The notes under the pieces were generated by a model. It searched no databases. It worked only from the letters and a program-made list of their open reading frames with translations, and was not told the DNA's origin. The position numbers and the translations under genes are program-made. A stretch of DNA of 64,000 nt, taken from Leptospirales bacterium. GTDB lineage: Bacteria > Spirochaetota > Leptospiria > Turneriellales > JAOUFE01. Numbering within the stretch: position 1 is the first letter of the stretch; each line of letters begins with the position of its first letter. This document shows positions 1 to 64,000 of the stretch, one piece after another. Where the stretch lies: NCBI GenBank assembly GCA_040326155.1, contig JBEQLE010000002.1, positions 32,001 to 96,000 of the forward strand, read 5' to 3'.

Positions 1-1
1 T

Positions 2-1141
2 GTCGATGGTAAGCGCTTCAGCAGAATTATTGACCCGGTTTATGAAGAAATTTCAAAAGAATATTCCTGCCTTAAAATATCGTTTGATAAATTTTCGGTA
101 CCGAAGCGTTATCGTAGTTATTTTTTTGCGCCCCTACGTGATAATAAGACACATTTTTCAGAACAAGAACATGTTGAAATAGAAAACTTTTTGAGGCAGA
201 TTTCTCGTATTGATAAGCGTATTAATATTGACATTCGGAAGGATATAATCAATCGTTTACAAAAAATTGCTGCGTATAAAGACCTGTCAAAAAAAATCCT
301 CCTTCAGTTTCGCCCCAGAGCAATTATATTGTCCGTTTACTATGACAATAGACACCTGGGGATGTTATGGGCAGCATACGATATGCATATTCCGACCATC
401 GATTTACAGCATGGAAAGCAAGGTAAATATCAAGCAATGTATAGCCATTGGACAAAAATACCAAAGGAAGGTTATAAGACTATACCAACCTGGTTTTGGA
501 ACTGGGGTGAGGCATCGGCAGATCATATAATGAAATGGCAGCCGCATAGATCTACTCATCGAAGTATGGTTGCCGGATTTCCCTGGATGAATAAATGGAA
601 ATCATTAAATACAAATGGTGTTCTTCAAAAAAAAATAAATCGGAAGTATATTGTCTTAATCACATTACAAGGACCTACTGCAGGCAATCCCGATATACTA
701 CCCAATTTTATTGTCAGAGCAATAGAGGAATCGAGCGATGAATATTTTTGGATTATCAGGCCGCATTATAATTCACAGGTTTCCAAACGTGTGGCTGTAG
801 ATAAACTAGTTGATGTGGATAGTAAAAAATATAGCATTAATATTGGTGAAAATGCACAACTTTATGAATTATTGTCAATATCAAACTTACATATGACAGC
901 TTTTTCATCAGTTTGTTACGAAGCCACAGGTTTTAATGTTCCTACTATTATATGGAGTAAAGAAGGGCAAGAAATATACTCTGAAGAGATTTTAAACCAT
1001 ATATTCTTTTATGCAAATAATTATAAAGCCCTGTTGCATAGCATGGAAAAAGCTTTAGCTATGGAAAAAGTTTTACAGCATGGCTATATAAACAGTAGCA
1101 GTATCCGTTTGGCGGAGTTAGTTAAAGCAGCATTAATTTAG
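2..1141 (+). CDS. Surface-carbohydrate biosynthesis protein, GT-B-like (5' partial)
   Basis: Frame is open from base 2 to the stop at 1141. LQHG, IRPH and TAFSS motifs resemble capsule/O-antigen GT-B transferases. Confidence 0.6.
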   Translation, partial: VDGKRFSRIIDPVYEEISKEYSCLKISFDKFSVPKRYRSYFFAPLRDNKTHFSEQEHVEIENFLRQISRIDKRINIDIRKDIINRLQKIAAYKDLSKKILLQFRPRAIILSVYYDNRHLGMLWAAYDMHIPTIDLQHGKQGKYQAMYSHWTKIPKEGYKTIPTWFWNWGEASADHIMKWQPHRSTHRSMVAGFPWMNKWKSLNTNGVLQKKINRKYIVLITLQGPTAGNPDILPNFIVRAIEESSDEYFWIIRPHYNSQVSKRVAVDKLVDVDSKKYSINIGENAQLYELLSISNLHMTAFSSVCYEATGFNVPTIIWSKEGQEIYSEEILNHIFFYANNYKALLHSMEKALAMEKVLQHGYINSSSIRLAELVKAALI

Positions 1142-1194
1142 ATGCGCAAGTCCAATGAAGTTATCAATAATTGTAAGAACTGAAAAATCAAGGT

Positions 1195-1851
1195 ATGAAT
1201 AGATTTATAATGAATAGAATGAAAAAAATAATAAAAAAATTATTAATTAAACCTCTAAGGCTTTTAATCAGCAGACCCTCTGAAGTAAAAACATTTAAAG
1301 AAAGAATTGCCAACGAGAAAGTACTGAAATTGGTATTAGGAGCGGGCAACGAATATCAAACAGGTTGGATTCCTACGGAACAGAGAATATTGGATGTTAC
1401 AAAGGAAGCGAGCTGGAAAACATATTTGAAGGAAAACTCCATACAGGTGATGCTGGCCGAACATGTATGGGAACACCTTACTGAAACGGAAGCGGAGAAA
1501 GCGGCGATACTGTGTTATAAGTTTTTAAAACCCGAAGGTTATATTCGAATTGCCGTGCCGGACGGCTATCATCAATCACAAGATTATATAGACGCCGTAA
1601 AACCCGGCGGGAGCGGTTCGGGTTCGCATGATCATAAGGTATTGTATAATTACGAGACCATCTGTAGCCAATTTGAAAATGCGGGATTTAAAGTAGAACT
1701 TCTCGAATATTTCGATAAACAAAATAATTTTCAGTCTACTCCCTGGGATATTGAAAAAGGATTAATTCGCCGCTCTATGCGATTTGATGAGCGAAACAGC
1801 GACGGTAAACCAAACTATACGTCTTTGATTATTGACGCGATAAAATTCTGA
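1195..1851 (+). CDS. Class I SAM-dependent methyltransferase (glycan-locus type)
   Basis: LVLGAG, AEHVWEHL and LKPEGYIRIAVPD motifs. Confidence 0.8.
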   Translation: MNRFIMNRMKKIIKKLLIKPLRLLISRPSEVKTFKERIANEKVLKLVLGAGNEYQTGWIPTEQRILDVTKEASWKTYLKENSIQVMLAEHVWEHLTETEAEKAAILCYKFLKPEGYIRIAVPDGYHQSQDYIDAVKPGGSGSGSHDHKVLYNYETICSQFENAGFKVELLEYFDKQNNFQSTPWDIEKGLIRRSMRFDERNSDGKPNYTSLIIDAIKF

Positions 1852-1936
1852 GACGATAATCCGGTGTGTGGGTAAACATCGAAGCCGGGAAAATTTACCA
1901 AAGATACGACCTTTGCTAACGAAACGAAATAGACCT

Positions 1937-2896
1937 ATGAAAAAATCTTTGACTTCACATTCAAAAGTAGCACCCGTTGTTTTATTCGTCTACAATCGAC
2001 CCGATCATGTAGAAAAAACGATAGAAGCTCTGCGTAAAAACCGACTGGCCAAGCAAAGCGATCTTTTTATTTTCAGTGATGGGGTTAAAAAACCGGAGGA
2101 TGCAGCTCAGGTAGAGCTAGTTCGAAATTATATTAAAACGATCCAGGGCTTTAAGAATATTACCATTGTAGAGCGTGAAAAAAACTATGGACTGGCAAAT
2201 TCGATCATAGATGGCGTTACAAATATCTTAAATCAATACGGGAAAATTATTGTTCTTGAAGATGATTTGATTACTTCGCCTTATTTTCTGGAATTTATGA
2301 ATTCGGCTTTATCAAAATATGAAAATGAATCTCGCGTTATGCAGGTTTCGGGGTATATGTTTCCGGTAAATGTGGCTATTGATGAAGATGCCTTTTTTCT
2401 ACCCCTGACGACATCCTGGGGGTGGGGGACATGGAAACGGGCCTGGGAACATTTTGATGCAGAAGCTAAAGGTTACGAACTACTTCGCCGCGATAAGAAA
2501 TTACGAAAGCGATTTAATCTTGACGGGGCTTATGATTACTATACTATGCTGGAAAAACATTTTGCGGGAAAAGTGGATTCCTGGGCAGTGCGCTGGTATT
2601 TAAGCGTATTCATACAAAATGGATTTACATTATATCCGGTCAAAACTCTCGTCGCCAACACTGGTTTTGACGGTAGTGGTACTCACTCTGGAACTCCAAA
2701 CTGGGAAAGAAGCCATGAAAAATCGACTTATCGAGTTGAAAAGTTACCGGAAAGTATAAATGTGATTGAAAACCTGTTTGAATTGGTTATATCGGAGATC
2801 TCTCGACCAGGCCTGTTCACGTCTGCCGGGACAATAAAATTGATATTTATTCGCCTGCGAAGGTTGATACATAAAATAATTAGGAGTAAAGCATGA
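1937..2896 (+). CDS. Glycosyltransferase family 2
   Basis: PVVLFVYNRP, FSDG, VLEDD and SWGWGTW. ATG at 1937 preferred over the GTG at 1868. Confidence 0.85.
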   Translation: MKKSLTSHSKVAPVVLFVYNRPDHVEKTIEALRKNRLAKQSDLFIFSDGVKKPEDAAQVELVRNYIKTIQGFKNITIVEREKNYGLANSIIDGVTNILNQYGKIIVLEDDLITSPYFLEFMNSALSKYENESRVMQVSGYMFPVNVAIDEDAFFLPLTTSWGWGTWKRAWEHFDAEAKGYELLRRDKKLRKRFNLDGAYDYYTMLEKHFAGKVDSWAVRWYLSVFIQNGFTLYPVKTLVANTGFDGSGTHSGTPNWERSHEKSTYRVEKLPESINVIENLFELVISEISRPGLFTSAGTIKLIFIRLRRLIHKIIRSKA

Positions 2897-3711
2897 GAGC
2901 GGTTTTGAGAAATTGGTTTAAAAGAAAGATATTCAAACTCAAAGGTCAGAAACCCTGGAGCTACGGTTATATAAATTATAAAGTACATACGATTAAATCT
3001 ATTTTAAAAAAAGATGATTTTAATTCGAATAAATTACCTGACAATTATGGTTTTAGAATAGATGAACGTGTCATTGAGTATCCATGGTTATTCAGTAAGC
3101 TTTCCGAAAAAGAAGGTAATTTGTTGGATGCGGGTTCTATATTGAACTTTAAATATATTATTGCGCGAGAGAAACTTCAAAATAAGAATATTTTTATATC
3201 AACTTTGGCTCCAGAAGGACGGGCCTTTTGGCAAAACAAAGTTTCCTATGTCTATGAAGATTTACGAAACACATGTTATCGCGATGCCTATTTTGATTGG
3301 GTCGTTAGCTTATCTACCATTGAACATATCGGGCTTGATAATACTAAACTCTACACCGATGACTCCAGCAAAGCGGAATCCAGTCCTGATGGATATTTGA
3401 AAGCAATTCAGGAATACCATCGAGTATTGAAACCTGGTGGCATTTGTTATCTCAGTGTTCCATATGGTAAAAAGTCGGTTAAAGAGTGGTATCAGGTTTT
3501 TGATGCACAGATGATTGAAGATATTATCTCGGTATTTAAACCGACATCGTACAATACGAACTACTATCAATATTTATCCAGTGGGTGGGTCGTTTCAAAC
3601 CAGGAAACTGCAAAAGAAGCGACCTATTTTGATATACACGAAAAGAAACAATACGATACTGATTACGCAGCTGCGTCCCGGGCGGTTGTCTGTCTTGAAC
3701 TGATAAAATGA
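2893..3711 (+). CDS. SAM-dependent methyltransferase
   Basis: ERVIEYPW, LLDAGS, SLSTIEHIG and LKPGG. ATGA overlap with the upstream gene. Confidence 0.8.
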   Translation: MRAVLRNWFKRKIFKLKGQKPWSYGYINYKVHTIKSILKKDDFNSNKLPDNYGFRIDERVIEYPWLFSKLSEKEGNLLDAGSILNFKYIIAREKLQNKNIFISTLAPEGRAFWQNKVSYVYEDLRNTCYRDAYFDWVVSLSTIEHIGLDNTKLYTDDSSKAESSPDGYLKAIQEYHRVLKPGGICYLSVPYGKKSVKEWYQVFDAQMIEDIISVFKPTSYNTNYYQYLSSGWVVSNQETAKEATYFDIHEKKQYDTDYAAASRAVVCLELIK

Positions 3712-4304
3712 AAAGAAAGATTATTCAATTGTACCGTAGGTATCGGAAGAAGCGGTTATGGAATCGTATGAATAGAAAAATTGTATTATCACAGAGTACT
3801 TCGGTTCATTCATCAGCCAATATTTTTAATATTAGGAAGAAGCGATCGTCCATTTCTCTGGGAAGTCACACCACTGTTTTAGGAGAATTGTTGACTTTTC
3901 GCCATGGTGGTAAAATTACGATGGGAGACTATTGTTATGTTGGTGAAAATGCAAGAATTTGGTCTGCTGAAAACATTAAAATAGGCAACTTTGTTTTAAT
4001 ATCGCATGATGTGAATATCTTTGACAGTGATACTCATCCAATTCGCGCCAAAGAGCGCAGAAAGCATTATAAGTCGATCATAACAACAGGTCATCCCGAT
4101 GAGATTGATTTAAATGAAAAGGCGATCTGTATTCAAGACGATGCCTGGATAGGTGCAAAATCTATCATCCTAAAAGGTGTCACCATCGGAGAAGGTGCTA
4201 TTGTAGGAGCGGGTAGTGTAGTAACAAAAGATGTGCCAGCCTGGACGATTGTTGCCGGTAACCCCGCTAAAGTTATTCGAAAACTAAAAAAAAATGAAAG
4301 ATAA
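3708..4304 (+). CDS. Hexapeptide-repeat (LbH) O-acyltransferase
   Basis: IQDDAWIGAKSIILKGVTIGEGAIVGAGSVV...VAGNPAK. Confidence 0.9.
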   Translation: MKRKIIQLYRRYRKKRLWNRMNRKIVLSQSTSVHSSANIFNIRKKRSSISLGSHTTVLGELLTFRHGGKITMGDYCYVGENARIWSAENIKIGNFVLISHDVNIFDSDTHPIRAKERRKHYKSIITTGHPDEIDLNEKAICIQDDAWIGAKSIILKGVTIGEGAIVGAGSVVTKDVPAWTIVAGNPAKVIRKLKKNER

Positions 4305-5106
4305 AAAACTTACCTGGGAAGAGTCTGTGCTGTGGTTACGTAATCAGCCGGATAAGAGTGATCTGGTAAAATACTGCTTTTACGATGATCCGCTGATTGA
4401 CGCCGCAAAGAGATATTATAACAGTTCCGAATGGGACGCTGTTCGAAATTTATTGCCAAAAACCTTAGGCAAAGCTCTCGACCTCGGAGCAGGCCGCGGT
4501 ATTTCTTCTTATTCACTGGCAAAAGACGGCTGGGAAGTAACCGCTTTAGAACCTGATTCCAGCGAGGTTGTCGGGGCCGGAGCCATTAGATCGCTGGCAC
4601 GTCTTGAAAATCTGAATATTACCATATCGGAAGAAAAAGGAGAAATTCTGCCTTTTGAAGAAAACAGTTTTGACCTGGTTTACGGAAGAGCTGTTATGCA
4701 CCACGCAGATGACCTGCAACGTTTTTGTGAACAGATAAGCAGGGTATTAAAACCGGGCGGCGTTATGTTTATTTCGAGGGAACATGTAATCGATAAAAAA
4801 GAGGACCTTCAAAAATTTCTAGACTCACACCCACTACACCACCTCTATGGCGGGGAGAACGCCTATTTGGTGGACGAGTATTTAAGCGCAATGAAAAACG
4901 CCGGACTTAAAGTTACAAAAGTGTTAAATCCTTATCAATCAAACGTAAACCTTTTTCCTTCTAATACCCGCGGAATTAAAAGGAGAGTCGCTAGAAAGTA
5001 TAAATTGCGTTTTCTGTCCCCGTTCATACCAAAGCTGCTTATAAAGTTTCTGGGTGATCGCTTAAAAACTCCCGGGCGACTCTATACATTTTCAGGCGTA
5101 AAATAA
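4294..5106 (+). CDS. Class I SAM-dependent methyltransferase
   Basis: ALDLGAGRG, LPFEENSFDLV and VLKPGG. Confidence 0.85.
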   Translation: MKDKKLTWEESVLWLRNQPDKSDLVKYCFYDDPLIDAAKRYYNSSEWDAVRNLLPKTLGKALDLGAGRGISSYSLAKDGWEVTALEPDSSEVVGAGAIRSLARLENLNITISEEKGEILPFEENSFDLVYGRAVMHHADDLQRFCEQISRVLKPGGVMFISREHVIDKKEDLQKFLDSHPLHHLYGGENAYLVDEYLSAMKNAGLKVTKVLNPYQSNVNLFPSNTRGIKRRVARKYKLRFLSPFIPKLLIKFLGDRLKTPGRLYTFSGVK

Positions 5107-5108
5107 TC

Positions 5109-6032
5109 ATGATGGGAAAAAGAGCTTTAATAACGGGAGCAGCCGGTTTCATCGGAAAAAACTTAACAAAGTTATTATTGGCAAAAGATTACAATGTAAC
5201 GGCAATGGGTTCGGGAAAATCCCAAGAGGATGAATTAAAAAAAATCGGAGTAAATGCCCACATTGCGGGGCCCGTCACACAAACGGCCCTGATGCAACTA
5301 AAGGACAAACCTGAATACATTTTCCATTGCGCGGGCAGCGGTTCAGTCGGCTTTTCCATTGAAAATCCGTATGTCGATTTTCAAAGTAACGTTTCTTCTT
5401 TAGCGCAATTATTGGAATATGTACGCACTCATTGTCCCGAGTCAAAAGTTGTCTATCTTTCCAGCGGAGCCGTGTATGGTTCAAGCCCGAAAATACCTAT
5501 GATGGAAAGCGATACTCCATCGCCGGTTTCTCCTTATGGATATCATAAGTTCATTGGTGAAACATTATGCAAGTCTTATTCTCAACAATATGGAATTCAA
5601 ACTCTATCTTTGAGGCTCTTTTCAATTTATGGCGAAGGATTAAAAAAACAGCTATTATGGGACGCATGCAATAAAATATCAAACGGAAAATTTGACTTCT
5701 TTGGAACAGGGAATGAAATTCGAGATTGGCTGCATGTCGATGATGCTATAAATCTTATTGAGCTGGCTGCGGAGAATGCAAACGATACTTCTCCGGTTGT
5801 GAACGCAGGCACGGGGTTCAAAATAACCATCCGCGAAGTTATTGAAACAATAATAAAGAATTTTAATAAAGATGATAAACCCTCATTTCTAGGGAAATCC
5901 CGTGCAGGAGATCCTCACCACTTTTTAGCCGATATAAAAATAGCACAAAATTTTCAATGGTACCCACAAATCGATGTTGTTCAAGGTATAGCCCGTTATG
6001 TGAACTGGTTTTGCAGCTCTCAAATAAAGTAA
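5109..6032 (+). CDS. NAD-dependent epimerase/dehydratase (SDR)
   Basis: ITGAAGFIG, SSGAVYG and YGYHK (YxxxK). Confidence 0.9.
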   Translation: MMGKRALITGAAGFIGKNLTKLLLAKDYNVTAMGSGKSQEDELKKIGVNAHIAGPVTQTALMQLKDKPEYIFHCAGSGSVGFSIENPYVDFQSNVSSLAQLLEYVRTHCPESKVVYLSSGAVYGSSPKIPMMESDTPSPVSPYGYHKFIGETLCKSYSQQYGIQTLSLRLFSIYGEGLKKQLLWDACNKISNGKFDFFGTGNEIRDWLHVDDAINLIELAAENANDTSPVVNAGTGFKITIREVIETIIKNFNKDDKPSFLGKSRAGDPHHFLADIKIAQNFQWYPQIDVVQGIARYVNWFCSSQIK

Positions 6033-6033
6033 C

Positions 6034-7215
6034 ATGGAATATATTAGAATAGGCTTTGTAAATGTTCCCGACCAGAGTTGGATGGGCGGCGTTAATTACT
6101 TAAAAAACATATTGTATGCCATTGAATTAAATGAGCATAGTTGTTTAAAACCTTATGTTTTTTTAGACAAAAAGTTCTCCGCCGATATCCGAAAAGAATA
6201 TGGAGAGCGTGCAAAAGTCGTAGAAAGTTTTCTGTTAAATAAAACGGGTCTATTTGCATACGCGAGTCGAAACATACGGCGTGTATTTAAAAATTTTTTT
6301 CCTTTTAACACCGTTCTGGGTAAATCAAATATAAAGGTATTATCGCACTTTTCAAATGAATTTGGTCGAGGTACGATTAAACAAGTCGGATGGATTCCAG
6401 ATTTTCAGCATGTGCATTTACCGCAAATGTTTTCGGAAAAAGTTAAAAAAAGAAGAGATCAAAATTTTCTGGAAAAAATCTCAAATTCCAGCCTGGTGAT
6501 ACTCAGCAGTAGACAGGCTTATGAAGATTTCAAACAATTTGCCCCCGACTTTGCGAATAAAGGCAGAATATTAAATTTTGTTTCGCAACCCGATTCAAGT
6601 TTGTATAATTTACCCGCAGATTATACCCGACAGGTGATGGAAAAATATTCCATTCAAAAAAAATTCTTTTTCCTTCCCAACCAGTTCTGGAAGCATAAGA
6701 ACCACTTAAGTGTGTTTAAGGCACTGGAAATATTGAAAAATAAAGGCGTCAAAATCAAATTGGTGTGTAGTGGAAAAATGGACGGACCGACCGTTACTGA
6801 ACATTCAAAAGAGTTAATCGAATATATTGACAAAGCAGGGTTGGACTCCCAGGTTACTTTTCTAGGTTTAATTGATTATAAAGAACTCATGGTTTTAGCT
6901 CGAAATTGCATTTCTGTCATTAACCCGTCGTTGTTTGAAGGGTGGAGCTCGACGGTAGAAGAATGCAAAAGTATGGGGAAAAATATGTTATTATCAAATA
7001 TACCCGTTCACCTGGAACAATCTCCCCCCGGATCAATATATGTTGACCCGGAAGATCCGGAGGATATAGCACGAGCACTGCACAAAAACTGGGAAGATTT
7101 AATCCCCGGGCCGGATTATGAACTGGAGAAAAAAGCCAAACTGACGCTGAAAAGTCGAACTCTGGAGTTTGCAATGCAATATGAAAATATTGTAAATGAA
7201 GTGTTATCGCAATGA
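6034..7215 (+). CDS. Glycosyltransferase family 4
   Basis: WIPDFQH, PNQFWKHKNH and PSLFEGWSSTVEE (ExxxxxxxE). Confidence 0.9.
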   Translation: MEYIRIGFVNVPDQSWMGGVNYLKNILYAIELNEHSCLKPYVFLDKKFSADIRKEYGERAKVVESFLLNKTGLFAYASRNIRRVFKNFFPFNTVLGKSNIKVLSHFSNEFGRGTIKQVGWIPDFQHVHLPQMFSEKVKKRRDQNFLEKISNSSLVILSSRQAYEDFKQFAPDFANKGRILNFVSQPDSSLYNLPADYTRQVMEKYSIQKKFFFLPNQFWKHKNHLSVFKALEILKNKGVKIKLVCSGKMDGPTVTEHSKELIEYIDKAGLDSQVTFLGLIDYKELMVLARNCISVINPSLFEGWSSTVEECKSMGKNMLLSNIPVHLEQSPPGSIYVDPEDPEDIARALHKNWEDLIPGPDYELEKKAKLTLKSRTLEFAMQYENIVNEVLSQ

Positions 7216-7276
7216 CGGATGATACTCTTCGAACCCGGACATTCGATTTTATTTAAACAGAAGGATCATACATCTT

Positions 7277-8056
7277 ATGAAAAACATAAAATTTTCCATT
7301 ATAACGGTTTGCTTTAACAGTGAAGCAACCATCGAACGAACCTTAATCAGTGTTCAAAAGCAAAATTATTCCAATGTTGAGCATGTCATTATTGATGGCG
7401 GTTCAAAAGACAGCACTCTGGCGATAATAAAAAAGCATAGAAAATCAATTGCTTATTTTGTCAGCGAACCGGATAAAGGTATTTATGACGCCATGAATAA
7501 GGGCGTCGCTGCAGCTAAAGGCGATGTGCTGTTATTTTTAAATTCAGATGATTCTCTAGTAGATAATGATGTTTTAACAGATGTAGCCAATCAATATGAA
7601 GAGGACAGCGCCACGGATGTCGTCTATGGAGATGTAATATACACGTCACCAAGATATGAAAAATATCGCAAGCAGTCCAATAAATCCGCGACTCGCTGGG
7701 GTTTAGCCAAAAAAATTGTCCAGCACCAGACGTTGTTTGTGAAAAAACAGACATTTCTAGATTCGGGCGGATATGATCTTAAATACAGGATCATTGCTGA
7801 TTATGATTGGGAATTAAAATTATTCATTCTTATGAGATGCAAATATCAATATATTCCAACACCTATTGCCTACGTACAAAGAGGCGGGGAGAGCTCAAAA
7901 TTTTCAACAACGGTAGATCGCTTGGATGTTATGCAAAAAGTATTTAGCCCGTTGGAAATAATTATTTTTTATCGTATGCGGAAATTCTTCAGGAAAAAGA
8001 TACTGACACCCAGTGTAAGAGTATTGGTTCTAGTAAGAAATCTTTTCCGGCTTTAA
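7277..8056 (+). CDS. Glycosyltransferase family 2 (WcaE-like)
   Basis: SIITVCFN, IDGGSKD, EPDKGIYDAMNKG and FLNSDD. Confidence 0.9.
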   Translation: MKNIKFSIITVCFNSEATIERTLISVQKQNYSNVEHVIIDGGSKDSTLAIIKKHRKSIAYFVSEPDKGIYDAMNKGVAAAKGDVLLFLNSDDSLVDNDVLTDVANQYEEDSATDVVYGDVIYTSPRYEKYRKQSNKSATRWGLAKKIVQHQTLFVKKQTFLDSGGYDLKYRIIADYDWELKLFILMRCKYQYIPTPIAYVQRGGESSKFSTTVDRLDVMQKVFSPLEIIIFYRMRKFFRKKILTPSVRVLVLVRNLFRL

Positions 8057-8097
8057 TATTTTGATTTTAGTATGTCTGATTTATAGTTACGGTTATT

Positions 8098-8790
8098 ATG
8101 AAAATTTATCGAAAAGCAAGAAGTGTAATTAAAAGGTCGCTGGGATTAACATACCCGCCCGGGCTGGCTCATGAAAAGGTAGTCTCTGATGAATATAAAT
8201 TCATTTGGTTTCCCATACCTAAAGTGGCATCTTCAAGTTTAAGATTGCTTTATTATAACCACCCAGACATACATGATATTCAAGTATTAAACGTACCAAA
8301 CTCGAAAGTGAATCGGTTATATGGAGAATTTTACAAGTTTGCCTTTGTAAGAAATCCATGGGCCAGAGTGGTCAGTTGTTATAAAAATAAGATTTGCCAC
8401 CCGAATTATGATATGGTTAAACTATACTTTCGGTTTAAAGGTTTATATCATAATATGCCTTTTAAAGAGTTTGTCCATTTTTTGTTGGAAGGACCGGGTT
8501 CCGATCGAAAGGGTAATACCCATTGGATATCGCAACATAAATTTTTATATCATAAAGAAAATTGCCTGGTTGATTTTATAGGAAAATTTGAAAACTTAAA
8601 TGAGGATTATCTGAAAGTAATGAAACAGATTGGATTAAACGCTGCGGACCTTCCCTATGTCGACCCCGCCGGTAAAAGTAAAATAAAACATGATCCGTAT
8701 AGTTACCGGAAACACTATACCGATGAGACGAGAGATATTGTGGCAATGCGCTACGCCAAAGATATTGATTTGTTTTCTTACACCTTCTAG
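8098..8790 (+). CDS. Carbohydrate sulfotransferase (Sulfotransfer_2 type)
   Basis: 5'-PSB motif IPKVASSS, 3'-PB motif FVRNPWARVVS, plus HWISQ and GKFENL. Confidence 0.85.
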   Translation: MKIYRKARSVIKRSLGLTYPPGLAHEKVVSDEYKFIWFPIPKVASSSLRLLYYNHPDIHDIQVLNVPNSKVNRLYGEFYKFAFVRNPWARVVSCYKNKICHPNYDMVKLYFRFKGLYHNMPFKEFVHFLLEGPGSDRKGNTHWISQHKFLYHKENCLVDFIGKFENLNEDYLKVMKQIGLNAADLPYVDPAGKSKIKHDPYSYRKHYTDETRDIVAMRYAKDIDLFSYTF

Positions 8791-8821
8791 AGTACGTAAT
8801 TATTTTTATTGGAATACATCA

Positions 8822-9787
8822 ATGGTTCACAAGGCAGAAAATAAAATGGTATCAGTGATTATACCAACTTTTAATGATAGTTCGGATCGACTGTCCAGGT
8901 CAATATTCAGTGTTATCAACCAGACATATCGTAAAATAGAAATATTTATTATTGATGATGGTAGCAAACTGCCTTTTGCCGGTTTAAATAAAACAATAAA
9001 AGATAAAAGAATATCATGGCTGCCCTTGAAAAAAAACTCCGGAGTAGCCAAGGCAAGAAATCATGCGTTGACAAAAGCAAAAGGTAAGTACGTTGCTTTT
9101 TTAGATACGGGGGACTGGTGGGAAAAGGATAAGCTGTCGGAACAACTTAAAGTTTTTGCAAGTACGCAATTTAAAGATTGTATTCTTACGTACTCCGATG
9201 CACAAACTCACTTTCCAGATGGTTCTATTGGGAAGATGGTCGCGAAGAATAAAGGCCGCTTGTACCCGCAAGCACTCGTAAATGTTCCTGTTTCGGGCTC
9301 CTGCTCTTCAGCTTTGCTTTTAACGGAAGTGCTTCTAGGAGTCGGCGGTTTTTATGAATCGGAGGATATTCCGGAAGATAAAGAACTTTGGGTGCAGCTA
9401 TCGAAAGTCGGTTCTTTTGATTACATATCGAATTTATTAGTTCATATAGAAGTGCATTTGCCCTCTTCACGAAGTTTTTCTGCAGAAAAAAAGAAGAAAC
9501 CATACCTCAAATTTATCGAGTTACATGAAACTGAATTAAAAAGTTATCGATTATACAAAAAAGCTATTGCCAATTATCATGAGCAAATAGGCATGAAATA
9601 TTACCTTTCAGGTGATAATAAACAATCTATTGTAAATTGGTTAAAACGTATTTGTTACAATCCATCATTTACTTCCTTTTTGGATTTAATTATTTTGATA
9701 TGGTCGGCTCTTACCAAAAAGGAATATAGAGTCATTAGAAGCAAAGTATATAAAACAATCAATAAAATCCGTGGAAAGAAAATATAA
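8822..9787 (+). CDS. Glycosyltransferase family 2
   Basis: VSVIIPTFN, IIDDGS, ARNHA and FLDTGD. Start moved past the sulfotransferase stop. Confidence 0.85.
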   Translation: MVHKAENKMVSVIIPTFNDSSDRLSRSIFSVINQTYRKIEIFIIDDGSKLPFAGLNKTIKDKRISWLPLKKNSGVAKARNHALTKAKGKYVAFLDTGDWWEKDKLSEQLKVFASTQFKDCILTYSDAQTHFPDGSIGKMVAKNKGRLYPQALVNVPVSGSCSSALLLTEVLLGVGGFYESEDIPEDKELWVQLSKVGSFDYISNLLVHIEVHLPSSRSFSAEKKKKPYLKFIELHETELKSYRLYKKAIANYHEQIGMKYYLSGDNKQSIVNWLKRICYNPSFTSFLDLIILIWSALTKKEYRVIRSKVYKTINKIRGKKI

Positions 9788-9788
9788 A

Positions 9789-10916
9789 ATGAAGGTGTTA
9801 TATATTTTTAGAAAATGTCCGGTCAGTATAGGCCAAGGAGGTGTGATTATGCCGCCATATTTTTTGTCTAATAGAAACGGCTATCAAGTTGTTACAATAG
9901 CGCCCGAATGCGATAATAATAATGAAGTAACATTTCAATTTCCCGATAACGTATGTACTTATCATTACAACAAGGATATAAATCATTTTAGAAAAGTGCA
10001 ATTTATAATGAATATTCTCAAGCGGGAAAAGCCGGATATTGTTCATGTCTTTATCGCAAAATCATATTATTGGTTACCGGTATTCATATCCTTGTTTAAA
10101 TTTGGAAAAAAGGAAGAGGCATGGTTACTTGATATACAATCACCCGCGATAAGCCAGAAAAAAAAAGCTAAATGGAGATCATTGATAAAACCGATTAAAC
10201 AAATTGGTTACGATGCAGTGTGTACTCTTAACAGGGCTTCTGCCTTGTCCCATTTAGGACATATTTTTAAACCAGTTTTTATAGTTAGACTCGGTTATTC
10301 TCCAGAAATAAGCTGCAAGAAACTCAGTAAAAAAAATACCGAGGTCAAACCGGTAAAATTTCTATATATGGGTGCCATATCAAAAGCCAGGAAATTAGAA
10401 GGTTTGTTAGAATCAATATTGATTCTAAAGGAAAAATATCATATTACAAATGTAATTCAGTTTGACTTTTATGGAAATGGAGATTATGTTAATGAATTAG
10501 TTGACTTTGTAAAACAGAAAAAACTGATTAACATTGTTAAATATAAAGGCGTGCTATCATATGAAAATATAATTGTCAAGATGAAAGATTATGACGTCGG
10601 CTTTTCTTATCTGCCTATTAACACTTTTTATAACAAATCACCAGTTTCAAAAACTATCGAGTACATTGCTGCTGGTTTATATGTTATCGCCAGTAACACC
10701 TGGGCAAACCGAGAGATCATCGTTCATGGAAAAAATGGTTTACTTACTGACAATGATCCTGAGCAATTAGCGCAGGTAATTAACGATTTAATTACGAAGG
10801 GGATTAGTTCGAAATACATTCTCAATTCCGGTGATTTATTAAAAGAATACTCTTGGGAACATATTGTTCAATCCCAGTATATTCCCATGTACAAAAGTAT
10901 TCTTGAACATACATGA
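9789..10916 (+). CDS. Glycosyltransferase family 4
   Basis: KPDIVH, YMGAISKARKL and PVSKTIEYIAAG. Confidence 0.85.
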   Translation: MKVLYIFRKCPVSIGQGGVIMPPYFLSNRNGYQVVTIAPECDNNNEVTFQFPDNVCTYHYNKDINHFRKVQFIMNILKREKPDIVHVFIAKSYYWLPVFISLFKFGKKEEAWLLDIQSPAISQKKKAKWRSLIKPIKQIGYDAVCTLNRASALSHLGHIFKPVFIVRLGYSPEISCKKLSKKNTEVKPVKFLYMGAISKARKLEGLLESILILKEKYHITNVIQFDFYGNGDYVNELVDFVKQKKLINIVKYKGVLSYENIIVKMKDYDVGFSYLPINTFYNKSPVSKTIEYIAAGLYVIASNTWANREIIVHGKNGLLTDNDPEQLAQVINDLITKGISSKYILNSGDLLKEYSWEHIVQSQYIPMYKSILEHT

Positions 10917-11003
10917 ATTTTATATGAGATAAATTCGCAATCAGGTTTATTAAAAGAAATCAGCACAGCTTTACTTGCACCGATATTAAGGAAATATATT
11001 GCC

Positions 11004-12146
11004 ATGAAAAAAACAGCTCTAATTACAGGTGTCACCGGCCAGGACGGCGCCTATCTTTCAGAATTTCTATTGAATAAAGGTTATGATGTACACGGGATTA
11101 AAAGACGCAGTTCCCTGTTTAACACGGACCGAATCGACCACCTTTATCAGGATCCCCATGAGAGTAATGTAAAGTTTGCACTACATTATGGCGATATGAC
11201 TGATTCAACGAATTTACTTAGCATTATACAGAAGGTGCAACCTGATGAAATTTATAATTTGGCTGCGATGTCCCATGTTGCAGTTTCGTTTGAGACGCCT
11301 GAATATACGGCGAACGCGGATGGAACTGGTTCTTTGAGAATATTGGACGCTGTTCGTTTGCTTGGTTTAACTGAAAAAACCAGAATATACCAGGCCTCAA
11401 CCAGTGAACTGTATGGATTGGTGCAAGAAGTACCGCAAACTGAAAAAACACCTTTTTATCCACGCAGTCCTTATGCTGTGGCAAAGCTCTATGCTTACTG
11501 GATAACCGTTAATTATCGTGAAGCGTATAACATGTTTGCATGTAACGGAATTTTATTTAATCATGAAAGCCCGGTTCGAGGGGAAACTTTTGTAACTCGA
11601 AAAATTACCAGGGCTGCTTCAAAAATTTCATTGGGCCTTCAAGAGAAACTATTTCTGGGAAATCTTAATGCTAAACGAGACTGGGGTCATGCAAAAGACT
11701 ATGTGGAAATGATGTGGTTGATTTTGCAACATGATGCCCCCGAAGATTGGGTTATTGCTACTGGTAAAACTACCCCGGTTCGGGATTTTGTGAAAATGGC
11801 CTTTTCTTTTACTGGTATTGAACTGGAGTTTTCTGGTGAAGGGGTCGATGAGAAAGGTATTATCTCAAACATTGATGTCGATAAGTTCACTTCAGTAGTA
11901 GGTAAACCTCCAACCAGTTTATCACAAGGGCAAACGCTTGTTGAGGTGGATTCTCGTTATTTTCGACCCACTGAAGTGGATCTGTTAATTGGCGATGCTA
12001 CCAAGGCTAAAGAAAAACTGGGTTGGGTACCGAAATTTTCATTGGATGAACTTGTGACCGATATGATGAAATCGGATATTCATTTAATGAAAAAAGATAA
12101 GTATTTAGCGGAAGGCGGATTTGACATTCTAAATTATTATGAATAA
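11004..12146 (+). CDS. gmd: GDP-mannose 4,6-dehydratase
   Basis: [31 protein letters not shown] and [18 protein letters not shown]. Confidence 0.98.
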
Positions 12147-13185
12147 AAACAGTAAAATATACATAGCTGGACACGGCGGGCTGGTCGGCGGGGCCATTTT
12201 ACGTAATCTGCAAAGTCAAGGGTATGAAAACATAATTACCCGTACAAGCAAAGAGCTTGACTTGAAAAACCAGTTGGAAACGACACAGTTTTTTGAAGAG
12301 AATAAACCTGAATTTGTTTTTTTGGCAGCGGCAAAGGTCGGGGGAATTATTGCAAATAATATGTACAGAGGTGAGTTTATTTATGACAATATTCTCATTC
12401 AATCGAATGTCATTCACAATGCATATAAGAATTCGGTCAAAAAACTTTTGTTTTTAGGAAGTAGCTGTATTTACCCAAAGATGGCACCACAGCCGATGCC
12501 TGAAAACGCATTACTTACAGGTGAGTTGGAATATACGAATGAACCTTACGCGATAGCAAAAATTGCGGGTATAAAAATGTGTGAAAGTTATAATCTGCAA
12601 TATGGAACAAACTTTATTTCGGCGATGCCTACTAATCTGTACGGCCCAGGTGATAATTTTGATTTAGATAAATCACATGTTTTGCCAGCGATTGTTCGTA
12701 AGGTTTATCTTGCCAGTTTGATGAGAGAAAAAAAATATGATATAATACGCCAAGATCTGGCAGTTTCAACTGACGTGGAAGCGCGTCAAATATTGGATGA
12801 ACATGGGGTTTGTGCAAAGAAAATAACATTATGGGGTAGCGGAAGACCACTACGTGAGTTTTTGTGGTCAGAAGATCTGGCCAAGGCCTGTATATTCTTA
12901 ATGAACAGTGTCAATTTTTCGGATTTGAGTAAAAATATGAAAGAGGTTCGAAATACTCACATAAATATCGGGTCGGGTATAGATTTATCTATACGTGAAC
13001 TTGCTCATCTTGTTAAAGAGATAATTGGGTATACTGGAGATATTCTATTTGATGAAACCAAACCGGATGGCACACCACGGAAACTTACCGATGTCACAAA
13101 AATCCATAATTTGGGTTGGAGGCATAAAGTTGAACTTCCCGAAGGTATAGAAAAGTTGTATAATTTATATAGGGGTGATATTTAG
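12139..13185 (+). CDS. fcl: GDP-L-fucose synthase
   Basis: [29 protein letters not shown] and [11 protein letters not shown]. Follows gmd. Confidence 0.95.
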
Positions 13186-13258
13186 TTCATCCTGAGATTG
13201 TTTATGTCGGGTTTCTTTGGGTTGACCCCACTGAGGCCAGTGAATATAGGACTACGGA

Positions 13259-13287
13259 TGCACTTTCACCTTGAAGGTGAAAGTGCA
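13259..13287. repeat. Perfect 14-1-14 palindrome (REP-like or terminator-like)
   Basis: TGCACTTTCACCTT-G-AAGGTGAAAGTGCA in the intergenic region after fcl. Confidence 0.75.
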
Positions 13288-13343
13288 GAGGCTTACTCGA
13301 GTATTTTAAATGGTTTGAAATTTTTATAGAGTAAAGGAAAAGC

Positions 13344-14267
13344 ATGAATATATTAGTTACCGGCGGTGCTGGATTTATTGGATCACACATCGTTGATTAC
13401 TTGGTTGAAGATGGGCACAAGGTAGCCGTCCTTGATAATCTTTCTGCCGGCATGGAAAAAAATGTGAATTCGGCAGCCATGTTTTTTAAAGCGGACATTA
13501 ACGATGTTTCGTTCGTAAACAAGGTTTTTTCGGACTGGAAACCGGATATTGTTTACCATATGGCTGCCCAGATTGATGTACGCATATCGATGAACGACCC
13601 GGTATTCGATGCCGATCAAAATATTTTAGGTTCCCTTCGATTACTCGAATGTTGTAAAAAGCATAAAGTTAAAAAGGTAATTTTTGCATCTACCGGTGGA
13701 GCAATTTACGGAGAACAGGAATATTATCCTGCAAATGAGAATCATCCGGTAAATCCTGTCTCGCCGTACGGAATAGCCAAATTAACTGTTGAAAAATATC
13801 TGTATTATTATAAAGTTCAATATGGATTATCGTATGTCTCTTTGCGATATGCAAATGTCTACGGGCCGCGTCAAAACTCAAAAGGTGAAGCCGGAGTTGT
13901 GGCAATATTTGCACAAAAATTACTTAATAAAGAACCGGCGGTTATTAACGGGGATGGAAAACAAACTCGTGATTTTGTTTTTGTTCATGATATCGCAAAG
14001 TATAACAGACTGGCTATTCAACATGACATTGAGGGTATTTTCAATATTGGCACAGGCGTTGAAACCACTGTAAATGAGATTTACACTGAAATTGCCGCTG
14101 CAGCCGGTATCGACACACCCCCCCAGCACGCAAAAGCGATACCTGGAGAACAAGAACGCAGCTCAATAAATGGAGACAGGGCGGTGGTTCGCTTTGGAGT
14201 GAAACCTGAAGTTTCGGTCAGCGAAGGTATTGAAAATACCGTACAATGGTTTAAGTTGAACCGTTGA
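13344..14267 (+). CDS. UDP-hexose 4-epimerase-like SDR
   Basis: VTGGAGFIGSH, STGGAIYG, YGIAK and RYANVYGPRQ. Confidence 0.9.
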   Translation: MNILVTGGAGFIGSHIVDYLVEDGHKVAVLDNLSAGMEKNVNSAAMFFKADINDVSFVNKVFSDWKPDIVYHMAAQIDVRISMNDPVFDADQNILGSLRLLECCKKHKVKKVIFASTGGAIYGEQEYYPANENHPVNPVSPYGIAKLTVEKYLYYYKVQYGLSYVSLRYANVYGPRQNSKGEAGVVAIFAQKLLNKEPAVINGDGKQTRDFVFVHDIAKYNRLAIQHDIEGIFNIGTGVETTVNEIYTEIAAAAGIDTPPQHAKAIPGEQERSSINGDRAVVRFGVKPEVSVSEGIENTVQWFKLNR

Positions 14268-14291
14268 CAGGAAAATCGGATGAATTATAAT
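14264..14291 (+). promoter_or_regulatory. Sigma70 promoter
   Basis: Exact TTGACA-N16-TATAAT, followed by a GGAG RBS and the ATG at 14310. Confidence 0.75.
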
Positions 14292-14309
14292 TAACATTTT
14301 GGAGTATAC

Positions 14310-15359
14310 ATGAATAACTATTTTAGCAATAAAAAGATTTTAATTACCGGTGCTGCGGGTACAATTGGAAGAGAGCTGATCAAACAGTTGCTTGAATTTG
14401 AAGTGCGCGAAATAAAAGCCATTGATAATAATGAAGCGGAACTGTTTTATTTAAATGAGAAGTACCGCAACGAAACACGAATGAACGGTTTTTTCTGTGA
14501 TATTCGTGATTTAAGTCGCCTTTCATACCTGTGTAAAGATGTCGAAATTATTTTACACACGGCGGCCATGAAACATGTTATTATCAGTGAAATTGCTCCG
14601 CTTGACGCTGTTAAAACCAACGCAACCGGAACTTCCAATGTAATTGAGGCGGCTCTGAATTCCGAGTGTATGGAGCGTGTAATTTACACCAGCAGCGATA
14701 AAGCTGTAAACCCTACAAACGTGATGGGTACGACCAAACTGCTCGGTGAAAGGCTGATGACGTCGGCTCTGAACATTCGAGGTTCACGAAATATAATTTT
14801 CAGCAGCACGCGTTTTGGTAATGTTATCGGTTCGAAAGGATCGGTTGTTCCGATTTTTTATAAGCAGGTTCGCGATGGTAATAAAATAACACTGACCGAT
14901 GAAAACATGACTCGCTTTATAATGACTATTCCAGAAGCTACGTCGCTCGTTTTAAGGGCTTCGATTCTAGCGAAAGGTGGGGAAGTTTTTGTAACGAAGA
15001 TGCCTGTTATGAAAATTGTTGACCTGGCCCATGCAATGATCGATCTTGCGGCTCCTCTATTCGGGAAAAAACCGGAAGATATTGGTATTGATATTATAGG
15101 TAAAAAACCGGGTGAAAAAATATACGAAGAGTTGATGACAGAAGAAGAGACGCACCGTGCGATTGAATTAAACGAGATGTTTGTGGTTAAACCTGCTTTT
15201 CCCCCCATCTATGAAAACATTGATTATCATGCATATTCGGACATTAAAAGCCTGAATGTTACCAATCCATACTTGAGTTCAGAAGAACCGGCAATGACAG
15301 TCGAACAGGTAAAAAAGTATTTACAAGAAAATCGAATTATTGAACTGATTTCGGAATAA
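14310..15359 (+). CDS. UDP-GlcNAc 4,6-dehydratase family (CapD/PseB/FnlA-like)
   Basis: ITGAAGTIG, HTAAMKHV, SSDKAVNPTNVMGTTK, RFGNVIGSKGSV and PGEKIYEEL. Confidence 0.9.
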   Translation: MNNYFSNKKILITGAAGTIGRELIKQLLEFEVREIKAIDNNEAELFYLNEKYRNETRMNGFFCDIRDLSRLSYLCKDVEIILHTAAMKHVIISEIAPLDAVKTNATGTSNVIEAALNSECMERVIYTSSDKAVNPTNVMGTTKLLGERLMTSALNIRGSRNIIFSSTRFGNVIGSKGSVVPIFYKQVRDGNKITLTDENMTRFIMTIPEATSLVLRASILAKGGEVFVTKMPVMKIVDLAHAMIDLAAPLFGKKPEDIGIDIIGKKPGEKIYEELMTEEETHRAIELNEMFVVKPAFPPIYENIDYHAYSDIKSLNVTNPYLSSEEPAMTVEQVKKYLQENRIIELISE

Positions 15360-15394
15360 GCCCGGCCTGCATTCAATCAGCAAGTGCAAATATA

Positions 15395-16447
15395 ATGTTT
15401 GAACTAACAGAATTAAGAATATTTGGTTTATTGATTGGAGTAATCGTGCTGCTATTTGTTTTCAGTAAGTTGCGAGTACACTCCGAAAGCCGTAAGGGTG
15501 TATGGACGCTGATTTTATTTGCTTTTACCGTAGCGGTGGTATCCGTTTTCCCGTCCATCGTTAACATCCCGGCTGATCTGTTCTCGTTGGACAACCATCC
15601 TTCGGGAAGACTGATAACCTTGTTGATATTATCTACACTGCTTTTATGGCTAACCGTATTGTACGAGAGAGGAAAGCTTGCAGCTGTTCGTGGCCAGATG
15701 GACCGCTTTACCAGGAATGTCGCTCTAAAAGATTTTCATGATCAATATCAAAGTGTAACTATAAAAAACAGAATATTGATTTTAATTCCTGCTTTTGATG
15801 AAGCTGAAAACCTGTCTTCTTTACTACCAGGAATTCCCGATAAAATTCTTGGTAGAAAGGTAACGGTCATTGTCATTGATGATGGTAGCAAAGATGGAAC
15901 GGAGGCCGTCGCTAAAAAAGAGAAAGCAATGGTGGTCAGCCATCCGGTAAACAGAGGTGGAGGCGCCGCGTTAAAAACGGGATATGCTATTACCAGAGCC
16001 ATGGAAAATTGTATTATTGTTACGATGGATGGCGATGGCCAGCATGATCCATCCGAACTTGAGTCCCTTATAGAGCCGATCATTAAATCGGAAGCAGACT
16101 TTACAATTGGTTCTCGGGTACTCGGTGGAATGGACCGCTATTCCACCCTCCGGTTTGTTGGAGTGCACGTATTTAATTTCTTGATCAACAGAATGATGGG
16201 TGCAAAAATAACTGATTGCGCAAGTGGATATCGAGCATTTACCAGTAAACTTTTATTGGCGTGCGTATTGCAAGAAGAGCAATACCATACATCCGAGTTG
16301 ATCATTGAAGCATTGAAAAAAAAATTCAGAGTCAAAGACATACCTGTCCATATCGCAGCCCGTAAATTCGGACACAGTAAAAAAGGACACTCAATAAAGT
16401 ATGCATTTCTTTTCTTGAAAACAATAATAAAGACATGGTTGCGATAA
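15395..16447 (+). CDS. DUF2304-like membrane domain fused to a polyprenol-phosphate glycosyltransferase (DPM1-like GT2)
   Basis: Three N-terminal TM helices, then IPAFDE, DDGSKD, NRGGGAALKTG, MDGDGQHDP and TDCASGYRAF. Confidence 0.8.
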   Translation: MFELTELRIFGLLIGVIVLLFVFSKLRVHSESRKGVWTLILFAFTVAVVSVFPSIVNIPADLFSLDNHPSGRLITLLILSTLLLWLTVLYERGKLAAVRGQMDRFTRNVALKDFHDQYQSVTIKNRILILIPAFDEAENLSSLLPGIPDKILGRKVTVIVIDDGSKDGTEAVAKKEKAMVVSHPVNRGGGAALKTGYAITRAMENCIIVTMDGDGQHDPSELESLIEPIIKSEADFTIGSRVLGGMDRYSTLRFVGVHVFNFLINRMMGAKITDCASGYRAFTSKLLLACVLQEEQYHTSELIIEALKKKFRVKDIPVHIAARKFGHSKKGHSIKYAFLFLKTIIKTWLR

Positions 16448-16453
16448 AATAGC

Positions 16454-17377
16454 ATGAGCAATGAAATTGATACAAAAGTCGCTTTTATAGTCGGATCGCC
16501 CCGATCAGGGACGACGATATTAGGGGAAATACTTAATGAACACCCCCGTATGGCGCAATGGTATGAGCCTTATTTTATCTGGGATAAACATTTTCGAAAT
16601 GCGGAAAATGACCGGCGCACCCCGGAAGACGCGGAAATAAAAGTAGTCGATCAAATTCGAAAAGATTTCAGTCGTTATGCAAAAAACAGAGTAGTGGATG
16701 TTGTCATTGACAAGTCGCCGCGCAACAGTTTAACTATTGAATTCATCCTCGAGATCTTCCCGAACGCAAAATTTATTCATATATTACGCGACGGACGCGA
16801 TGTAACCAGTTCCATTCACCGGGAATGGAACAAAAGAATAAGTATTTTTAATAAAAATAATCGAGAACAAAAATTTGATTATAAGGCCGCTTTTTTAACT
16901 CTAAAAACATGGTTAGATCGACAACCCTTTTTGAGAGACAAATTGCGTGCATTTTGGCATGAAACGAACGGGCATTTATTCAATAAAGGAAAAACTTTAA
17001 ACAGGACGCGTTGGCATGGAAGAGTCGGATGGGGTCCACGCTATCAAAACTGGGAAGAAGATTTAATATCCGGAGAATTGATTGAGTTCAATGCAAGGCA
17101 ATGGTTGAACTGTGTTGATTCCATATTCAAGTCATGGCCGAAAATAAAAAAAGAAAACAAGCTTCTCATTAGATATGAAAATATGTTAATAAATCCGGAG
17201 AAAACTCTTTCTCAAGTCACAGAATTTCTCGGACTGGAGCCGTGCGTTGAGGTGACTGAAGCCGGTAAAGTTTTACGTCCCGGTAATACCGGGAAATGGG
17301 CCAAAGATTTATCGTCTGAAGATGTGAAATTGATTACACCGATTATTAAACCTATGCTGAAAAAAATCGGCTACTGA
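16454..17377 (+). CDS. Sulfotransferase (Sulfotransfer_3 type)
   Basis: IVGSPRSGTT, DKSP, ILRDGRDV, RYE and EFLGL. Confidence 0.9.
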   Translation: MSNEIDTKVAFIVGSPRSGTTILGEILNEHPRMAQWYEPYFIWDKHFRNAENDRRTPEDAEIKVVDQIRKDFSRYAKNRVVDVVIDKSPRNSLTIEFILEIFPNAKFIHILRDGRDVTSSIHREWNKRISIFNKNNREQKFDYKAAFLTLKTWLDRQPFLRDKLRAFWHETNGHLFNKGKTLNRTRWHGRVGWGPRYQNWEEDLISGELIEFNARQWLNCVDSIFKSWPKIKKENKLLIRYENMLINPEKTLSQVTEFLGLEPCVEVTEAGKVLRPGNTGKWAKDLSSEDVKLITPIIKPMLKKIGY

Positions 17378-17394
17378 ACTTAAAACCGGATTAT

Positions 17395-18378
17395 ATGAAA
17401 CTCCTGAAAATCCTTATCTCGGTCCTGGTTCTCGTATATCTGTTTTTTTTGATATCCTGGGAGCAGCTCTTACTGGCTTTGGAAAATTCGTCGCCAGGTT
17501 ATTACGTTTTTTCAGCTGCTATTGCAATGCTTGGTCCAATTGTTATGGGCCTGAAATATTATTATTTATTGAAAGGAACCGAGATACAAAAAAAAGCCGG
17601 TTTTATGGTGCGCGTAAATTACATCAGCAGGTACTATTCAATTTTACTTCCGAGCGGCGTGGGTCAACTGGCTGTTCGTTGGTACCAGGTCACCCGAAAT
17701 GAAACGGGCCGACTTCTCTTTTTCATGCTGAGCGTTTATGAACGAGTCTCTTTTATTTTGGTGGTGTGCATAATTTACTTCGCCACCGCCATGGTATATA
17801 AAAATGACAACAGGTTGTTTTTCAGCAGTGATTATGTCTTAACAGTTGTTTCTCTCGTACTTGCCTTTACAGTGGCGGTAATCCTGTATTTTAGATTAAA
17901 ATCTTTCCGAGCGCTGGTTTATAGACCGCTATCAAAGGTTTTCTCTTATGTACCTTTTGTTCACAAATTTTTCGAAAAAGTCAGCAAAAATGTATCCGAA
18001 GCCGCAGAAAAAACGATGGTTAATAATAAAAAAAATACCATTGAATCGATATTCAGTTTAATTTGGATATTGATATTTTTTATTAGATATTATTTCATTG
18101 CACAATCACTCCATCTAAATATCTCTTTTGTGGATATGTTTTTAGTCAGTATGGTGCTTATAGTTATCCAGATGCTGCCCATTTCGTTTTCCGGTGTCGG
18201 AGTCAGAGAGGGTGGTTTAATCCTCATGTACCAGACTCTGGGCGAAAGTCAGGAGGCAGCTGTATTAAGCGGTATAATGTTTTTCTCCCATATCCTTTTT
18301 ATTGCTTTATTCGGTATGGTGTTTTTGATACTCGGTAAATACGTTGATGGTAATGAAAAATCTAATATTACTGAATAG
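17395..18378 (+). CDS. Flippase-like membrane protein (lysylphosphatidylglycerol-synthase TM / UPF0104)
   Basis: Multi-TM protein with LPSGVG and LPISFSGVGVRE motifs. Confidence 0.8.
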   Translation: MKLLKILISVLVLVYLFFLISWEQLLLALENSSPGYYVFSAAIAMLGPIVMGLKYYYLLKGTEIQKKAGFMVRVNYISRYYSILLPSGVGQLAVRWYQVTRNETGRLLFFMLSVYERVSFILVVCIIYFATAMVYKNDNRLFFSSDYVLTVVSLVLAFTVAVILYFRLKSFRALVYRPLSKVFSYVPFVHKFFEKVSKNVSEAAEKTMVNNKKNTIESIFSLIWILIFFIRYYFIAQSLHLNISFVDMFLVSMVLIVIQMLPISFSGVGVREGGLILMYQTLGESQEAAVLSGIMFFSHILFIALFGMVFLILGKYVDGNEKSNITE

Positions 18379-18404
18379 CCCGGTTTGTCTCGTCAGGAAA
18401 TTCG

Positions 18405-20201
18405 ATGTACCTCGATAAATATAACAAATTTAATGATCTTGTTTTTTCCCGAAAGTATTTAACGTTTACTTTCGCCGTTGCCGTATCGATGCTGGTCGCA
18501 CTCTATAATCTTAATCTGAATTTCTCGAGAGATGGCCTGTTCTATTTATCCATGACCGTAGATCCTCAAGGGTTTAACAATATTCGGCCAGGGTATATTT
18601 TTTTCTCAAGTATTTTTAATTCATTTATAACAGATCCATTATATTCTGCCATTGTATTTCAAACCGCTCAGGAATTTATTTTTTTTCTATGTCTGACTTT
18701 ATTTTTTCTTGTTCAACGAAATATTACGGGACTATTGATTTCGCTGGTGTTGGCAACATTTTCCTCATTCCATTTTAAGATATACACGCACTTCCTGATT
18801 GACAGTTTTGTAGCAACACAGGCCTCCGCAGTACTTTTGAGTGCATGGGTGTATTATTTTCGGAAGCCCTCCAAGACTATAAAATATACATCTCTGATAC
18901 TGTATACGGCCGTATTGCCGGTTATTGCTGCTCTGGGCAAGCCGTTGGTTATAAGCATTTACGTTGGCGTTCTTTTCTACGTAGTTTTAGAAATTATTTA
19001 CGATCGTATAAAAAATGGTAAATTCAAGAATTTGCAAAACTTTTTGTTCTCTTTAATTCCAATTATAATAATTATTGTCTTAATTAAAATCAGCTCTTCC
19101 GAGCGAGCGGTTGGTAAACATTCATCAAATGTTTTAGAATATTACCAGTCGGTGCTATCTGCGGGTTCAATCTCTCAGTTATTCAAACCTGTAATAAATT
19201 TTTTTCATTCTTATATTATTGAAATTTTCGGTACGGTCCAAATATTTATTTTGCCTGTAATCTTGTTAATTATTGCCTCCTTTAAATCAAAAAAGTCTCG
19301 GTTTTTTCTTTGTATTCTTGCAGGACATCTGCCTATAGTTTTTATCCTGGGCACTTCTGGCCTCCGGGCGGGCCAGGCAGTTACACTGTTTGTAAGCTGG
19401 GTTTTTATGTTTGGTTTCGTCGCTGTGGAAACCTATAATCAGTGGAAGCCGAAACTCGAGAAGTTGAGTAAAAACCAATCTCGTTGGGGGGGAGCTTCTT
19501 TAATCTTGATATTAATTTTATTTCTACCAGGTTCGAAGTTCGATGGGAGGATATTGTCGAGAGCTAAACCGTTTACCGTCTCAAGTAAATTGTTGAAAGT
19601 TAAAGAAAATCTTTATCAATTGGATATGGCGGATAATACCGTAATTTATTACGATTATCCGATTGCGCCATACCTTAAGTCTTTTACAAAAGTGTATTCA
19701 AAAGGTTTCAAACATTTTACATCCATGTATCGGGTGGACAATGTCTCCTTAAAAGAAAATGCGCCGGAAAATTATGTTACCCCGGGTATTCTTTTTCAAA
19801 AATGGTGGCCAAACAGTGAGAGTCAGAACCTGTTGTACTTTAGAGGTCAATCGCCCAGGCACGAGACATTTTTCATAGATTTATGTAAGTGGAATGATCG
19901 TTCAAATATTGGTGATATTGTAGTTTTGCATAAGAGTAGGTGGAAGCATCTTGTTCCGATCTTAGAAAAACAATTTGCACTAATAAAAGTAAATGAGTTT
20001 ACGGGCTTCAACGTTTATAAAATTCAGAAAAAAAGGGAGTGTCTCGTTCAAGGAAATTTATTGATTCATAATAGTATTGCCAAAACAGTGCGTAAGAACG
20101 CAATTTACGATTTCAGTCAAATGAATGGATTTAAAAATAACGGTTGGGAAGAGTTTAAAAATCTCTCTTTTTCCGGTTATTATACCGTCCCGCTACGATA
20201 A
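18405..20201 (+). CDS. Polytopic membrane protein, probable GT-C glycosyltransferase
   Basis: About 11 TM helices, an early loop RDG...RPGY and a C-terminal soluble domain. Lies beside the GT2 and flippase genes. Confidence 0.55.
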   Translation: MYLDKYNKFNDLVFSRKYLTFTFAVAVSMLVALYNLNLNFSRDGLFYLSMTVDPQGFNNIRPGYIFFSSIFNSFITDPLYSAIVFQTAQEFIFFLCLTLFFLVQRNITGLLISLVLATFSSFHFKIYTHFLIDSFVATQASAVLLSAWVYYFRKPSKTIKYTSLILYTAVLPVIAALGKPLVISIYVGVLFYVVLEIIYDRIKNGKFKNLQNFLFSLIPIIIIIVLIKISSSERAVGKHSSNVLEYYQSVLSAGSISQLFKPVINFFHSYIIEIFGTVQIFILPVILLIIASFKSKKSRFFLCILAGHLPIVFILGTSGLRAGQAVTLFVSWVFMFGFVAVETYNQWKPKLEKLSKNQSRWGGASLILILILFLPGSKFDGRILSRAKPFTVSSKLLKVKENLYQLDMADNTVIYYDYPIAPYLKSFTKVYSKGFKHFTSMYRVDNVSLKENAPENYVTPGILFQKWWPNSESQNLLYFRGQSPRHETFFIDLCKWNDRSNIGDIVVLHKSRWKHLVPILEKQFALIKVNEFTGFNVYKIQKKRECLVQGNLLIHNSIAKTVRKNAIYDFSQMNGFKNNGWEEFKNLSFSGYYTVPLR

Positions 20202-20303
20202 GGATATAGTCTGCGGTTGTAAAAAAGGTTTACAGGGAATTTGCTTTATTGAAACTATTAAAGAGCAACTCTGAAATACGGAGTTTGCTAATAAGGAGAA
20301 ATT

Positions 20304-21491
20304 ATGTCACATGTATTAATTTTAGGCGGAGACGGTTATTTAGGCTGGCCCACGGCAATGTACTTTTCGGAACGAGGTTATGAAGTTACTGTAGTGGATA
20401 ATTATCTGCGCCGTTTCGGAAGCCAGAGGCTTGACACGGGACTTTTATTCGATGTTCCAAACTTGATACAACGAGCGACGCTCTGGTATGAGAAAACCGG
20501 AAAAGAGATTAAAGTTGTCATTGGCGACCTGGCTGATGCAGAAATAACTCGATCACTGTTCGACGGGCGTATTAAATACCATTGGTCTCATAACAAAAAG
20601 TTTACAGGTATTCCTGATACAATTATCCATTATGCTGAACAACCTTCGGCTCCTTATTCGATGATCGATTATAAACATTCTAATTTTACCATTCAAAATA
20701 ATTTACTGGTTACGAACAACATTATGTATGCTGTACGTGATTTTGCTCCGAAATCTCATATTATTAAACTGGGAACAATGGGAGAGTACGGAACTCCGAA
20801 TATCGATATTGAAGAGGGCTGGATAGAGATTGAGCATAAAGGACGAAAAGGAAAGTTTTTATACCCTCGTCAGGCTGGTTCCATTTACCACACATCAAAG
20901 ATTATGGATACGGATTTATTGTGGTTTGGCGTACGCATGTGGGACCTGAAAGTTACCGACTTGATGCAGGGACCGGTGTATGGAATTGAGACGGAAGAAT
21001 CGATTATCGATAAACGACTCAGGACGCTTTTTAATTATGATGAAATTTACGGAACAATTGTAAATCGCTTTATTACCCAGGCGGTAGTCGGTTATCCTTT
21101 GACGGTTTATGGTAAAGGTGGACAGACTCGTGGTTATCTTCATATTGAAGATACGTTGCAGTGCGTTCATAAATCGGAACAGACCCCGGCGAAAGAAGGT
21201 GAGCTGCGAATTTTCAACCAGATTATGGAAATGTTTTCAGCAAATGAACTTGCTGAAAAAACTCAAAAAATCGGCAAGCAGCTGGGATATGATGTTAAAA
21301 TAGAATCTATAGAAAACCCGCGTAAAGAGCAGGAAGAACACTACTACAATCCAACCTACCAGGGGCTGCTTGACCTTGGAGTAAAACCGCATTATTTAAA
21401 AGACGATTTAATGATCGATATGTTCCGGGTTGTGGAAGAGTATAAAGAGAATATTAGAAAAGAAGTTATCTTTCGAGGAATTAAATGGTAA
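20304..21491 (+). CDS. sqdB: UDP-sulfoquinovose synthase (SqdB/SQD1/Agl3 family)
   Basis: GGDGYLGWPT, HYAEQPSAPYSM, KLGTMGEYGTPN, YHTSK, DLMQGPVYG and NPRKE...HYYNP. Confidence 0.9.
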   Translation: MSHVLILGGDGYLGWPTAMYFSERGYEVTVVDNYLRRFGSQRLDTGLLFDVPNLIQRATLWYEKTGKEIKVVIGDLADAEITRSLFDGRIKYHWSHNKKFTGIPDTIIHYAEQPSAPYSMIDYKHSNFTIQNNLLVTNNIMYAVRDFAPKSHIIKLGTMGEYGTPNIDIEEGWIEIEHKGRKGKFLYPRQAGSIYHTSKIMDTDLLWFGVRMWDLKVTDLMQGPVYGIETEESIIDKRLRTLFNYDEIYGTIVNRFITQAVVGYPLTVYGKGGQTRGYLHIEDTLQCVHKSEQTPAKEGELRIFNQIMEMFSANELAEKTQKIGKQLGYDVKIESIENPRKEQEEHYYNPTYQGLLDLGVKPHYLKDDLMIDMFRVVEEYKENIRKEVIFRGIKW

Positions 21492-22465
21492 AAAATTGGT
21501 TAATTACAGGCGGGTGCGGTTTTATCGGAACCGCCCTCATCACTAGAATTTTAAAAGAGAATCCAGAAGCGGGAATTCGCGTACTGGATAATCTATCGGT
21601 TGGGTCCAGAAACGACCTATCGGCAGTAGGGGAATTTAAAGAAATTATTGTTGCAGATACAAATGGTTCACCACAAGGCATTGAACTTCTCGTTGGCGAT
21701 ATTCGAGATATTTTTGAATGTAAAACCGCTGCAACGGGAGTTGACGTAATTGTACACCTGGCCGCAAATACAGGGGTCGGGCCGTCGGTTGAAAACCCCG
21801 TTTTTGACATGGAGTGTAACGTAAATGGTACGCTCAATATGCTGGAGGCAGCGCGTGAGAAAAGTATTGCGCAGTTTGTTTTTGCATCATCGGGAGCCCC
21901 GGTCGGTGAAGTTGAACCTCCTATTCATGAAGAGATCGCACCTCATCCGGTTTCGCCCTATGGGGCCAGTAAACTTGCCGGTGAAGGATATTGTTCAGCG
22001 TATTTTCAAACTTTCGAGGTGCGTACCGTTGCTTTGCGTTTTGGAAATGTCTATGGACCCGGCTCGAAACATAAGTCCAGCGTTGTGGCAAAATTTATAA
22101 GGCAGGCTCTGGAAGGAGAGACTTGTGAAGTATACGGCGACGGAAAACAAACTCGCGACTTTATCTATATAGACGATTTACTCGAAGCCGTTATACTAGC
22201 AGCCGAATTTGAAGATGGCGGCGAGGTGTTTCAAATTGCCACCAGCCGGGAAAGCACCGTAAACGAAGTCGTTGAAATGATTAAGCAAGAGCTAAAAGAA
22301 ATTGGCAACATCGATATGAAATTAGTATACGGAGAACGCCGGTTAGGCGATGTCTTGCGTAATTTTTCCGACACAACGAAAGCAAAAAATGTACTGGGCT
22401 GGGACCCTGAACACACTTTAAAAGACGGAATTCAAAAAACCGTTCGGTACTTTTTACCAGAATAG
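21485..22465 (+). CDS. NAD-dependent epimerase/dehydratase
   Basis: ITGGCGFIG, YGASK and RFGNVYGP. Confidence 0.9.
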   Translation: MVKNWLITGGCGFIGTALITRILKENPEAGIRVLDNLSVGSRNDLSAVGEFKEIIVADTNGSPQGIELLVGDIRDIFECKTAATGVDVIVHLAANTGVGPSVENPVFDMECNVNGTLNMLEAAREKSIAQFVFASSGAPVGEVEPPIHEEIAPHPVSPYGASKLAGEGYCSAYFQTFEVRTVALRFGNVYGPGSKHKSSVVAKFIRQALEGETCEVYGDGKQTRDFIYIDDLLEAVILAAEFEDGGEVFQIATSRESTVNEVVEMIKQELKEIGNIDMKLVYGERRLGDVLRNFSDTTKAKNVLGWDPEHTLKDGIQKTVRYFLPE

Positions 22466-22746
22466 ATTGAAACGGATTTTTTTGTCCGCTCTTTATACCT
22501 GACAAAAAAAATAACATACCTCAGGATAGTAAAATTATACGCGGATGAGCCGAGAACGGAAAAATTGTACCAACCGCAATGTCGAAATATTATTTTCGTA
22601 TCGGCAGACAATATGATATTGCCAGGCAAAAGTGATCTGCCATAAAGTGTTTCTGATTAAGCTTTACTCAAAAACGAAACAGCGCTAAATACGATTAACA
22701 AGATGATTTTAAACTCCACCCCCGAATAATCAGATCTTGAATATTT

Positions 22747-23853
22747 ATGAATAAAAGAATTAAAACGCTCTTTATACGGCCCAACGCGATAAATGATCAC
22801 CAACTTTCTGCGATGGATCACTTTGCGATTGAAGCCTCAAAATCTGGTAAGTATGAAATTTATTTTCGAGGCTCCAGGCCGACGAAAACGGAAAATTTGA
22901 ATATTAAATACCTGGGTAATTATCCGGTTCGAAAAACTCCGGTGTCCGCTCTGAATTATTTTCTCAGCGCTATATCTGTCGCTTCCCAATGCAAAAATAT
23001 CGGCCCCGATCTTGTCCATATTAAATATCACAGAGCTGCCAGATTTCTTGCTCAGTTAATTCGCTGGAAAGTTCCCAAAGCTAAAATTGTACTGGATATT
23101 CGAACCTTACACACAACGCAAAAGATTTATGAGAAAATGAAACAAAGCGTCATAAAAACCAGTCGTTTGTTTGATTATATATTTGCTCTGAACCAGGATA
23201 TTCTGGATGAATATACGGACTCTTCGGTACCGGCGTCGCTTTTACCGCTTGGTTATGATCCTGCTGTTTTCTTTCTTCCCGATAAACCGCTTAAACGAAA
23301 AAAACTTTCTACTTTAAAATGTATCTATTATGGTTCGATGAATCGGCAAAGGACTCTGGAGGTTCTTATTTTCGGACTTTTGTATGCGCTGGAGCAAGGC
23401 GCTTTGGTTGAAGCCTCTTTTTTTGGTGGAGGAGACGACAAAAGTCGGTTGGAATCGTTGGTACCGGAGAAATATGCCAATTGTATAACATTTCATAAAT
23501 CAATACCTGCTGAACAACTTACGTCTTTTATGCACCAGTCTCATGTCGGGTTAGCGTATGTTCCCGTGAATAATTTGTTTGACCCGAATTTGCCTTTGAA
23601 AACAATCGAGATGGCAGCCACCGGAATTCCAATTCTGGCAACTGGTACAAGGGGCAATTCTTTGATTATAAGGCAGAATATAAATGGCAGGCTGGTCGAT
23701 GACAATGCAAAGGCAATCGGCAAAGAATTGCTGAATATTTATAAGACTGGTTTTTCTTTACGGGGAGAAACCGTGAATTTAAAAGAGTATCAATGGGCGG
23801 CATTAACTGAAACGTATTTATTGCCCGTTTACAAAAAATTAGTTAAGGAATAA
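22747..23853 (+). CDS. Glycosyltransferase family 4
   Basis: PDLVH, YYGSM and PLKTIEMAATG. Confidence 0.85.
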   Translation: MNKRIKTLFIRPNAINDHQLSAMDHFAIEASKSGKYEIYFRGSRPTKTENLNIKYLGNYPVRKTPVSALNYFLSAISVASQCKNIGPDLVHIKYHRAARFLAQLIRWKVPKAKIVLDIRTLHTTQKIYEKMKQSVIKTSRLFDYIFALNQDILDEYTDSSVPASLLPLGYDPAVFFLPDKPLKRKKLSTLKCIYYGSMNRQRTLEVLIFGLLYALEQGALVEASFFGGGDDKSRLESLVPEKYANCITFHKSIPAEQLTSFMHQSHVGLAYVPVNNLFDPNLPLKTIEMAATGIPILATGTRGNSLIIRQNINGRLVDDNAKAIGKELLNIYKTGFSLRGETVNLKEYQWAALTETYLLPVYKKLVKE

Positions 23854-23866
23854 TGTTAATATCAGC

Positions 23867-24757
23867 ATGAAACTATATAAGTATTATAATTTATTTTCAC
23901 GATGGAGCTTCAGCAAAAAGGTATTCAATTTTTTAATACGGCGTACTTTTTTTCAAAAAGTAATCGGATTATTTTCAAAACCTGTTGAGCCTGAGAAATG
24001 GGTTTTTATTTTGGGTTGTTATAACTCTGGAAGTACTTTATTAAGTCAAATTCTCGGTGCTCACGATTCGATGTCCAGCCTGCCGATTGAAGGAGTTTTT
24101 TTAACGGAACAACTGCCTTCGCCTGAAGATTACGGGTGGCCTCGAATGTGGATAAAGTGCAGCGACAAAGTCGGTTTGTCCGGTTTTTCCGAAGAGCAGT
24201 TGGCCCAAAAAGCCCGGAAAGTAAAAAAGCAGTGGTCGAGTTGGTTCAACCCATCCAAAAAAATCTACGTAGAAAAATCAATCGCAAACGCAGCGCGAAT
24301 CGGTTTTTTCAACAAACAGTTTAGTTCGGCATATTTTATACATATAGTCAGAAACGGTTACGCTGTATCCAGGGGCATACAAAAAAAAGCGAATCCCGCA
24401 AAGTGGGGAAATCGTGAATTTGGCGACTCCTACCCACTGGATATGTGTGCCAGACAGTGGGCTGAAACCGACGAGACAATTCGAAAAGCAAAACCAGAGC
24501 TTAATCACTATTTGCAGATCTCTTATGAAGATTTAAGTGACCGTTCCATGGAGACGCTGAATAAAATTACGAAATTTTTAGGCGTGGGGCCGTTCGATAA
24601 ATCGGTTCTGGAGGTAGAGTGGAATTTTGGCTCTGTTACATCAAAGTTGAAAAACATGAATTTTCTGGTTCTCGATAAGATTTCGCCAGAGGAAAAAAGG
24701 GAAGTCCGAAAAGAGGGCAAAGAGATTCTAAAAAAGTATGGCTACGAAAAAAAGTAA
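23867..24757 (+). CDS. Sulfotransferase (Sulfotransfer_3 type)
   Basis: LGCYNSGSTLL, EKS, IVRNG, SYEDL and KFLG. Confidence 0.85.
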   Translation: MKLYKYYNLFSRWSFSKKVFNFLIRRTFFQKVIGLFSKPVEPEKWVFILGCYNSGSTLLSQILGAHDSMSSLPIEGVFLTEQLPSPEDYGWPRMWIKCSDKVGLSGFSEEQLAQKARKVKKQWSSWFNPSKKIYVEKSIANAARIGFFNKQFSSAYFIHIVRNGYAVSRGIQKKANPAKWGNREFGDSYPLDMCARQWAETDETIRKAKPELNHYLQISYEDLSDRSMETLNKITKFLGVGPFDKSVLEVEWNFGSVTSKLKNMNFLVLDKISPEEKREVRKEGKEILKKYGYEKK

Positions 24758-25670
24758 AAAACAGGTTTTTATAACAGGCGATGTTCACGATTCGCAGTTG
24801 CGAGGCTATGACAGCAAATGGTTAAAACGTTATCACAAGATGGACGAAATCGACTGCGCCTTGAAATATGGAGAATTGGCAGAAAAATATAAAATTCCGG
24901 TTACGCTTTTTTTTACCGGCAGATGTTTATCAGAACAAAAACGGATGCAATCTTTGCAGTTAAATTCATTCGTTGAATTCGGAGCTCATACATACAACGC
25001 ACTCCAACCATCCTGGCTGCACCTGATATTCAAATTATTTCTAAAGTCTTATTACGGTCCGCTTAAATTCCAGCTTCGGGACATTCTAAAAACACAAAAA
25101 ATATTCCGGAATTTCAACGGCGATAATATTCAACTGTGGCGAACACACGCCTACCAGTCAAACAACAATACATTAGACATATTGCGCGATCAAAGTTTTA
25201 AGGTCATCTCGGATGACGTTCGCTTGGACGGATCTGAAATATCACAAGTTCGAAACGGGTTGTACTCTGTGCCGATTAACACTCCGCCCGATCATGAGAA
25301 TCTATACCATGGTTTTTTTAATGAGACAAGATTAAAAGAGAACAAAATGTTGATGCATAGCCTCGGGTCAATATTTCGTGTAAGTCCCACTGCGGCAAAT
25401 GGTATACGTTTCACAAAAGAGCTCATTAAAAAATTGCTCGGACGTCGTCCGAAAGTCGATTTGACCAAACCTGTCGCTTACAGTGTTACGGACTATTTTT
25501 CCCACTTGAAAAAAGAAACAGAAGAGGCCCTGGCGCGCGACGGGTATGCCATGATTTTACTGCATCCGGGTTGTATGGAAATCGCCGATAAAATGAACGG
25601 TTTAGAAGATTTTTTTCTATACCTGGGAAAATTCAATGTCTCTTTTTTAGGCGACGCTGAATTGCGTTGA
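24738..25670 (+). CDS. Polysaccharide deacetylase-like protein
   Basis: ITGDVHD, PVTLFFTG, EFGAHTY and LLHP. Confidence 0.75.
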   Translation: MATKKSKKQVFITGDVHDSQLRGYDSKWLKRYHKMDEIDCALKYGELAEKYKIPVTLFFTGRCLSEQKRMQSLQLNSFVEFGAHTYNALQPSWLHLIFKLFLKSYYGPLKFQLRDILKTQKIFRNFNGDNIQLWRTHAYQSNNNTLDILRDQSFKVISDDVRLDGSEISQVRNGLYSVPINTPPDHENLYHGFFNETRLKENKMLMHSLGSIFRVSPTAANGIRFTKELIKKLLGRRPKVDLTKPVAYSVTDYFSHLKKETEEALARDGYAMILLHPGCMEIADKMNGLEDFFLYLGKFNVSFLGDAELR

Positions 25671-26114
25671 AGTAATTTGCAATCCAATCTCCTTTGGCTT
25701 GATTCGTCTTAAAGCGAAATCAACTTTATGAATTATTTCCTGAATATTTAAACCGTTTCTAATTTGAACAATCGAATGAATACTGATCTCGATAGTTACG
25801 ACTAGACCGTGTATCCTGTAATGATTATTTGATTTAGTGCGCATGGTAACCCTTGCATCGCTGTTTCATGGGCAATGGATATTACCGGAAAAACCTGGCC
25901 GTAGAATATCTTTTTCCGGTTTACGAAAAATTGGTCTCTTCTCAGTGAATATGAAGTTTGGAACCAATGAATAAAATAGACTTAAAAAATAAATCGCTCC
26001 TGGTTGTTGTCAACCACCATTTGCTCTATAATGGGACTAGCTACTACTCTTCGAATTCACTGTTCTTTAAGTTTTTGAATCAGTTGTATCGATAGCCTGA
26101 ACCACGATCTTGTT

Positions 26115-26823
26115 TTATAAGTTCTGTTTCAGAAGTTTAAGAACATAAGGCATATAATAAGCGCGACCATTATCATTTAAATGAGCTTGGTCTGCAAAAT
26201 AAATATCATTTTTAATAAGCATGTTTTCGGGAATTCGTATATGAGCTAAATTCATATATTTCTCTTCCAGCTCTGCCATTTTTTTGTTAATAACAGGGTT
26301 ATACTGGGGTTGGGGTAAATCCAGAATGATCAGTTTAATTCCTTTTTGTTCACATAACAAGTACAACTCTTCGAGTAAATGGAAACTTATGTCCGTCCAA
26401 TTCTGGTCGGAAGTTATCGATTTTTTTTCTTTGTAGCTGATTTGACCAAGCTTGTTTTGTTAAATCATCCCACGTTTCCGTGCGAACTTTATTTCGATAT
26501 CTTTTCTTGTTTTGTGGCATTACCTCTGTGTTGTGCGGCAAGTTTTGAGACTTAGCATATGGAAAATTTCGTTTTATAAATTTAGTGGAACTTTTTAGAT
26601 AGTATATATACGGATTTATTAGCCGGACTATTTTGTAGGATAGTTTAATATCGTCTTTTTTCAATCCGTATAATTCCGTGAATCTATTTTGCCTCAAATT
26701 GGGTATATCTTTTGAACTTTTTTCCGGTGTTTGTTCTTTTTGTCGAGTGGTTGTTTTATAGAGGTAAAAAACAAAAGATGAAAATAATAGAAATATGAAA
26801 ACATGAATGACAGTAGATAACAT
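26115..26823 (-). pseudogene. Internally deleted, frameshifted paralog of the SGNH/DltD-like gene at 31349-32545
   Basis: Shares INPY, YRNKVR, LYLLCEQKG, IILDLPQ, YFAD..HLND.GRAYY.PY with 31349-32545. Split across two frames near 26400-26460. The GGSS block is missing. Confidence 0.8.
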
Positions 26824-26976
26824 AATAGTTATAGTTCACGCGATAGAATGATAAAACAACCTGTACTGTTAAGTGGCTCGTTTATGGAAGGGGGCGGGTA
26901 TTTTTCCTTCGTACTCTTGCCGCTCAAACTCCTGAACTATGTATTGACAACATGATCCCAAAAGGAATAAGTTCAT

Positions 26977-28377
26977 ATGAATACCGTTGTTAAAATTATA
27001 GGTCTAGTCGGTTCCATTCGTTCAAACCACAATCATTTGGATGAGCTTTCTCAGATCATCCATGTGTCTGCAGATCTTGATACGCTTTTGAAAAACATCA
27101 AGGCTTGCCCTCATGTGTTTTCAAATACCGATATTGCTGTAGCAGCAGCACTCATGGGGGCAAAAAGTAACGGCGCCGCCGTTGAAATTATTTCTCTCGT
27201 TGATTTGTTCCGCCACCGGAGCGAAGATTTATACAAAGAACTGGATAGCTTTGCGACGATCGATGATCTTGATGAAATTGACACGTTATCCATTAATGAT
27301 AAAGCCCTTGTTTCGATTATGCAATCCCTGACAGAGTGTCATGGTATCATCCTCGGGTCTCCCGTTTATTTCGGAGATCGTTCTTCGGTCGCGAATAAAA
27401 TTCTTCAACTGACCGGTAAATCTGATATTTTGAAAGATAAAGCTTTTGGGTCGGTTGCCACCGGTGCGAAGCGAAATGGGGGTCAGGAGACGACAATTAT
27501 TTACACGCTATACGAAGCCATCCTTCAAGGAGCAGTTGCCGTGGGCAATGGGCCAAAAACAGCTCAGTACGGTGGGACCGTATATGCCGGCGATGTCGGT
27601 AAGGCCGTTGAAGACGTCTTCGGTATGGATACCTCTTTTGGAACGGGTCGTCAGGTCGCGCAGCTGGCAAAAATTATTCAAGCCGGTACGATCAGTCCGG
27701 CAAAGCGAAAACCCAAAACCCTGTTTTTAGTAACTATGGACAATGCCGAAAAAAAATATCAGAAAACTCTGGAAGATTATATTAAAAAGCAAAAACATGA
27801 GTTTGACCATGAAGTTGTTAACCTGACTACGGAAAATATTTATCGGTGTATTGCCTGCAGTGCCTGTCCCTCGCCTGCTTTAACCGAAAAGTATAAAGAT
27901 CAGGAAAATCCATATACTTGTGTCGTCCAAACTTCGAAAGATAATATGAAGTATCTGCGGGAAAAAATGGTAGATGTCGACGTTATCGTTCTAGTTGGAG
28001 TAAATACCAATGAACCGCTTACATATCGCTACCAGGCTTTTATGGAGAGGACCAGGTTTATACGACGTAACGATTTCGAGCTTACGAATAAAATTATTCT
28101 GAGTTTAAATATTGAGGAAGTCGGGGCGACTAAGAACAATATTTTTGACGTTAAGGCAATTACGTCTTTTATTCGTCATAATACCGTCATTGTGAAACCG
28201 TTACAGTTGATTTTTCACAAGGGTAAAATTCTGGTAGAACCTGATTTCGCAGAATATTTCCCCATTTTTGATAAAATTGTAAATGGACGTTTTGAAATCG
28301 ATCCTTTTGAAGTGAGTTATAAAGCGACAGGGTATGATAACAAAACACTGGACCATACTGCGGCAATCCGAAGGTAA
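26977..28377 (+). CDS. Tandem-domain flavodoxin-like / iron-sulfur flavoprotein (Isf-like)
   Basis: Domain 1 has GSIRS, GSPVYFG and RNGGQETT. Domain 2 has CIACSAC...C. Confidence 0.75.
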   Translation: MNTVVKIIGLVGSIRSNHNHLDELSQIIHVSADLDTLLKNIKACPHVFSNTDIAVAAALMGAKSNGAAVEIISLVDLFRHRSEDLYKELDSFATIDDLDEIDTLSINDKALVSIMQSLTECHGIILGSPVYFGDRSSVANKILQLTGKSDILKDKAFGSVATGAKRNGGQETTIIYTLYEAILQGAVAVGNGPKTAQYGGTVYAGDVGKAVEDVFGMDTSFGTGRQVAQLAKIIQAGTISPAKRKPKTLFLVTMDNAEKKYQKTLEDYIKKQKHEFDHEVVNLTTENIYRCIACSACPSPALTEKYKDQENPYTCVVQTSKDNMKYLREKMVDVDVIVLVGVNTNEPLTYRYQAFMERTRFIRRNDFELTNKIILSLNIEEVGATKNNIFDVKAITSFIRHNTVIVKPLQLIFHKGKILVEPDFAEYFPIFDKIVNGRFEIDPFEVSYKATGYDNKTLDHTAAIRR

Positions 28378-28381
28378 TTGT

Positions 28382-28504
28382 TTAGAAACCCATATAACGA
28401 AACGGGCGAAAACCGGCATTTTTCATGAGTACAACGATGAGAACTACCCAGTATAAGATAGAAAAAAGAAATCCGTAAAACAATGACCTGAATAATAATT
28501 TCAT
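28382..28504 (-). CDS. DltX-like 40-aa membrane peptide (not in the ORF track)
   Basis: Manual translation gives MKLLFRSLFYGFLFSILYWVVLIVVLMKNAGFRPFRYMGF*. It has a GGAG RBS right after the MBOAT stop, one TM helix and a C-terminal FxYxxF motif. Confidence 0.85.
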   Translation of the reverse strand: MKLLFRSLFYGFLFSILYWVVLIVVLMKNAGFRPFRYMGF

Positions 28505-28513
28505 AGTTTCTCC

Positions 28514-29728
28514 TTAATTAAACAGAATTGCAAACGCGTAAGAATACAACTTTACTACAACCTGAAAATCGTGTACGGCTACCATCACAAACACAAATGA
28601 AACAAAATATATTGTAATTATATTACCGGTAATGCGCAGGAACAATGCGCCTGCCTTGTTGTTTTTCATCCGTTTAAACCATCTCATTTCCCGAATTTTA
28701 CCGTAAAAGTTGATTCCAGTTGCATGTAATATTGCCCAGGTTATCCAGTTTAATGTTAATGCGTGCCATATTCCGATGGTCAACATGCTCAGGTAGGTCG
28801 ATATCCAGGCTTTTTTAGTTTTAATTAAGGCTGGAAAAAAAACATAGTCTCGTGTCCAGTTTGATAAAGACATGTGCCACCTTTGCCAGAACATGGAAAG
28901 GTTGCTTGCCAACAGAGGTTTGTTAAAATTTTCCTGATGGGTAAAACCCAGTAATTTAGAAAAAGATTTACTGATTTCCGTATACAACATTAAATCGAAG
29001 TAGGCATGGATGAAAGCGCTAAAACCAAAAAGTGAGAGTTTCAGAAAAAACAAATGGTCTTTCCCACTATCCATATTTTGCATTAGTAAAGGTAACGTTT
29101 TCTCGTATGTGTATTGGTATAAATAATTATCGATAAGCAAAAATTTCACACTTATGGCGGTAAATAGTAAAAGGTAAATATTACGACGGGGCTTTCCGGA
29201 AAACTGTGTTTCGAGATATTTAAAGTCACGAAATCTTTGAATAGGGCCGGCCAGTATTATTGGGAAGAAAAAGACGTATGAATAATAATCTATCGGGTTT
29301 ATATTTTCGAACTCCTTCGGACGATTCGCATAATCAATCATCATCGATAATAACCTGAAATAGTAATAAGAGACGCCTAAAGGTATATATGGATTTTCAA
29401 TGTTCAGAAAATACTGGTAATCTTTTATCAGTAACAAGAGCCCGATGGAGCATAAGACAAACAGAGATAACTTTTTTTTAATCTGTATTTTTTTGTATAT
29501 AAGAATATAAACAATGGTTGATAATAACAGCAGTTGAAAAAATGACCCTACGTCGAGCCAGATTAGAAGTCCACCGGAGATGATAATGATAAGGGACTTT
29601 TTTTTATGGATATTTTCATTTTTAAAAGACCATTCAAGAAAAATGATAATAGATATTACAATAATGATAAAAAAGATTATAAGGTTATCGCCCAGAAAAT
29701 CTGCAATTTCTAAAATAGTTTCCAGCAT
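28514..29728 (-). CDS. MBOAT O-acyltransferase (DltB/AlgI-like)
   Basis: PLGVSYY, AGPIQR, ENFNKP, FWQRWHMSLS and catalytic GIWH. Confidence 0.93.
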   Translation of the reverse strand: MLETILEIADFLGDNLIIFFIIIVISIIIFLEWSFKNENIHKKKSLIIIISGGLLIWLDVGSFFQLLLLSTIVYILIYKKIQIKKKLSLFVLCSIGLLLLIKDYQYFLNIENPYIPLGVSYYYFRLLSMMIDYANRPKEFENINPIDYYSYVFFFPIILAGPIQRFRDFKYLETQFSGKPRRNIYLLLFTAISVKFLLIDNYLYQYTYEKTLPLLMQNMDSGKDHLFFLKLSLFGFSAFIHAYFDLMLYTEISKSFSKLLGFTHQENFNKPLLASNLSMFWQRWHMSLSNWTRDYVFFPALIKTKKAWISTYLSMLTIGIWHALTLNWITWAILHATGINFYGKIREMRWFKRMKNNKAGALFLRITGNIITIYFVSFVFVMVAVHDFQVVVKLYSYAFAILFN

Positions 29729-29734
29729 AATTTT

Positions 29735-31075
29735 CTATAACGGTTTTAAGTCTTTTAAAAGCCGACCAATTTCCTTTCTATCAATTTTCATCGTCTGGGT
29801 AAAAGGAAAATTTTCCATGGTGTAATATTTATGCGGCAACTCGTTATTTTCAAGTTTACCCTTAAGTTTTTTAATAAGTTCTGAGCGTCCTATTCCGCAA
29901 TCTCCTTCAAACACAAGGCAGATTAAATTTCCCAAGGTGGGGTGTTCCTGCGGGACCACAGCGATGCCGGTCTCGGGAAAAATTTCCGTTACCTTGCCCT
30001 CGATGTGTTTCAAAGAGACTTTATTGCCCCCGACTTTTATTTCATCGTCGCTTCGACCTGCCAGGACCATCACCCCATGGTCTGTTTTAACAATGTCGCC
30101 AGTTGCATGCCACTGTATGGATTTGTCAAAAATGCCGTTGCGAATATATCCCTGGAACAGGAAATCTGACTTTACGTACAACTGCCCTTCTCTGGTCTCG
30201 TACTCCATTCCCTCTATGCAATTGCCGATTCCGTCAATAAGTTCGGGAGCCATCGACGAGTTTACCGGTTGAATAAAAAAGCGACCACCGAGTTCGGCCA
30301 GCCCGTAGACTTTGAAAAAAACAGCTTCGGGAAATTTTGACAGAATACTTGTGATGGAATTTTTATAAATAAAATCTCCGGATGTAAAAAAGAATGCCGG
30401 TTTATAATTCGGTTTGATTTTCGCCAGCGACATTAGTATGTGCATGGGAGAACCCAAAATGGAACAATTTTCATTTTTTTCCAGTATTTCGGGAAGAGAA
30501 TCAATATGATCGAAATCGGAAAAAATTAAAAAACTTTCGGTAATATAATGAACAAGAAAATGACTCAATGCACTCATCAGGTAAGGTTTAAGCATGGTAA
30601 TTCCGGTGAAACCCGAAAGGCCCATCGCGCTTGCCGTTTCTCTGGCATTGTCAAAAAAGTGTTTTTTTACATGGACAATCCCTTTGGGGGTTCCCGTGCT
30701 TCCGGATGAAAAGATGATGGTATCAAAATCTATTTTTTCCATTGCCTCGACTTCCGTGAAATCGGGGTTTTCAGTGATTTGAATTTTTTCATCATTGTAT
30801 TGTATAACGTGAGTGTAGTGTGGAAATATTTTTTTTCCCTGAAAGTGATCTCTTGTCGGGAAAATGACTTTGGCATCGGCTTTCCACGCGGCAAATAATA
30901 TTGTATATAACTCTATTGGGTTTTCAGTGGCGATTAAATAAAAACGTTCGGGAGCCGACGGTATGGCTCCGGTCAATAGGTTGACACGTTCGGAAAACTC
31001 GGTGTCAGTCATCGATGTATCACGATACTGAATCAGTTTCCGGTTTTCGTGTTTGCTTAACAGTTGATCAAGCAT
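29735..31075 (-). CDS. Adenylate-forming enzyme (ANL family; DltA position)
   Basis: FSSGSTGTPKG, YGLAE, TGD, GRSDDEIKVGG and TMKIDR. Confidence 0.9.
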   Translation of the reverse strand: MLDQLLSKHENRKLIQYRDTSMTDTEFSERVNLLTGAIPSAPERFYLIATENPIELYTILFAAWKADAKVIFPTRDHFQGKKIFPHYTHVIQYNDEKIQITENPDFTEVEAMEKIDFDTIIFSSGSTGTPKGIVHVKKHFFDNARETASAMGLSGFTGITMLKPYLMSALSHFLVHYITESFLIFSDFDHIDSLPEILEKNENCSILGSPMHILMSLAKIKPNYKPAFFFTSGDFIYKNSITSILSKFPEAVFFKVYGLAELGGRFFIQPVNSSMAPELIDGIGNCIEGMEYETREGQLYVKSDFLFQGYIRNGIFDKSIQWHATGDIVKTDHGVMVLAGRSDDEIKVGGNKVSLKHIEGKVTEIFPETGIAVVPQEHPTLGNLICLVFEGDCGIGRSELIKKLKGKLENNELPHKYYTMENFPFTQTMKIDRKEIGRLLKDLKPL

Positions 31076-31328
31076 TGTTATTATTCAACTTGGTTTCAAG
31101 ATAATCGACGATACGATTCACCGTTCCGAGTGTATCAAGTGTAAGGTCGAAAGGGTCGATCGATATGGAAAACTCAGTTTCCATGAACATGATAACCTGC
31201 AGAACATTGATTGAATCGAGAAAGTCATTTTTAAATATTTCTTCATCAACACTTGTCAGTGTTTTTCCAGCGAGAGTTTCCACCTCTCCTTTTATTTTGT
31301 TTATTAGTTTCGCTCTTTCTATGGCCAT
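31068..31328 (-). CDS. Acyl carrier protein (DltC-like)
   Basis: 86-aa acidic protein with an FLDSI phosphopantetheine site and an E.EF.I.I pattern. Confidence 0.88.
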   Translation of the reverse strand: MAIERAKLINKIKGEVETLAGKTLTSVDEEIFKNDFLDSINVLQVIMFMETEFSISIDPFDLTLDTLGTVNRIVDYLETKLNNNNA

Positions 31329-31348
31329 TTTATACTCTCTGTTTTATT

Positions 31349-32545
31349 TTAATTCCCAAGCAGGGGTTTTAGTGACTTTACTATATAAGGAAAATAATAG
31401 GCACGACCTTGATCATTCAAATGGTTTGTATCCGCAAAATAATTTTGATTTCCTTTCATCATGTACGGTGGTATTTCGATATGGACTATGTTATTATATT
31501 TATTTTCCAGATTTTTCATCTTTGCCATAATCAAACTACTTTCATTGCGTTGGGGCAGATCGAGAATAATGAATTGATACCCTTTTTGCTCGCATAACAA
31601 ATAGAGTTGTTCAAGAAAATAAAAGTTGATTTCTATAGACCGGCGCACTATCTCTTTTTTCTCCTCGCTATTCCTCCCTTTCTTGTGTTTTTTGCGCTTT
31701 AAAGATGTTGGTCGAACTTTATTGCGATATTCCTTCATGTTTTGTATAATAGGACGCTCATCATGGAATAAATTATTCAGTCCTGTTCGATTCAATTTCC
31801 ATTTAACAAATATGATTGCATCCTTAAGTGCATATACGTATGGATTGATTTTAGCGGCAAATCGATAAGAAAACTTTGGCTTGTTCCCATGGTTCCCGTA
31901 TTTGTTTTTATAATCTTCCATTACTTCAAGTACTTTATTCGATTCTAAAAAATAAGGATAATCACTGCCGTTCAAATAATTTACTTTGGATATTCTGCTT
32001 TCTTCGAGAGCCGAGAATTTTCCAGCGCGAAATACATATACGATGACACTACCTGGCGTTTCAATTTGATCAACTATGCGTATCGTACCTAACAATTGTT
32101 GAGAATGGCTGCCCAGGTTTATGGTTTTAATACCGAGTTGCTTGCTGACAATCTTGTCATTTTGGAAATATTCTCTGGCAGAAGATCCGCCTAAAGTATA
32201 GATTGCCCGTTTATTAATTCTATTTTGTTCTAGGAGTTTCTTCATTTGATAATTGAAAAACCTCCTCCCCTCGCTAGGGGTGAGCCTAGACTCAGGGTTC
32301 TCGATGAAAGCTGCAAACATAGCGGAATTATAATTATGGAATAGACCCATTTCAGTCAGGAAAAAGACAAGAGAAATTGTACCGGTTAAAACTGTGGAAA
32401 TAATTCTTCTTTTTGAATTTCTTTCTTTTTCGCGATTATTAACGTCTATTTCCGATGCAACATTTTCTTTACCAAACCGATAATACAGGTAGACAACGAA
32501 AAAGATGAAAGTTGTAAAAAGTAAAGTTTGAAATATGAAATTCAT
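31349..32545 (-). CDS. Membrane-anchored SGNH-like acyltransferase (DltD/AlgJ-like)
   Basis: Two N-terminal TM helices, LGGSS (catalytic Ser), INLG and DTNH (DxxH). Confidence 0.75.
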   Translation of the reverse strand: MNFIFQTLLFTTFIFFVVYLYYRFGKENVASEIDVNNREKERNSKRRIISTVLTGTISLVFFLTEMGLFHNYNSAMFAAFIENPESRLTPSEGRRFFNYQMKKLLEQNRINKRAIYTLGGSSAREYFQNDKIVSKQLGIKTINLGSHSQQLLGTIRIVDQIETPGSVIVYVFRAGKFSALEESRISKVNYLNGSDYPYFLESNKVLEVMEDYKNKYGNHGNKPKFSYRFAAKINPYVYALKDAIIFVKWKLNRTGLNNLFHDERPIIQNMKEYRNKVRPTSLKRKKHKKGRNSEEKKEIVRRSIEINFYFLEQLYLLCEQKGYQFIILDLPQRNESSLIMAKMKNLENKYNNIVHIEIPPYMMKGNQNYFADTNHLNDQGRAYYFPYIVKSLKPLLGN

Positions 32546-32701
32546 TTTATATATAAAGGATAATGAAACACACTGAAAACCACAATTTGTGGGCTAGTGA
32601 TTACCACGTCAAGTCATTAATACTGTGGCCATTTTCAGATCTTTTTCTAAATAAAAACTTGTTATTCCAGAGCGGTTTTCCACTTTACCCGTATCCAAAT
32701 T

Positions 32702-33061
32702 ATGAAAATAAAAAATAGTATATATTACCTGCTTGCTTTGTTTTTTGCAGTTACCCCGGCCTGGGCTACGGAAGAGGCGCAGTTAGCTCCCGTGTCTGAT
32801 ATTCTTATATTAATGGTATTGATTGTATTTTCAATTCCGTTGACTGTCTACACTTTCGGACATTACATTCTGAAAACGCAAGGCACCTTAATCTATACCC
32901 TTTCGGGAGCTATAATAGGGTTTGTCGTTGGCGCAATGGTCGACGTAATAGCAGCGAAAGAGTATGTGCAAACCATCAATATTTACATTATCGGGTTAGG
33001 GGCTTTTGCATTGGTGGGTAGCATTACCGCCAACGTAATGTCTCACCGCAGTCACTCCTGA
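32702..33061 (+). CDS. Small membrane protein
   Basis: Signal peptide (AWA) followed by three TM helices. Confidence 0.6.
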   Translation: MKIKNSIYYLLALFFAVTPAWATEEAQLAPVSDILILMVLIVFSIPLTVYTFGHYILKTQGTLIYTLSGAIIGFVVGAMVDVIAAKEYVQTINIYIIGLGAFALVGSITANVMSHRSHS

Positions 33062-33064
33062 AAT

Positions 33065-33093
33065 TAATTATCTATTATTATAATAGATAATTA
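33065..33093. promoter_or_regulatory. Perfect 14-1-14 AT-rich palindrome (candidate operator)
   Basis: TAATTATCTATTAT-T-ATAATAGATAATTA, 55 bp upstream of the ATG at 33149. Confidence 0.55.
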
Positions 33094-33148
33094 CAAAACG
33101 GCATTGTAATAATCGCAGCGTTGTGCACCTTAACAAGTCAAAAAACGT

Positions 33149-34129
33149 ATGTCAAGAAACGATTCTGAATCTGAAAATTCTGAAGAAGACAACGGAGTTG
33201 AAGATAATTTTGTTTTGGTAAAACAAAGCGTGTGTCCAGCGTGTGCAGCGCCAAAAATTACCGCCTCAACTGCCTTTTATATATATTGCGATTATTGCGC
33301 CACTTTTATGGACACCGATTACAGGATGTTAATACCTGAAAATGTTGTTGTAGCTGAACCCGACCCGAACTACGATTCATTTATGCAGACGATGAGTCAA
33401 AGAATGATCGATACCAGAGAGGCTCAAGACAAAGCAGGTTATAAGCAAATCTGGCTTGAATTCTATAATCTGCAGATAGAAAAATATCCCCAGTATTATC
33501 CCCCCCGAATTGGCGATGAAAAATATAGAAAAAAGTTTATAGATTACAATGTTTCCTGCCTGGTCGAACTGGAATTTAATGAACACTTGAAACGTCTGTC
33601 CGATAAGGTCAGCGAGGTATTTGCAGAAGTTAAATGGGAGCAGGTAAAGGTAAACAACGAAGATAGAACGATAATTTCATTTGAAGATTTAATGAATACG
33701 TACAAGGTACAAACTGAATTAACCCGGGCAACGATAAAGCATTATGACAGTATAGGACTTAAGTATCCCGATAAAATGGTGACCGGCGAGCTAGCCGAAC
33801 GAGTGTTTATGTCGCGATTTATGGAAGGTTATATGAAACATCTTCTTCCGGATGACCAGGAAGAACTATTAAAGCAAACCGGTCTTCTTGGAAAATATCA
33901 TAAAGTGTTAAAGCCCCACCTTACTCTACGCCACTGTGGTCAATGTGGTTCGTCTCTTTCTGTTGTTGATGGAGCAAAAAATGTTATCTGTGAACCCTGC
34001 GGCCATGTCATTGACGTGAGTGTCGCAGAATTTTCATGCCCCGGATGCAGTGCCCCGGTTTCATTGCCCATTGAACAAACTCAGATTACCTGCCCCAGTT
34101 GTAGTACCGTTATTCACTCTTACGATTAA
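33149..34129 (+). CDS. Multi-zinc-ribbon hypothetical protein
   Basis: Six CxxC motifs: CPAC and CDYC, then CGQC, CEPC, CPGC and CPSC, flanking a helical core. Confidence 0.75.
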   Translation: MSRNDSESENSEEDNGVEDNFVLVKQSVCPACAAPKITASTAFYIYCDYCATFMDTDYRMLIPENVVVAEPDPNYDSFMQTMSQRMIDTREAQDKAGYKQIWLEFYNLQIEKYPQYYPPRIGDEKYRKKFIDYNVSCLVELEFNEHLKRLSDKVSEVFAEVKWEQVKVNNEDRTIISFEDLMNTYKVQTELTRATIKHYDSIGLKYPDKMVTGELAERVFMSRFMEGYMKHLLPDDQEELLKQTGLLGKYHKVLKPHLTLRHCGQCGSSLSVVDGAKNVICEPCGHVIDVSVAEFSCPGCSAPVSLPIEQTQITCPSCSTVIHSYD

Positions 34130-35018
34130 AGCCCGATCTGGCGAATACAAGGTTTGCCAGCAATATAAGTATCGCCCCGATTATACTTTGAAGGTAAATA
34201 TCTTTTTGCCAGAACAGTAATCCCATTAAAAGGGCAAAAAGCAGACGGCTCGCCGAATAGATGGAACCTTCGACTGCTTTCACAAACCGATATCCATATG
34301 TTAAAAATATTTGTCCGAAAATTCCAAACAATGCTGACGTGCCGGTGTAATATAAAACGTCCCAGCGGATGTAGGTTGGAGTTTGCCACAAAATATATAT
34401 GACCGGTAATATAGTCAACCAGGCTCCCAGTCGAAACGTATAAAACAAGATGACATCGGTTGTATCTGTTTCACGGGTTATTTTTAAGGCGACAATAGCT
34501 ACGCCTGCCGTGATGGCCGAGAGCAAACCGAAAAGATCACCTTTTTCGGGGAGAAAATATTCCCCATTGTAAGATATAAAAAAAGCGCCGGTCAATGCCA
34601 GCAGAATTCCCGTAAAGTCCGCTTTTGTCAGGCGGGTTGAAAAAATCCAAATGGAAAAAAGAGCTACAAAGGCCGGGTAGGTCATATTTAAAATGTTCGC
34701 ACCTGTTACTGTTCCGTAAATTACTCCAAGGTAAAAGAAGAAAACCGCGATTAAATTCCAGACTGCTCTGTGCCAGAGCCATTTTTTATTCACCGCAACG
34801 AACTTTGAAACTTTGGTTTGTTTTATTCGAAACCATACAAGAAGAAGTATATAACCGAGTAAAAACCTGGAAGATAAAAAAACGATCGTTGGCATATCGG
34901 ACGCATCGAACCCGACACGCACCATGAATGTTGCCATATAAAAAAGAAAAGCGGAAAAGAGTATGGAACCGGGACCTTTTAAGAAATGTGAAATTTTTCT
35001 TAAGTCAAAACGCCCCAT
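34110..35018 (-). CDS. DMT/EamA family transporter
   Basis: Ten TM helices in two repeats, with GQIFLTYGYRF. Confidence 0.88.
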   Translation of the reverse strand: MGRFDLRKISHFLKGPGSILFSAFLFYMATFMVRVGFDASDMPTIVFLSSRFLLGYILLLVWFRIKQTKVSKFVAVNKKWLWHRAVWNLIAVFFFYLGVIYGTVTGANILNMTYPAFVALFSIWIFSTRLTKADFTGILLALTGAFFISYNGEYFLPEKGDLFGLLSAITAGVAIVALKITRETDTTDVILFYTFRLGAWLTILPVIYILWQTPTYIRWDVLYYTGTSALFGIFGQIFLTYGYRFVKAVEGSIYSASRLLFALLMGLLFWQKDIYLQSIIGAILILLANLVFARSGFNRKSE

Positions 35019-35954
35019 TTAAGGCACATCGGAGAGATCGAAAAACAGGTCCTCTTTTTTCTTCAATAAGCGGCGAGCTTTATGCTTAGCCACTTCATTT
35101 GCTAAAGATTGTTCAGGATAAATATCATCCGGGGCATTCAAAACATATTCAAGATTTTCAGTAAAACATTTCGCATCCTGAAATTGAACACAATAGGTTT
35201 TTGCATAAAGGTAAGGTATTAAAAGAATTTTGCGCTGGCTAATTTGTAACGCTTTTTCAAACGCTACTCTGGACTTTTCTGCGTTCCCGCCAATCATGAC
35301 CGGACGAGCTCCATAGTACATTCCGGTAAAAAGATAACCTCCACCGAAATAAAACTTATCGTTCCATTCGATTATTTTGTCCATCATCACTTTTACAAGT
35401 GGCATGGCAACCAGTGCATTCATATCATCTTTTTGTAAATTCATGGACGCGGCCCTTGAATAGGCGTACCAGAAAAGCGCCGGAAACTGCTTTTCTTCCA
35501 GCAGATCGATCTTTTCTTTCATCTTTTCATCACTTAATCTTTCGAGAGTTGCCGGTTTGCCTAAAGTCTCTTCAATTATTTTGTATGCATATGCCGACGC
35601 TCGGTCATATAGGCGAATAGCTCGTTTTTTATGATATTCAGATTCTTCATAATTGATACCGGAAAGTCTATCCATTTCATCTTCAACAAAGGCAAGTGAA
35701 TATATGGAAAAAGTTTCGGCCAGAAAAAGATTCAATTGATAATTTTCAGGATCTTCTTCAGCCATGGTTTCCAGAATTTTCAGGTTGGAAGCAAGAGAAA
35801 TTTTGGCAATTTCGAGGTCTGTCTCTCTCTCAAAAACTTCACGGGAATTTGTCATATAATCGACAGCCCCGCGAACAATTGTTTTAGTCATAGAACAGCT
35901 GAGAATGGGCGCAATAGCCGCTGCTATTAGACAACCCCAGAGAATTTTTTTCAT
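35019..35954 (-). CDS. TRAP-associated TatT-family lipoprotein
   Basis: Probable start MKKILWG...ILSC (lipobox). RETD, DPEN and RPVMIGGNAEKS...FEKAL; TPR-like helices. Confidence 0.8.
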   Translation of the reverse strand: MKKILWGCLIAAAIAPILSCSMTKTIVRGAVDYMTNSREVFERETDLEIAKISLASNLKILETMAEEDPENYQLNLFLAETFSIYSLAFVEDEMDRLSGINYEESEYHKKRAIRLYDRASAYAYKIIEETLGKPATLERLSDEKMKEKIDLLEEKQFPALFWYAYSRAASMNLQKDDMNALVAMPLVKVMMDKIIEWNDKFYFGGGYLFTGMYYGARPVMIGGNAEKSRVAFEKALQISQRKILLIPYLYAKTYCVQFQDAKCFTENLEYVLNAPDDIYPEQSLANEVAKHKARRLLKKKEDLFFDLSDVP

Positions 35955-35967
35955 AGGATAGCGTTGG

Positions 35968-36222
35968 TTACGAAGCGCAACCGCACGCACCCCCGCCGCT
36001 CTGGCATGGTTTGGGCGCAGCTTCACTTTTTGGCGGAGAACTATTTTTATAGTCTGTTGTGTAAAAACCGCTTCCTTTAAAATGGATACCGGCACCCATT
36101 CCGATCTGTTTTTTAGCAGAGGAACTACATTCCGGGCATTCTACATTCGGAGAGTCATTTATTCCATGAAACTTTTCAAAAACAGAGTCACATTCGGAAC
36201 ATTTGTAATCATATGTTGGCAT
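35968..36222 (-). CDS. FmdB-family zinc ribbon protein
   Basis: MPTYDYKCSEC...CPEC...FKGSGFYTTDY. Confidence 0.92.
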   Translation of the reverse strand: MPTYDYKCSECDSVFEKFHGINDSPNVECPECSSSAKKQIGMGAGIHFKGSGFYTTDYKNSSPPKSEAAPKPCQSGGGACGCAS

Positions 36223-36312
36223 ATCTGGTAATCTATTCAAATCGACTCATATCGTCAAAAAAAATTATATAGAATTTGCAACTAATATGTAAGTTTAAAT
36301 CTCCCCGTTTCA

Positions 36313-36354
36313 AATTGATAATTCGTAATTCATAATTATCAATTCACAATTCAC
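36313..36354. repeat. Six tandem AATTnnn heptamers with an internal inverted repeat
   Basis: AATTGAT AATTCGT AATTCAT AATTATC AATTCAC AATTCAC. AATTGATAATT pairs with AATTATCAATT. Confidence 0.75.
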
Positions 36355-36355
36355 A

Positions 36356-38794
36356 TTACCAGGCATAAGAGACGCTCAAACGGTAAGAACGACCGATGAC
36401 CATCTCTAAAGCGTTGCGCCATTTTTCATCTTTTATTGTATGTTCAGCAATTTCGCTGCGCGAATCCAGTAAATTATAGATATCAAAATATATACCCAGC
36501 CTTTTATTGTTTATGACTTTGTCAAACGACAGCCGTACATCCCATGTCAAGGCGTAAGTGAAGCGCGGCATACCCAGCGGAGGTTGAGAACGTTCCATAT
36601 TTTGCACAACAGTTGGCCCTTGCGATAAACCTTCGGCAATAACCATCTCCCCAAAAGGTTGGCCGTCACGATAACGCAATACATTGGTAAGGGCCAGTTC
36701 CCTGAAAAAGCGAAACCCGAAAATAAAAGTTGATACATAAGCACGGTCAAAATCGGTTCTGGCTCTTGTGTTCAATTTACTGTTCGGGTCCGCGCTTGAT
36801 TCGGAAATTGCTCCCATGTCGTTGTAGTCCGGGCCGTTACCCTGCACTGTTACCGCCTCTGAGTAAAAAGCGCCGACAGTAAAGTTTAAAAACCATGGCG
36901 ATTTCGGATTCGAATATTTTAGAGCTTGAAATTGAATAGCAGCATAATAACCGTTACTTGTTTCGTTGTCGAGTTTGTAACGTTCTGTTCCAAATGCATC
37001 GGGGTCTCTGTTGTAAAGTTTTCCCCCTTCGATTCCGGAACGGGAAATAGAGTAATATCCATCGTCATAATTTGTGGGAAAATTTACTGTATAAAGATTT
37101 CGAAATATTTTCCCATGGGCTGAGAGAGCAAGGTCAAATTGAGGGGTTGCATGAAAAGTCGACCGCAGGTATAATTCTTCTTTTTGAGGAGTTTTAAGGT
37201 CGGAAACTTTGGAGTGATAGATGCCACCGGTTCTGTTGATTTTTGTTCCTGCTTCAGATTTTTTCGCTATCCCGTCTCCGTTATCGTTCCAGAAATATCG
37301 TCCACCTGACGGAGACCCCGGGTTTAAAAAAGTCACCTCGCTCATTGTCAAGGGGACCGCATCGTGTAAAAAACCAGCCTGTAAAGTCCACTTCCTCAAT
37401 TTTCCGATAATATCTATGCCGCCGGTAGGGGCGAGCCTGGTAATTAAAATACTCGTTTCGCCTGAGCCTGTTTCAAACATAGCGCCCGCATTTACATTCA
37501 AGACCCATTTAGCCCAGTTTTTAGTTACCGTAGCTGTTGGATACAACCGTGTAATAAATTGCGAATAAGCGCCGTTATGATCGTAAATAGTCATATCGTG
37601 ACTTTGGTCTTTGTAGGTTCGGGCAAAAACTCCCCCGGCATATAGTGGTTCGGCTGTTGTGCCTTCTATACGAAGATTCAGACTTGCCAATAAGGGCATT
37701 CCGAAAACTTTTGCCACATTATTTTTTTCCGCTTCGGTGCCTACAAACCAGCCAATAAGATTTTCCGGTACCGGGGCTTTTCCATATAAAACTTCGTCGG
37801 TTAAACCCCACACCATAATTTCCGGGTTGTTTTGTTCATAACGAGAATAATAATAACCTGAGTTCATACCAAGATCCCAACCCTTGCGTTTGCCAAACCA
37901 ATCGCCATAAAGTGAGTGTTCACCCCCGTTTGTAGCCAGAGAGGAGTCAAAACCTGTTTCGATCTGTGCATAGTCGCGCATGGTTCCCTGGTAAAACAGG
38001 TTCATTTTGTCCCCGTTTTTCAGTTCTCGGGATGCATATACGGAATTTCGATACCCGGCTTCATAATCATTTAAATTTGTAAAAGTTCTTTTGTGAATAA
38101 TTCCTTCATAAAATAAAAAAACAGGTTTATCATTTGGAGTATCCAGCGCGTAAAAAACATCGCCTTCCAGGGCAAACCCGAATCGTCGTCTTTTGGGGTC
38201 GGCGCCCCAGGACTGGGCCGGCTCTCGGTCGAATGTGCTTGTTCCCATCCAGGAGTCGCCTCCTAAAAAACCGGGGTTGCTCAGACTCACTCTATTCGGG
38301 TTTTTTTCTGGTTTCAGTATCCAGTTTATTCCCTGTAGGTTGGAATATGGGGTAAGAACCGATTGCAAGGCAAGTGCCTGCCAAAGGTGTTGCGGCACAT
38401 AAATCAAAGAAGTTCCAGGTACCGCTGGGTTTGTTACATCTTGCCCATTAATATAATATTTTTGCCAAAGGCTCGACTCTCCCCGGACGGCGATATTTTG
38501 CCTTTCCAGCATCGAGAATCCACCGGCATCGGGGTTCGATAATATAACAGGAGGAAACCAGTATTCAAGAAGCGACCCTACGTGTTTTCCGTTTGGTAAA
38601 AATAAAACATCTTCCTGTTTAAAAACAGGATCGGGCAGAGTCCACTCGCCGACGTTTAGAAAAATGTCATCGTCCTCTTGTACTAAAGGCTCTTTTTCAA
38701 CGTCGTCTTTCGCTGAGAGCGGAAGGTTTCCAAAAAAAGCGAAAATGATCGCAGAAACAATAAAAAATATCGGCTTGTATGCAGTTCTTTTCAT
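36356..38794 (-). CDS. TonB-dependent-receptor-like outer-membrane beta-barrel
   Basis: Signal peptide, plug-like IAVRG...YYINGQDVT, DIYNLLD, and C-terminal GRSYRLSVSYAW (aromatic end). Confidence 0.75.
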   Translation of the reverse strand: MKRTAYKPIFFIVSAIIFAFFGNLPLSAKDDVEKEPLVQEDDDIFLNVGEWTLPDPVFKQEDVLFLPNGKHVGSLLEYWFPPVILSNPDAGGFSMLERQNIAVRGESSLWQKYYINGQDVTNPAVPGTSLIYVPQHLWQALALQSVLTPYSNLQGINWILKPEKNPNRVSLSNPGFLGGDSWMGTSTFDREPAQSWGADPKRRRFGFALEGDVFYALDTPNDKPVFLFYEGIIHKRTFTNLNDYEAGYRNSVYASRELKNGDKMNLFYQGTMRDYAQIETGFDSSLATNGGEHSLYGDWFGKRKGWDLGMNSGYYYSRYEQNNPEIMVWGLTDEVLYGKAPVPENLIGWFVGTEAEKNNVAKVFGMPLLASLNLRIEGTTAEPLYAGGVFARTYKDQSHDMTIYDHNGAYSQFITRLYPTATVTKNWAKWVLNVNAGAMFETGSGETSILITRLAPTGGIDIIGKLRKWTLQAGFLHDAVPLTMSEVTFLNPGSPSGGRYFWNDNGDGIAKKSEAGTKINRTGGIYHSKVSDLKTPQKEELYLRSTFHATPQFDLALSAHGKIFRNLYTVNFPTNYDDGYYSISRSGIEGGKLYNRDPDAFGTERYKLDNETSNGYYAAIQFQALKYSNPKSPWFLNFTVGAFYSEAVTVQGNGPDYNDMGAISESSADPNSKLNTRARTDFDRAYVSTFIFGFRFFRELALTNVLRYRDGQPFGEMVIAEGLSQGPTVVQNMERSQPPLGMPRFTYALTWDVRLSFDKVINNKRLGIYFDIYNLLDSRSEIAEHTIKDEKWRNALEMVIGRSYRLSVSYAW

Positions 38795-38806
38795 AGGTCT
38801 ATCTGG

Positions 38807-39523
38807 TCAAGGAACGATTATGCCCGTGGATGCCGAGGCGTTGTCATTTCCATTATAGTATCCATCGCTGTTGAGATCGGTAACGCAGGTTTCATTATAA
38901 TTACCTGAGGGTAAAAATGTCGCCGTAGTGGCTCCCGTGCTATCGACTTCCGAGGTTATCAGCCAGTCTTCAAACTTCAGCAATATTCCTTCCATATAAG
39001 GAAACTCAACAATAGAGTCGACCAACGAGACATCCCAGGCGGTTTCTGTGTCGGGATTATAAATACAGGTTTTTACCCCCGATGCAGGTTGCCCTTCAAT
39101 TGTCGTATATGTTCCGAGCGTTCCAGCGGCATAATTAATTGTATCTTCCACAACCAGTATGGACGAGCTGAATGTAAAACCGCTTCTGTAGGCTCCATAA
39201 TCTGAGGCGTCCCAGGAACCGTTATCGTTTTCATCGACAAATATTAAATATGCTATGGAGGTATTGGAGTTATCGGCAGAAATACTACCGGTATAATTAC
39301 CCTGCGCATCCGTAAATAGCTGATATTTGCGAGGGTAGGCAAAAGCCGAATTTGTACTCCAATAGCGAAGCGCAACTTTGACATTCGGGGTAAAACCCTT
39401 TAACGTAAAAATGACTTCCGGTCGATCGTCGTTTAGCGAGGACTCGCTCGGCGGAGTAGCGTCATAAAAACATGCCCCTTCGCCAAGAGCGAGGCAAACC
39501 AGTATTATAGGTTTCCAGTACAT
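38807..39523 (-). CDS. Putative lipoprotein with Ca-binding-like loops
   Basis: Signal peptide ending GAC, with DENDNGSWD and DLNSDGYYN loops. Confidence 0.6.
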   Translation of the reverse strand: MYWKPIILVCLALGEGACFYDATPPSESSLNDDRPEVIFTLKGFTPNVKVALRYWSTNSAFAYPRKYQLFTDAQGNYTGSISADNSNTSIAYLIFVDENDNGSWDASDYGAYRSGFTFSSSILVVEDTINYAAGTLGTYTTIEGQPASGVKTCIYNPDTETAWDVSLVDSIVEFPYMEGILLKFEDWLITSEVDSTGATTATFLPSGNYNETCVTDLNSDGYYNGNDNASASTGIIVP

Positions 39524-39534
39524 TAAAATAAAAG

Positions 39535-40374
39535 TTAATCTGTCACTTGCTCGTATTCATCAAGTATAACTTCAACTTTTCCGAGTACGGGAACATTTGT
39601 AGTCATCAATACCGGTATAAAATCTTCATCGTCGGTAATGTAAATATCTACAGGCGCCTCGGTTGCAATAAAGATATCACCGCCGCCCAATCGATCTTTT
39701 TCATCGATAATACCGGTTCGTACATGAAAGACGGCTCGCTTTTCATTAAGAGCCTTGACATACATTGTTGTTTTTTCCAGCACTTTAATATACATGATTT
39801 TTTTCTTTCCCGCAGGTAGAACCTTAAGCTTTGTAACAGTGCCAACTTCAGGTGATTTTCCACCGGTTCTCATGTAGTAAAAGGCGCCAAGCAGGTCATT
39901 ATATTCATAACCTTTCACCTTTAATTTTTTAGATATTGTTTTATCTTTCTTAATTTTGCCCTTATGCGGGTAGCCGGCTTCTGAGAACTTTTTTTCTCTT
40001 TTTTTAAGAGTGATATTGTTGTATGAAAACTTATAAGATCTCTGTTGATACTCGTAACCCTGGTACACGTCTTCCCAGGCAAGATAGGACCTTCTGCTTT
40101 TAAAATTCCAAACGGCGCCAAATGTTCCGCGAACATAATATAAACCCTGAATAGATTTAAAGGAATACACCGATGCATTAATTTGAATATGGTCATCATT
40201 TGCAACTTTCGTTCGCATTAGAATGGACCCAATTTGAAATCCTTTTGTATCGATTCGATATTTCATGACTTCATTGAAGAATTTGGGGTTTGCCTGTTCC
40301 TGAGATATAACGCCTGAACCTGAAAAAGTCACCGCCATTGCTATAATTAGATATTTTAGAACTGTTTTTTTCAT
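39535..40374 (-). CDS. DUF3108-like exported protein
   Basis: Signal peptide, E.MKY...GFQIG, DLLGAFYYMR and YITDDEDFIPV. GGAG RBS before the ATG at 40374. Confidence 0.7.
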   Translation of the reverse strand: MKKTVLKYLIIAMAVTFSGSGVISQEQANPKFFNEVMKYRIDTKGFQIGSILMRTKVANDDHIQINASVYSFKSIQGLYYVRGTFGAVWNFKSRRSYLAWEDVYQGYEYQQRSYKFSYNNITLKKREKKFSEAGYPHKGKIKKDKTISKKLKVKGYEYNDLLGAFYYMRTGGKSPEVGTVTKLKVLPAGKKKIMYIKVLEKTTMYVKALNEKRAVFHVRTGIIDEKDRLGGGDIFIATEAPVDIYITDDEDFIPVLMTTNVPVLGKVEVILDEYEQVTD

Positions 40375-40513
40375 AATGATCTCCATGGGGAGTTTTTACG
40401 ATTTTTGATTGTCCGTCTACTCTTTATTTCGTTGTAAAACTTGAATGTAAGAAACAATGATTTGTACAACGAAAAATCAACTGACAAGATAACCAAGTTT
40501 CCGATATTGCCGC

Positions 40514-41473
40514 ATGCTAATATCTGATCCCTTAGACGAATCTTTTGATAAAAAAGCAACCAGAGACGGTTATGGGGCGGCTCTGCTTGAAGTTGGTAAA
40601 AACCAACCAAAGGTGGTTGTACTTGAGGCCGACCTTTCCGGGTCTACTAAAACAGGGATGTTTGCAAAACAGTTTCCCGATCGTTTTTATAACTTTGGCG
40701 TAGCCGAGCAAAATATGGTAGGTCATGCTGCCGGTCTTTCCAGAACCGGTTTAATTCCTTTCGCATCTTCTTTTGCCATGTTTTTAACCGGAAGAGCATG
40801 GGAAGTCGTTCGAAATTCCATTGCATACCCGGCAGAAAATGTAAAGCTGGTAGCGACACATGCTGGAATTACTCTTGGTGAAGACGGAGCAAGCCACCAG
40901 ATTATCGAAGATATAGCCATCATGCGAGTTATTCCCGGCATGACAGTTATTGTACCGGCTGACTTTTCACAGGCATATGCAGCGGTAGTAGCTGCGGCCG
41001 AATTTGAAGGTCCGGTCTATATTCGACTGGGAAGACCAGGTATCCCCGTAATCTATGACCAAAACGAGAAGTATGAAATTGGCAAAGGCCATGTTGTACA
41101 AGAAGGAAAAGATGTCGCTTTTGTAGCTACAGGAATTATGGTTTACGAAGCCTGGAAAGCCGCCAGAATACTCGAGAAAGAAAAAGGTATTCGTCCACAC
41201 GTAATTAATATATCCAGTATAAAACCGCTTGATGTCGATTTGCTAAAGAAAGTCGCAGGACAGGTTGATCGCATGTTCACTTTTGAAGAGCACAATATTA
41301 TCGGGGGGCTGGGTTCTGCAGTAACCGAAGCCTTAAGCGGTGAAAGAAATTTAAGTATAACAAGAATAGGCATCGACGATACATTCGGGCAATCGGGAAC
41401 CGTATCTGCATTAATGGACCATTACGGTTTAACCGCAGAAAAATTAGTGGAAAGAATCGTAAAAGAGATTTAA
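40514..41473 (+). CDS. Transketolase, C-terminal (pyrimidine-binding) subunit
   Basis: ATRDGYG, GVAEQNM, GEDGASHQ and EEHNIIGGLGSAV. Confidence 0.93.
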   Translation: MLISDPLDESFDKKATRDGYGAALLEVGKNQPKVVVLEADLSGSTKTGMFAKQFPDRFYNFGVAEQNMVGHAAGLSRTGLIPFASSFAMFLTGRAWEVVRNSIAYPAENVKLVATHAGITLGEDGASHQIIEDIAIMRVIPGMTVIVPADFSQAYAAVVAAAEFEGPVYIRLGRPGIPVIYDQNEKYEIGKGHVVQEGKDVAFVATGIMVYEAWKAARILEKEKGIRPHVINISSIKPLDVDLLKKVAGQVDRMFTFEEHNIIGGLGSAVTEALSGERNLSITRIGIDDTFGQSGTVSALMDHYGLTAEKLVERIVKEI

Positions 41474-41477
41474 TCTT

Positions 41478-43667
41478 ATGAAGATTCGCTTCAACGTAGA
41501 GGCAATTCAAAGCTTACTCGAAAGCAATTTTCGCAAATATTCAAACCTGTTGCTAAAAACGCTGCTGCGATTTCGGGCGTTACTTATTGGACTTGTGTTG
41601 GTAGCTGGATTATTGAGTGTTCCTGAAATCGTCGTAAAAGTCTTTCAACGTGATCATATAAAAAATCAAATAGAGGAATTTATAAACCAGATGCCGCTTG
41701 CCGTATCCTACGATGGCATAGCTTTTGGGGCGTATAACGGTATCGAGCTATACAATTTAAGAATATCTTCAGAAACTGATTTCAGTCGAGAAAAAGTTCT
41801 ACTTCAAACTCCGGTTTTACGTCTCGGCTTTAGTCTTATAGACCTGGTGTTCCATCGAAAATGGACGATCGATAAAGTGGAAATTGACAGAGGTACGGTC
41901 GAACTACAAAGAGAAGAAAACGGAGAAAACCGAGAGCTTCTAAATCGTTTTGTGGAGCTTATTCAAAAAGAAGATTCACCCGTTATTATTTTTTCAAATT
42001 CTAAATTTATATATAAAAACACCTATGGTGAAAATAATTTCACCTGGAAATTCCGCAGAATTAACGGAACTATAGAATCGAATGCAAAGTCCATCTTTGT
42101 AAATTTGAATCTGGCTGATCGCGTCTGGGGAGACGGAGATTTTGAATATCGTTCCGCTACTTGTGAGAATTGCGAAGCGGGCCATGGAAATTACAAAATA
42201 AGTTTTTCAGACCTTCCGTTAGATCGATTGCATGATATCTTTTCAGAATATATTTTTAAAGGCGGGGAAGCTGAGGGCAAGCTGGAAGTGGTTTATCTGC
42301 CCGACAATGAAAAAATTATCGACGTTACCGGTGACGTAACCCTGGAAGAAGTAAAGCTGAAACGTGGCGAAGAATATTTTTTGGAATGCTCTCTGGCAAA
42401 ATTGCACGGGGGATTTAATACCGACATAAAAGAGTGGAATTTATATTTTAACGGAATTTGGGACGAATCAGCAATCGATTTCAAATTTGCCAAAAACCCA
42501 AAATCAAAATGGCCAAATATATTTCGTCTGGACCTGACACCTGCCATAGATAGTCAGTTATATTTTCCATATGGATATGTAGTCGATGGTTTAAATAAAT
42601 TAACCATAGATATTCAAAAAGTGGAAGGCCGACCGGATAATTTTGTAATTCATGAAGGCCGTTTAATATGGAAAAAAGGTTCTTTTCAAAGTTTAAACTA
42701 TACACCGTTGCAATTCAATATACGCGAGGCTGATGTTTCCATAAAAGAAAATGAATTTGCTGCGAAGGCAACTCTTGTAAAAAACCAGTCTGATGTCACC
42801 TTCTCCATGCACGGCTCCATAGAAACGTATTTGAAAAATGCTATTATATCTAATTACCGATATGGTAGAGCCGATAAAAGATCTGTAATCAGGACTATTC
42901 TTGCATTTAAAACCGATACGGAGGGGGCTATTACCAGTGAAAATTTATCCTGGAATGACCTGTCAGAGTATTACGATACATTCACAAAGCAGTGGCATCA
43001 ATCTTTAATTACGGGTATGGCCCAGGGGTGGCGTGCGCCGATTATGCATGACCGAGAATGGTTTCACAAGTATATATATTCAACAAATATAAATTTTACA
43101 CTTGATCTGAAAAATGTAATATATGGGGAAAAATTGGGTGTTCCCTTGTCAGGAAAAATGTATATACAAAAACAGATTTTTCAGTTCGATGTAAGTGACG
43201 CCGAGAAAGAGAATAAAATATATGTTCGATGGAACGCAACTCAAAAGTATCCTTTTTTAAGCGGCTCTTTTCGTTTCACCTTTTCAGAATTGAGTCCATT
43301 TTCAAACCTATGGATTCCCAAAGAACTTTTCAACTCCTACGACAGCGCTACTTATAAATACACATTTACCAGCATGGGCGAAAGAGCCGTAGACTATGTA
43401 AGAACCCACAGAGGTGAGGGCGATTTTTCTTTGTTTAAAGTTGTATTGTCGCCAACTCTACCCGGTTTGTCCGATAAAAAAATGCCTCTCACCTGGGACG
43501 AACTGAGCGGGGACTTTAAAAGAACCGGTTCGAAAGCATGGCTGTATGGCATCACCGCAGAAAGTTCCTCATACAAGGCTTCGGCTCGCGGTTCCTGGGC
43601 CCATTCGTTGGAAAACTCCGTATGGGAATTTTCACCCCTTTTCAAGAAAATAAAACCTGAAATTTGA
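41478..43667 (+). CDS. AsmA-like membrane-anchored beta-rich protein
   Basis: N-terminal TM anchor, AsmA-like start (GIELYNLRIS...WTIDKVEI) and a long beta-rich body. Confidence 0.55.
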   Translation: MKIRFNVEAIQSLLESNFRKYSNLLLKTLLRFRALLIGLVLVAGLLSVPEIVVKVFQRDHIKNQIEEFINQMPLAVSYDGIAFGAYNGIELYNLRISSETDFSREKVLLQTPVLRLGFSLIDLVFHRKWTIDKVEIDRGTVELQREENGENRELLNRFVELIQKEDSPVIIFSNSKFIYKNTYGENNFTWKFRRINGTIESNAKSIFVNLNLADRVWGDGDFEYRSATCENCEAGHGNYKISFSDLPLDRLHDIFSEYIFKGGEAEGKLEVVYLPDNEKIIDVTGDVTLEEVKLKRGEEYFLECSLAKLHGGFNTDIKEWNLYFNGIWDESAIDFKFAKNPKSKWPNIFRLDLTPAIDSQLYFPYGYVVDGLNKLTIDIQKVEGRPDNFVIHEGRLIWKKGSFQSLNYTPLQFNIREADVSIKENEFAAKATLVKNQSDVTFSMHGSIETYLKNAIISNYRYGRADKRSVIRTILAFKTDTEGAITSENLSWNDLSEYYDTFTKQWHQSLITGMAQGWRAPIMHDREWFHKYIYSTNINFTLDLKNVIYGEKLGVPLSGKMYIQKQIFQFDVSDAEKENKIYVRWNATQKYPFLSGSFRFTFSELSPFSNLWIPKELFNSYDSATYKYTFTSMGERAVDYVRTHRGEGDFSLFKVVLSPTLPGLSDKKMPLTWDELSGDFKRTGSKAWLYGITAESSSYKASARGSWAHSLENSVWEFSPLFKKIKPEI

Positions 43668-43729
43668 GTCGCAGAAAGTTTCGTAAAAAATATTAAAACT
43701 ATCAAGTCTATTATGCAATTATAGAATAA

Positions 43730-44701
43730 TTATGGAATAATAAAACTGGAGATTTCCTCAATACCATAAAGGGCCATTAAAACTCTTTCCAGGCCAAGAG
43801 CCATACCGCAGGCATCAAGGCTCGATGTTAATTCTACCAGAGTTTCATCAACCGGATGTGGGTCTTTCCCCATACTTTTTCGTATATCGTTATTTTCATT
43901 CCATAACTCTACAAGTTCTTTCGGGCTGTTCATCTCTTGGTAACCGTTGGCAATTTCAATACCGTTCAAAATGGCTTCCATGCGTAGAGCCTTACCGGTC
44001 GTATCCAGTTTCGCCATACCTCGAACGCATTGTGGAAACTCGTGTACAAACAAAATACCGTTAAACTCCAGAGAGGCTTTTTCAAGAGCGTAATCATACA
44101 AAAGTGAAAAGAGCTCCACCTCTTCCATTCTTTGCTGCACCGTCACAGGGTTTTCCCGTTTGTCGTCTGTTTTAGCAGCTGAAAACCGGATGCTCTCAAT
44201 GGTGTTGGCCAGTTCCTTGTAATGTTTCGAATTCCATTCGAAGTTTGTTTGTGCAGGAAATACTTTTTTAAAAAGAGCCTCTACAGTAAGAATTTTCGAG
44301 ACGGGTATTTTCGCCCGGTCTGGTGAAAGTTTTGCAATAATGTTTTCTACATCGTTTCTAAGTTCGACATACTCGGTTCCATTTCGGTACCACTCCACCA
44401 TGGTAAATTCATGAGAGTGTAAACTAGAAAGAGGCTCGTTGCGAAAAGCGTGAGCAATTTCGAAAATTCCCGGTGTTTTACCATAAACAAGAGCAAGCTG
44501 TTTTTTAAGTGAAAACTCAGGTGAGGTGGGTAAAACGTAACCGAATTCCGGCAGTGAAAATGAATCGAGAAAAGGTTCCAACGCTCCCGACTTTACAAAA
44601 ACCGGCGTAAAAACTTCTTTCAGACCACCACTCGCAAAATAGTCCCGAATCATCTGAGCGGAACTATTTTTTAATTGAAATGGCGCTTGATCGCTCTCCA
44701 T
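43730..44701 (-). CDS. epmA: EF-P lysine aminoacylase (class II LysRS paralog, catalytic domain only)
   Basis: EVFTP, LPTSPEFSLKK, FRNE...HSHEFTMVEWY, GIEIANGYQE and GMALGLERVLM. No anticodon-binding domain. Confidence 0.88.
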   Translation of the reverse strand: MESDQAPFQLKNSSAQMIRDYFASGGLKEVFTPVFVKSGALEPFLDSFSLPEFGYVLPTSPEFSLKKQLALVYGKTPGIFEIAHAFRNEPLSSLHSHEFTMVEWYRNGTEYVELRNDVENIIAKLSPDRAKIPVSKILTVEALFKKVFPAQTNFEWNSKHYKELANTIESIRFSAAKTDDKRENPVTVQQRMEEVELFSLLYDYALEKASLEFNGILFVHEFPQCVRGMAKLDTTGKALRMEAILNGIEIANGYQEMNSPKELVELWNENNDIRKSMGKDPHPVDETLVELTSSLDACGMALGLERVLMALYGIEEISSFIIP

Positions 44702-44710
44702 AAGTGAAAT

Positions 44711-44784
44711 TGGGCCCACCAGGATTCGAACCTGGGACCCACGGATTATGAGTCCGTTGCTCTAACCAGCTGAGCTATAGGCCC
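44711..44784 (-). tRNA. tRNA with CAT anticodon, probably tRNA-Ile2 (lysidine)
   Basis: GGGCCTATAGCTCAGCTGGTTAGAGCAACGGACTCATAATCCGTGGGTCCCAGGTTCGAATCCTGGTGGGCCCA. The acceptor stem has C4/C5 as in Ile2. CCA is not encoded. Confidence 0.92.
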
Positions 44785-44843
44785 GGAATACGTCAGTACA
44801 AGAATAAAAAACACAGTGTCAATAATTTTGGGAAAAGTTTTAA

Positions 44844-44936
44844 ACAAAAGAGAACACTAATAAAAAGCTGGCTGGCCACGAGCCGGGAATGATCAACCAA
44901 AATCAATGGAGAATATGTTTTGTATGGAACCTATGA
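44844..44936 (+). pseudogene. HigB toxin remnant
   Basis: An alternate frame reads KKLAG...INQNQWRICFVW, resembling the HigB C-terminal (S)IRINDQWRICFxW signature. Confidence 0.7.
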
Positions 44937-45169
44937 AAATTACGGCATATCGCCTTGCAAAAGAAACACGATTAGACCAGACAAGAATTAGTGAGATAAT
45001 TCATGCGAAAAGAAGTATTACTGTAGATACAGCGCTTAGATTTTCGAAATATTTTGGTACATCACCGGAATTTTGGCTGAACCTGCAAGTTCATTATGAT
45101 ATGGAAGAAAAGATAAAGAATATCAAAAATGAACTTGAATTGATTACGCCAATGCAAATAGTAAATTAG
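44924..45169 (+). CDS. higA: HigA-family antitoxin (HTH), N-terminally truncated
   Basis: ITAYRLAK...RISEII...ITVDTALRFSKYFGTSPEFWLNLQ. The usual N-terminal HPGE segment is absent. Confidence 0.8.
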   Translation: MEPMKITAYRLAKETRLDQTRISEIIHAKRSITVDTALRFSKYFGTSPEFWLNLQVHYDMEEKIKNIKNELELITPMQIVN

Positions 45170-45262
45170 TAAAGTACGATCTCGAATAATATACGGTCGC
45201 ATTTGATAAAAAAGAAGATAAGTTTTTATGGTGTGCTTTGGGCGCTAATGCTAAATATCTAA

Positions 45263-46354
45263 TTACTGGAGATGGCGATCTTTTTGCGGCATCTCTTTTA
45301 TAAATATATCGTGTTTACTATATGGTATCTCTATGCCTTCTGCATTAAAACGTTTATAAATGGTGGTATTCAGAATGTCTGAAATACTACCACGAACTTC
45401 GGGATTTTCTACCCAGCAAAGTAAATCTATATCTAAACTCGAGGCACCGAAAGAACGAAAACGTGTTTTTGGTTCCGGATTATCACAGACAAGGGGCTCA
45501 TCTATGGCGATCTCCATAAGTATCTTTTTTACATGATCGATGTCAGATCCATATGCTACCCCGAGACTGACTCGAAGTCGATATTTTTCATACGGACCAC
45601 CGGACTCATTGATGATGCGGGTATTTCCCATAATTGCATTGGGTATGGTAATTTCTACATCTTCACGAGTTAACAGACGTGTACTGCGAATTCCAATATG
45701 GGTAACCTTGCCGCGTTCTCCGCCATCAAGTACAACATAGTCACCAATTTGATACGGTGCGTCGGCAAGAATAAACACACCTGAAAAAAGATTCGCCAGG
45801 GTATCTTTTGCTGCAAAACCAACGGCGATACCTATAACACCGGCTGAGGCAAGCCAGGCCGTCATATCAATATCCCAGAATTTGAATATTATATAAACGG
45901 CAACTATAAGCACCAGTATAAAACCAAGGTTTTCAAACAAAGGACGTGTCTGTACACGAACCATGGAATATTTGTGAGACGATTGACTCATGGCCCTCAA
46001 CACAATGCGAATAAGCTGTATTAAAAATGTTGTCCAGATAATTATCAGCACAGTAATAATTATAGATTTAAATAAATTATTCGTAGCTTCCAACAAATCC
46101 CAGGGTATTCTTGTCAACCACAAACTCAGTAGCATCAGACTCAGGATGATCGGTTTGTGAAGAGCCGTTACAATTTGATCATCCCACTCTACGCGTGTTC
46201 TCTTCGCAAATCGCCCTATTACCTTTACAAGAATTAAAGTGACAATCTTCGCAACGACGAAAGATGATAACAAAATAATAACTGTGATGATAATCGGATA
46301 ATCGGCAAAGATACCCTCGTCTAGATGTAGTTTTGATAATATATTTTTAAGCAT
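45263..46354 (-). CDS. mscS: Small-conductance mechanosensitive channel family protein
   Basis: GIAVGFAAKDTLANLFSG, PYQIGDYV, IGIRST, IPNA and GIEIPY. Confidence 0.92.
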   Translation of the reverse strand: MLKNILSKLHLDEGIFADYPIIITVIILLSSFVVAKIVTLILVKVIGRFAKRTRVEWDDQIVTALHKPIILSLMLLSLWLTRIPWDLLEATNNLFKSIIITVLIIIWTTFLIQLIRIVLRAMSQSSHKYSMVRVQTRPLFENLGFILVLIVAVYIIFKFWDIDMTAWLASAGVIGIAVGFAAKDTLANLFSGVFILADAPYQIGDYVVLDGGERGKVTHIGIRSTRLLTREDVEITIPNAIMGNTRIINESGGPYEKYRLRVSLGVAYGSDIDHVKKILMEIAIDEPLVCDNPEPKTRFRSFGASSLDIDLLCWVENPEVRGSISDILNTTIYKRFNAEGIEIPYSKHDIFIKEMPQKDRHLQ

Positions 46355-46509
46355 ACTGAGTTTAAACGATAATTAAACCTCTCGCTTTGGCAACCAAAAA
46401 CTGAAATCGAGAACATCTAAGTCTAAGAAAAAATAAGAACTGTGGTAGCAAAGGAAATTCTTAATTTATATTTTGCTACTCTTTGTATTGAAAAATAGTT
46501 CATGTTTTA

Positions 46510-46529
46510 ATTTCATATGCATATGAAAT
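46510..46529. promoter_or_regulatory. Perfect 20-bp palindrome
   Basis: ATTTCATATGCATATGAAAT, between the DGC stop and the mscS start. Confidence 0.5.
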
Positions 46530-46623
46530 AAGAAAATTCCCAAACCGCAAGGATGCGAAACACGAGCACACCCACTATGTCAAGTAACTGCTGAAATTTG
46601 TTAAATGCAGTTGCTAATAGAAA

Positions 46624-47931
46624 CTATACAGTATCGGAGGATCGTTTTAACATTGATTTGTTAAAAAAACTGAAATGACTATTTTTTTCAACTTTAGATG
46701 CATACATTGCTAAATCAGCCATTTTTAACAGTTGATCTGAATTCTTACTATCGTCAGGAGCAATTGCTACTCCAATACTCAGAGATATTGGAATATGACC
46801 CCCTTGAAAAGGTACTGGTTTTTCAATAGATTTCATTATTTTAGAAACAATCCTTTCTAAATCTTTAGAATTTAGAAAGCTATTAATTAAAATTAAAAAC
46901 TCATCACCACCTATTCGATAAATTTTATCATCATTACGAATTGATTCATTCAGTCGTTTGGCAGTTTCAATTAAAATATAATCACCAGCGTCATGTCCCA
47001 TTGTATCGTTCAAATCCTTAAATTTATTTAAATCAATAAATAAAAGAGCTGTTTTGATGTTTTTGCTCATAGAAGAGTTAATAGAATCTTGAACATCTTG
47101 AAAAAGGGTTGTCCTGTTCAACAATCCCGTTAGTTCATCATGATGAGCTTTATAAGATAAAATTTCAGTTCGTTCATGTACTTTTTGATTCATTTTAAAG
47201 AAGCTAGATAGTAAATAACCCATTTCATCACGAGAAGTAATATCTTCAATTAGAACCTCTTCCCCTTTATCCATTTTTTGAGTACTGTGCAAAAGACGGT
47301 TTAATGGATCAAACAAGTTATTCTTTAAAAATAAAACTGTTATTACTGCTAATATAAGAAATACTGCAAATTCAACAAACATTAAAGTTGTTAACCTGGA
47401 CCTGACCGCTTTTAGATCACCATTTCTTTTTTCCAATAAAATCTTTTCATGATGAATAAATTCCTCCAGAATGTTCCGAATGTCATCCATATATTTTTTC
47501 CCTATGCCACGTTTTACAATTCTAAGAGCATCCTGATACTCTCCTATTTCCCTTAAATGTATTGTTTTTTTTAACTCCTTAAACTTTAAGGTCATGAACT
47601 TTTCTACTTCTATCAATCTGTTTTGCTGATCAAGATTGTCAATAGTCATTTCCTTGAGTGCATTAAAGCTTTTTTTTGATTTAGTGAAACCTGTATGAAA
47701 AGGTTCTAAATAAGAAGCATCGCTTGTTAATAAAAAGCCTCTTTGACCAGTCTCTGCATCTTTTAGCGAACTGAGAAGAATTTCTACTTCGCTTATTACA
47801 TGATGTGTATGTACCACCCAGTATAAATTTTTGTCACTATGATTTTCTAATCGGAATGTAAACAAGGCATTGACTATTACTGTAAAGAACAATGCACTAA
47901 CCAATAATGTTAATTTTAAACGTATACTCAT
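46624..47931 (-). CDS. Diguanylate cyclase (TM-CHASE3-TM-HAMP-GGDEF)
   Basis: DAETGQRGFLLT (CHASE3), DEMGYL (HAMP), HDELTGLLNR and an intact GGDEF. Confidence 0.93.
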   Translation of the reverse strand: MSIRLKLTLLVSALFFTVIVNALFTFRLENHSDKNLYWVVHTHHVISEVEILLSSLKDAETGQRGFLLTSDASYLEPFHTGFTKSKKSFNALKEMTIDNLDQQNRLIEVEKFMTLKFKELKKTIHLREIGEYQDALRIVKRGIGKKYMDDIRNILEEFIHHEKILLEKRNGDLKAVRSRLTTLMFVEFAVFLILAVITVLFLKNNLFDPLNRLLHSTQKMDKGEEVLIEDITSRDEMGYLLSSFFKMNQKVHERTEILSYKAHHDELTGLLNRTTLFQDVQDSINSSMSKNIKTALLFIDLNKFKDLNDTMGHDAGDYILIETAKRLNESIRNDDKIYRIGGDEFLILINSFLNSKDLERIVSKIMKSIEKPVPFQGGHIPISLSIGVAIAPDDSKNSDQLLKMADLAMYASKVEKNSHFSFFNKSMLKRSSDTV

Positions 47932-47936
47932 AAGAA

Positions 47937-47977
47937 CCTTGTATACAAGGATGATCTAAGTAGATCAAGGGTGTCAA
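47937..47977 (-). promoter_or_regulatory. DGC upstream region with two palindromes and a TTGACA box
   Basis: CCTTGTATACAAGG (47937-47950), TGATCTA-AG-TAGATCA (47952-47967) and TTGACA on the minus strand (47972-47977). Confidence 0.5.
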
Positions 47978-48015
47978 ATATTTTATTTAATGATTAAGCC
48001 TCGGCTGGGAAACTT

Positions 48016-50250
48016 TCAACGAACTTCAAACTTTATGGTTTTGACCTTGTCATTGTTTTTATAAATAGACAACCGATGAGCGCCGGGCTTTAGACTATAG
48101 TTTAAATCTACTCTTTCACGGTAGCCGACACGATCCCCATTATCCATCTGGTAAAAGTAACCCACCTTGGTTTGTTGCAAAATTTCAACCGGGACTGTCT
48201 GAAATTCTAACGGGGAATGGGGGTCAATATAAAACACTTCCCCTTCGACAGGCGAGGCAACCAGACGATTCAGGCCGGCGGTTTGCGGTGCATTTCGAAG
48301 GTCGTGAAACCCGTTACATGTTTCGACGAAGTTCGAATCTTTACCAATATATTCCTCGACCACCGGACAATGTTGCCCCGCTTTATGACCGCTCAGGCGA
48401 CAAAAGTCGGCCTTTATCCATTTCGGCGAATAGTGAAATTTATGGTCAGTCGAGGGATGAAGCAACCGCATCACCTGTTGAAAAATTCTTCCCGCCCCAT
48501 ACATACCCGAAACTTTTTTCATGGGGTCGCCCGAAAAGTTTCCGACCCAGACGCCTACTATATATTCCGAAGTGTAGCCAACCGTCCAGGAGTCGCGGTA
48601 ATCTTTGGAAGTGCCTGTTTTGGCCGCAGTCTCAAAGGGAAAGTCGAGAAAACTGACTCCCCCGAAACCCTTTCTACGAGTATTTGCATCCGAAAGAATA
48701 TGGGTAATTTGCAAGGCTGTTTTTTCTGTAAAAATTTTTGACCGTTGGCCGTAAGTGAAAATGTTACCCTGGTTGTCTTTGCCAAGTTCAAGCGGTAATA
48801 GTTCCCCGTTATTTACAAAAACCGTGTACGCGCGACTTAAATCGATCAGAGTTACACCCATAGTTCCAAGAGCCATGCCCGGTCCAATTTCGTCAGGACT
48901 CAAATCAAACGGTCCCATACCAAGCTTTTGTAGTAACAGATAAAAATCAGACTCACCAATCATTTTTAAGAGTATAATGGCCGGAATATTTCGCGATGTG
49001 GCTAATGCTTCGCGAAGCGTTAGCCGCCCCCAAAAATTCAGATCGTAGTTTCTGGGACGGTATGTTTCTCCCCGGTTGGCAGTCTTAAAACTAAAATCTG
49101 AATCGTCAATTAACGAGTAAGGGGCCAGCTCAAATTTTTCCATAGCCTGCCCGTATATAAACGGTTTTAAAGTGCTGCCACCATTACGAACAGCCAGCGC
49201 TCCGTTCACCTGTCCAGCTTCCGGGTCACGATAATTGTTTGACCCGATAAAAGCGCGCAAATACGCTTTTTTGTTTTTGCCGTTATCATCGATTTTGAAA
49301 ACAACAACGGCGGCGTTGGCCACCGAAAACAGTTGCATTGCTTTTAACTCACTTGTAACAATGTTCGAAACGTCTCGATTTAACTCGGAAGAAATATTTG
49401 TATTTATAACTCTCGTTCCCGTTTTTGCTCTTGTGTGAATCCATTCAACAAAATGGGGAGCCTTGTGCCCGCCAAAAGGTTCCCCATTGTCTGCGGTTTC
49501 CGGGTTAACCCGTTCGGGTTCACTGAAAATTATTTCACAAATGACGTCCAGAGACTCTTCGTTAAATTTGTCGGTTTTGTCAATTTGTTCGAGCGCTTCT
49601 TCTTCTGATTGTACTTCATGCAGATCGTTAAAAAGACGTTTAAACCTCTGTCTGAAAATATTTTCGTTGACCCTGCTTTGCCGAATTAAAACTGCCAGAG
49701 CAATACTTTCATATTCGCTTAAAAGCGAAGGTTCTTTTTTGAACACATTACGAGAAGCGGAACTAAAACCCAGTCTGTTATTGCCAAGCGGAACCCGGTT
49801 TAAATAAGCTTCCAGAATTTCTTTTTTTGAATAATGAAGCTCAATGCGAAAAGAGAGAATTATTTCATTTAGTTTTCGTAGCCACGCATTCTCCGGCATT
49901 GATTTTGCATATGCAATACGTACAAGTTGTTGCGTAATTGTCGACCCCCCGGAAACAATTCTGCCAGCCGTTACATTCTGAACCATAGCTCGTAAAATAG
50001 CAATCGGGTCAAAACCGGAATGAATAAAAAAACGCCGATCTTCCGCTTTTAGAACCGCCGCAACAAGTGAATCAGGGTATAGTTCATAATCTAACCAATC
50101 GCTGTAGGCTCCAAAAACAGGATCTCGAAAAACACGAAGCTCGTTGCCTTCGACGGATAGAATTTTTAAAGAACCCGACCCTTGCAACTTCTCTACAGGA
50201 ATCGGATTCAGAAAATAGACTGCAAGAGCCAGAGCCAATAACCAGTTCAT
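48016..50250 (-). CDS. pbpC: Penicillin-binding protein 1C
   Basis: Transglycosylase motifs EDRRF and GGSTITQQ; transpeptidase motifs STLK, SRN and KTG. Directly downstream of alpha-2-macroglobulin. Confidence 0.92.
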   Translation of the reverse strand: MNWLLALALAVYFLNPIPVEKLQGSGSLKILSVEGNELRVFRDPVFGAYSDWLDYELYPDSLVAAVLKAEDRRFFIHSGFDPIAILRAMVQNVTAGRIVSGGSTITQQLVRIAYAKSMPENAWLRKLNEIILSFRIELHYSKKEILEAYLNRVPLGNNRLGFSSASRNVFKKEPSLLSEYESIALAVLIRQSRVNENIFRQRFKRLFNDLHEVQSEEEALEQIDKTDKFNEESLDVICEIIFSEPERVNPETADNGEPFGGHKAPHFVEWIHTRAKTGTRVINTNISSELNRDVSNIVTSELKAMQLFSVANAAVVVFKIDDNGKNKKAYLRAFIGSNNYRDPEAGQVNGALAVRNGGSTLKPFIYGQAMEKFELAPYSLIDDSDFSFKTANRGETYRPRNYDLNFWGRLTLREALATSRNIPAIILLKMIGESDFYLLLQKLGMGPFDLSPDEIGPGMALGTMGVTLIDLSRAYTVFVNNGELLPLELGKDNQGNIFTYGQRSKIFTEKTALQITHILSDANTRRKGFGGVSFLDFPFETAAKTGTSKDYRDSWTVGYTSEYIVGVWVGNFSGDPMKKVSGMYGAGRIFQQVMRLLHPSTDHKFHYSPKWIKADFCRLSGHKAGQHCPVVEEYIGKDSNFVETCNGFHDLRNAPQTAGLNRLVASPVEGEVFYIDPHSPLEFQTVPVEILQQTKVGYFYQMDNGDRVGYRERVDLNYSLKPGAHRLSIYKNNDKVKTIKFEVR

Positions 50251-50259
50251 GAAAGGTCC

Positions 50260-64000: not shown

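Follow-up and report, generated by a model that had tools for sequence, protein, structure and literature searches.

The genes described here raise the question of whether a diderm bacterium carries an ordinary D-alanylation (dlt) operon or a relay that resembles Dlt only in the way it works. They lie in a 64,000-nucleotide stretch of a Leptospirales genome (GCA_040326155.1 JBEQLE010000002.1:32001-96000), hereafter the window, and positions are counted from its first letter. We consider it likely that they form a six-gene, mobile, carrier-protein-dependent envelope acylation cassette that is Dlt-like in its working but is no Dlt orthologue. The original prediction described five tightly coupled minus-strand genes as a complete unit. 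All five open reading frames are present, but the unit is larger than proposed, as a sixth member, a 466-aa flavoprotein, had been overlooked. The features are as follows.

31349..32545, minus strand: predicted DltD-like membrane-anchored SGNH acyltransferase (398 aa; DltD fold by structure search)
31068..31328, minus strand: acyl/peptidyl carrier protein (86 aa; PP-binding match, S39 in DSI motif)
29735..31075, minus strand: short ANL-superfamily adenylating enzyme (446 aa; AMP-binding match, core motifs)
28514..29728, minus strand: short DltB-type MBOAT (404 aa; MBOAT match, DltB-only matches)
28382..28504, minus strand: DltX-like microprotein (40 aa; hydrophobic helix and C-terminal FRYMGF)
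26977..28377, plus strand: tandem flavodoxin-like (WrbA/FMN_red-type) four-cysteine protein, cytoplasmic (466 aa; FMN_red match)
26115..26823, minus strand: decayed, incomplete copy of the DltD-like gene (two overlapping frames, 157 and 83 aa)

From the D-like to the X-like gene, successive frames are 20 nt apart, overlap by 8 nt, and are then 6 and 9 nt apart. The microprotein frame (28382-28504) has an AGGAG ribosome-binding site five bases 5' of its ATG. The flavoprotein gene is convergent with this five-gene operon rather than co-transcribed with it, the two stop codons lying 4 nt apart. Gene order in the window is D-C-A-B-X and varies in other loci. The sequence motifs on which the prediction was built are all found: GGSS (119-122) and DTNH (372-375) in the 398-aa protein, DSI (38-40) in the carrier and GIWH (319-322) in the MBOAT. 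The proposed Dlt-like architecture can likewise be recognised in full, as carrier protein, adenylase, DltB-like MBOAT, DltD-fold SGNH protein and DltX-like peptide.

The 398-aa protein begins with two N-terminal helices, separated by a K/R-rich linker as read from the sequence, and continues with the catalytic domain; the linker is in keeping with a periplasmic placement of that domain. A Pfam search assigned it to no family, and its proposed SGNH nature was therefore tested by structure. With an AF2 model (pLDDT 85.3, pTM 0.83) as query, the top three Foldseek matches in the PDB are all DltD (7dxm, 3bma and 6o93; E 8.6e-5 to 5.1e-4), at TM-scores of just 0.35-0.40. VIA-align gave Z-scores of 12-13 to many SGNH esterases and the longest alignment, 264 residues at Z 12.4, to DltD 6o93; plain SGNH esterases match DltD in this score, and PatB structures reach Z 10.8. 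The SGNH fold, which had been named as a point on which the prediction could fail, is upheld by these comparisons. Sequence profiles reach less far: a search of PDB sequences with the family profile returned nothing significant (best E 0.3), and Pfam DltD scored one of 26 relatives (E 2.9e-4), with no match to the window protein. The counterpart in a second cassette of this genome, which hhalign pairs with the window protein at 97.2% probability, passes Pfam DltD (25.0 bits versus 22.7). A search of 1.84 billion proteins gave 31 representatives of the family at E<=1e-3, and G119, S121, P331, D372 and H375 are invariant across 26 sequences, with S121, D372 and H375 as the putative catalytic triad. 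The fold and the invariant residues are those of the DltD family, a membrane-anchored SGNH fold with a Ser-His-Asp triad.

The 404-aa MBOAT matches Pfam MBOAT (48.5 bits; cut-off 27). Its sole NCBIfam match is DltB (TIGR04091; E 4.3e-36, 124.9 bits, below the cut-off of 375), and its PDB sequence matches are all DltB (8jem, 6.1e-19; 6bug, 1.1e-18). H285 (RWHMSLS) and H322 (GIWH) are invariant in the clade. The acyl-shuttle hexapeptide FXYXXF, as defined in PMC12148441, is placed by the model published there on DltX where the MBOAT is DltB-like, and is otherwise fused to the MBOAT. None of 26 close-clade members has F.Y..F in its last 40 residues, and the genome's two long MBOATs (487 and 471 aa) end in FIYAQF and FIYFQF. 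The split seen here is the one that this model predicts. The short MBOAT therefore has the features of a DltB: MBOAT fold, catalytic histidine, DltB-like sequence and no fused FxYxxF. The 40-aa microprotein, for which Pfam and NCBIfam returned nothing, has those of a DltX, a single helix and a C-terminal FXYXXF, here F35-R36-Y37-M38-G39-F40. A small open reading frame ending in FRY[MI]GF occurs in all 12 loci whose contig covers the region, with F35, R36, Y37, G39 and F40 invariant throughout.

A close-clade MBOAT marks 16 distinct loci (the window, L008-L013, L035-L038 and L040-L044; L039 duplicates L009), the related ones being found in metagenomes and in MAGs of Bacteroidota, Desulfobacterota and Bdellovibrionota. 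All six genes are on one contig in half of them (the window, L009, L010, L011, L013, L035, L037 and L038), and the remainder are broken by contig ends or carry a ComBA variant described below. Gene-neighbourhood comparison of the related loci confirmed the proposed co-conservation of the five genes. The cassette is rare and probably horizontally mobile. The contig carries another, diverged cassette roughly 6 kb upstream of the window, and one large glycan locus contains both.

The host is a diderm, as had been proposed, with LpxC (286.8 bits) and Omp85 (146.6 bits) encoded in the same genome. The plus-strand locus at 1-25670 encodes three sulfotransferases together with glycosyltransferases and epimerases, and NeuB, a cytidylyltransferase and DegT are encoded upstream of the window. 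The statement that no teichoic-acid genes are visible in the window needs one correction, a frame at 2-1141 with a borderline score of 21.9 bits against TagF-type Glyphos_transf (cut-off 22.1). Glycan genes also accompany the cassette elsewhere: L037 and L040 have WbpA/B/D/E-like genes, L010 has GT4 genes and L013 a heparinase-like gene. From gene neighbourhood alone, we infer that the acceptor is the neighbouring glycan or LPS.

The same relay might instead serve another acceptor, namely a membrane lipid, lipid A or core, or peptidoglycan, which we regard as unlikely. The acceptor of an SGNH protein is not readable from sequence, and the locus includes an LPG_synthase_TM-type membrane protein (17395-18378). 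The carrier of the second cassette has an ornithine-lipid carrier protein as its best NCBIfam match (46.3 bits; cut-off 130), and the L035 cassette adjoins unrelated HD-GAF and cobalt transport genes, the 5 kb downstream of it being free of glycan genes. Against these points, the cassette lies in or beside sugar-nucleotide or glycosyltransferase genes in the window, L008, L010, L013, L037, L038 and L040, and both cassettes of this genome share a single glycan locus.

The carrier and the adenylase bear on the acyl group. The 86-aa carrier just passes Pfam PP-binding (20.9 bits; cut-off 20.8), has DltC (NF003464) as its best NCBIfam match (29.6 bits, below the cut-off of 68) and places S39 of its DSI motif at the phosphopantetheine serine position. 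Its orthologues adjoin the adenylase in related loci. The 446-aa adenylase matches Pfam AMP-binding (43.4 bits; cut-off 29.9) and has the core motifs SSGSTGTPKG, YGLAE, TGD and GRSDDEIKVGG and the A10 lysine K430. It falls about 50 residues short of the DltA models, whose profiles are roughly 500 residues long. Its best NCBIfam match is MenE (81.5 bits, far below cut-off), and it scores lower against the DltA models TIGR01734 (55.2 bits versus a cut-off of 559.85) and NF003417 (60.1 versus 476). A single-sequence search of the PDB gave DltA 7vhv as best match (E 5e-16); with the family profile, NRPS A domains came top, the other matches being DltA 7vhv (2.6e-28), Cfl and MenE. The Asp of the FDxS (A4) motif is known from the NRPS specificity-code literature to bind the substrate alpha-amino group. 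In an HMM alignment to one NRPS domain, that of gramicidin synthase, the Asp of FSFDGS falls on V/M167 of the adenylase, within the invariant, low-confidence aligned stretch LKPYL[VM]SALSH, which contains no Asp. On this one low-confidence alignment, the family shows no Asp at the alpha-amino-binding position of amino-acid activators.

The sixth gene encodes a 466-aa protein that matches FMN_red (58.5 bits; cut-off 24) and scores 31 bits against the WrbA equivalog (cut-off 141). In an AF2 model (pLDDT 79.4), the N-domain resembles flavodoxin, WrbA and ArsH (Z 18-19), and the C-domain (246-434) resembles KefF and a quinone reductase (Z about 11). The fold is like that of WrbA and iron-sulfur flavoprotein-like FMN_red proteins, whereas the tandem domain and four cysteines invariant in the family (C291, C294, C297 and C315) are distinct. 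The sequence has no N-terminal hydrophobic segment, in keeping with a cytoplasmic location. The flavoprotein is the most conserved partner, being 57% identical between this genome's two cassettes, and it accompanies the cassette in 12 of the 15 informative loci (the window, L009-L013, L035-L038, L043 and L044; L041 is too short to tell). In the other three (L008, L040 and L042, the first two being close relatives of each other), its slot is taken by the ComB/ComA pair of phosphosulfolactate synthase and its phosphatase, joined by a VOC protein where the contig reaches. The two alternatives never occur together among the 15. The shared genes differ little across the exchange: L037, with the flavoprotein, and L040, with ComB-ComA-VOC, are 89% identical in the adenylase, 91% in the SGNH protein, 87% in the MBOAT and 95% in the carrier. 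The exchange shows that flavoprotein and ComBA occupy the same position; it bears on placement and not on function. The flavoprotein is an integral member of the six-gene unit.

These results bear on whether the host has simply acquired ordinary dlt genes and places D-alanine on LPS or another anionic polymer. Such acquisition has a precedent, and the suggestion that the system is uncharacterised needs narrowing, as dlt in a diderm is not itself new. Dickeya and Pectobacterium, Gram-negative soft-rot bacteria, have dlt genes (dltBAC plus dltD/pbpG) that are described as homologous to those for D-alanylation in Gram-positive bacteria and are reported to confer antimicrobial-peptide resistance, probably via LPS modification (PMC5541007, PMC3544676). 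Their case is like ours in having Dlt-type genes in a diderm, with a surface polymer, probably LPS, as the supposed target. It is unlike ours, in a comparison made by description only, in that the parts of those reports considered here make no mention of a flavoprotein partner. The 7vhv and DltC matches, the exclusive DltB matches of the MBOAT and the DltX-type motif also favour D-alanylation. However, the adenylase scores higher against MenE than against DltA and, on the low-confidence alignment, has no amino-binding Asp; its obligatory companion is either the flavoprotein or a pair that makes sulfolactate, and D-alanine requires neither; and the cassette includes no racemase. We therefore consider ordinary D-alanylation quite improbable.

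Set beside DltXABCD of Firmicutes, the cassette matches all five roles, including a short motif-free MBOAT, a separate single-helix FxYxxF microprotein and an anchored SGNH protein with Ser, Asp and His. The Dlt reading thus stands for the architecture but fails for orthology, since every window component misses its curated Dlt equivalog threshold by a wide margin. The two systems also differ in gene order, in the shorter adenylase, which on the low-confidence alignment has no amino-binding Asp, in the flavoprotein or ComB/ComA module, and in the diderm hosts of the window-type cassettes, with glycan rather than teichoic-acid genes around them.

Synthesis and export of a secondary metabolite, in which a flavoenzyme tailors a carrier-tethered acid and the MBOAT and SGNH protein act on the metabolite and not on the envelope, would fit the common natural-product module of adenylase, carrier and redox enzyme and the NRPS matches of the adenylase profile, but is highly improbable given a cassette without condensation, thioesterase or ketosynthase genes, a shuttle microprotein, DltB-type MBOAT and anchored DltD-fold protein of the kinds that make up a relay for acylating polymers across the membrane, and a glycan-gene context.

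The envelope acylation cassette proposed here can also be compared with two Gram-negative systems. PatA/PatB and other MBOAT-SGNH acetylation pairs, as described in PMC12148441, share the route from MBOAT through the FXYXXF tyrosine and SGNH protein to a polymer, but use acetyl-CoA as donor, lack both carrier and adenylase, and have a longer MBOAT to which the hexapeptide is fused. The cassette, in contrast, has a carrier protein and bears the motif on a separate microprotein; the genome's own 487- and 471-aa MBOATs represent the PatA/PatB type. In AlmEFG of Vibrio cholerae, a Dlt-like adenylase and carrier pair feeds a Gram-negative envelope modification, the addition of an amino acid, glycine, to LPS (PMC3783018). 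Its transferase has an LPLAT domain and is not an MBOAT, and the part of that report considered here mentions neither an SGNH protein nor a microprotein.

We propose that, in the cytoplasm, the adenylase would activate a small carboxylic acid and thioesterify it to the phosphopantetheine on Ser39 of the carrier. The four-cysteine flavoprotein may make or tailor this acid, a role that phosphosulfolactate synthase and phosphatase would assume in the sister loci. The short MBOAT is predicted to move the acyl group from the carrier through the inner membrane to Tyr37 in the FRYMGF tail of the microprotein. The SGNH/DltD-fold protein, with Ser121, Asp372 and His375, would then take it from the tyrosine and esterify a periplasmic acceptor, for which the sulfated, nonulosonate-containing glycan (O-antigen or capsule-like) of the surrounding locus is the most likely candidate.

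The acyl group is probably other than D-alanine, and possibly 3-sulfolactate. Tentatively, and with more doubt than confidence, we suggest that the acid esterified to a surface glycan is anionic, a sulfo- or hydroxy-acid with 3-sulfolactate as lead candidate, supplied through ComA/ComB or, in most loci including the window, through an unrecognised route that requires the four-cysteine flavoprotein. If so, such esterification would add charge, as a counterpart to D-alanylation, and this would be the first Dlt-type relay, with a carrier and a separate acyl-tyrosine microprotein, shown to carry a non-amino-acid group.

The window also retains a relic of the acyltransferase gene. The degraded duplicate at 26115-26823 aligns by BLASTP with residues 216-299 (35% identity) and 314-393 (59%) of the 398-aa protein. 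Stops break the match, and the half with the catalytic serine is missing; to judge from its sequence, the duplicate is probably non-functional.

The window cassette comprises five minus-strand genes, lying where the original prediction placed them, and a sixth, convergent gene encoding a tandem flavodoxin-like protein.

Genes of the window cassette
31349-32545, minus strand: SGNH/DltD-like protein, 398 aa
31068-31328, minus strand: carrier protein, 86 aa; PP-binding 20.9 bits (cut-off 20.8)
29735-31075, minus strand: adenylase, 446 aa; AMP-binding 43.4 bits (cut-off 29.9)
28514-29728, minus strand: MBOAT, 404 aa; MBOAT 48.5 bits (cut-off 27)
28382-28504, minus strand: microprotein, 40 aa, ending FRYMGF
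26977-28377, plus strand (convergent): flavoprotein, 466 aa, FMN_red

Along the operon, successive genes lie 20 nt apart, overlap by 8 nt, and are then 6 and 9 nt apart. AGGAG stands 5 bases ahead of the microprotein ATG, and the flavoprotein stop codon lies 4 bases from that of the operon. Scanning for promoters and terminators gave nothing informative (36 promoter-like sites versus 25.3 +/- 5.6 expected). Pfam holds no family matching the 398-aa protein or the 40-aa peptide. DltB was the sole NCBIfam match of the MBOAT (E 4.3e-36, 124.9 bits, below the cut-off of 375) and DltC the top match of the carrier protein (29.6 bits, below the cut-off of 68); for the adenylase, MenE (81.5 bits) outscored DltA (60.1 and 55.2), all far under the cut-offs. 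The genome is that of a diderm, encoding LpxC (286.8 bits) and Omp85 (146.6 bits).

Related loci were compared using tblastn with the window proteins, a motif scan and one hhalign comparison. Six came from MAGs among GTDB genomes, labelled Bacteroidetes, Desulfobacterales, Bdellovibrionales (two) and Desulfovibrionaceae (two), and ten from metagenomes, of which L039 duplicates L009. The adenylase, carrier protein, SGNH protein, MBOAT and microprotein occur together wherever the contig permits, as the original prediction would require. With D, C, A, B, X and F denoting the SGNH protein, carrier protein, adenylase, MBOAT, microprotein and flavoprotein, gene orders elsewhere are F-X-C-A-D-B, F-X-C-A-B-D, X-C-A-D-B-F and C-A-D-B-F-X, against D-C-A-B-X in the window. 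The flavoprotein is present in the window and in L009, L010, L011, L012, L013, L035, L036, L037, L038, L043 and L044, and eight distinct loci carry all six genes on one contig. The reading as a five-gene Dlt-like pathway therefore stands in that the five Dlt-like genes are conserved together, but the flavoprotein belongs to the set and the curated scores for DltA, DltB and DltC are missed.

The flavoprotein is well conserved, with a mean column identity of 55% across 11 sequences, the motifs GSIRS, PVYFGDRSS and GAKRNGGQETT, and four invariant cysteines (C291-x2-C294-x2-C297 and C315). Its model (pLDDT 79.4) shows two flavodoxin-like domains, the N-terminal one resembling flavodoxin, WrbA and ArsH (Z 18-19) and the C-terminal one (246-434) resembling KefF and a quinone reductase (Z ~11). 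As it has no N-terminal hydrophobic segment, it should be cytoplasmic.

In three loci (L008, L040 and L042) the slot following the MBOAT holds homologues of 2-phosphosulfolactate phosphatase (ComB) and phosphosulfolactate synthase (ComA), and no flavoprotein. The ComA homologue scores 271.8 bits against Pfam ComA and 224.2 bits against NCBIfam TIGR03849 (cut-off 280). A VOC/glyoxalase protein follows in L008 and L040; the L042 contig stops inside the phosphatase gene. Apart from the swap, L037 (flavoprotein) and L040 (ComB-ComA-VOC) are syntenic: they share upstream genes for a UDP-sugar dehydrogenase, a GFO/IDH/MocA oxidoreductase and a hexapeptide acyltransferase, and a downstream DegT aminotransferase that is 98% identical. 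Between them, the adenylases are 89%, the SGNH proteins 91%, the MBOATs 87% and the carrier proteins 95% identical. At the 15 loci whose flanks are long enough to judge, the flavoprotein occurs in 12 and ComB/ComA in 3, never the two together; the window's genome (94.7% complete) gave no ComA match. In our reading this exchange, as positional rather than functional evidence, suggests that either module, the flavoprotein or ComA/ComB, can serve to supply the same acid or a similar one.

The adenylases of this family are short (441-466 aa). Their ANL core motifs are kept and their A10 lysine is invariant, so the enzyme should be active. In NRPS adenylation domains, the Asp of the FSFDGS motif binds the alpha-amino group of the substrate. 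In an HMM alignment to such a domain, which is weak at this point, that Asp falls on V/M167, and the invariant stretch LKPYL[VM]SALSH contains no Asp. Combined with the link to ComA/ComB, the lack of this Asp makes a non-amino acid the likelier acyl group; in the ComB/ComA loci, 3-sulfolactate is the concrete candidate.

The original prediction invoked an SGNH protein with GGS and DxxH elements, and the model and alignment of the 398-aa protein agree. A word-indexed homologue search returned only the protein itself and one relative (53% identity), and an exhaustive HMMER search returned 31 representatives at E<=1e-3, of which 14 reach <=1e-10 and 2 reach <=1e-30; the family is small. In an alignment of 26 of the 31, short fragments and two proteins of >1100 aa being left out, G119, S121, P331, D372 and H375, within the GGS and DxxH elements, are invariant. 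An AF2 model built on this alignment (pLDDT 85.3, pTM 0.83) matches SGNH and DltD structures. DltD ranks first in a Foldseek search of the PDB (7dxm E 8.6e-5, 3bma 4.0e-4, 6o93 5.1e-4), at TM-scores of just 0.35-0.40. VIA-align gave Z scores of 12-13 to many SGNH esterases, with 177-184 residues aligned, and of 10.8 to PatB; DltD 6o93 (Z 12.4) had the longest alignment, at 264 residues. At the level of sequence, the link to DltD is weak: Pfam DltD matches one of 26 family members (E 2.9e-4), a single-sequence search of PDB sequences with the 398-aa protein gave no match, and a profile search of them with the family gave nothing significant (best E 0.3). The family profile does align with an SGNH paralogue in the same genome (hhalign, 97.2% probability, E 4.6e-11), which itself passes Pfam DltD (25.0 versus 22.7 bits).

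The MBOAT has only two sequence relatives in the PDB, both DltB (8jem 6.1e-19, 6bug 1.1e-18). Its clade is tight and the cassette rare, with ~46 other proteins 40-82% identical among 5.8 billion protein clusters; outside it, identity drops to <=34%, mostly to MBOATs of ~470 aa. According to the available excerpts of PMC12148441, DltB takes D-Ala off DltC and transfers it to DltX, onto an invariant Tyr within the FXYXXF 'acyl shuttle' motif, and in other bacterial MBOATs this motif is fused, on two extra helices. None of 26 aligned clade members has F.Y..F within its last 40 residues; the two long MBOATs encoded elsewhere in the genome, of 487 and 471 aa, have FIYAQF and FIYFQF as their C-termini. 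All 12 related loci whose contig reaches the region contain a small ORF that terminates in FRY[MI]GF, with F35, R36, Y37, G39 and F40 invariant. The strict pattern does arise by chance, as one unrelated ORF in L037 matched; its recurrence as the same hexapeptide across all twelve is no coincidence. A complex prediction for MBOAT and microprotein scored 0.01, which speaks neither for nor against binding. Seven MAG loci labelled Bacillota or Actinomycetota (L014, L015, L023, L025, L026, L028 and L030) differ in architecture: judged by eye from ORF ends, a small carrier-protein-like ORF and an AMP-ligase-like one flank a 548-553-aa MBOAT ending FIYREF or FIYRGF, and a 365-412-aa protein is also encoded. 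These would be carrier-protein-fed MBOATs with a fused motif.

The cassette resembles Dlt in its working scheme and differs from it in the failed DltA, DltB and DltC scores and in an extra obligatory partner. Other MBOAT/SGNH acylation pathways, as described in the same excerpts of PMC12148441, operate without a similar carrier protein and without a DltX-like microprotein, whereas the window cassette has both. The presence of dlt genes in diderms has already been reported, in Dickeya and Pectobacterium, and in Vibrio a Dlt-like adenylase and carrier pair serves glycine addition to LPS. No description of this gene combination or of sulfolactate on O-antigen turned up in the literature searched; a 2023 paper on D-alanine transfer and DltX (reference 25 of PMC12148441) may contain a bioinformatic survey relevant to its novelty. 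What appears new is a second, non-Firmicute family that combines a carrier protein and a separate acyl-shuttle microprotein with a flavoprotein or ComA/ComB partner, together with the implied acyl group other than D-Ala. The original observation is confirmed and its interpretation partly supported. Its interest rests mainly on the flavoprotein/sulfolactate lead. The company of either a dedicated flavoprotein or a sulfolactate-making pair suggests an acyl group new to bacterial surface glycans, and a so far unassigned function for a conserved flavoprotein family. With six small genes, the system is compact and testable for how acyl-tyrosine shuttles pair with donors and acceptors.

The genome contains a second, diverged cassette ~6-12 kb before the first base of the window, at L051:7917-14764 (G000:C94:19917-26764), L051 being the same contig upstream of the window (G000:C94:12001-32000).

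Genes of the second cassette (L051 coordinates)
7917-8159: carrier protein
8156-9229: DltD-family protein
9226-10404: MBOAT, 392 aa
10382-10534: microprotein, 50 aa, ending FRYEGF
10538-10942: methylmalonyl-CoA-epimerase-like VOC protein, 107.3 bits versus 114.95
10943-12427: adenylase, 494 aa
12448-13848: flavoprotein, 466 aa
13925-14764: PhyH-type dioxygenase

Compared across the two cassettes, the flavoproteins share 57% identity, the MBOATs 37%, the carrier proteins 33% and the adenylases 28%, and the SGNH proteins can hardly be aligned. Conservation is thus strongest in the flavoprotein, with divergence in the donor- and acceptor-specific parts.

A search of 60 relatives for the 398-aa protein was negative; with its profile, 31 of 400 other genomes of the phylum showed matches, all of them weak (E 1.6e-13 or weaker) and C-terminal. 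A profile search of 400 other genomes recovered no full-length flavoprotein, only single-domain proteins of ~200 aa in nine; the own genome gave 2 matches as a positive control. The cassette is scattered over at least four phyla, and both L012 (ISL3, 1066-1809) and L044 (IS110, 1994-3229) have a transposase gene next to or within it. Absence from the rest of the sampled phylum, scatter over phyla and transposases together suggest horizontal spread. Four genomes of the same class (G045, G052, G056 and G059) encode 9-11 long MBOATs (~470-520 aa) each, and one of the same phylum (G138) encodes 2; in four of five genomes checked, a long MBOAT lies <=~2 kb from a weak SGNH match. The long-MBOAT set in the four same-class genomes is unusually large, presumably comprising acetyl-CoA-type MBOAT-SGNH pairs.

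The window cassette sits at the end of a >25-kb glycan locus encoding three sulfotransferases, at least seven glycosyltransferases, methyltransferases, epimerases/dehydratases, an LPG_synthase_TM protein and a deacetylase. The contig upstream of the window adds DegT aminotransferases, WbqC, NeuB, a cytidylyltransferase and an AT3-SGNH acyltransferase. At several other loci, too, the cassette has sugar-nucleotide or glycosyltransferase genes around it; this is not so at L035. Given these surroundings, we infer that the neighbouring glycan is the most likely acceptor. A 5'-open ORF at 2-1141 (plus strand) is a borderline match to TagF-type CDP-glycerol glycerophosphotransferase (Glyphos_transf 21.9 bits, cut-off 22.1), and the glycan may carry a phosphodiester-linked unit, which would make for a teichoic-acid-like acceptor. 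An 812-aa ORF (36356-38794, minus strand) and a 598-aa ORF (18405-20201, plus strand) match no Pfam family at E<=0.001. The window also holds very large ORFs of 1994 aa (50260-56244, minus strand) and 1547 aa (58122-62765, plus strand).

We rejected 26115-26823 (minus strand) as a working second SGNH gene, as it lacks the catalytic-serine half and is broken by stops. This degraded, partial DltD-like copy adjoins a 45-aa remnant (25958-26095, plus strand). The remnant matches the beginning of a 408-aa ORF, which a close relative, L043, has in intact form (2304-3530), and 25958-26823 appears to be a rearrangement scar.

Follow-up and report, generated by a model that had tools for sequence, protein, structure and literature searches.

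A Conserved, Predicted Membrane Peptide of 40 Residues with a Likely Role as Tyrosine Acyl Shuttle in a Carrier-Fed MBOAT Cassette of a Leptospirales Bacterium

The Cassette and Its Small Open Reading Frame

The window considered here is the whole stretch of 64,000 nucleotides analyzed from contig JBEQLE010000002.1 of a Leptospirales bacterium (assembly GCA_040326155.1), and the features of interest within it are collected in Table 1. Along the minus strand, genes for an SGNH-fold protein, an acyl carrier protein, an AMP-forming ligase, an MBOAT, and a 40-residue peptide follow each other in this order with intergenic gaps of at most 20 bases, and a gene for a tandem flavodoxin-like protein converges on the last of them. 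The two reading frames of the partial second SGNH copy are 35% and 55% identical to residues 216–299 and 294–393 of the SGNH protein, and no match to this copy was found in the close relative L032. The region 25600–33200 holds 36 promoter-like sites (25.3 ± 5.6 in shuffles) and 10 terminator-like sites (5.7 ± 2.3 in shuffles).

Table 1. Positions of the Cassette Genes and Associated Features in the Window
Feature	Position	Strand	Basis
Single-helix membrane microprotein, 40 aa, C-terminal FRYMGF, predicted acyl shuttle	28382..28504	-	ORF translation, hydropathy, homologues
Tyr37 codon of the 40-aa peptide	28396-28394	-	
AAGGAG, match to a ribosome-binding site, overlapping the MBOAT stop, with ATG 5 bases on	28510..28515	-	
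Short DltB-like MBOAT, 404 aa, His322 invariant, without fused FxYxxF tail	28514..29728	-	Above Pfam MBOAT cut-off
AMP-forming ligase, 446 aa, predicted carrier loader, A4 stretch without Asp	29735..31075	-	
Acyl carrier protein with LDSI motif, 86 aa, overlaps the start of the ligase gene	31068..31328	-	Pfam PP-binding 20.9 bits, cut-off 20.8
SGNH-fold transferase, membrane-anchored, DltD-like, 398 aa; Ser121, Asp372, His375	31349..32545	-	Alignment, Foldseek, VIA
Tandem flavodoxin-like protein, 466 aa, CxxCxxC...C in second half, convergent on the peptide; candidate acyl-cargo maker	26977..28377	+	
Partial second SGNH copy, two reading frames, probably a relic	26115..26823	-	

An earlier note on this DNA had described an unannotated, DltX-like open reading frame of 40 codons ending in PFRYMGF, and this description is borne out by the minus-strand reading of 28382–28504; the plus strand of the same stretch is interrupted by stops. 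As that note had also observed, a GGAG ribosome-binding site lies next to the MBOAT stop, with TAA at 28516–28514, GGAG at 28513–28510, and the ATG at 28504 following five bases later. The single transmembrane helix claimed for the peptide corresponds to its one hydrophobic stretch, for which the best 19-residue Kyte–Doolittle window covers residues 8–26 (mean 2.55), and the spacing from helix to tyrosine is 11 residues. That the peptide had gone unannotated is supported by the absence of its exact sequence from approximately 15 billion called proteins, among which the neighboring MBOAT (P0002) is present. Two Lys/Arg residues precede the helix and three follow it; under the positive-inside rule, the corresponding counts across 24 peptides are divided, with 10 favoring an outward C-terminus, 3 the reverse, and 11 ties.

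The partner proteins resemble Dlt components without scoring as such. The MBOAT reaches 124.9 bits against the DltB model TIGR04091 (cut-off 375), its two best solved structures are both DltB, and its W321/H322 pair is invariant in 44 of 44 aligned rows, with His322 aligned to the WH of DltB. For the carrier protein, the top NCBIfam model is DltC, at 29.6 bits against a cut-off of 68. In the SGNH protein, Ser121, Asp372, and His375 are invariant in all 10 rows of the family alignment, of which one member passes the Pfam DltD model, whereas the protein gave no useful match at the sequence level, and a search of the SGNH profile against solved structures by sequence found none. Structural comparison used a model of middling quality (pLDDT 71), for which the nine best Foldseek rows are DltD, at a TM score of only ~0.35; in VIA, DltD (6pfx) gives the longest alignment listed (Z 12.1 over 262 residues), although the top row (Z 13.5) is not a DltD. 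The SGNH fold of the model, the conserved triad, and the presence of DltD among the best structural matches thus agree with a DltD-like partner for the peptide, where the earlier note had named an SGNH protein, and the N-terminal helices of the model predict that this transferase is extracytoplasmic.

Conservation of the Peptide and Placement of the Motif

Comparison with the closest relative, L032, in which MBOAT, peptide, and convergent flavodoxin are arranged as here, reveals the signature of a coding sequence in its bias toward silent sites. Of the 41 codons (stop included), 21 differ between the two peptide genes, 12 of them silently, and the base changes fall 8, 2, and 18 times on the first, second, and third codon positions, respectively. 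The final ten residues are identical despite three silent changes.

The genome as a whole contains 18,125 ORFs of 25–70 aa that start with ATG, and FxYxxF is the C-terminus of 10. A GGAG/GAGG site together with a hydrophobic stretch accompanies the motif in two of the 10, where 0.019 would be expected under independence of the three features, with thresholds that were chosen after the peptide had been seen. These two ORFs are the peptide itself and a paralogue, and each sits after an MBOAT gene.

A metagenome scan with the MBOAT alignment gave 16 loci, 10 of them close (46–87% identity) and 6 distant. The conserved small ORF that was looked for near homologous MBOATs is indeed found, as a peptide ending in FRY[MI]GF, in 6 of the 10 close loci (L025, L026, L027, L029, L030, and L032), and a Rhodobacterales locus and a second cassette in the genome studied here each encode one that ends in F[RK]YxGF. 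The remaining four close loci (L024, L028, L031, and L033) are whole short contigs that start inside the cassette and are therefore uninformative on the presence of the peptide. We note that the six peptide loci are not independent, since L026 and L030 are 84–95% identical and several of the loci are close kin, and that L032, L026, and L030 have a weak ribosome-binding site. The peptide gene lies behind the MBOAT, behind the flavodoxin, or ahead of the carrier protein gene, so that it moves as an independent unit.

A profile built from nine peptides retrieved 24 proteins from 1.84 billion representatives, 23 of which are 40–64 aa long; in these 23 the F and Y of the motif are kept throughout and the final F in 22, an invariance that is in part circular, given that the same motif went into the profile and that query members account for two of the 24 matches. 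The twenty-fourth, P0086, is a 130-aa record in which the peptide runs into a carrier protein, and it was left out of the motif counts; a real fusion would place motif and carrier on one side of the membrane, so that read-through or a sequence error is the probable explanation. Among the nine aligned peptides, the free six-residue tail is the best-conserved part and its Tyr is invariant in all nine, and the peptides also have a common helix pattern (e.g., SLLYW). On this sequence evidence, the stretch 28382–28504 on the minus strand is a real, conserved gene for a 40-residue membrane peptide.

The adjacent MBOAT (404 aa) ends in YSYAFAILFN and, as the earlier note had stated, lacks a terminal motif of its own. 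This holds for its subfamily: a C-terminus of the form [FY]xYxxF is found in none of 47 close MBOATs (a set that includes the one from the window and some fragments) versus 19 of 23 distant ones, and median lengths are 395 aa for the close and 472 aa for the distant proteins, making the tail-less subfamily ~75 residues shorter. In the six distant metagenomic loci, the motif is fused to the MBOAT. A quick tree of 42 rows (15 close MBOATs, 23 distant, and four added) puts 18 of 21 tail-less rows on one branch (SH-aLRT 96), on which the Rhodobacterales locus, with carrier, ligase, and a peptide ending in FKYQGF, is also found. Tailed MBOATs on the one hand and tail-less MBOATs with peptides on the other form the pattern one would expect of a motif that can be provided in either of two ways, by fusion or in trans. 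An hhalign comparison of the peptide profile with one tailed MBOAT (P0051) yielded no alignment (probability 0.2), and thus does not establish that peptide and fused tail share an origin.

Genomic Setting and Candidate Cargo

A second, divergent cassette lies on the same contig, ~38 kb away and before the window (G000:C94:19917-25848; L040:2918-8849). It comprises a carrier, an SGNH protein that passes the Pfam DltD model (25 vs 22.7 bits), a tail-less MBOAT of 392 aa, a peptide of 40 aa that has a GAGG site and ends in FRYEGF, a VOC protein, a ligase, and a tandem flavodoxin, and the two cassettes are 22–58% identical, gene by gene. An AT3-SGNH acyltransferase gene flanks it before and a gene for a PhyH-type dioxygenase after. 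The genome’s two remaining MBOAT matches both have a fused C-terminal motif and are without such a peptide. Sequence and gene context support the pairing of MBOAT and peptide made in the earlier note; that note had overlooked the carrier and ligase, with which the five-gene dlt-type cassette is complete, the second cassette, and the signs that the cargo is other than D-alanine.

Elsewhere in the genome (G000:C20:4487-7552, L051), a 56-aa DUF5989 membrane peptide ending in FVYSLF is encoded directly 3′ of a carbamoyltransferase gene, with an AlgX-like SGNH gene in the vicinity, and may shuttle carbamoyl groups on its tyrosine without an MBOAT.

The host genome contains LpxC and three FlaA matches above cut-off, as befits a diderm spirochaete with LPS. 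The cassette adjoins a long cluster of genes for glycosyltransferases, sulfotransferases, and nucleotide-sugar enzymes, which includes, at 20304–21491 and among several sulfotransferase genes, a UDP-sulfoquinovose-synthase-like gene (416 bits against a cut-off of 575). A similar-looking epimerase gene lies in the viral-collection locus L048, and two very long ORFs occupy 50260–56244 (1994 aa) and 58122–62765 (1547 aa) of the window. No close MBOAT was found in 60 related genomes (listed identities 25–36%), a scan of genome contigs with the single MBOAT gave only three loci, all distant, and at E 1e-40 the tandem flavodoxin had no match across 400 further genomes from the phylum, nor was one found in plasmids. 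The lack of a close MBOAT or flavodoxin among relatives suggests that the cassette moves with surface-glycan clusters. Separately, the genomes of one related family (G034–G060) have 9–13 MBOAT matches each, in ORFs that are mostly 460–540 aa long.

The nature of the acyl group is approached through the ligase and its neighbors. Against the two DltA models, the ligase scores 60.1 and 55.2 bits (cut-offs 476 and 559.85), and its best-scoring model is MenE, ahead of DltA; its best single PDB match is nevertheless a DltA (7vhv, E 5e-16). In amino-acid-activating domains, the Asp of an FD pair binds the alpha-amino group, and at this position all seven close ligases have KPYL[MV]SA, with no Asp.

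Seven of the 10 close loci contain the tandem flavodoxin (six by alignment, and L033 recognized by eye), and it also lies beside both cassettes of this genome. Among MBOAT records on contigs of at least 8 kb, 12 of 19 close ones versus none of 23 distant ones share a contig size with a listed flavodoxin match, an indirect measure that relies on exact contig size and on the best 120 of 821 matches. The same flavodoxin family occurs in eight viral-collection loci (L043–L050) in which there is no MBOAT, peptide, SGNH, or ligase match. Leaving out L047, a near copy of L046, the flavodoxin there is at most two genes from an ATP-grasp ligase in 6 of 7 loci and near a PIG-L deacetylase in 4 of 7. These viral-collection flavodoxins sit in glycan-modification clusters, two of which have an enolase-superfamily gene just upstream. 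The partners of the flavodoxin are hence acid-activating ligases of two unrelated types, which would be expected of an enzyme that makes the acid.

In L030, genes for ComB, ComA, and a VOC protein (L030:7180-9087) directly follow the MBOAT, at the place that the flavodoxin takes in relatives, even though L030 and L026, which has the flavodoxin, are 84–95% identical over five genes (ligases 89%). ComB also directly follows the MBOAT at the contig end of L031 (L031:3238-3727), a more distant lineage with 59% MBOAT identity to L030. This replacement makes sulfolactate a candidate cargo in L030 and L031, although it could merely reflect turnover of neighboring genes. ComA has no match in the host genome (94.7% complete), which counts against sulfolactate by that route here, and “sulfolactyl” is not mentioned in the literature searched. 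The lack of the Asp in the ligase and the linkage to flavodoxin, replaced in L030 by sulfolactate-synthesis genes, indicate that the cargo is probably not D-alanine and is probably another small acid. We consider it a speculative and rather unlikely extension of this that a Dlt-type machine has been rewired to place a sulfonated, negatively charged acid (3-sulfolactate or a similar product of the flavodoxin) on a Gram-negative surface glycan by way of a free Tyr shuttle peptide; if true, the sulfonated cargo would add negative charge, whereas D-alanylation removes it.

Proposed Relay, Alternatives, and Known Systems

In excerpts from PMC12148441 and PMC13653941, DltB is described as passing D-Ala from DltC to the Tyr of the DltX FXYXXF motif and from there to the Ser of DltD, while PatA uses the same relay with the motif fused, the Tyr being the covalent carrier in both PatA and DltX. 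The role of this motif as acyl shuttle, to which the earlier note had pointed, agrees with what PMC12148441 states in these excerpts. By analogy with DltB–DltX–DltD and PatA–PatB, from which the reaction steps are drawn throughout, as are the membrane orientation assumed for the peptide and the acceptor, the peptide is likely the tyrosine acyl shuttle of a five-gene, carrier-fed cassette predicted to acylate a surface glycan with a small and probably non-amino acid. The acid would be adenylated by the ligase and loaded onto the phosphopantetheine of the carrier. His322 of the MBOAT would then transfer the acyl group to Tyr37 of the peptide at the outer face of the inner membrane, upon which the FRYMGF tail would swing over to the SGNH protein and acylate Ser121. 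Finally, the SGNH protein would esterify a periplasmic glycan, which, judging from the gene neighborhood, is most likely the product of the adjoining polysaccharide cluster. This scheme is built on what was observed of the genes and the way they are linked, on residues conserved in their products, on an MBOAT without a tail, and on the SGNH fold of the model.

Three other readings of the locus have to be weighed against a shuttle of this kind. The most conventional of these is that the peptide is a divergent but ordinary DltX, in a cassette that decorates LPS with D-alanine or some other amino acid; the dlt genes of Dickeya and Pectobacterium have been proposed to do so. Each of the five gene types that make up dltXABCD is represented, and the DltA match in the PDB and the DltC match of the carrier point in the same direction. 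Yet the models for DltA, DltB, and DltC are all far below cut-off, MenE outranks DltA, the Asp is missing from every close ligase, and neither the linked flavodoxin nor the ComA/ComB genes have a role in D-alanylation, and we regard this reading as improbable. It is also conceivable that the peptide is a purely structural subunit, which stands in for the final two helices that the short MBOAT lacks while the acyl group goes directly from MBOAT to SGNH protein; the ~75-residue deficit of the MBOAT subfamily and the shared helix pattern of the peptides are both in its favor. However, it is the free tail rather than the helix that is best conserved, its Tyr never varies among the aligned peptides, and this Tyr is a covalent carrier in the two systems described in PMC12148441 and PMC13653941; we judge a structural role alone to be quite improbable.

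The third reading, a chance open frame between two convergent genes, could appeal to the ten genomic ORFs that share the FxYxxF ending, most of them without other signs of a gene, and to the lack of a match between the peptide and any family model. It is largely refuted by the silent-site bias, the paralogue, the homologues at differing positions in the cassette, and the 24 database relatives, and its probability is minimal. The peptide as a tyrosine shuttle thus remains our preferred interpretation, and it draws on sequence and gene context; the peptide fails the DltX family model. For PF12459, there is no match to the peptide (E up to 0.1) or to seven relatives (E up to 0.05), and a genome-wide search returned two matches below cut-off, neither on the cassette contig.

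In its general features the peptide resembles a DltX-type shuttle, being a small single-helix protein with a terminal FxYxxF and an invariant Tyr, next to an MBOAT that has the catalytic His but no tail, and linked to an SGNH protein with a Ser-Asp-His triad. As in DltX, a chain of some 40–50 residues with one helix is encoded on its own, next to the genes for a carrier, a ligase, an SGNH transferase, and an MBOAT that lacks the tail; unlike DltX, with its consensus FIYNEF, it ends in FRYMGF. The spacing from helix to tyrosine in Bacillus thuringiensis DltX is, by our own count on the sequence given in PMC5541007, 12 residues, against 11 here. From Gram-positive dltXABCD, the cassette differs in its diderm host, in the missing A4 Asp of its ligase, in its linkage to flavodoxin or to ComA/ComB, and in its variable gene order. 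We therefore describe the peptide as one that likely works like DltX, by analogy, but that is outside the DltX family PF12459. The mechanism is borrowed from a known system, and what is new is this variant of it.

The PatA–PatB and AlgI-type pairs, as far as they are covered in excerpts of PMC12148441, have the same type of hexapeptide and Gram-negative hosts, and the predicted relay from acyl-Tyr to acyl-Ser is likewise shared; in these pairs, however, the motif is carried on two extra MBOAT helices, which the MBOAT of the window lacks, and the donor is acyl-CoA, rather than a separate peptide gene with carrier and ligase. The dlt genes of Dickeya and Pectobacterium, according to work cited in PMC5541007, also form a dlt-type operon in a Gram-negative host and are thought to modify LPS. 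They are described there as true dlt genes that give peptide resistance, and it is by this description that they are set apart from the present cassette, with its scores far below the Dlt models. The passages of PMC5541007 on distribution report dltX in 809 species, 805 of which are Firmicutes, and mention one Gram-negative DltX of the same topology, so that a diderm DltX has precedent. Our literature searches on DltX gave no paper on this peptide family among the matches listed, although Schultz et al. (2023) may list such cassettes.

The passage of PMC12148441 (2025) that bears on this point describes MBOAT acylation pathways other than Dlt as being without a DltX-like microprotein and a carrier protein. 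The presence of both in this MBOAT cassette of a diderm host, twice on one contig, contrasts with this statement. For annotation, a rule follows by which an MBOAT without a terminal hexapeptide predicts an overlooked small ORF nearby. For the biology of the envelope, the cassette points to decoration with acids besides alanine or acetate, by named enzymes that can be assayed.
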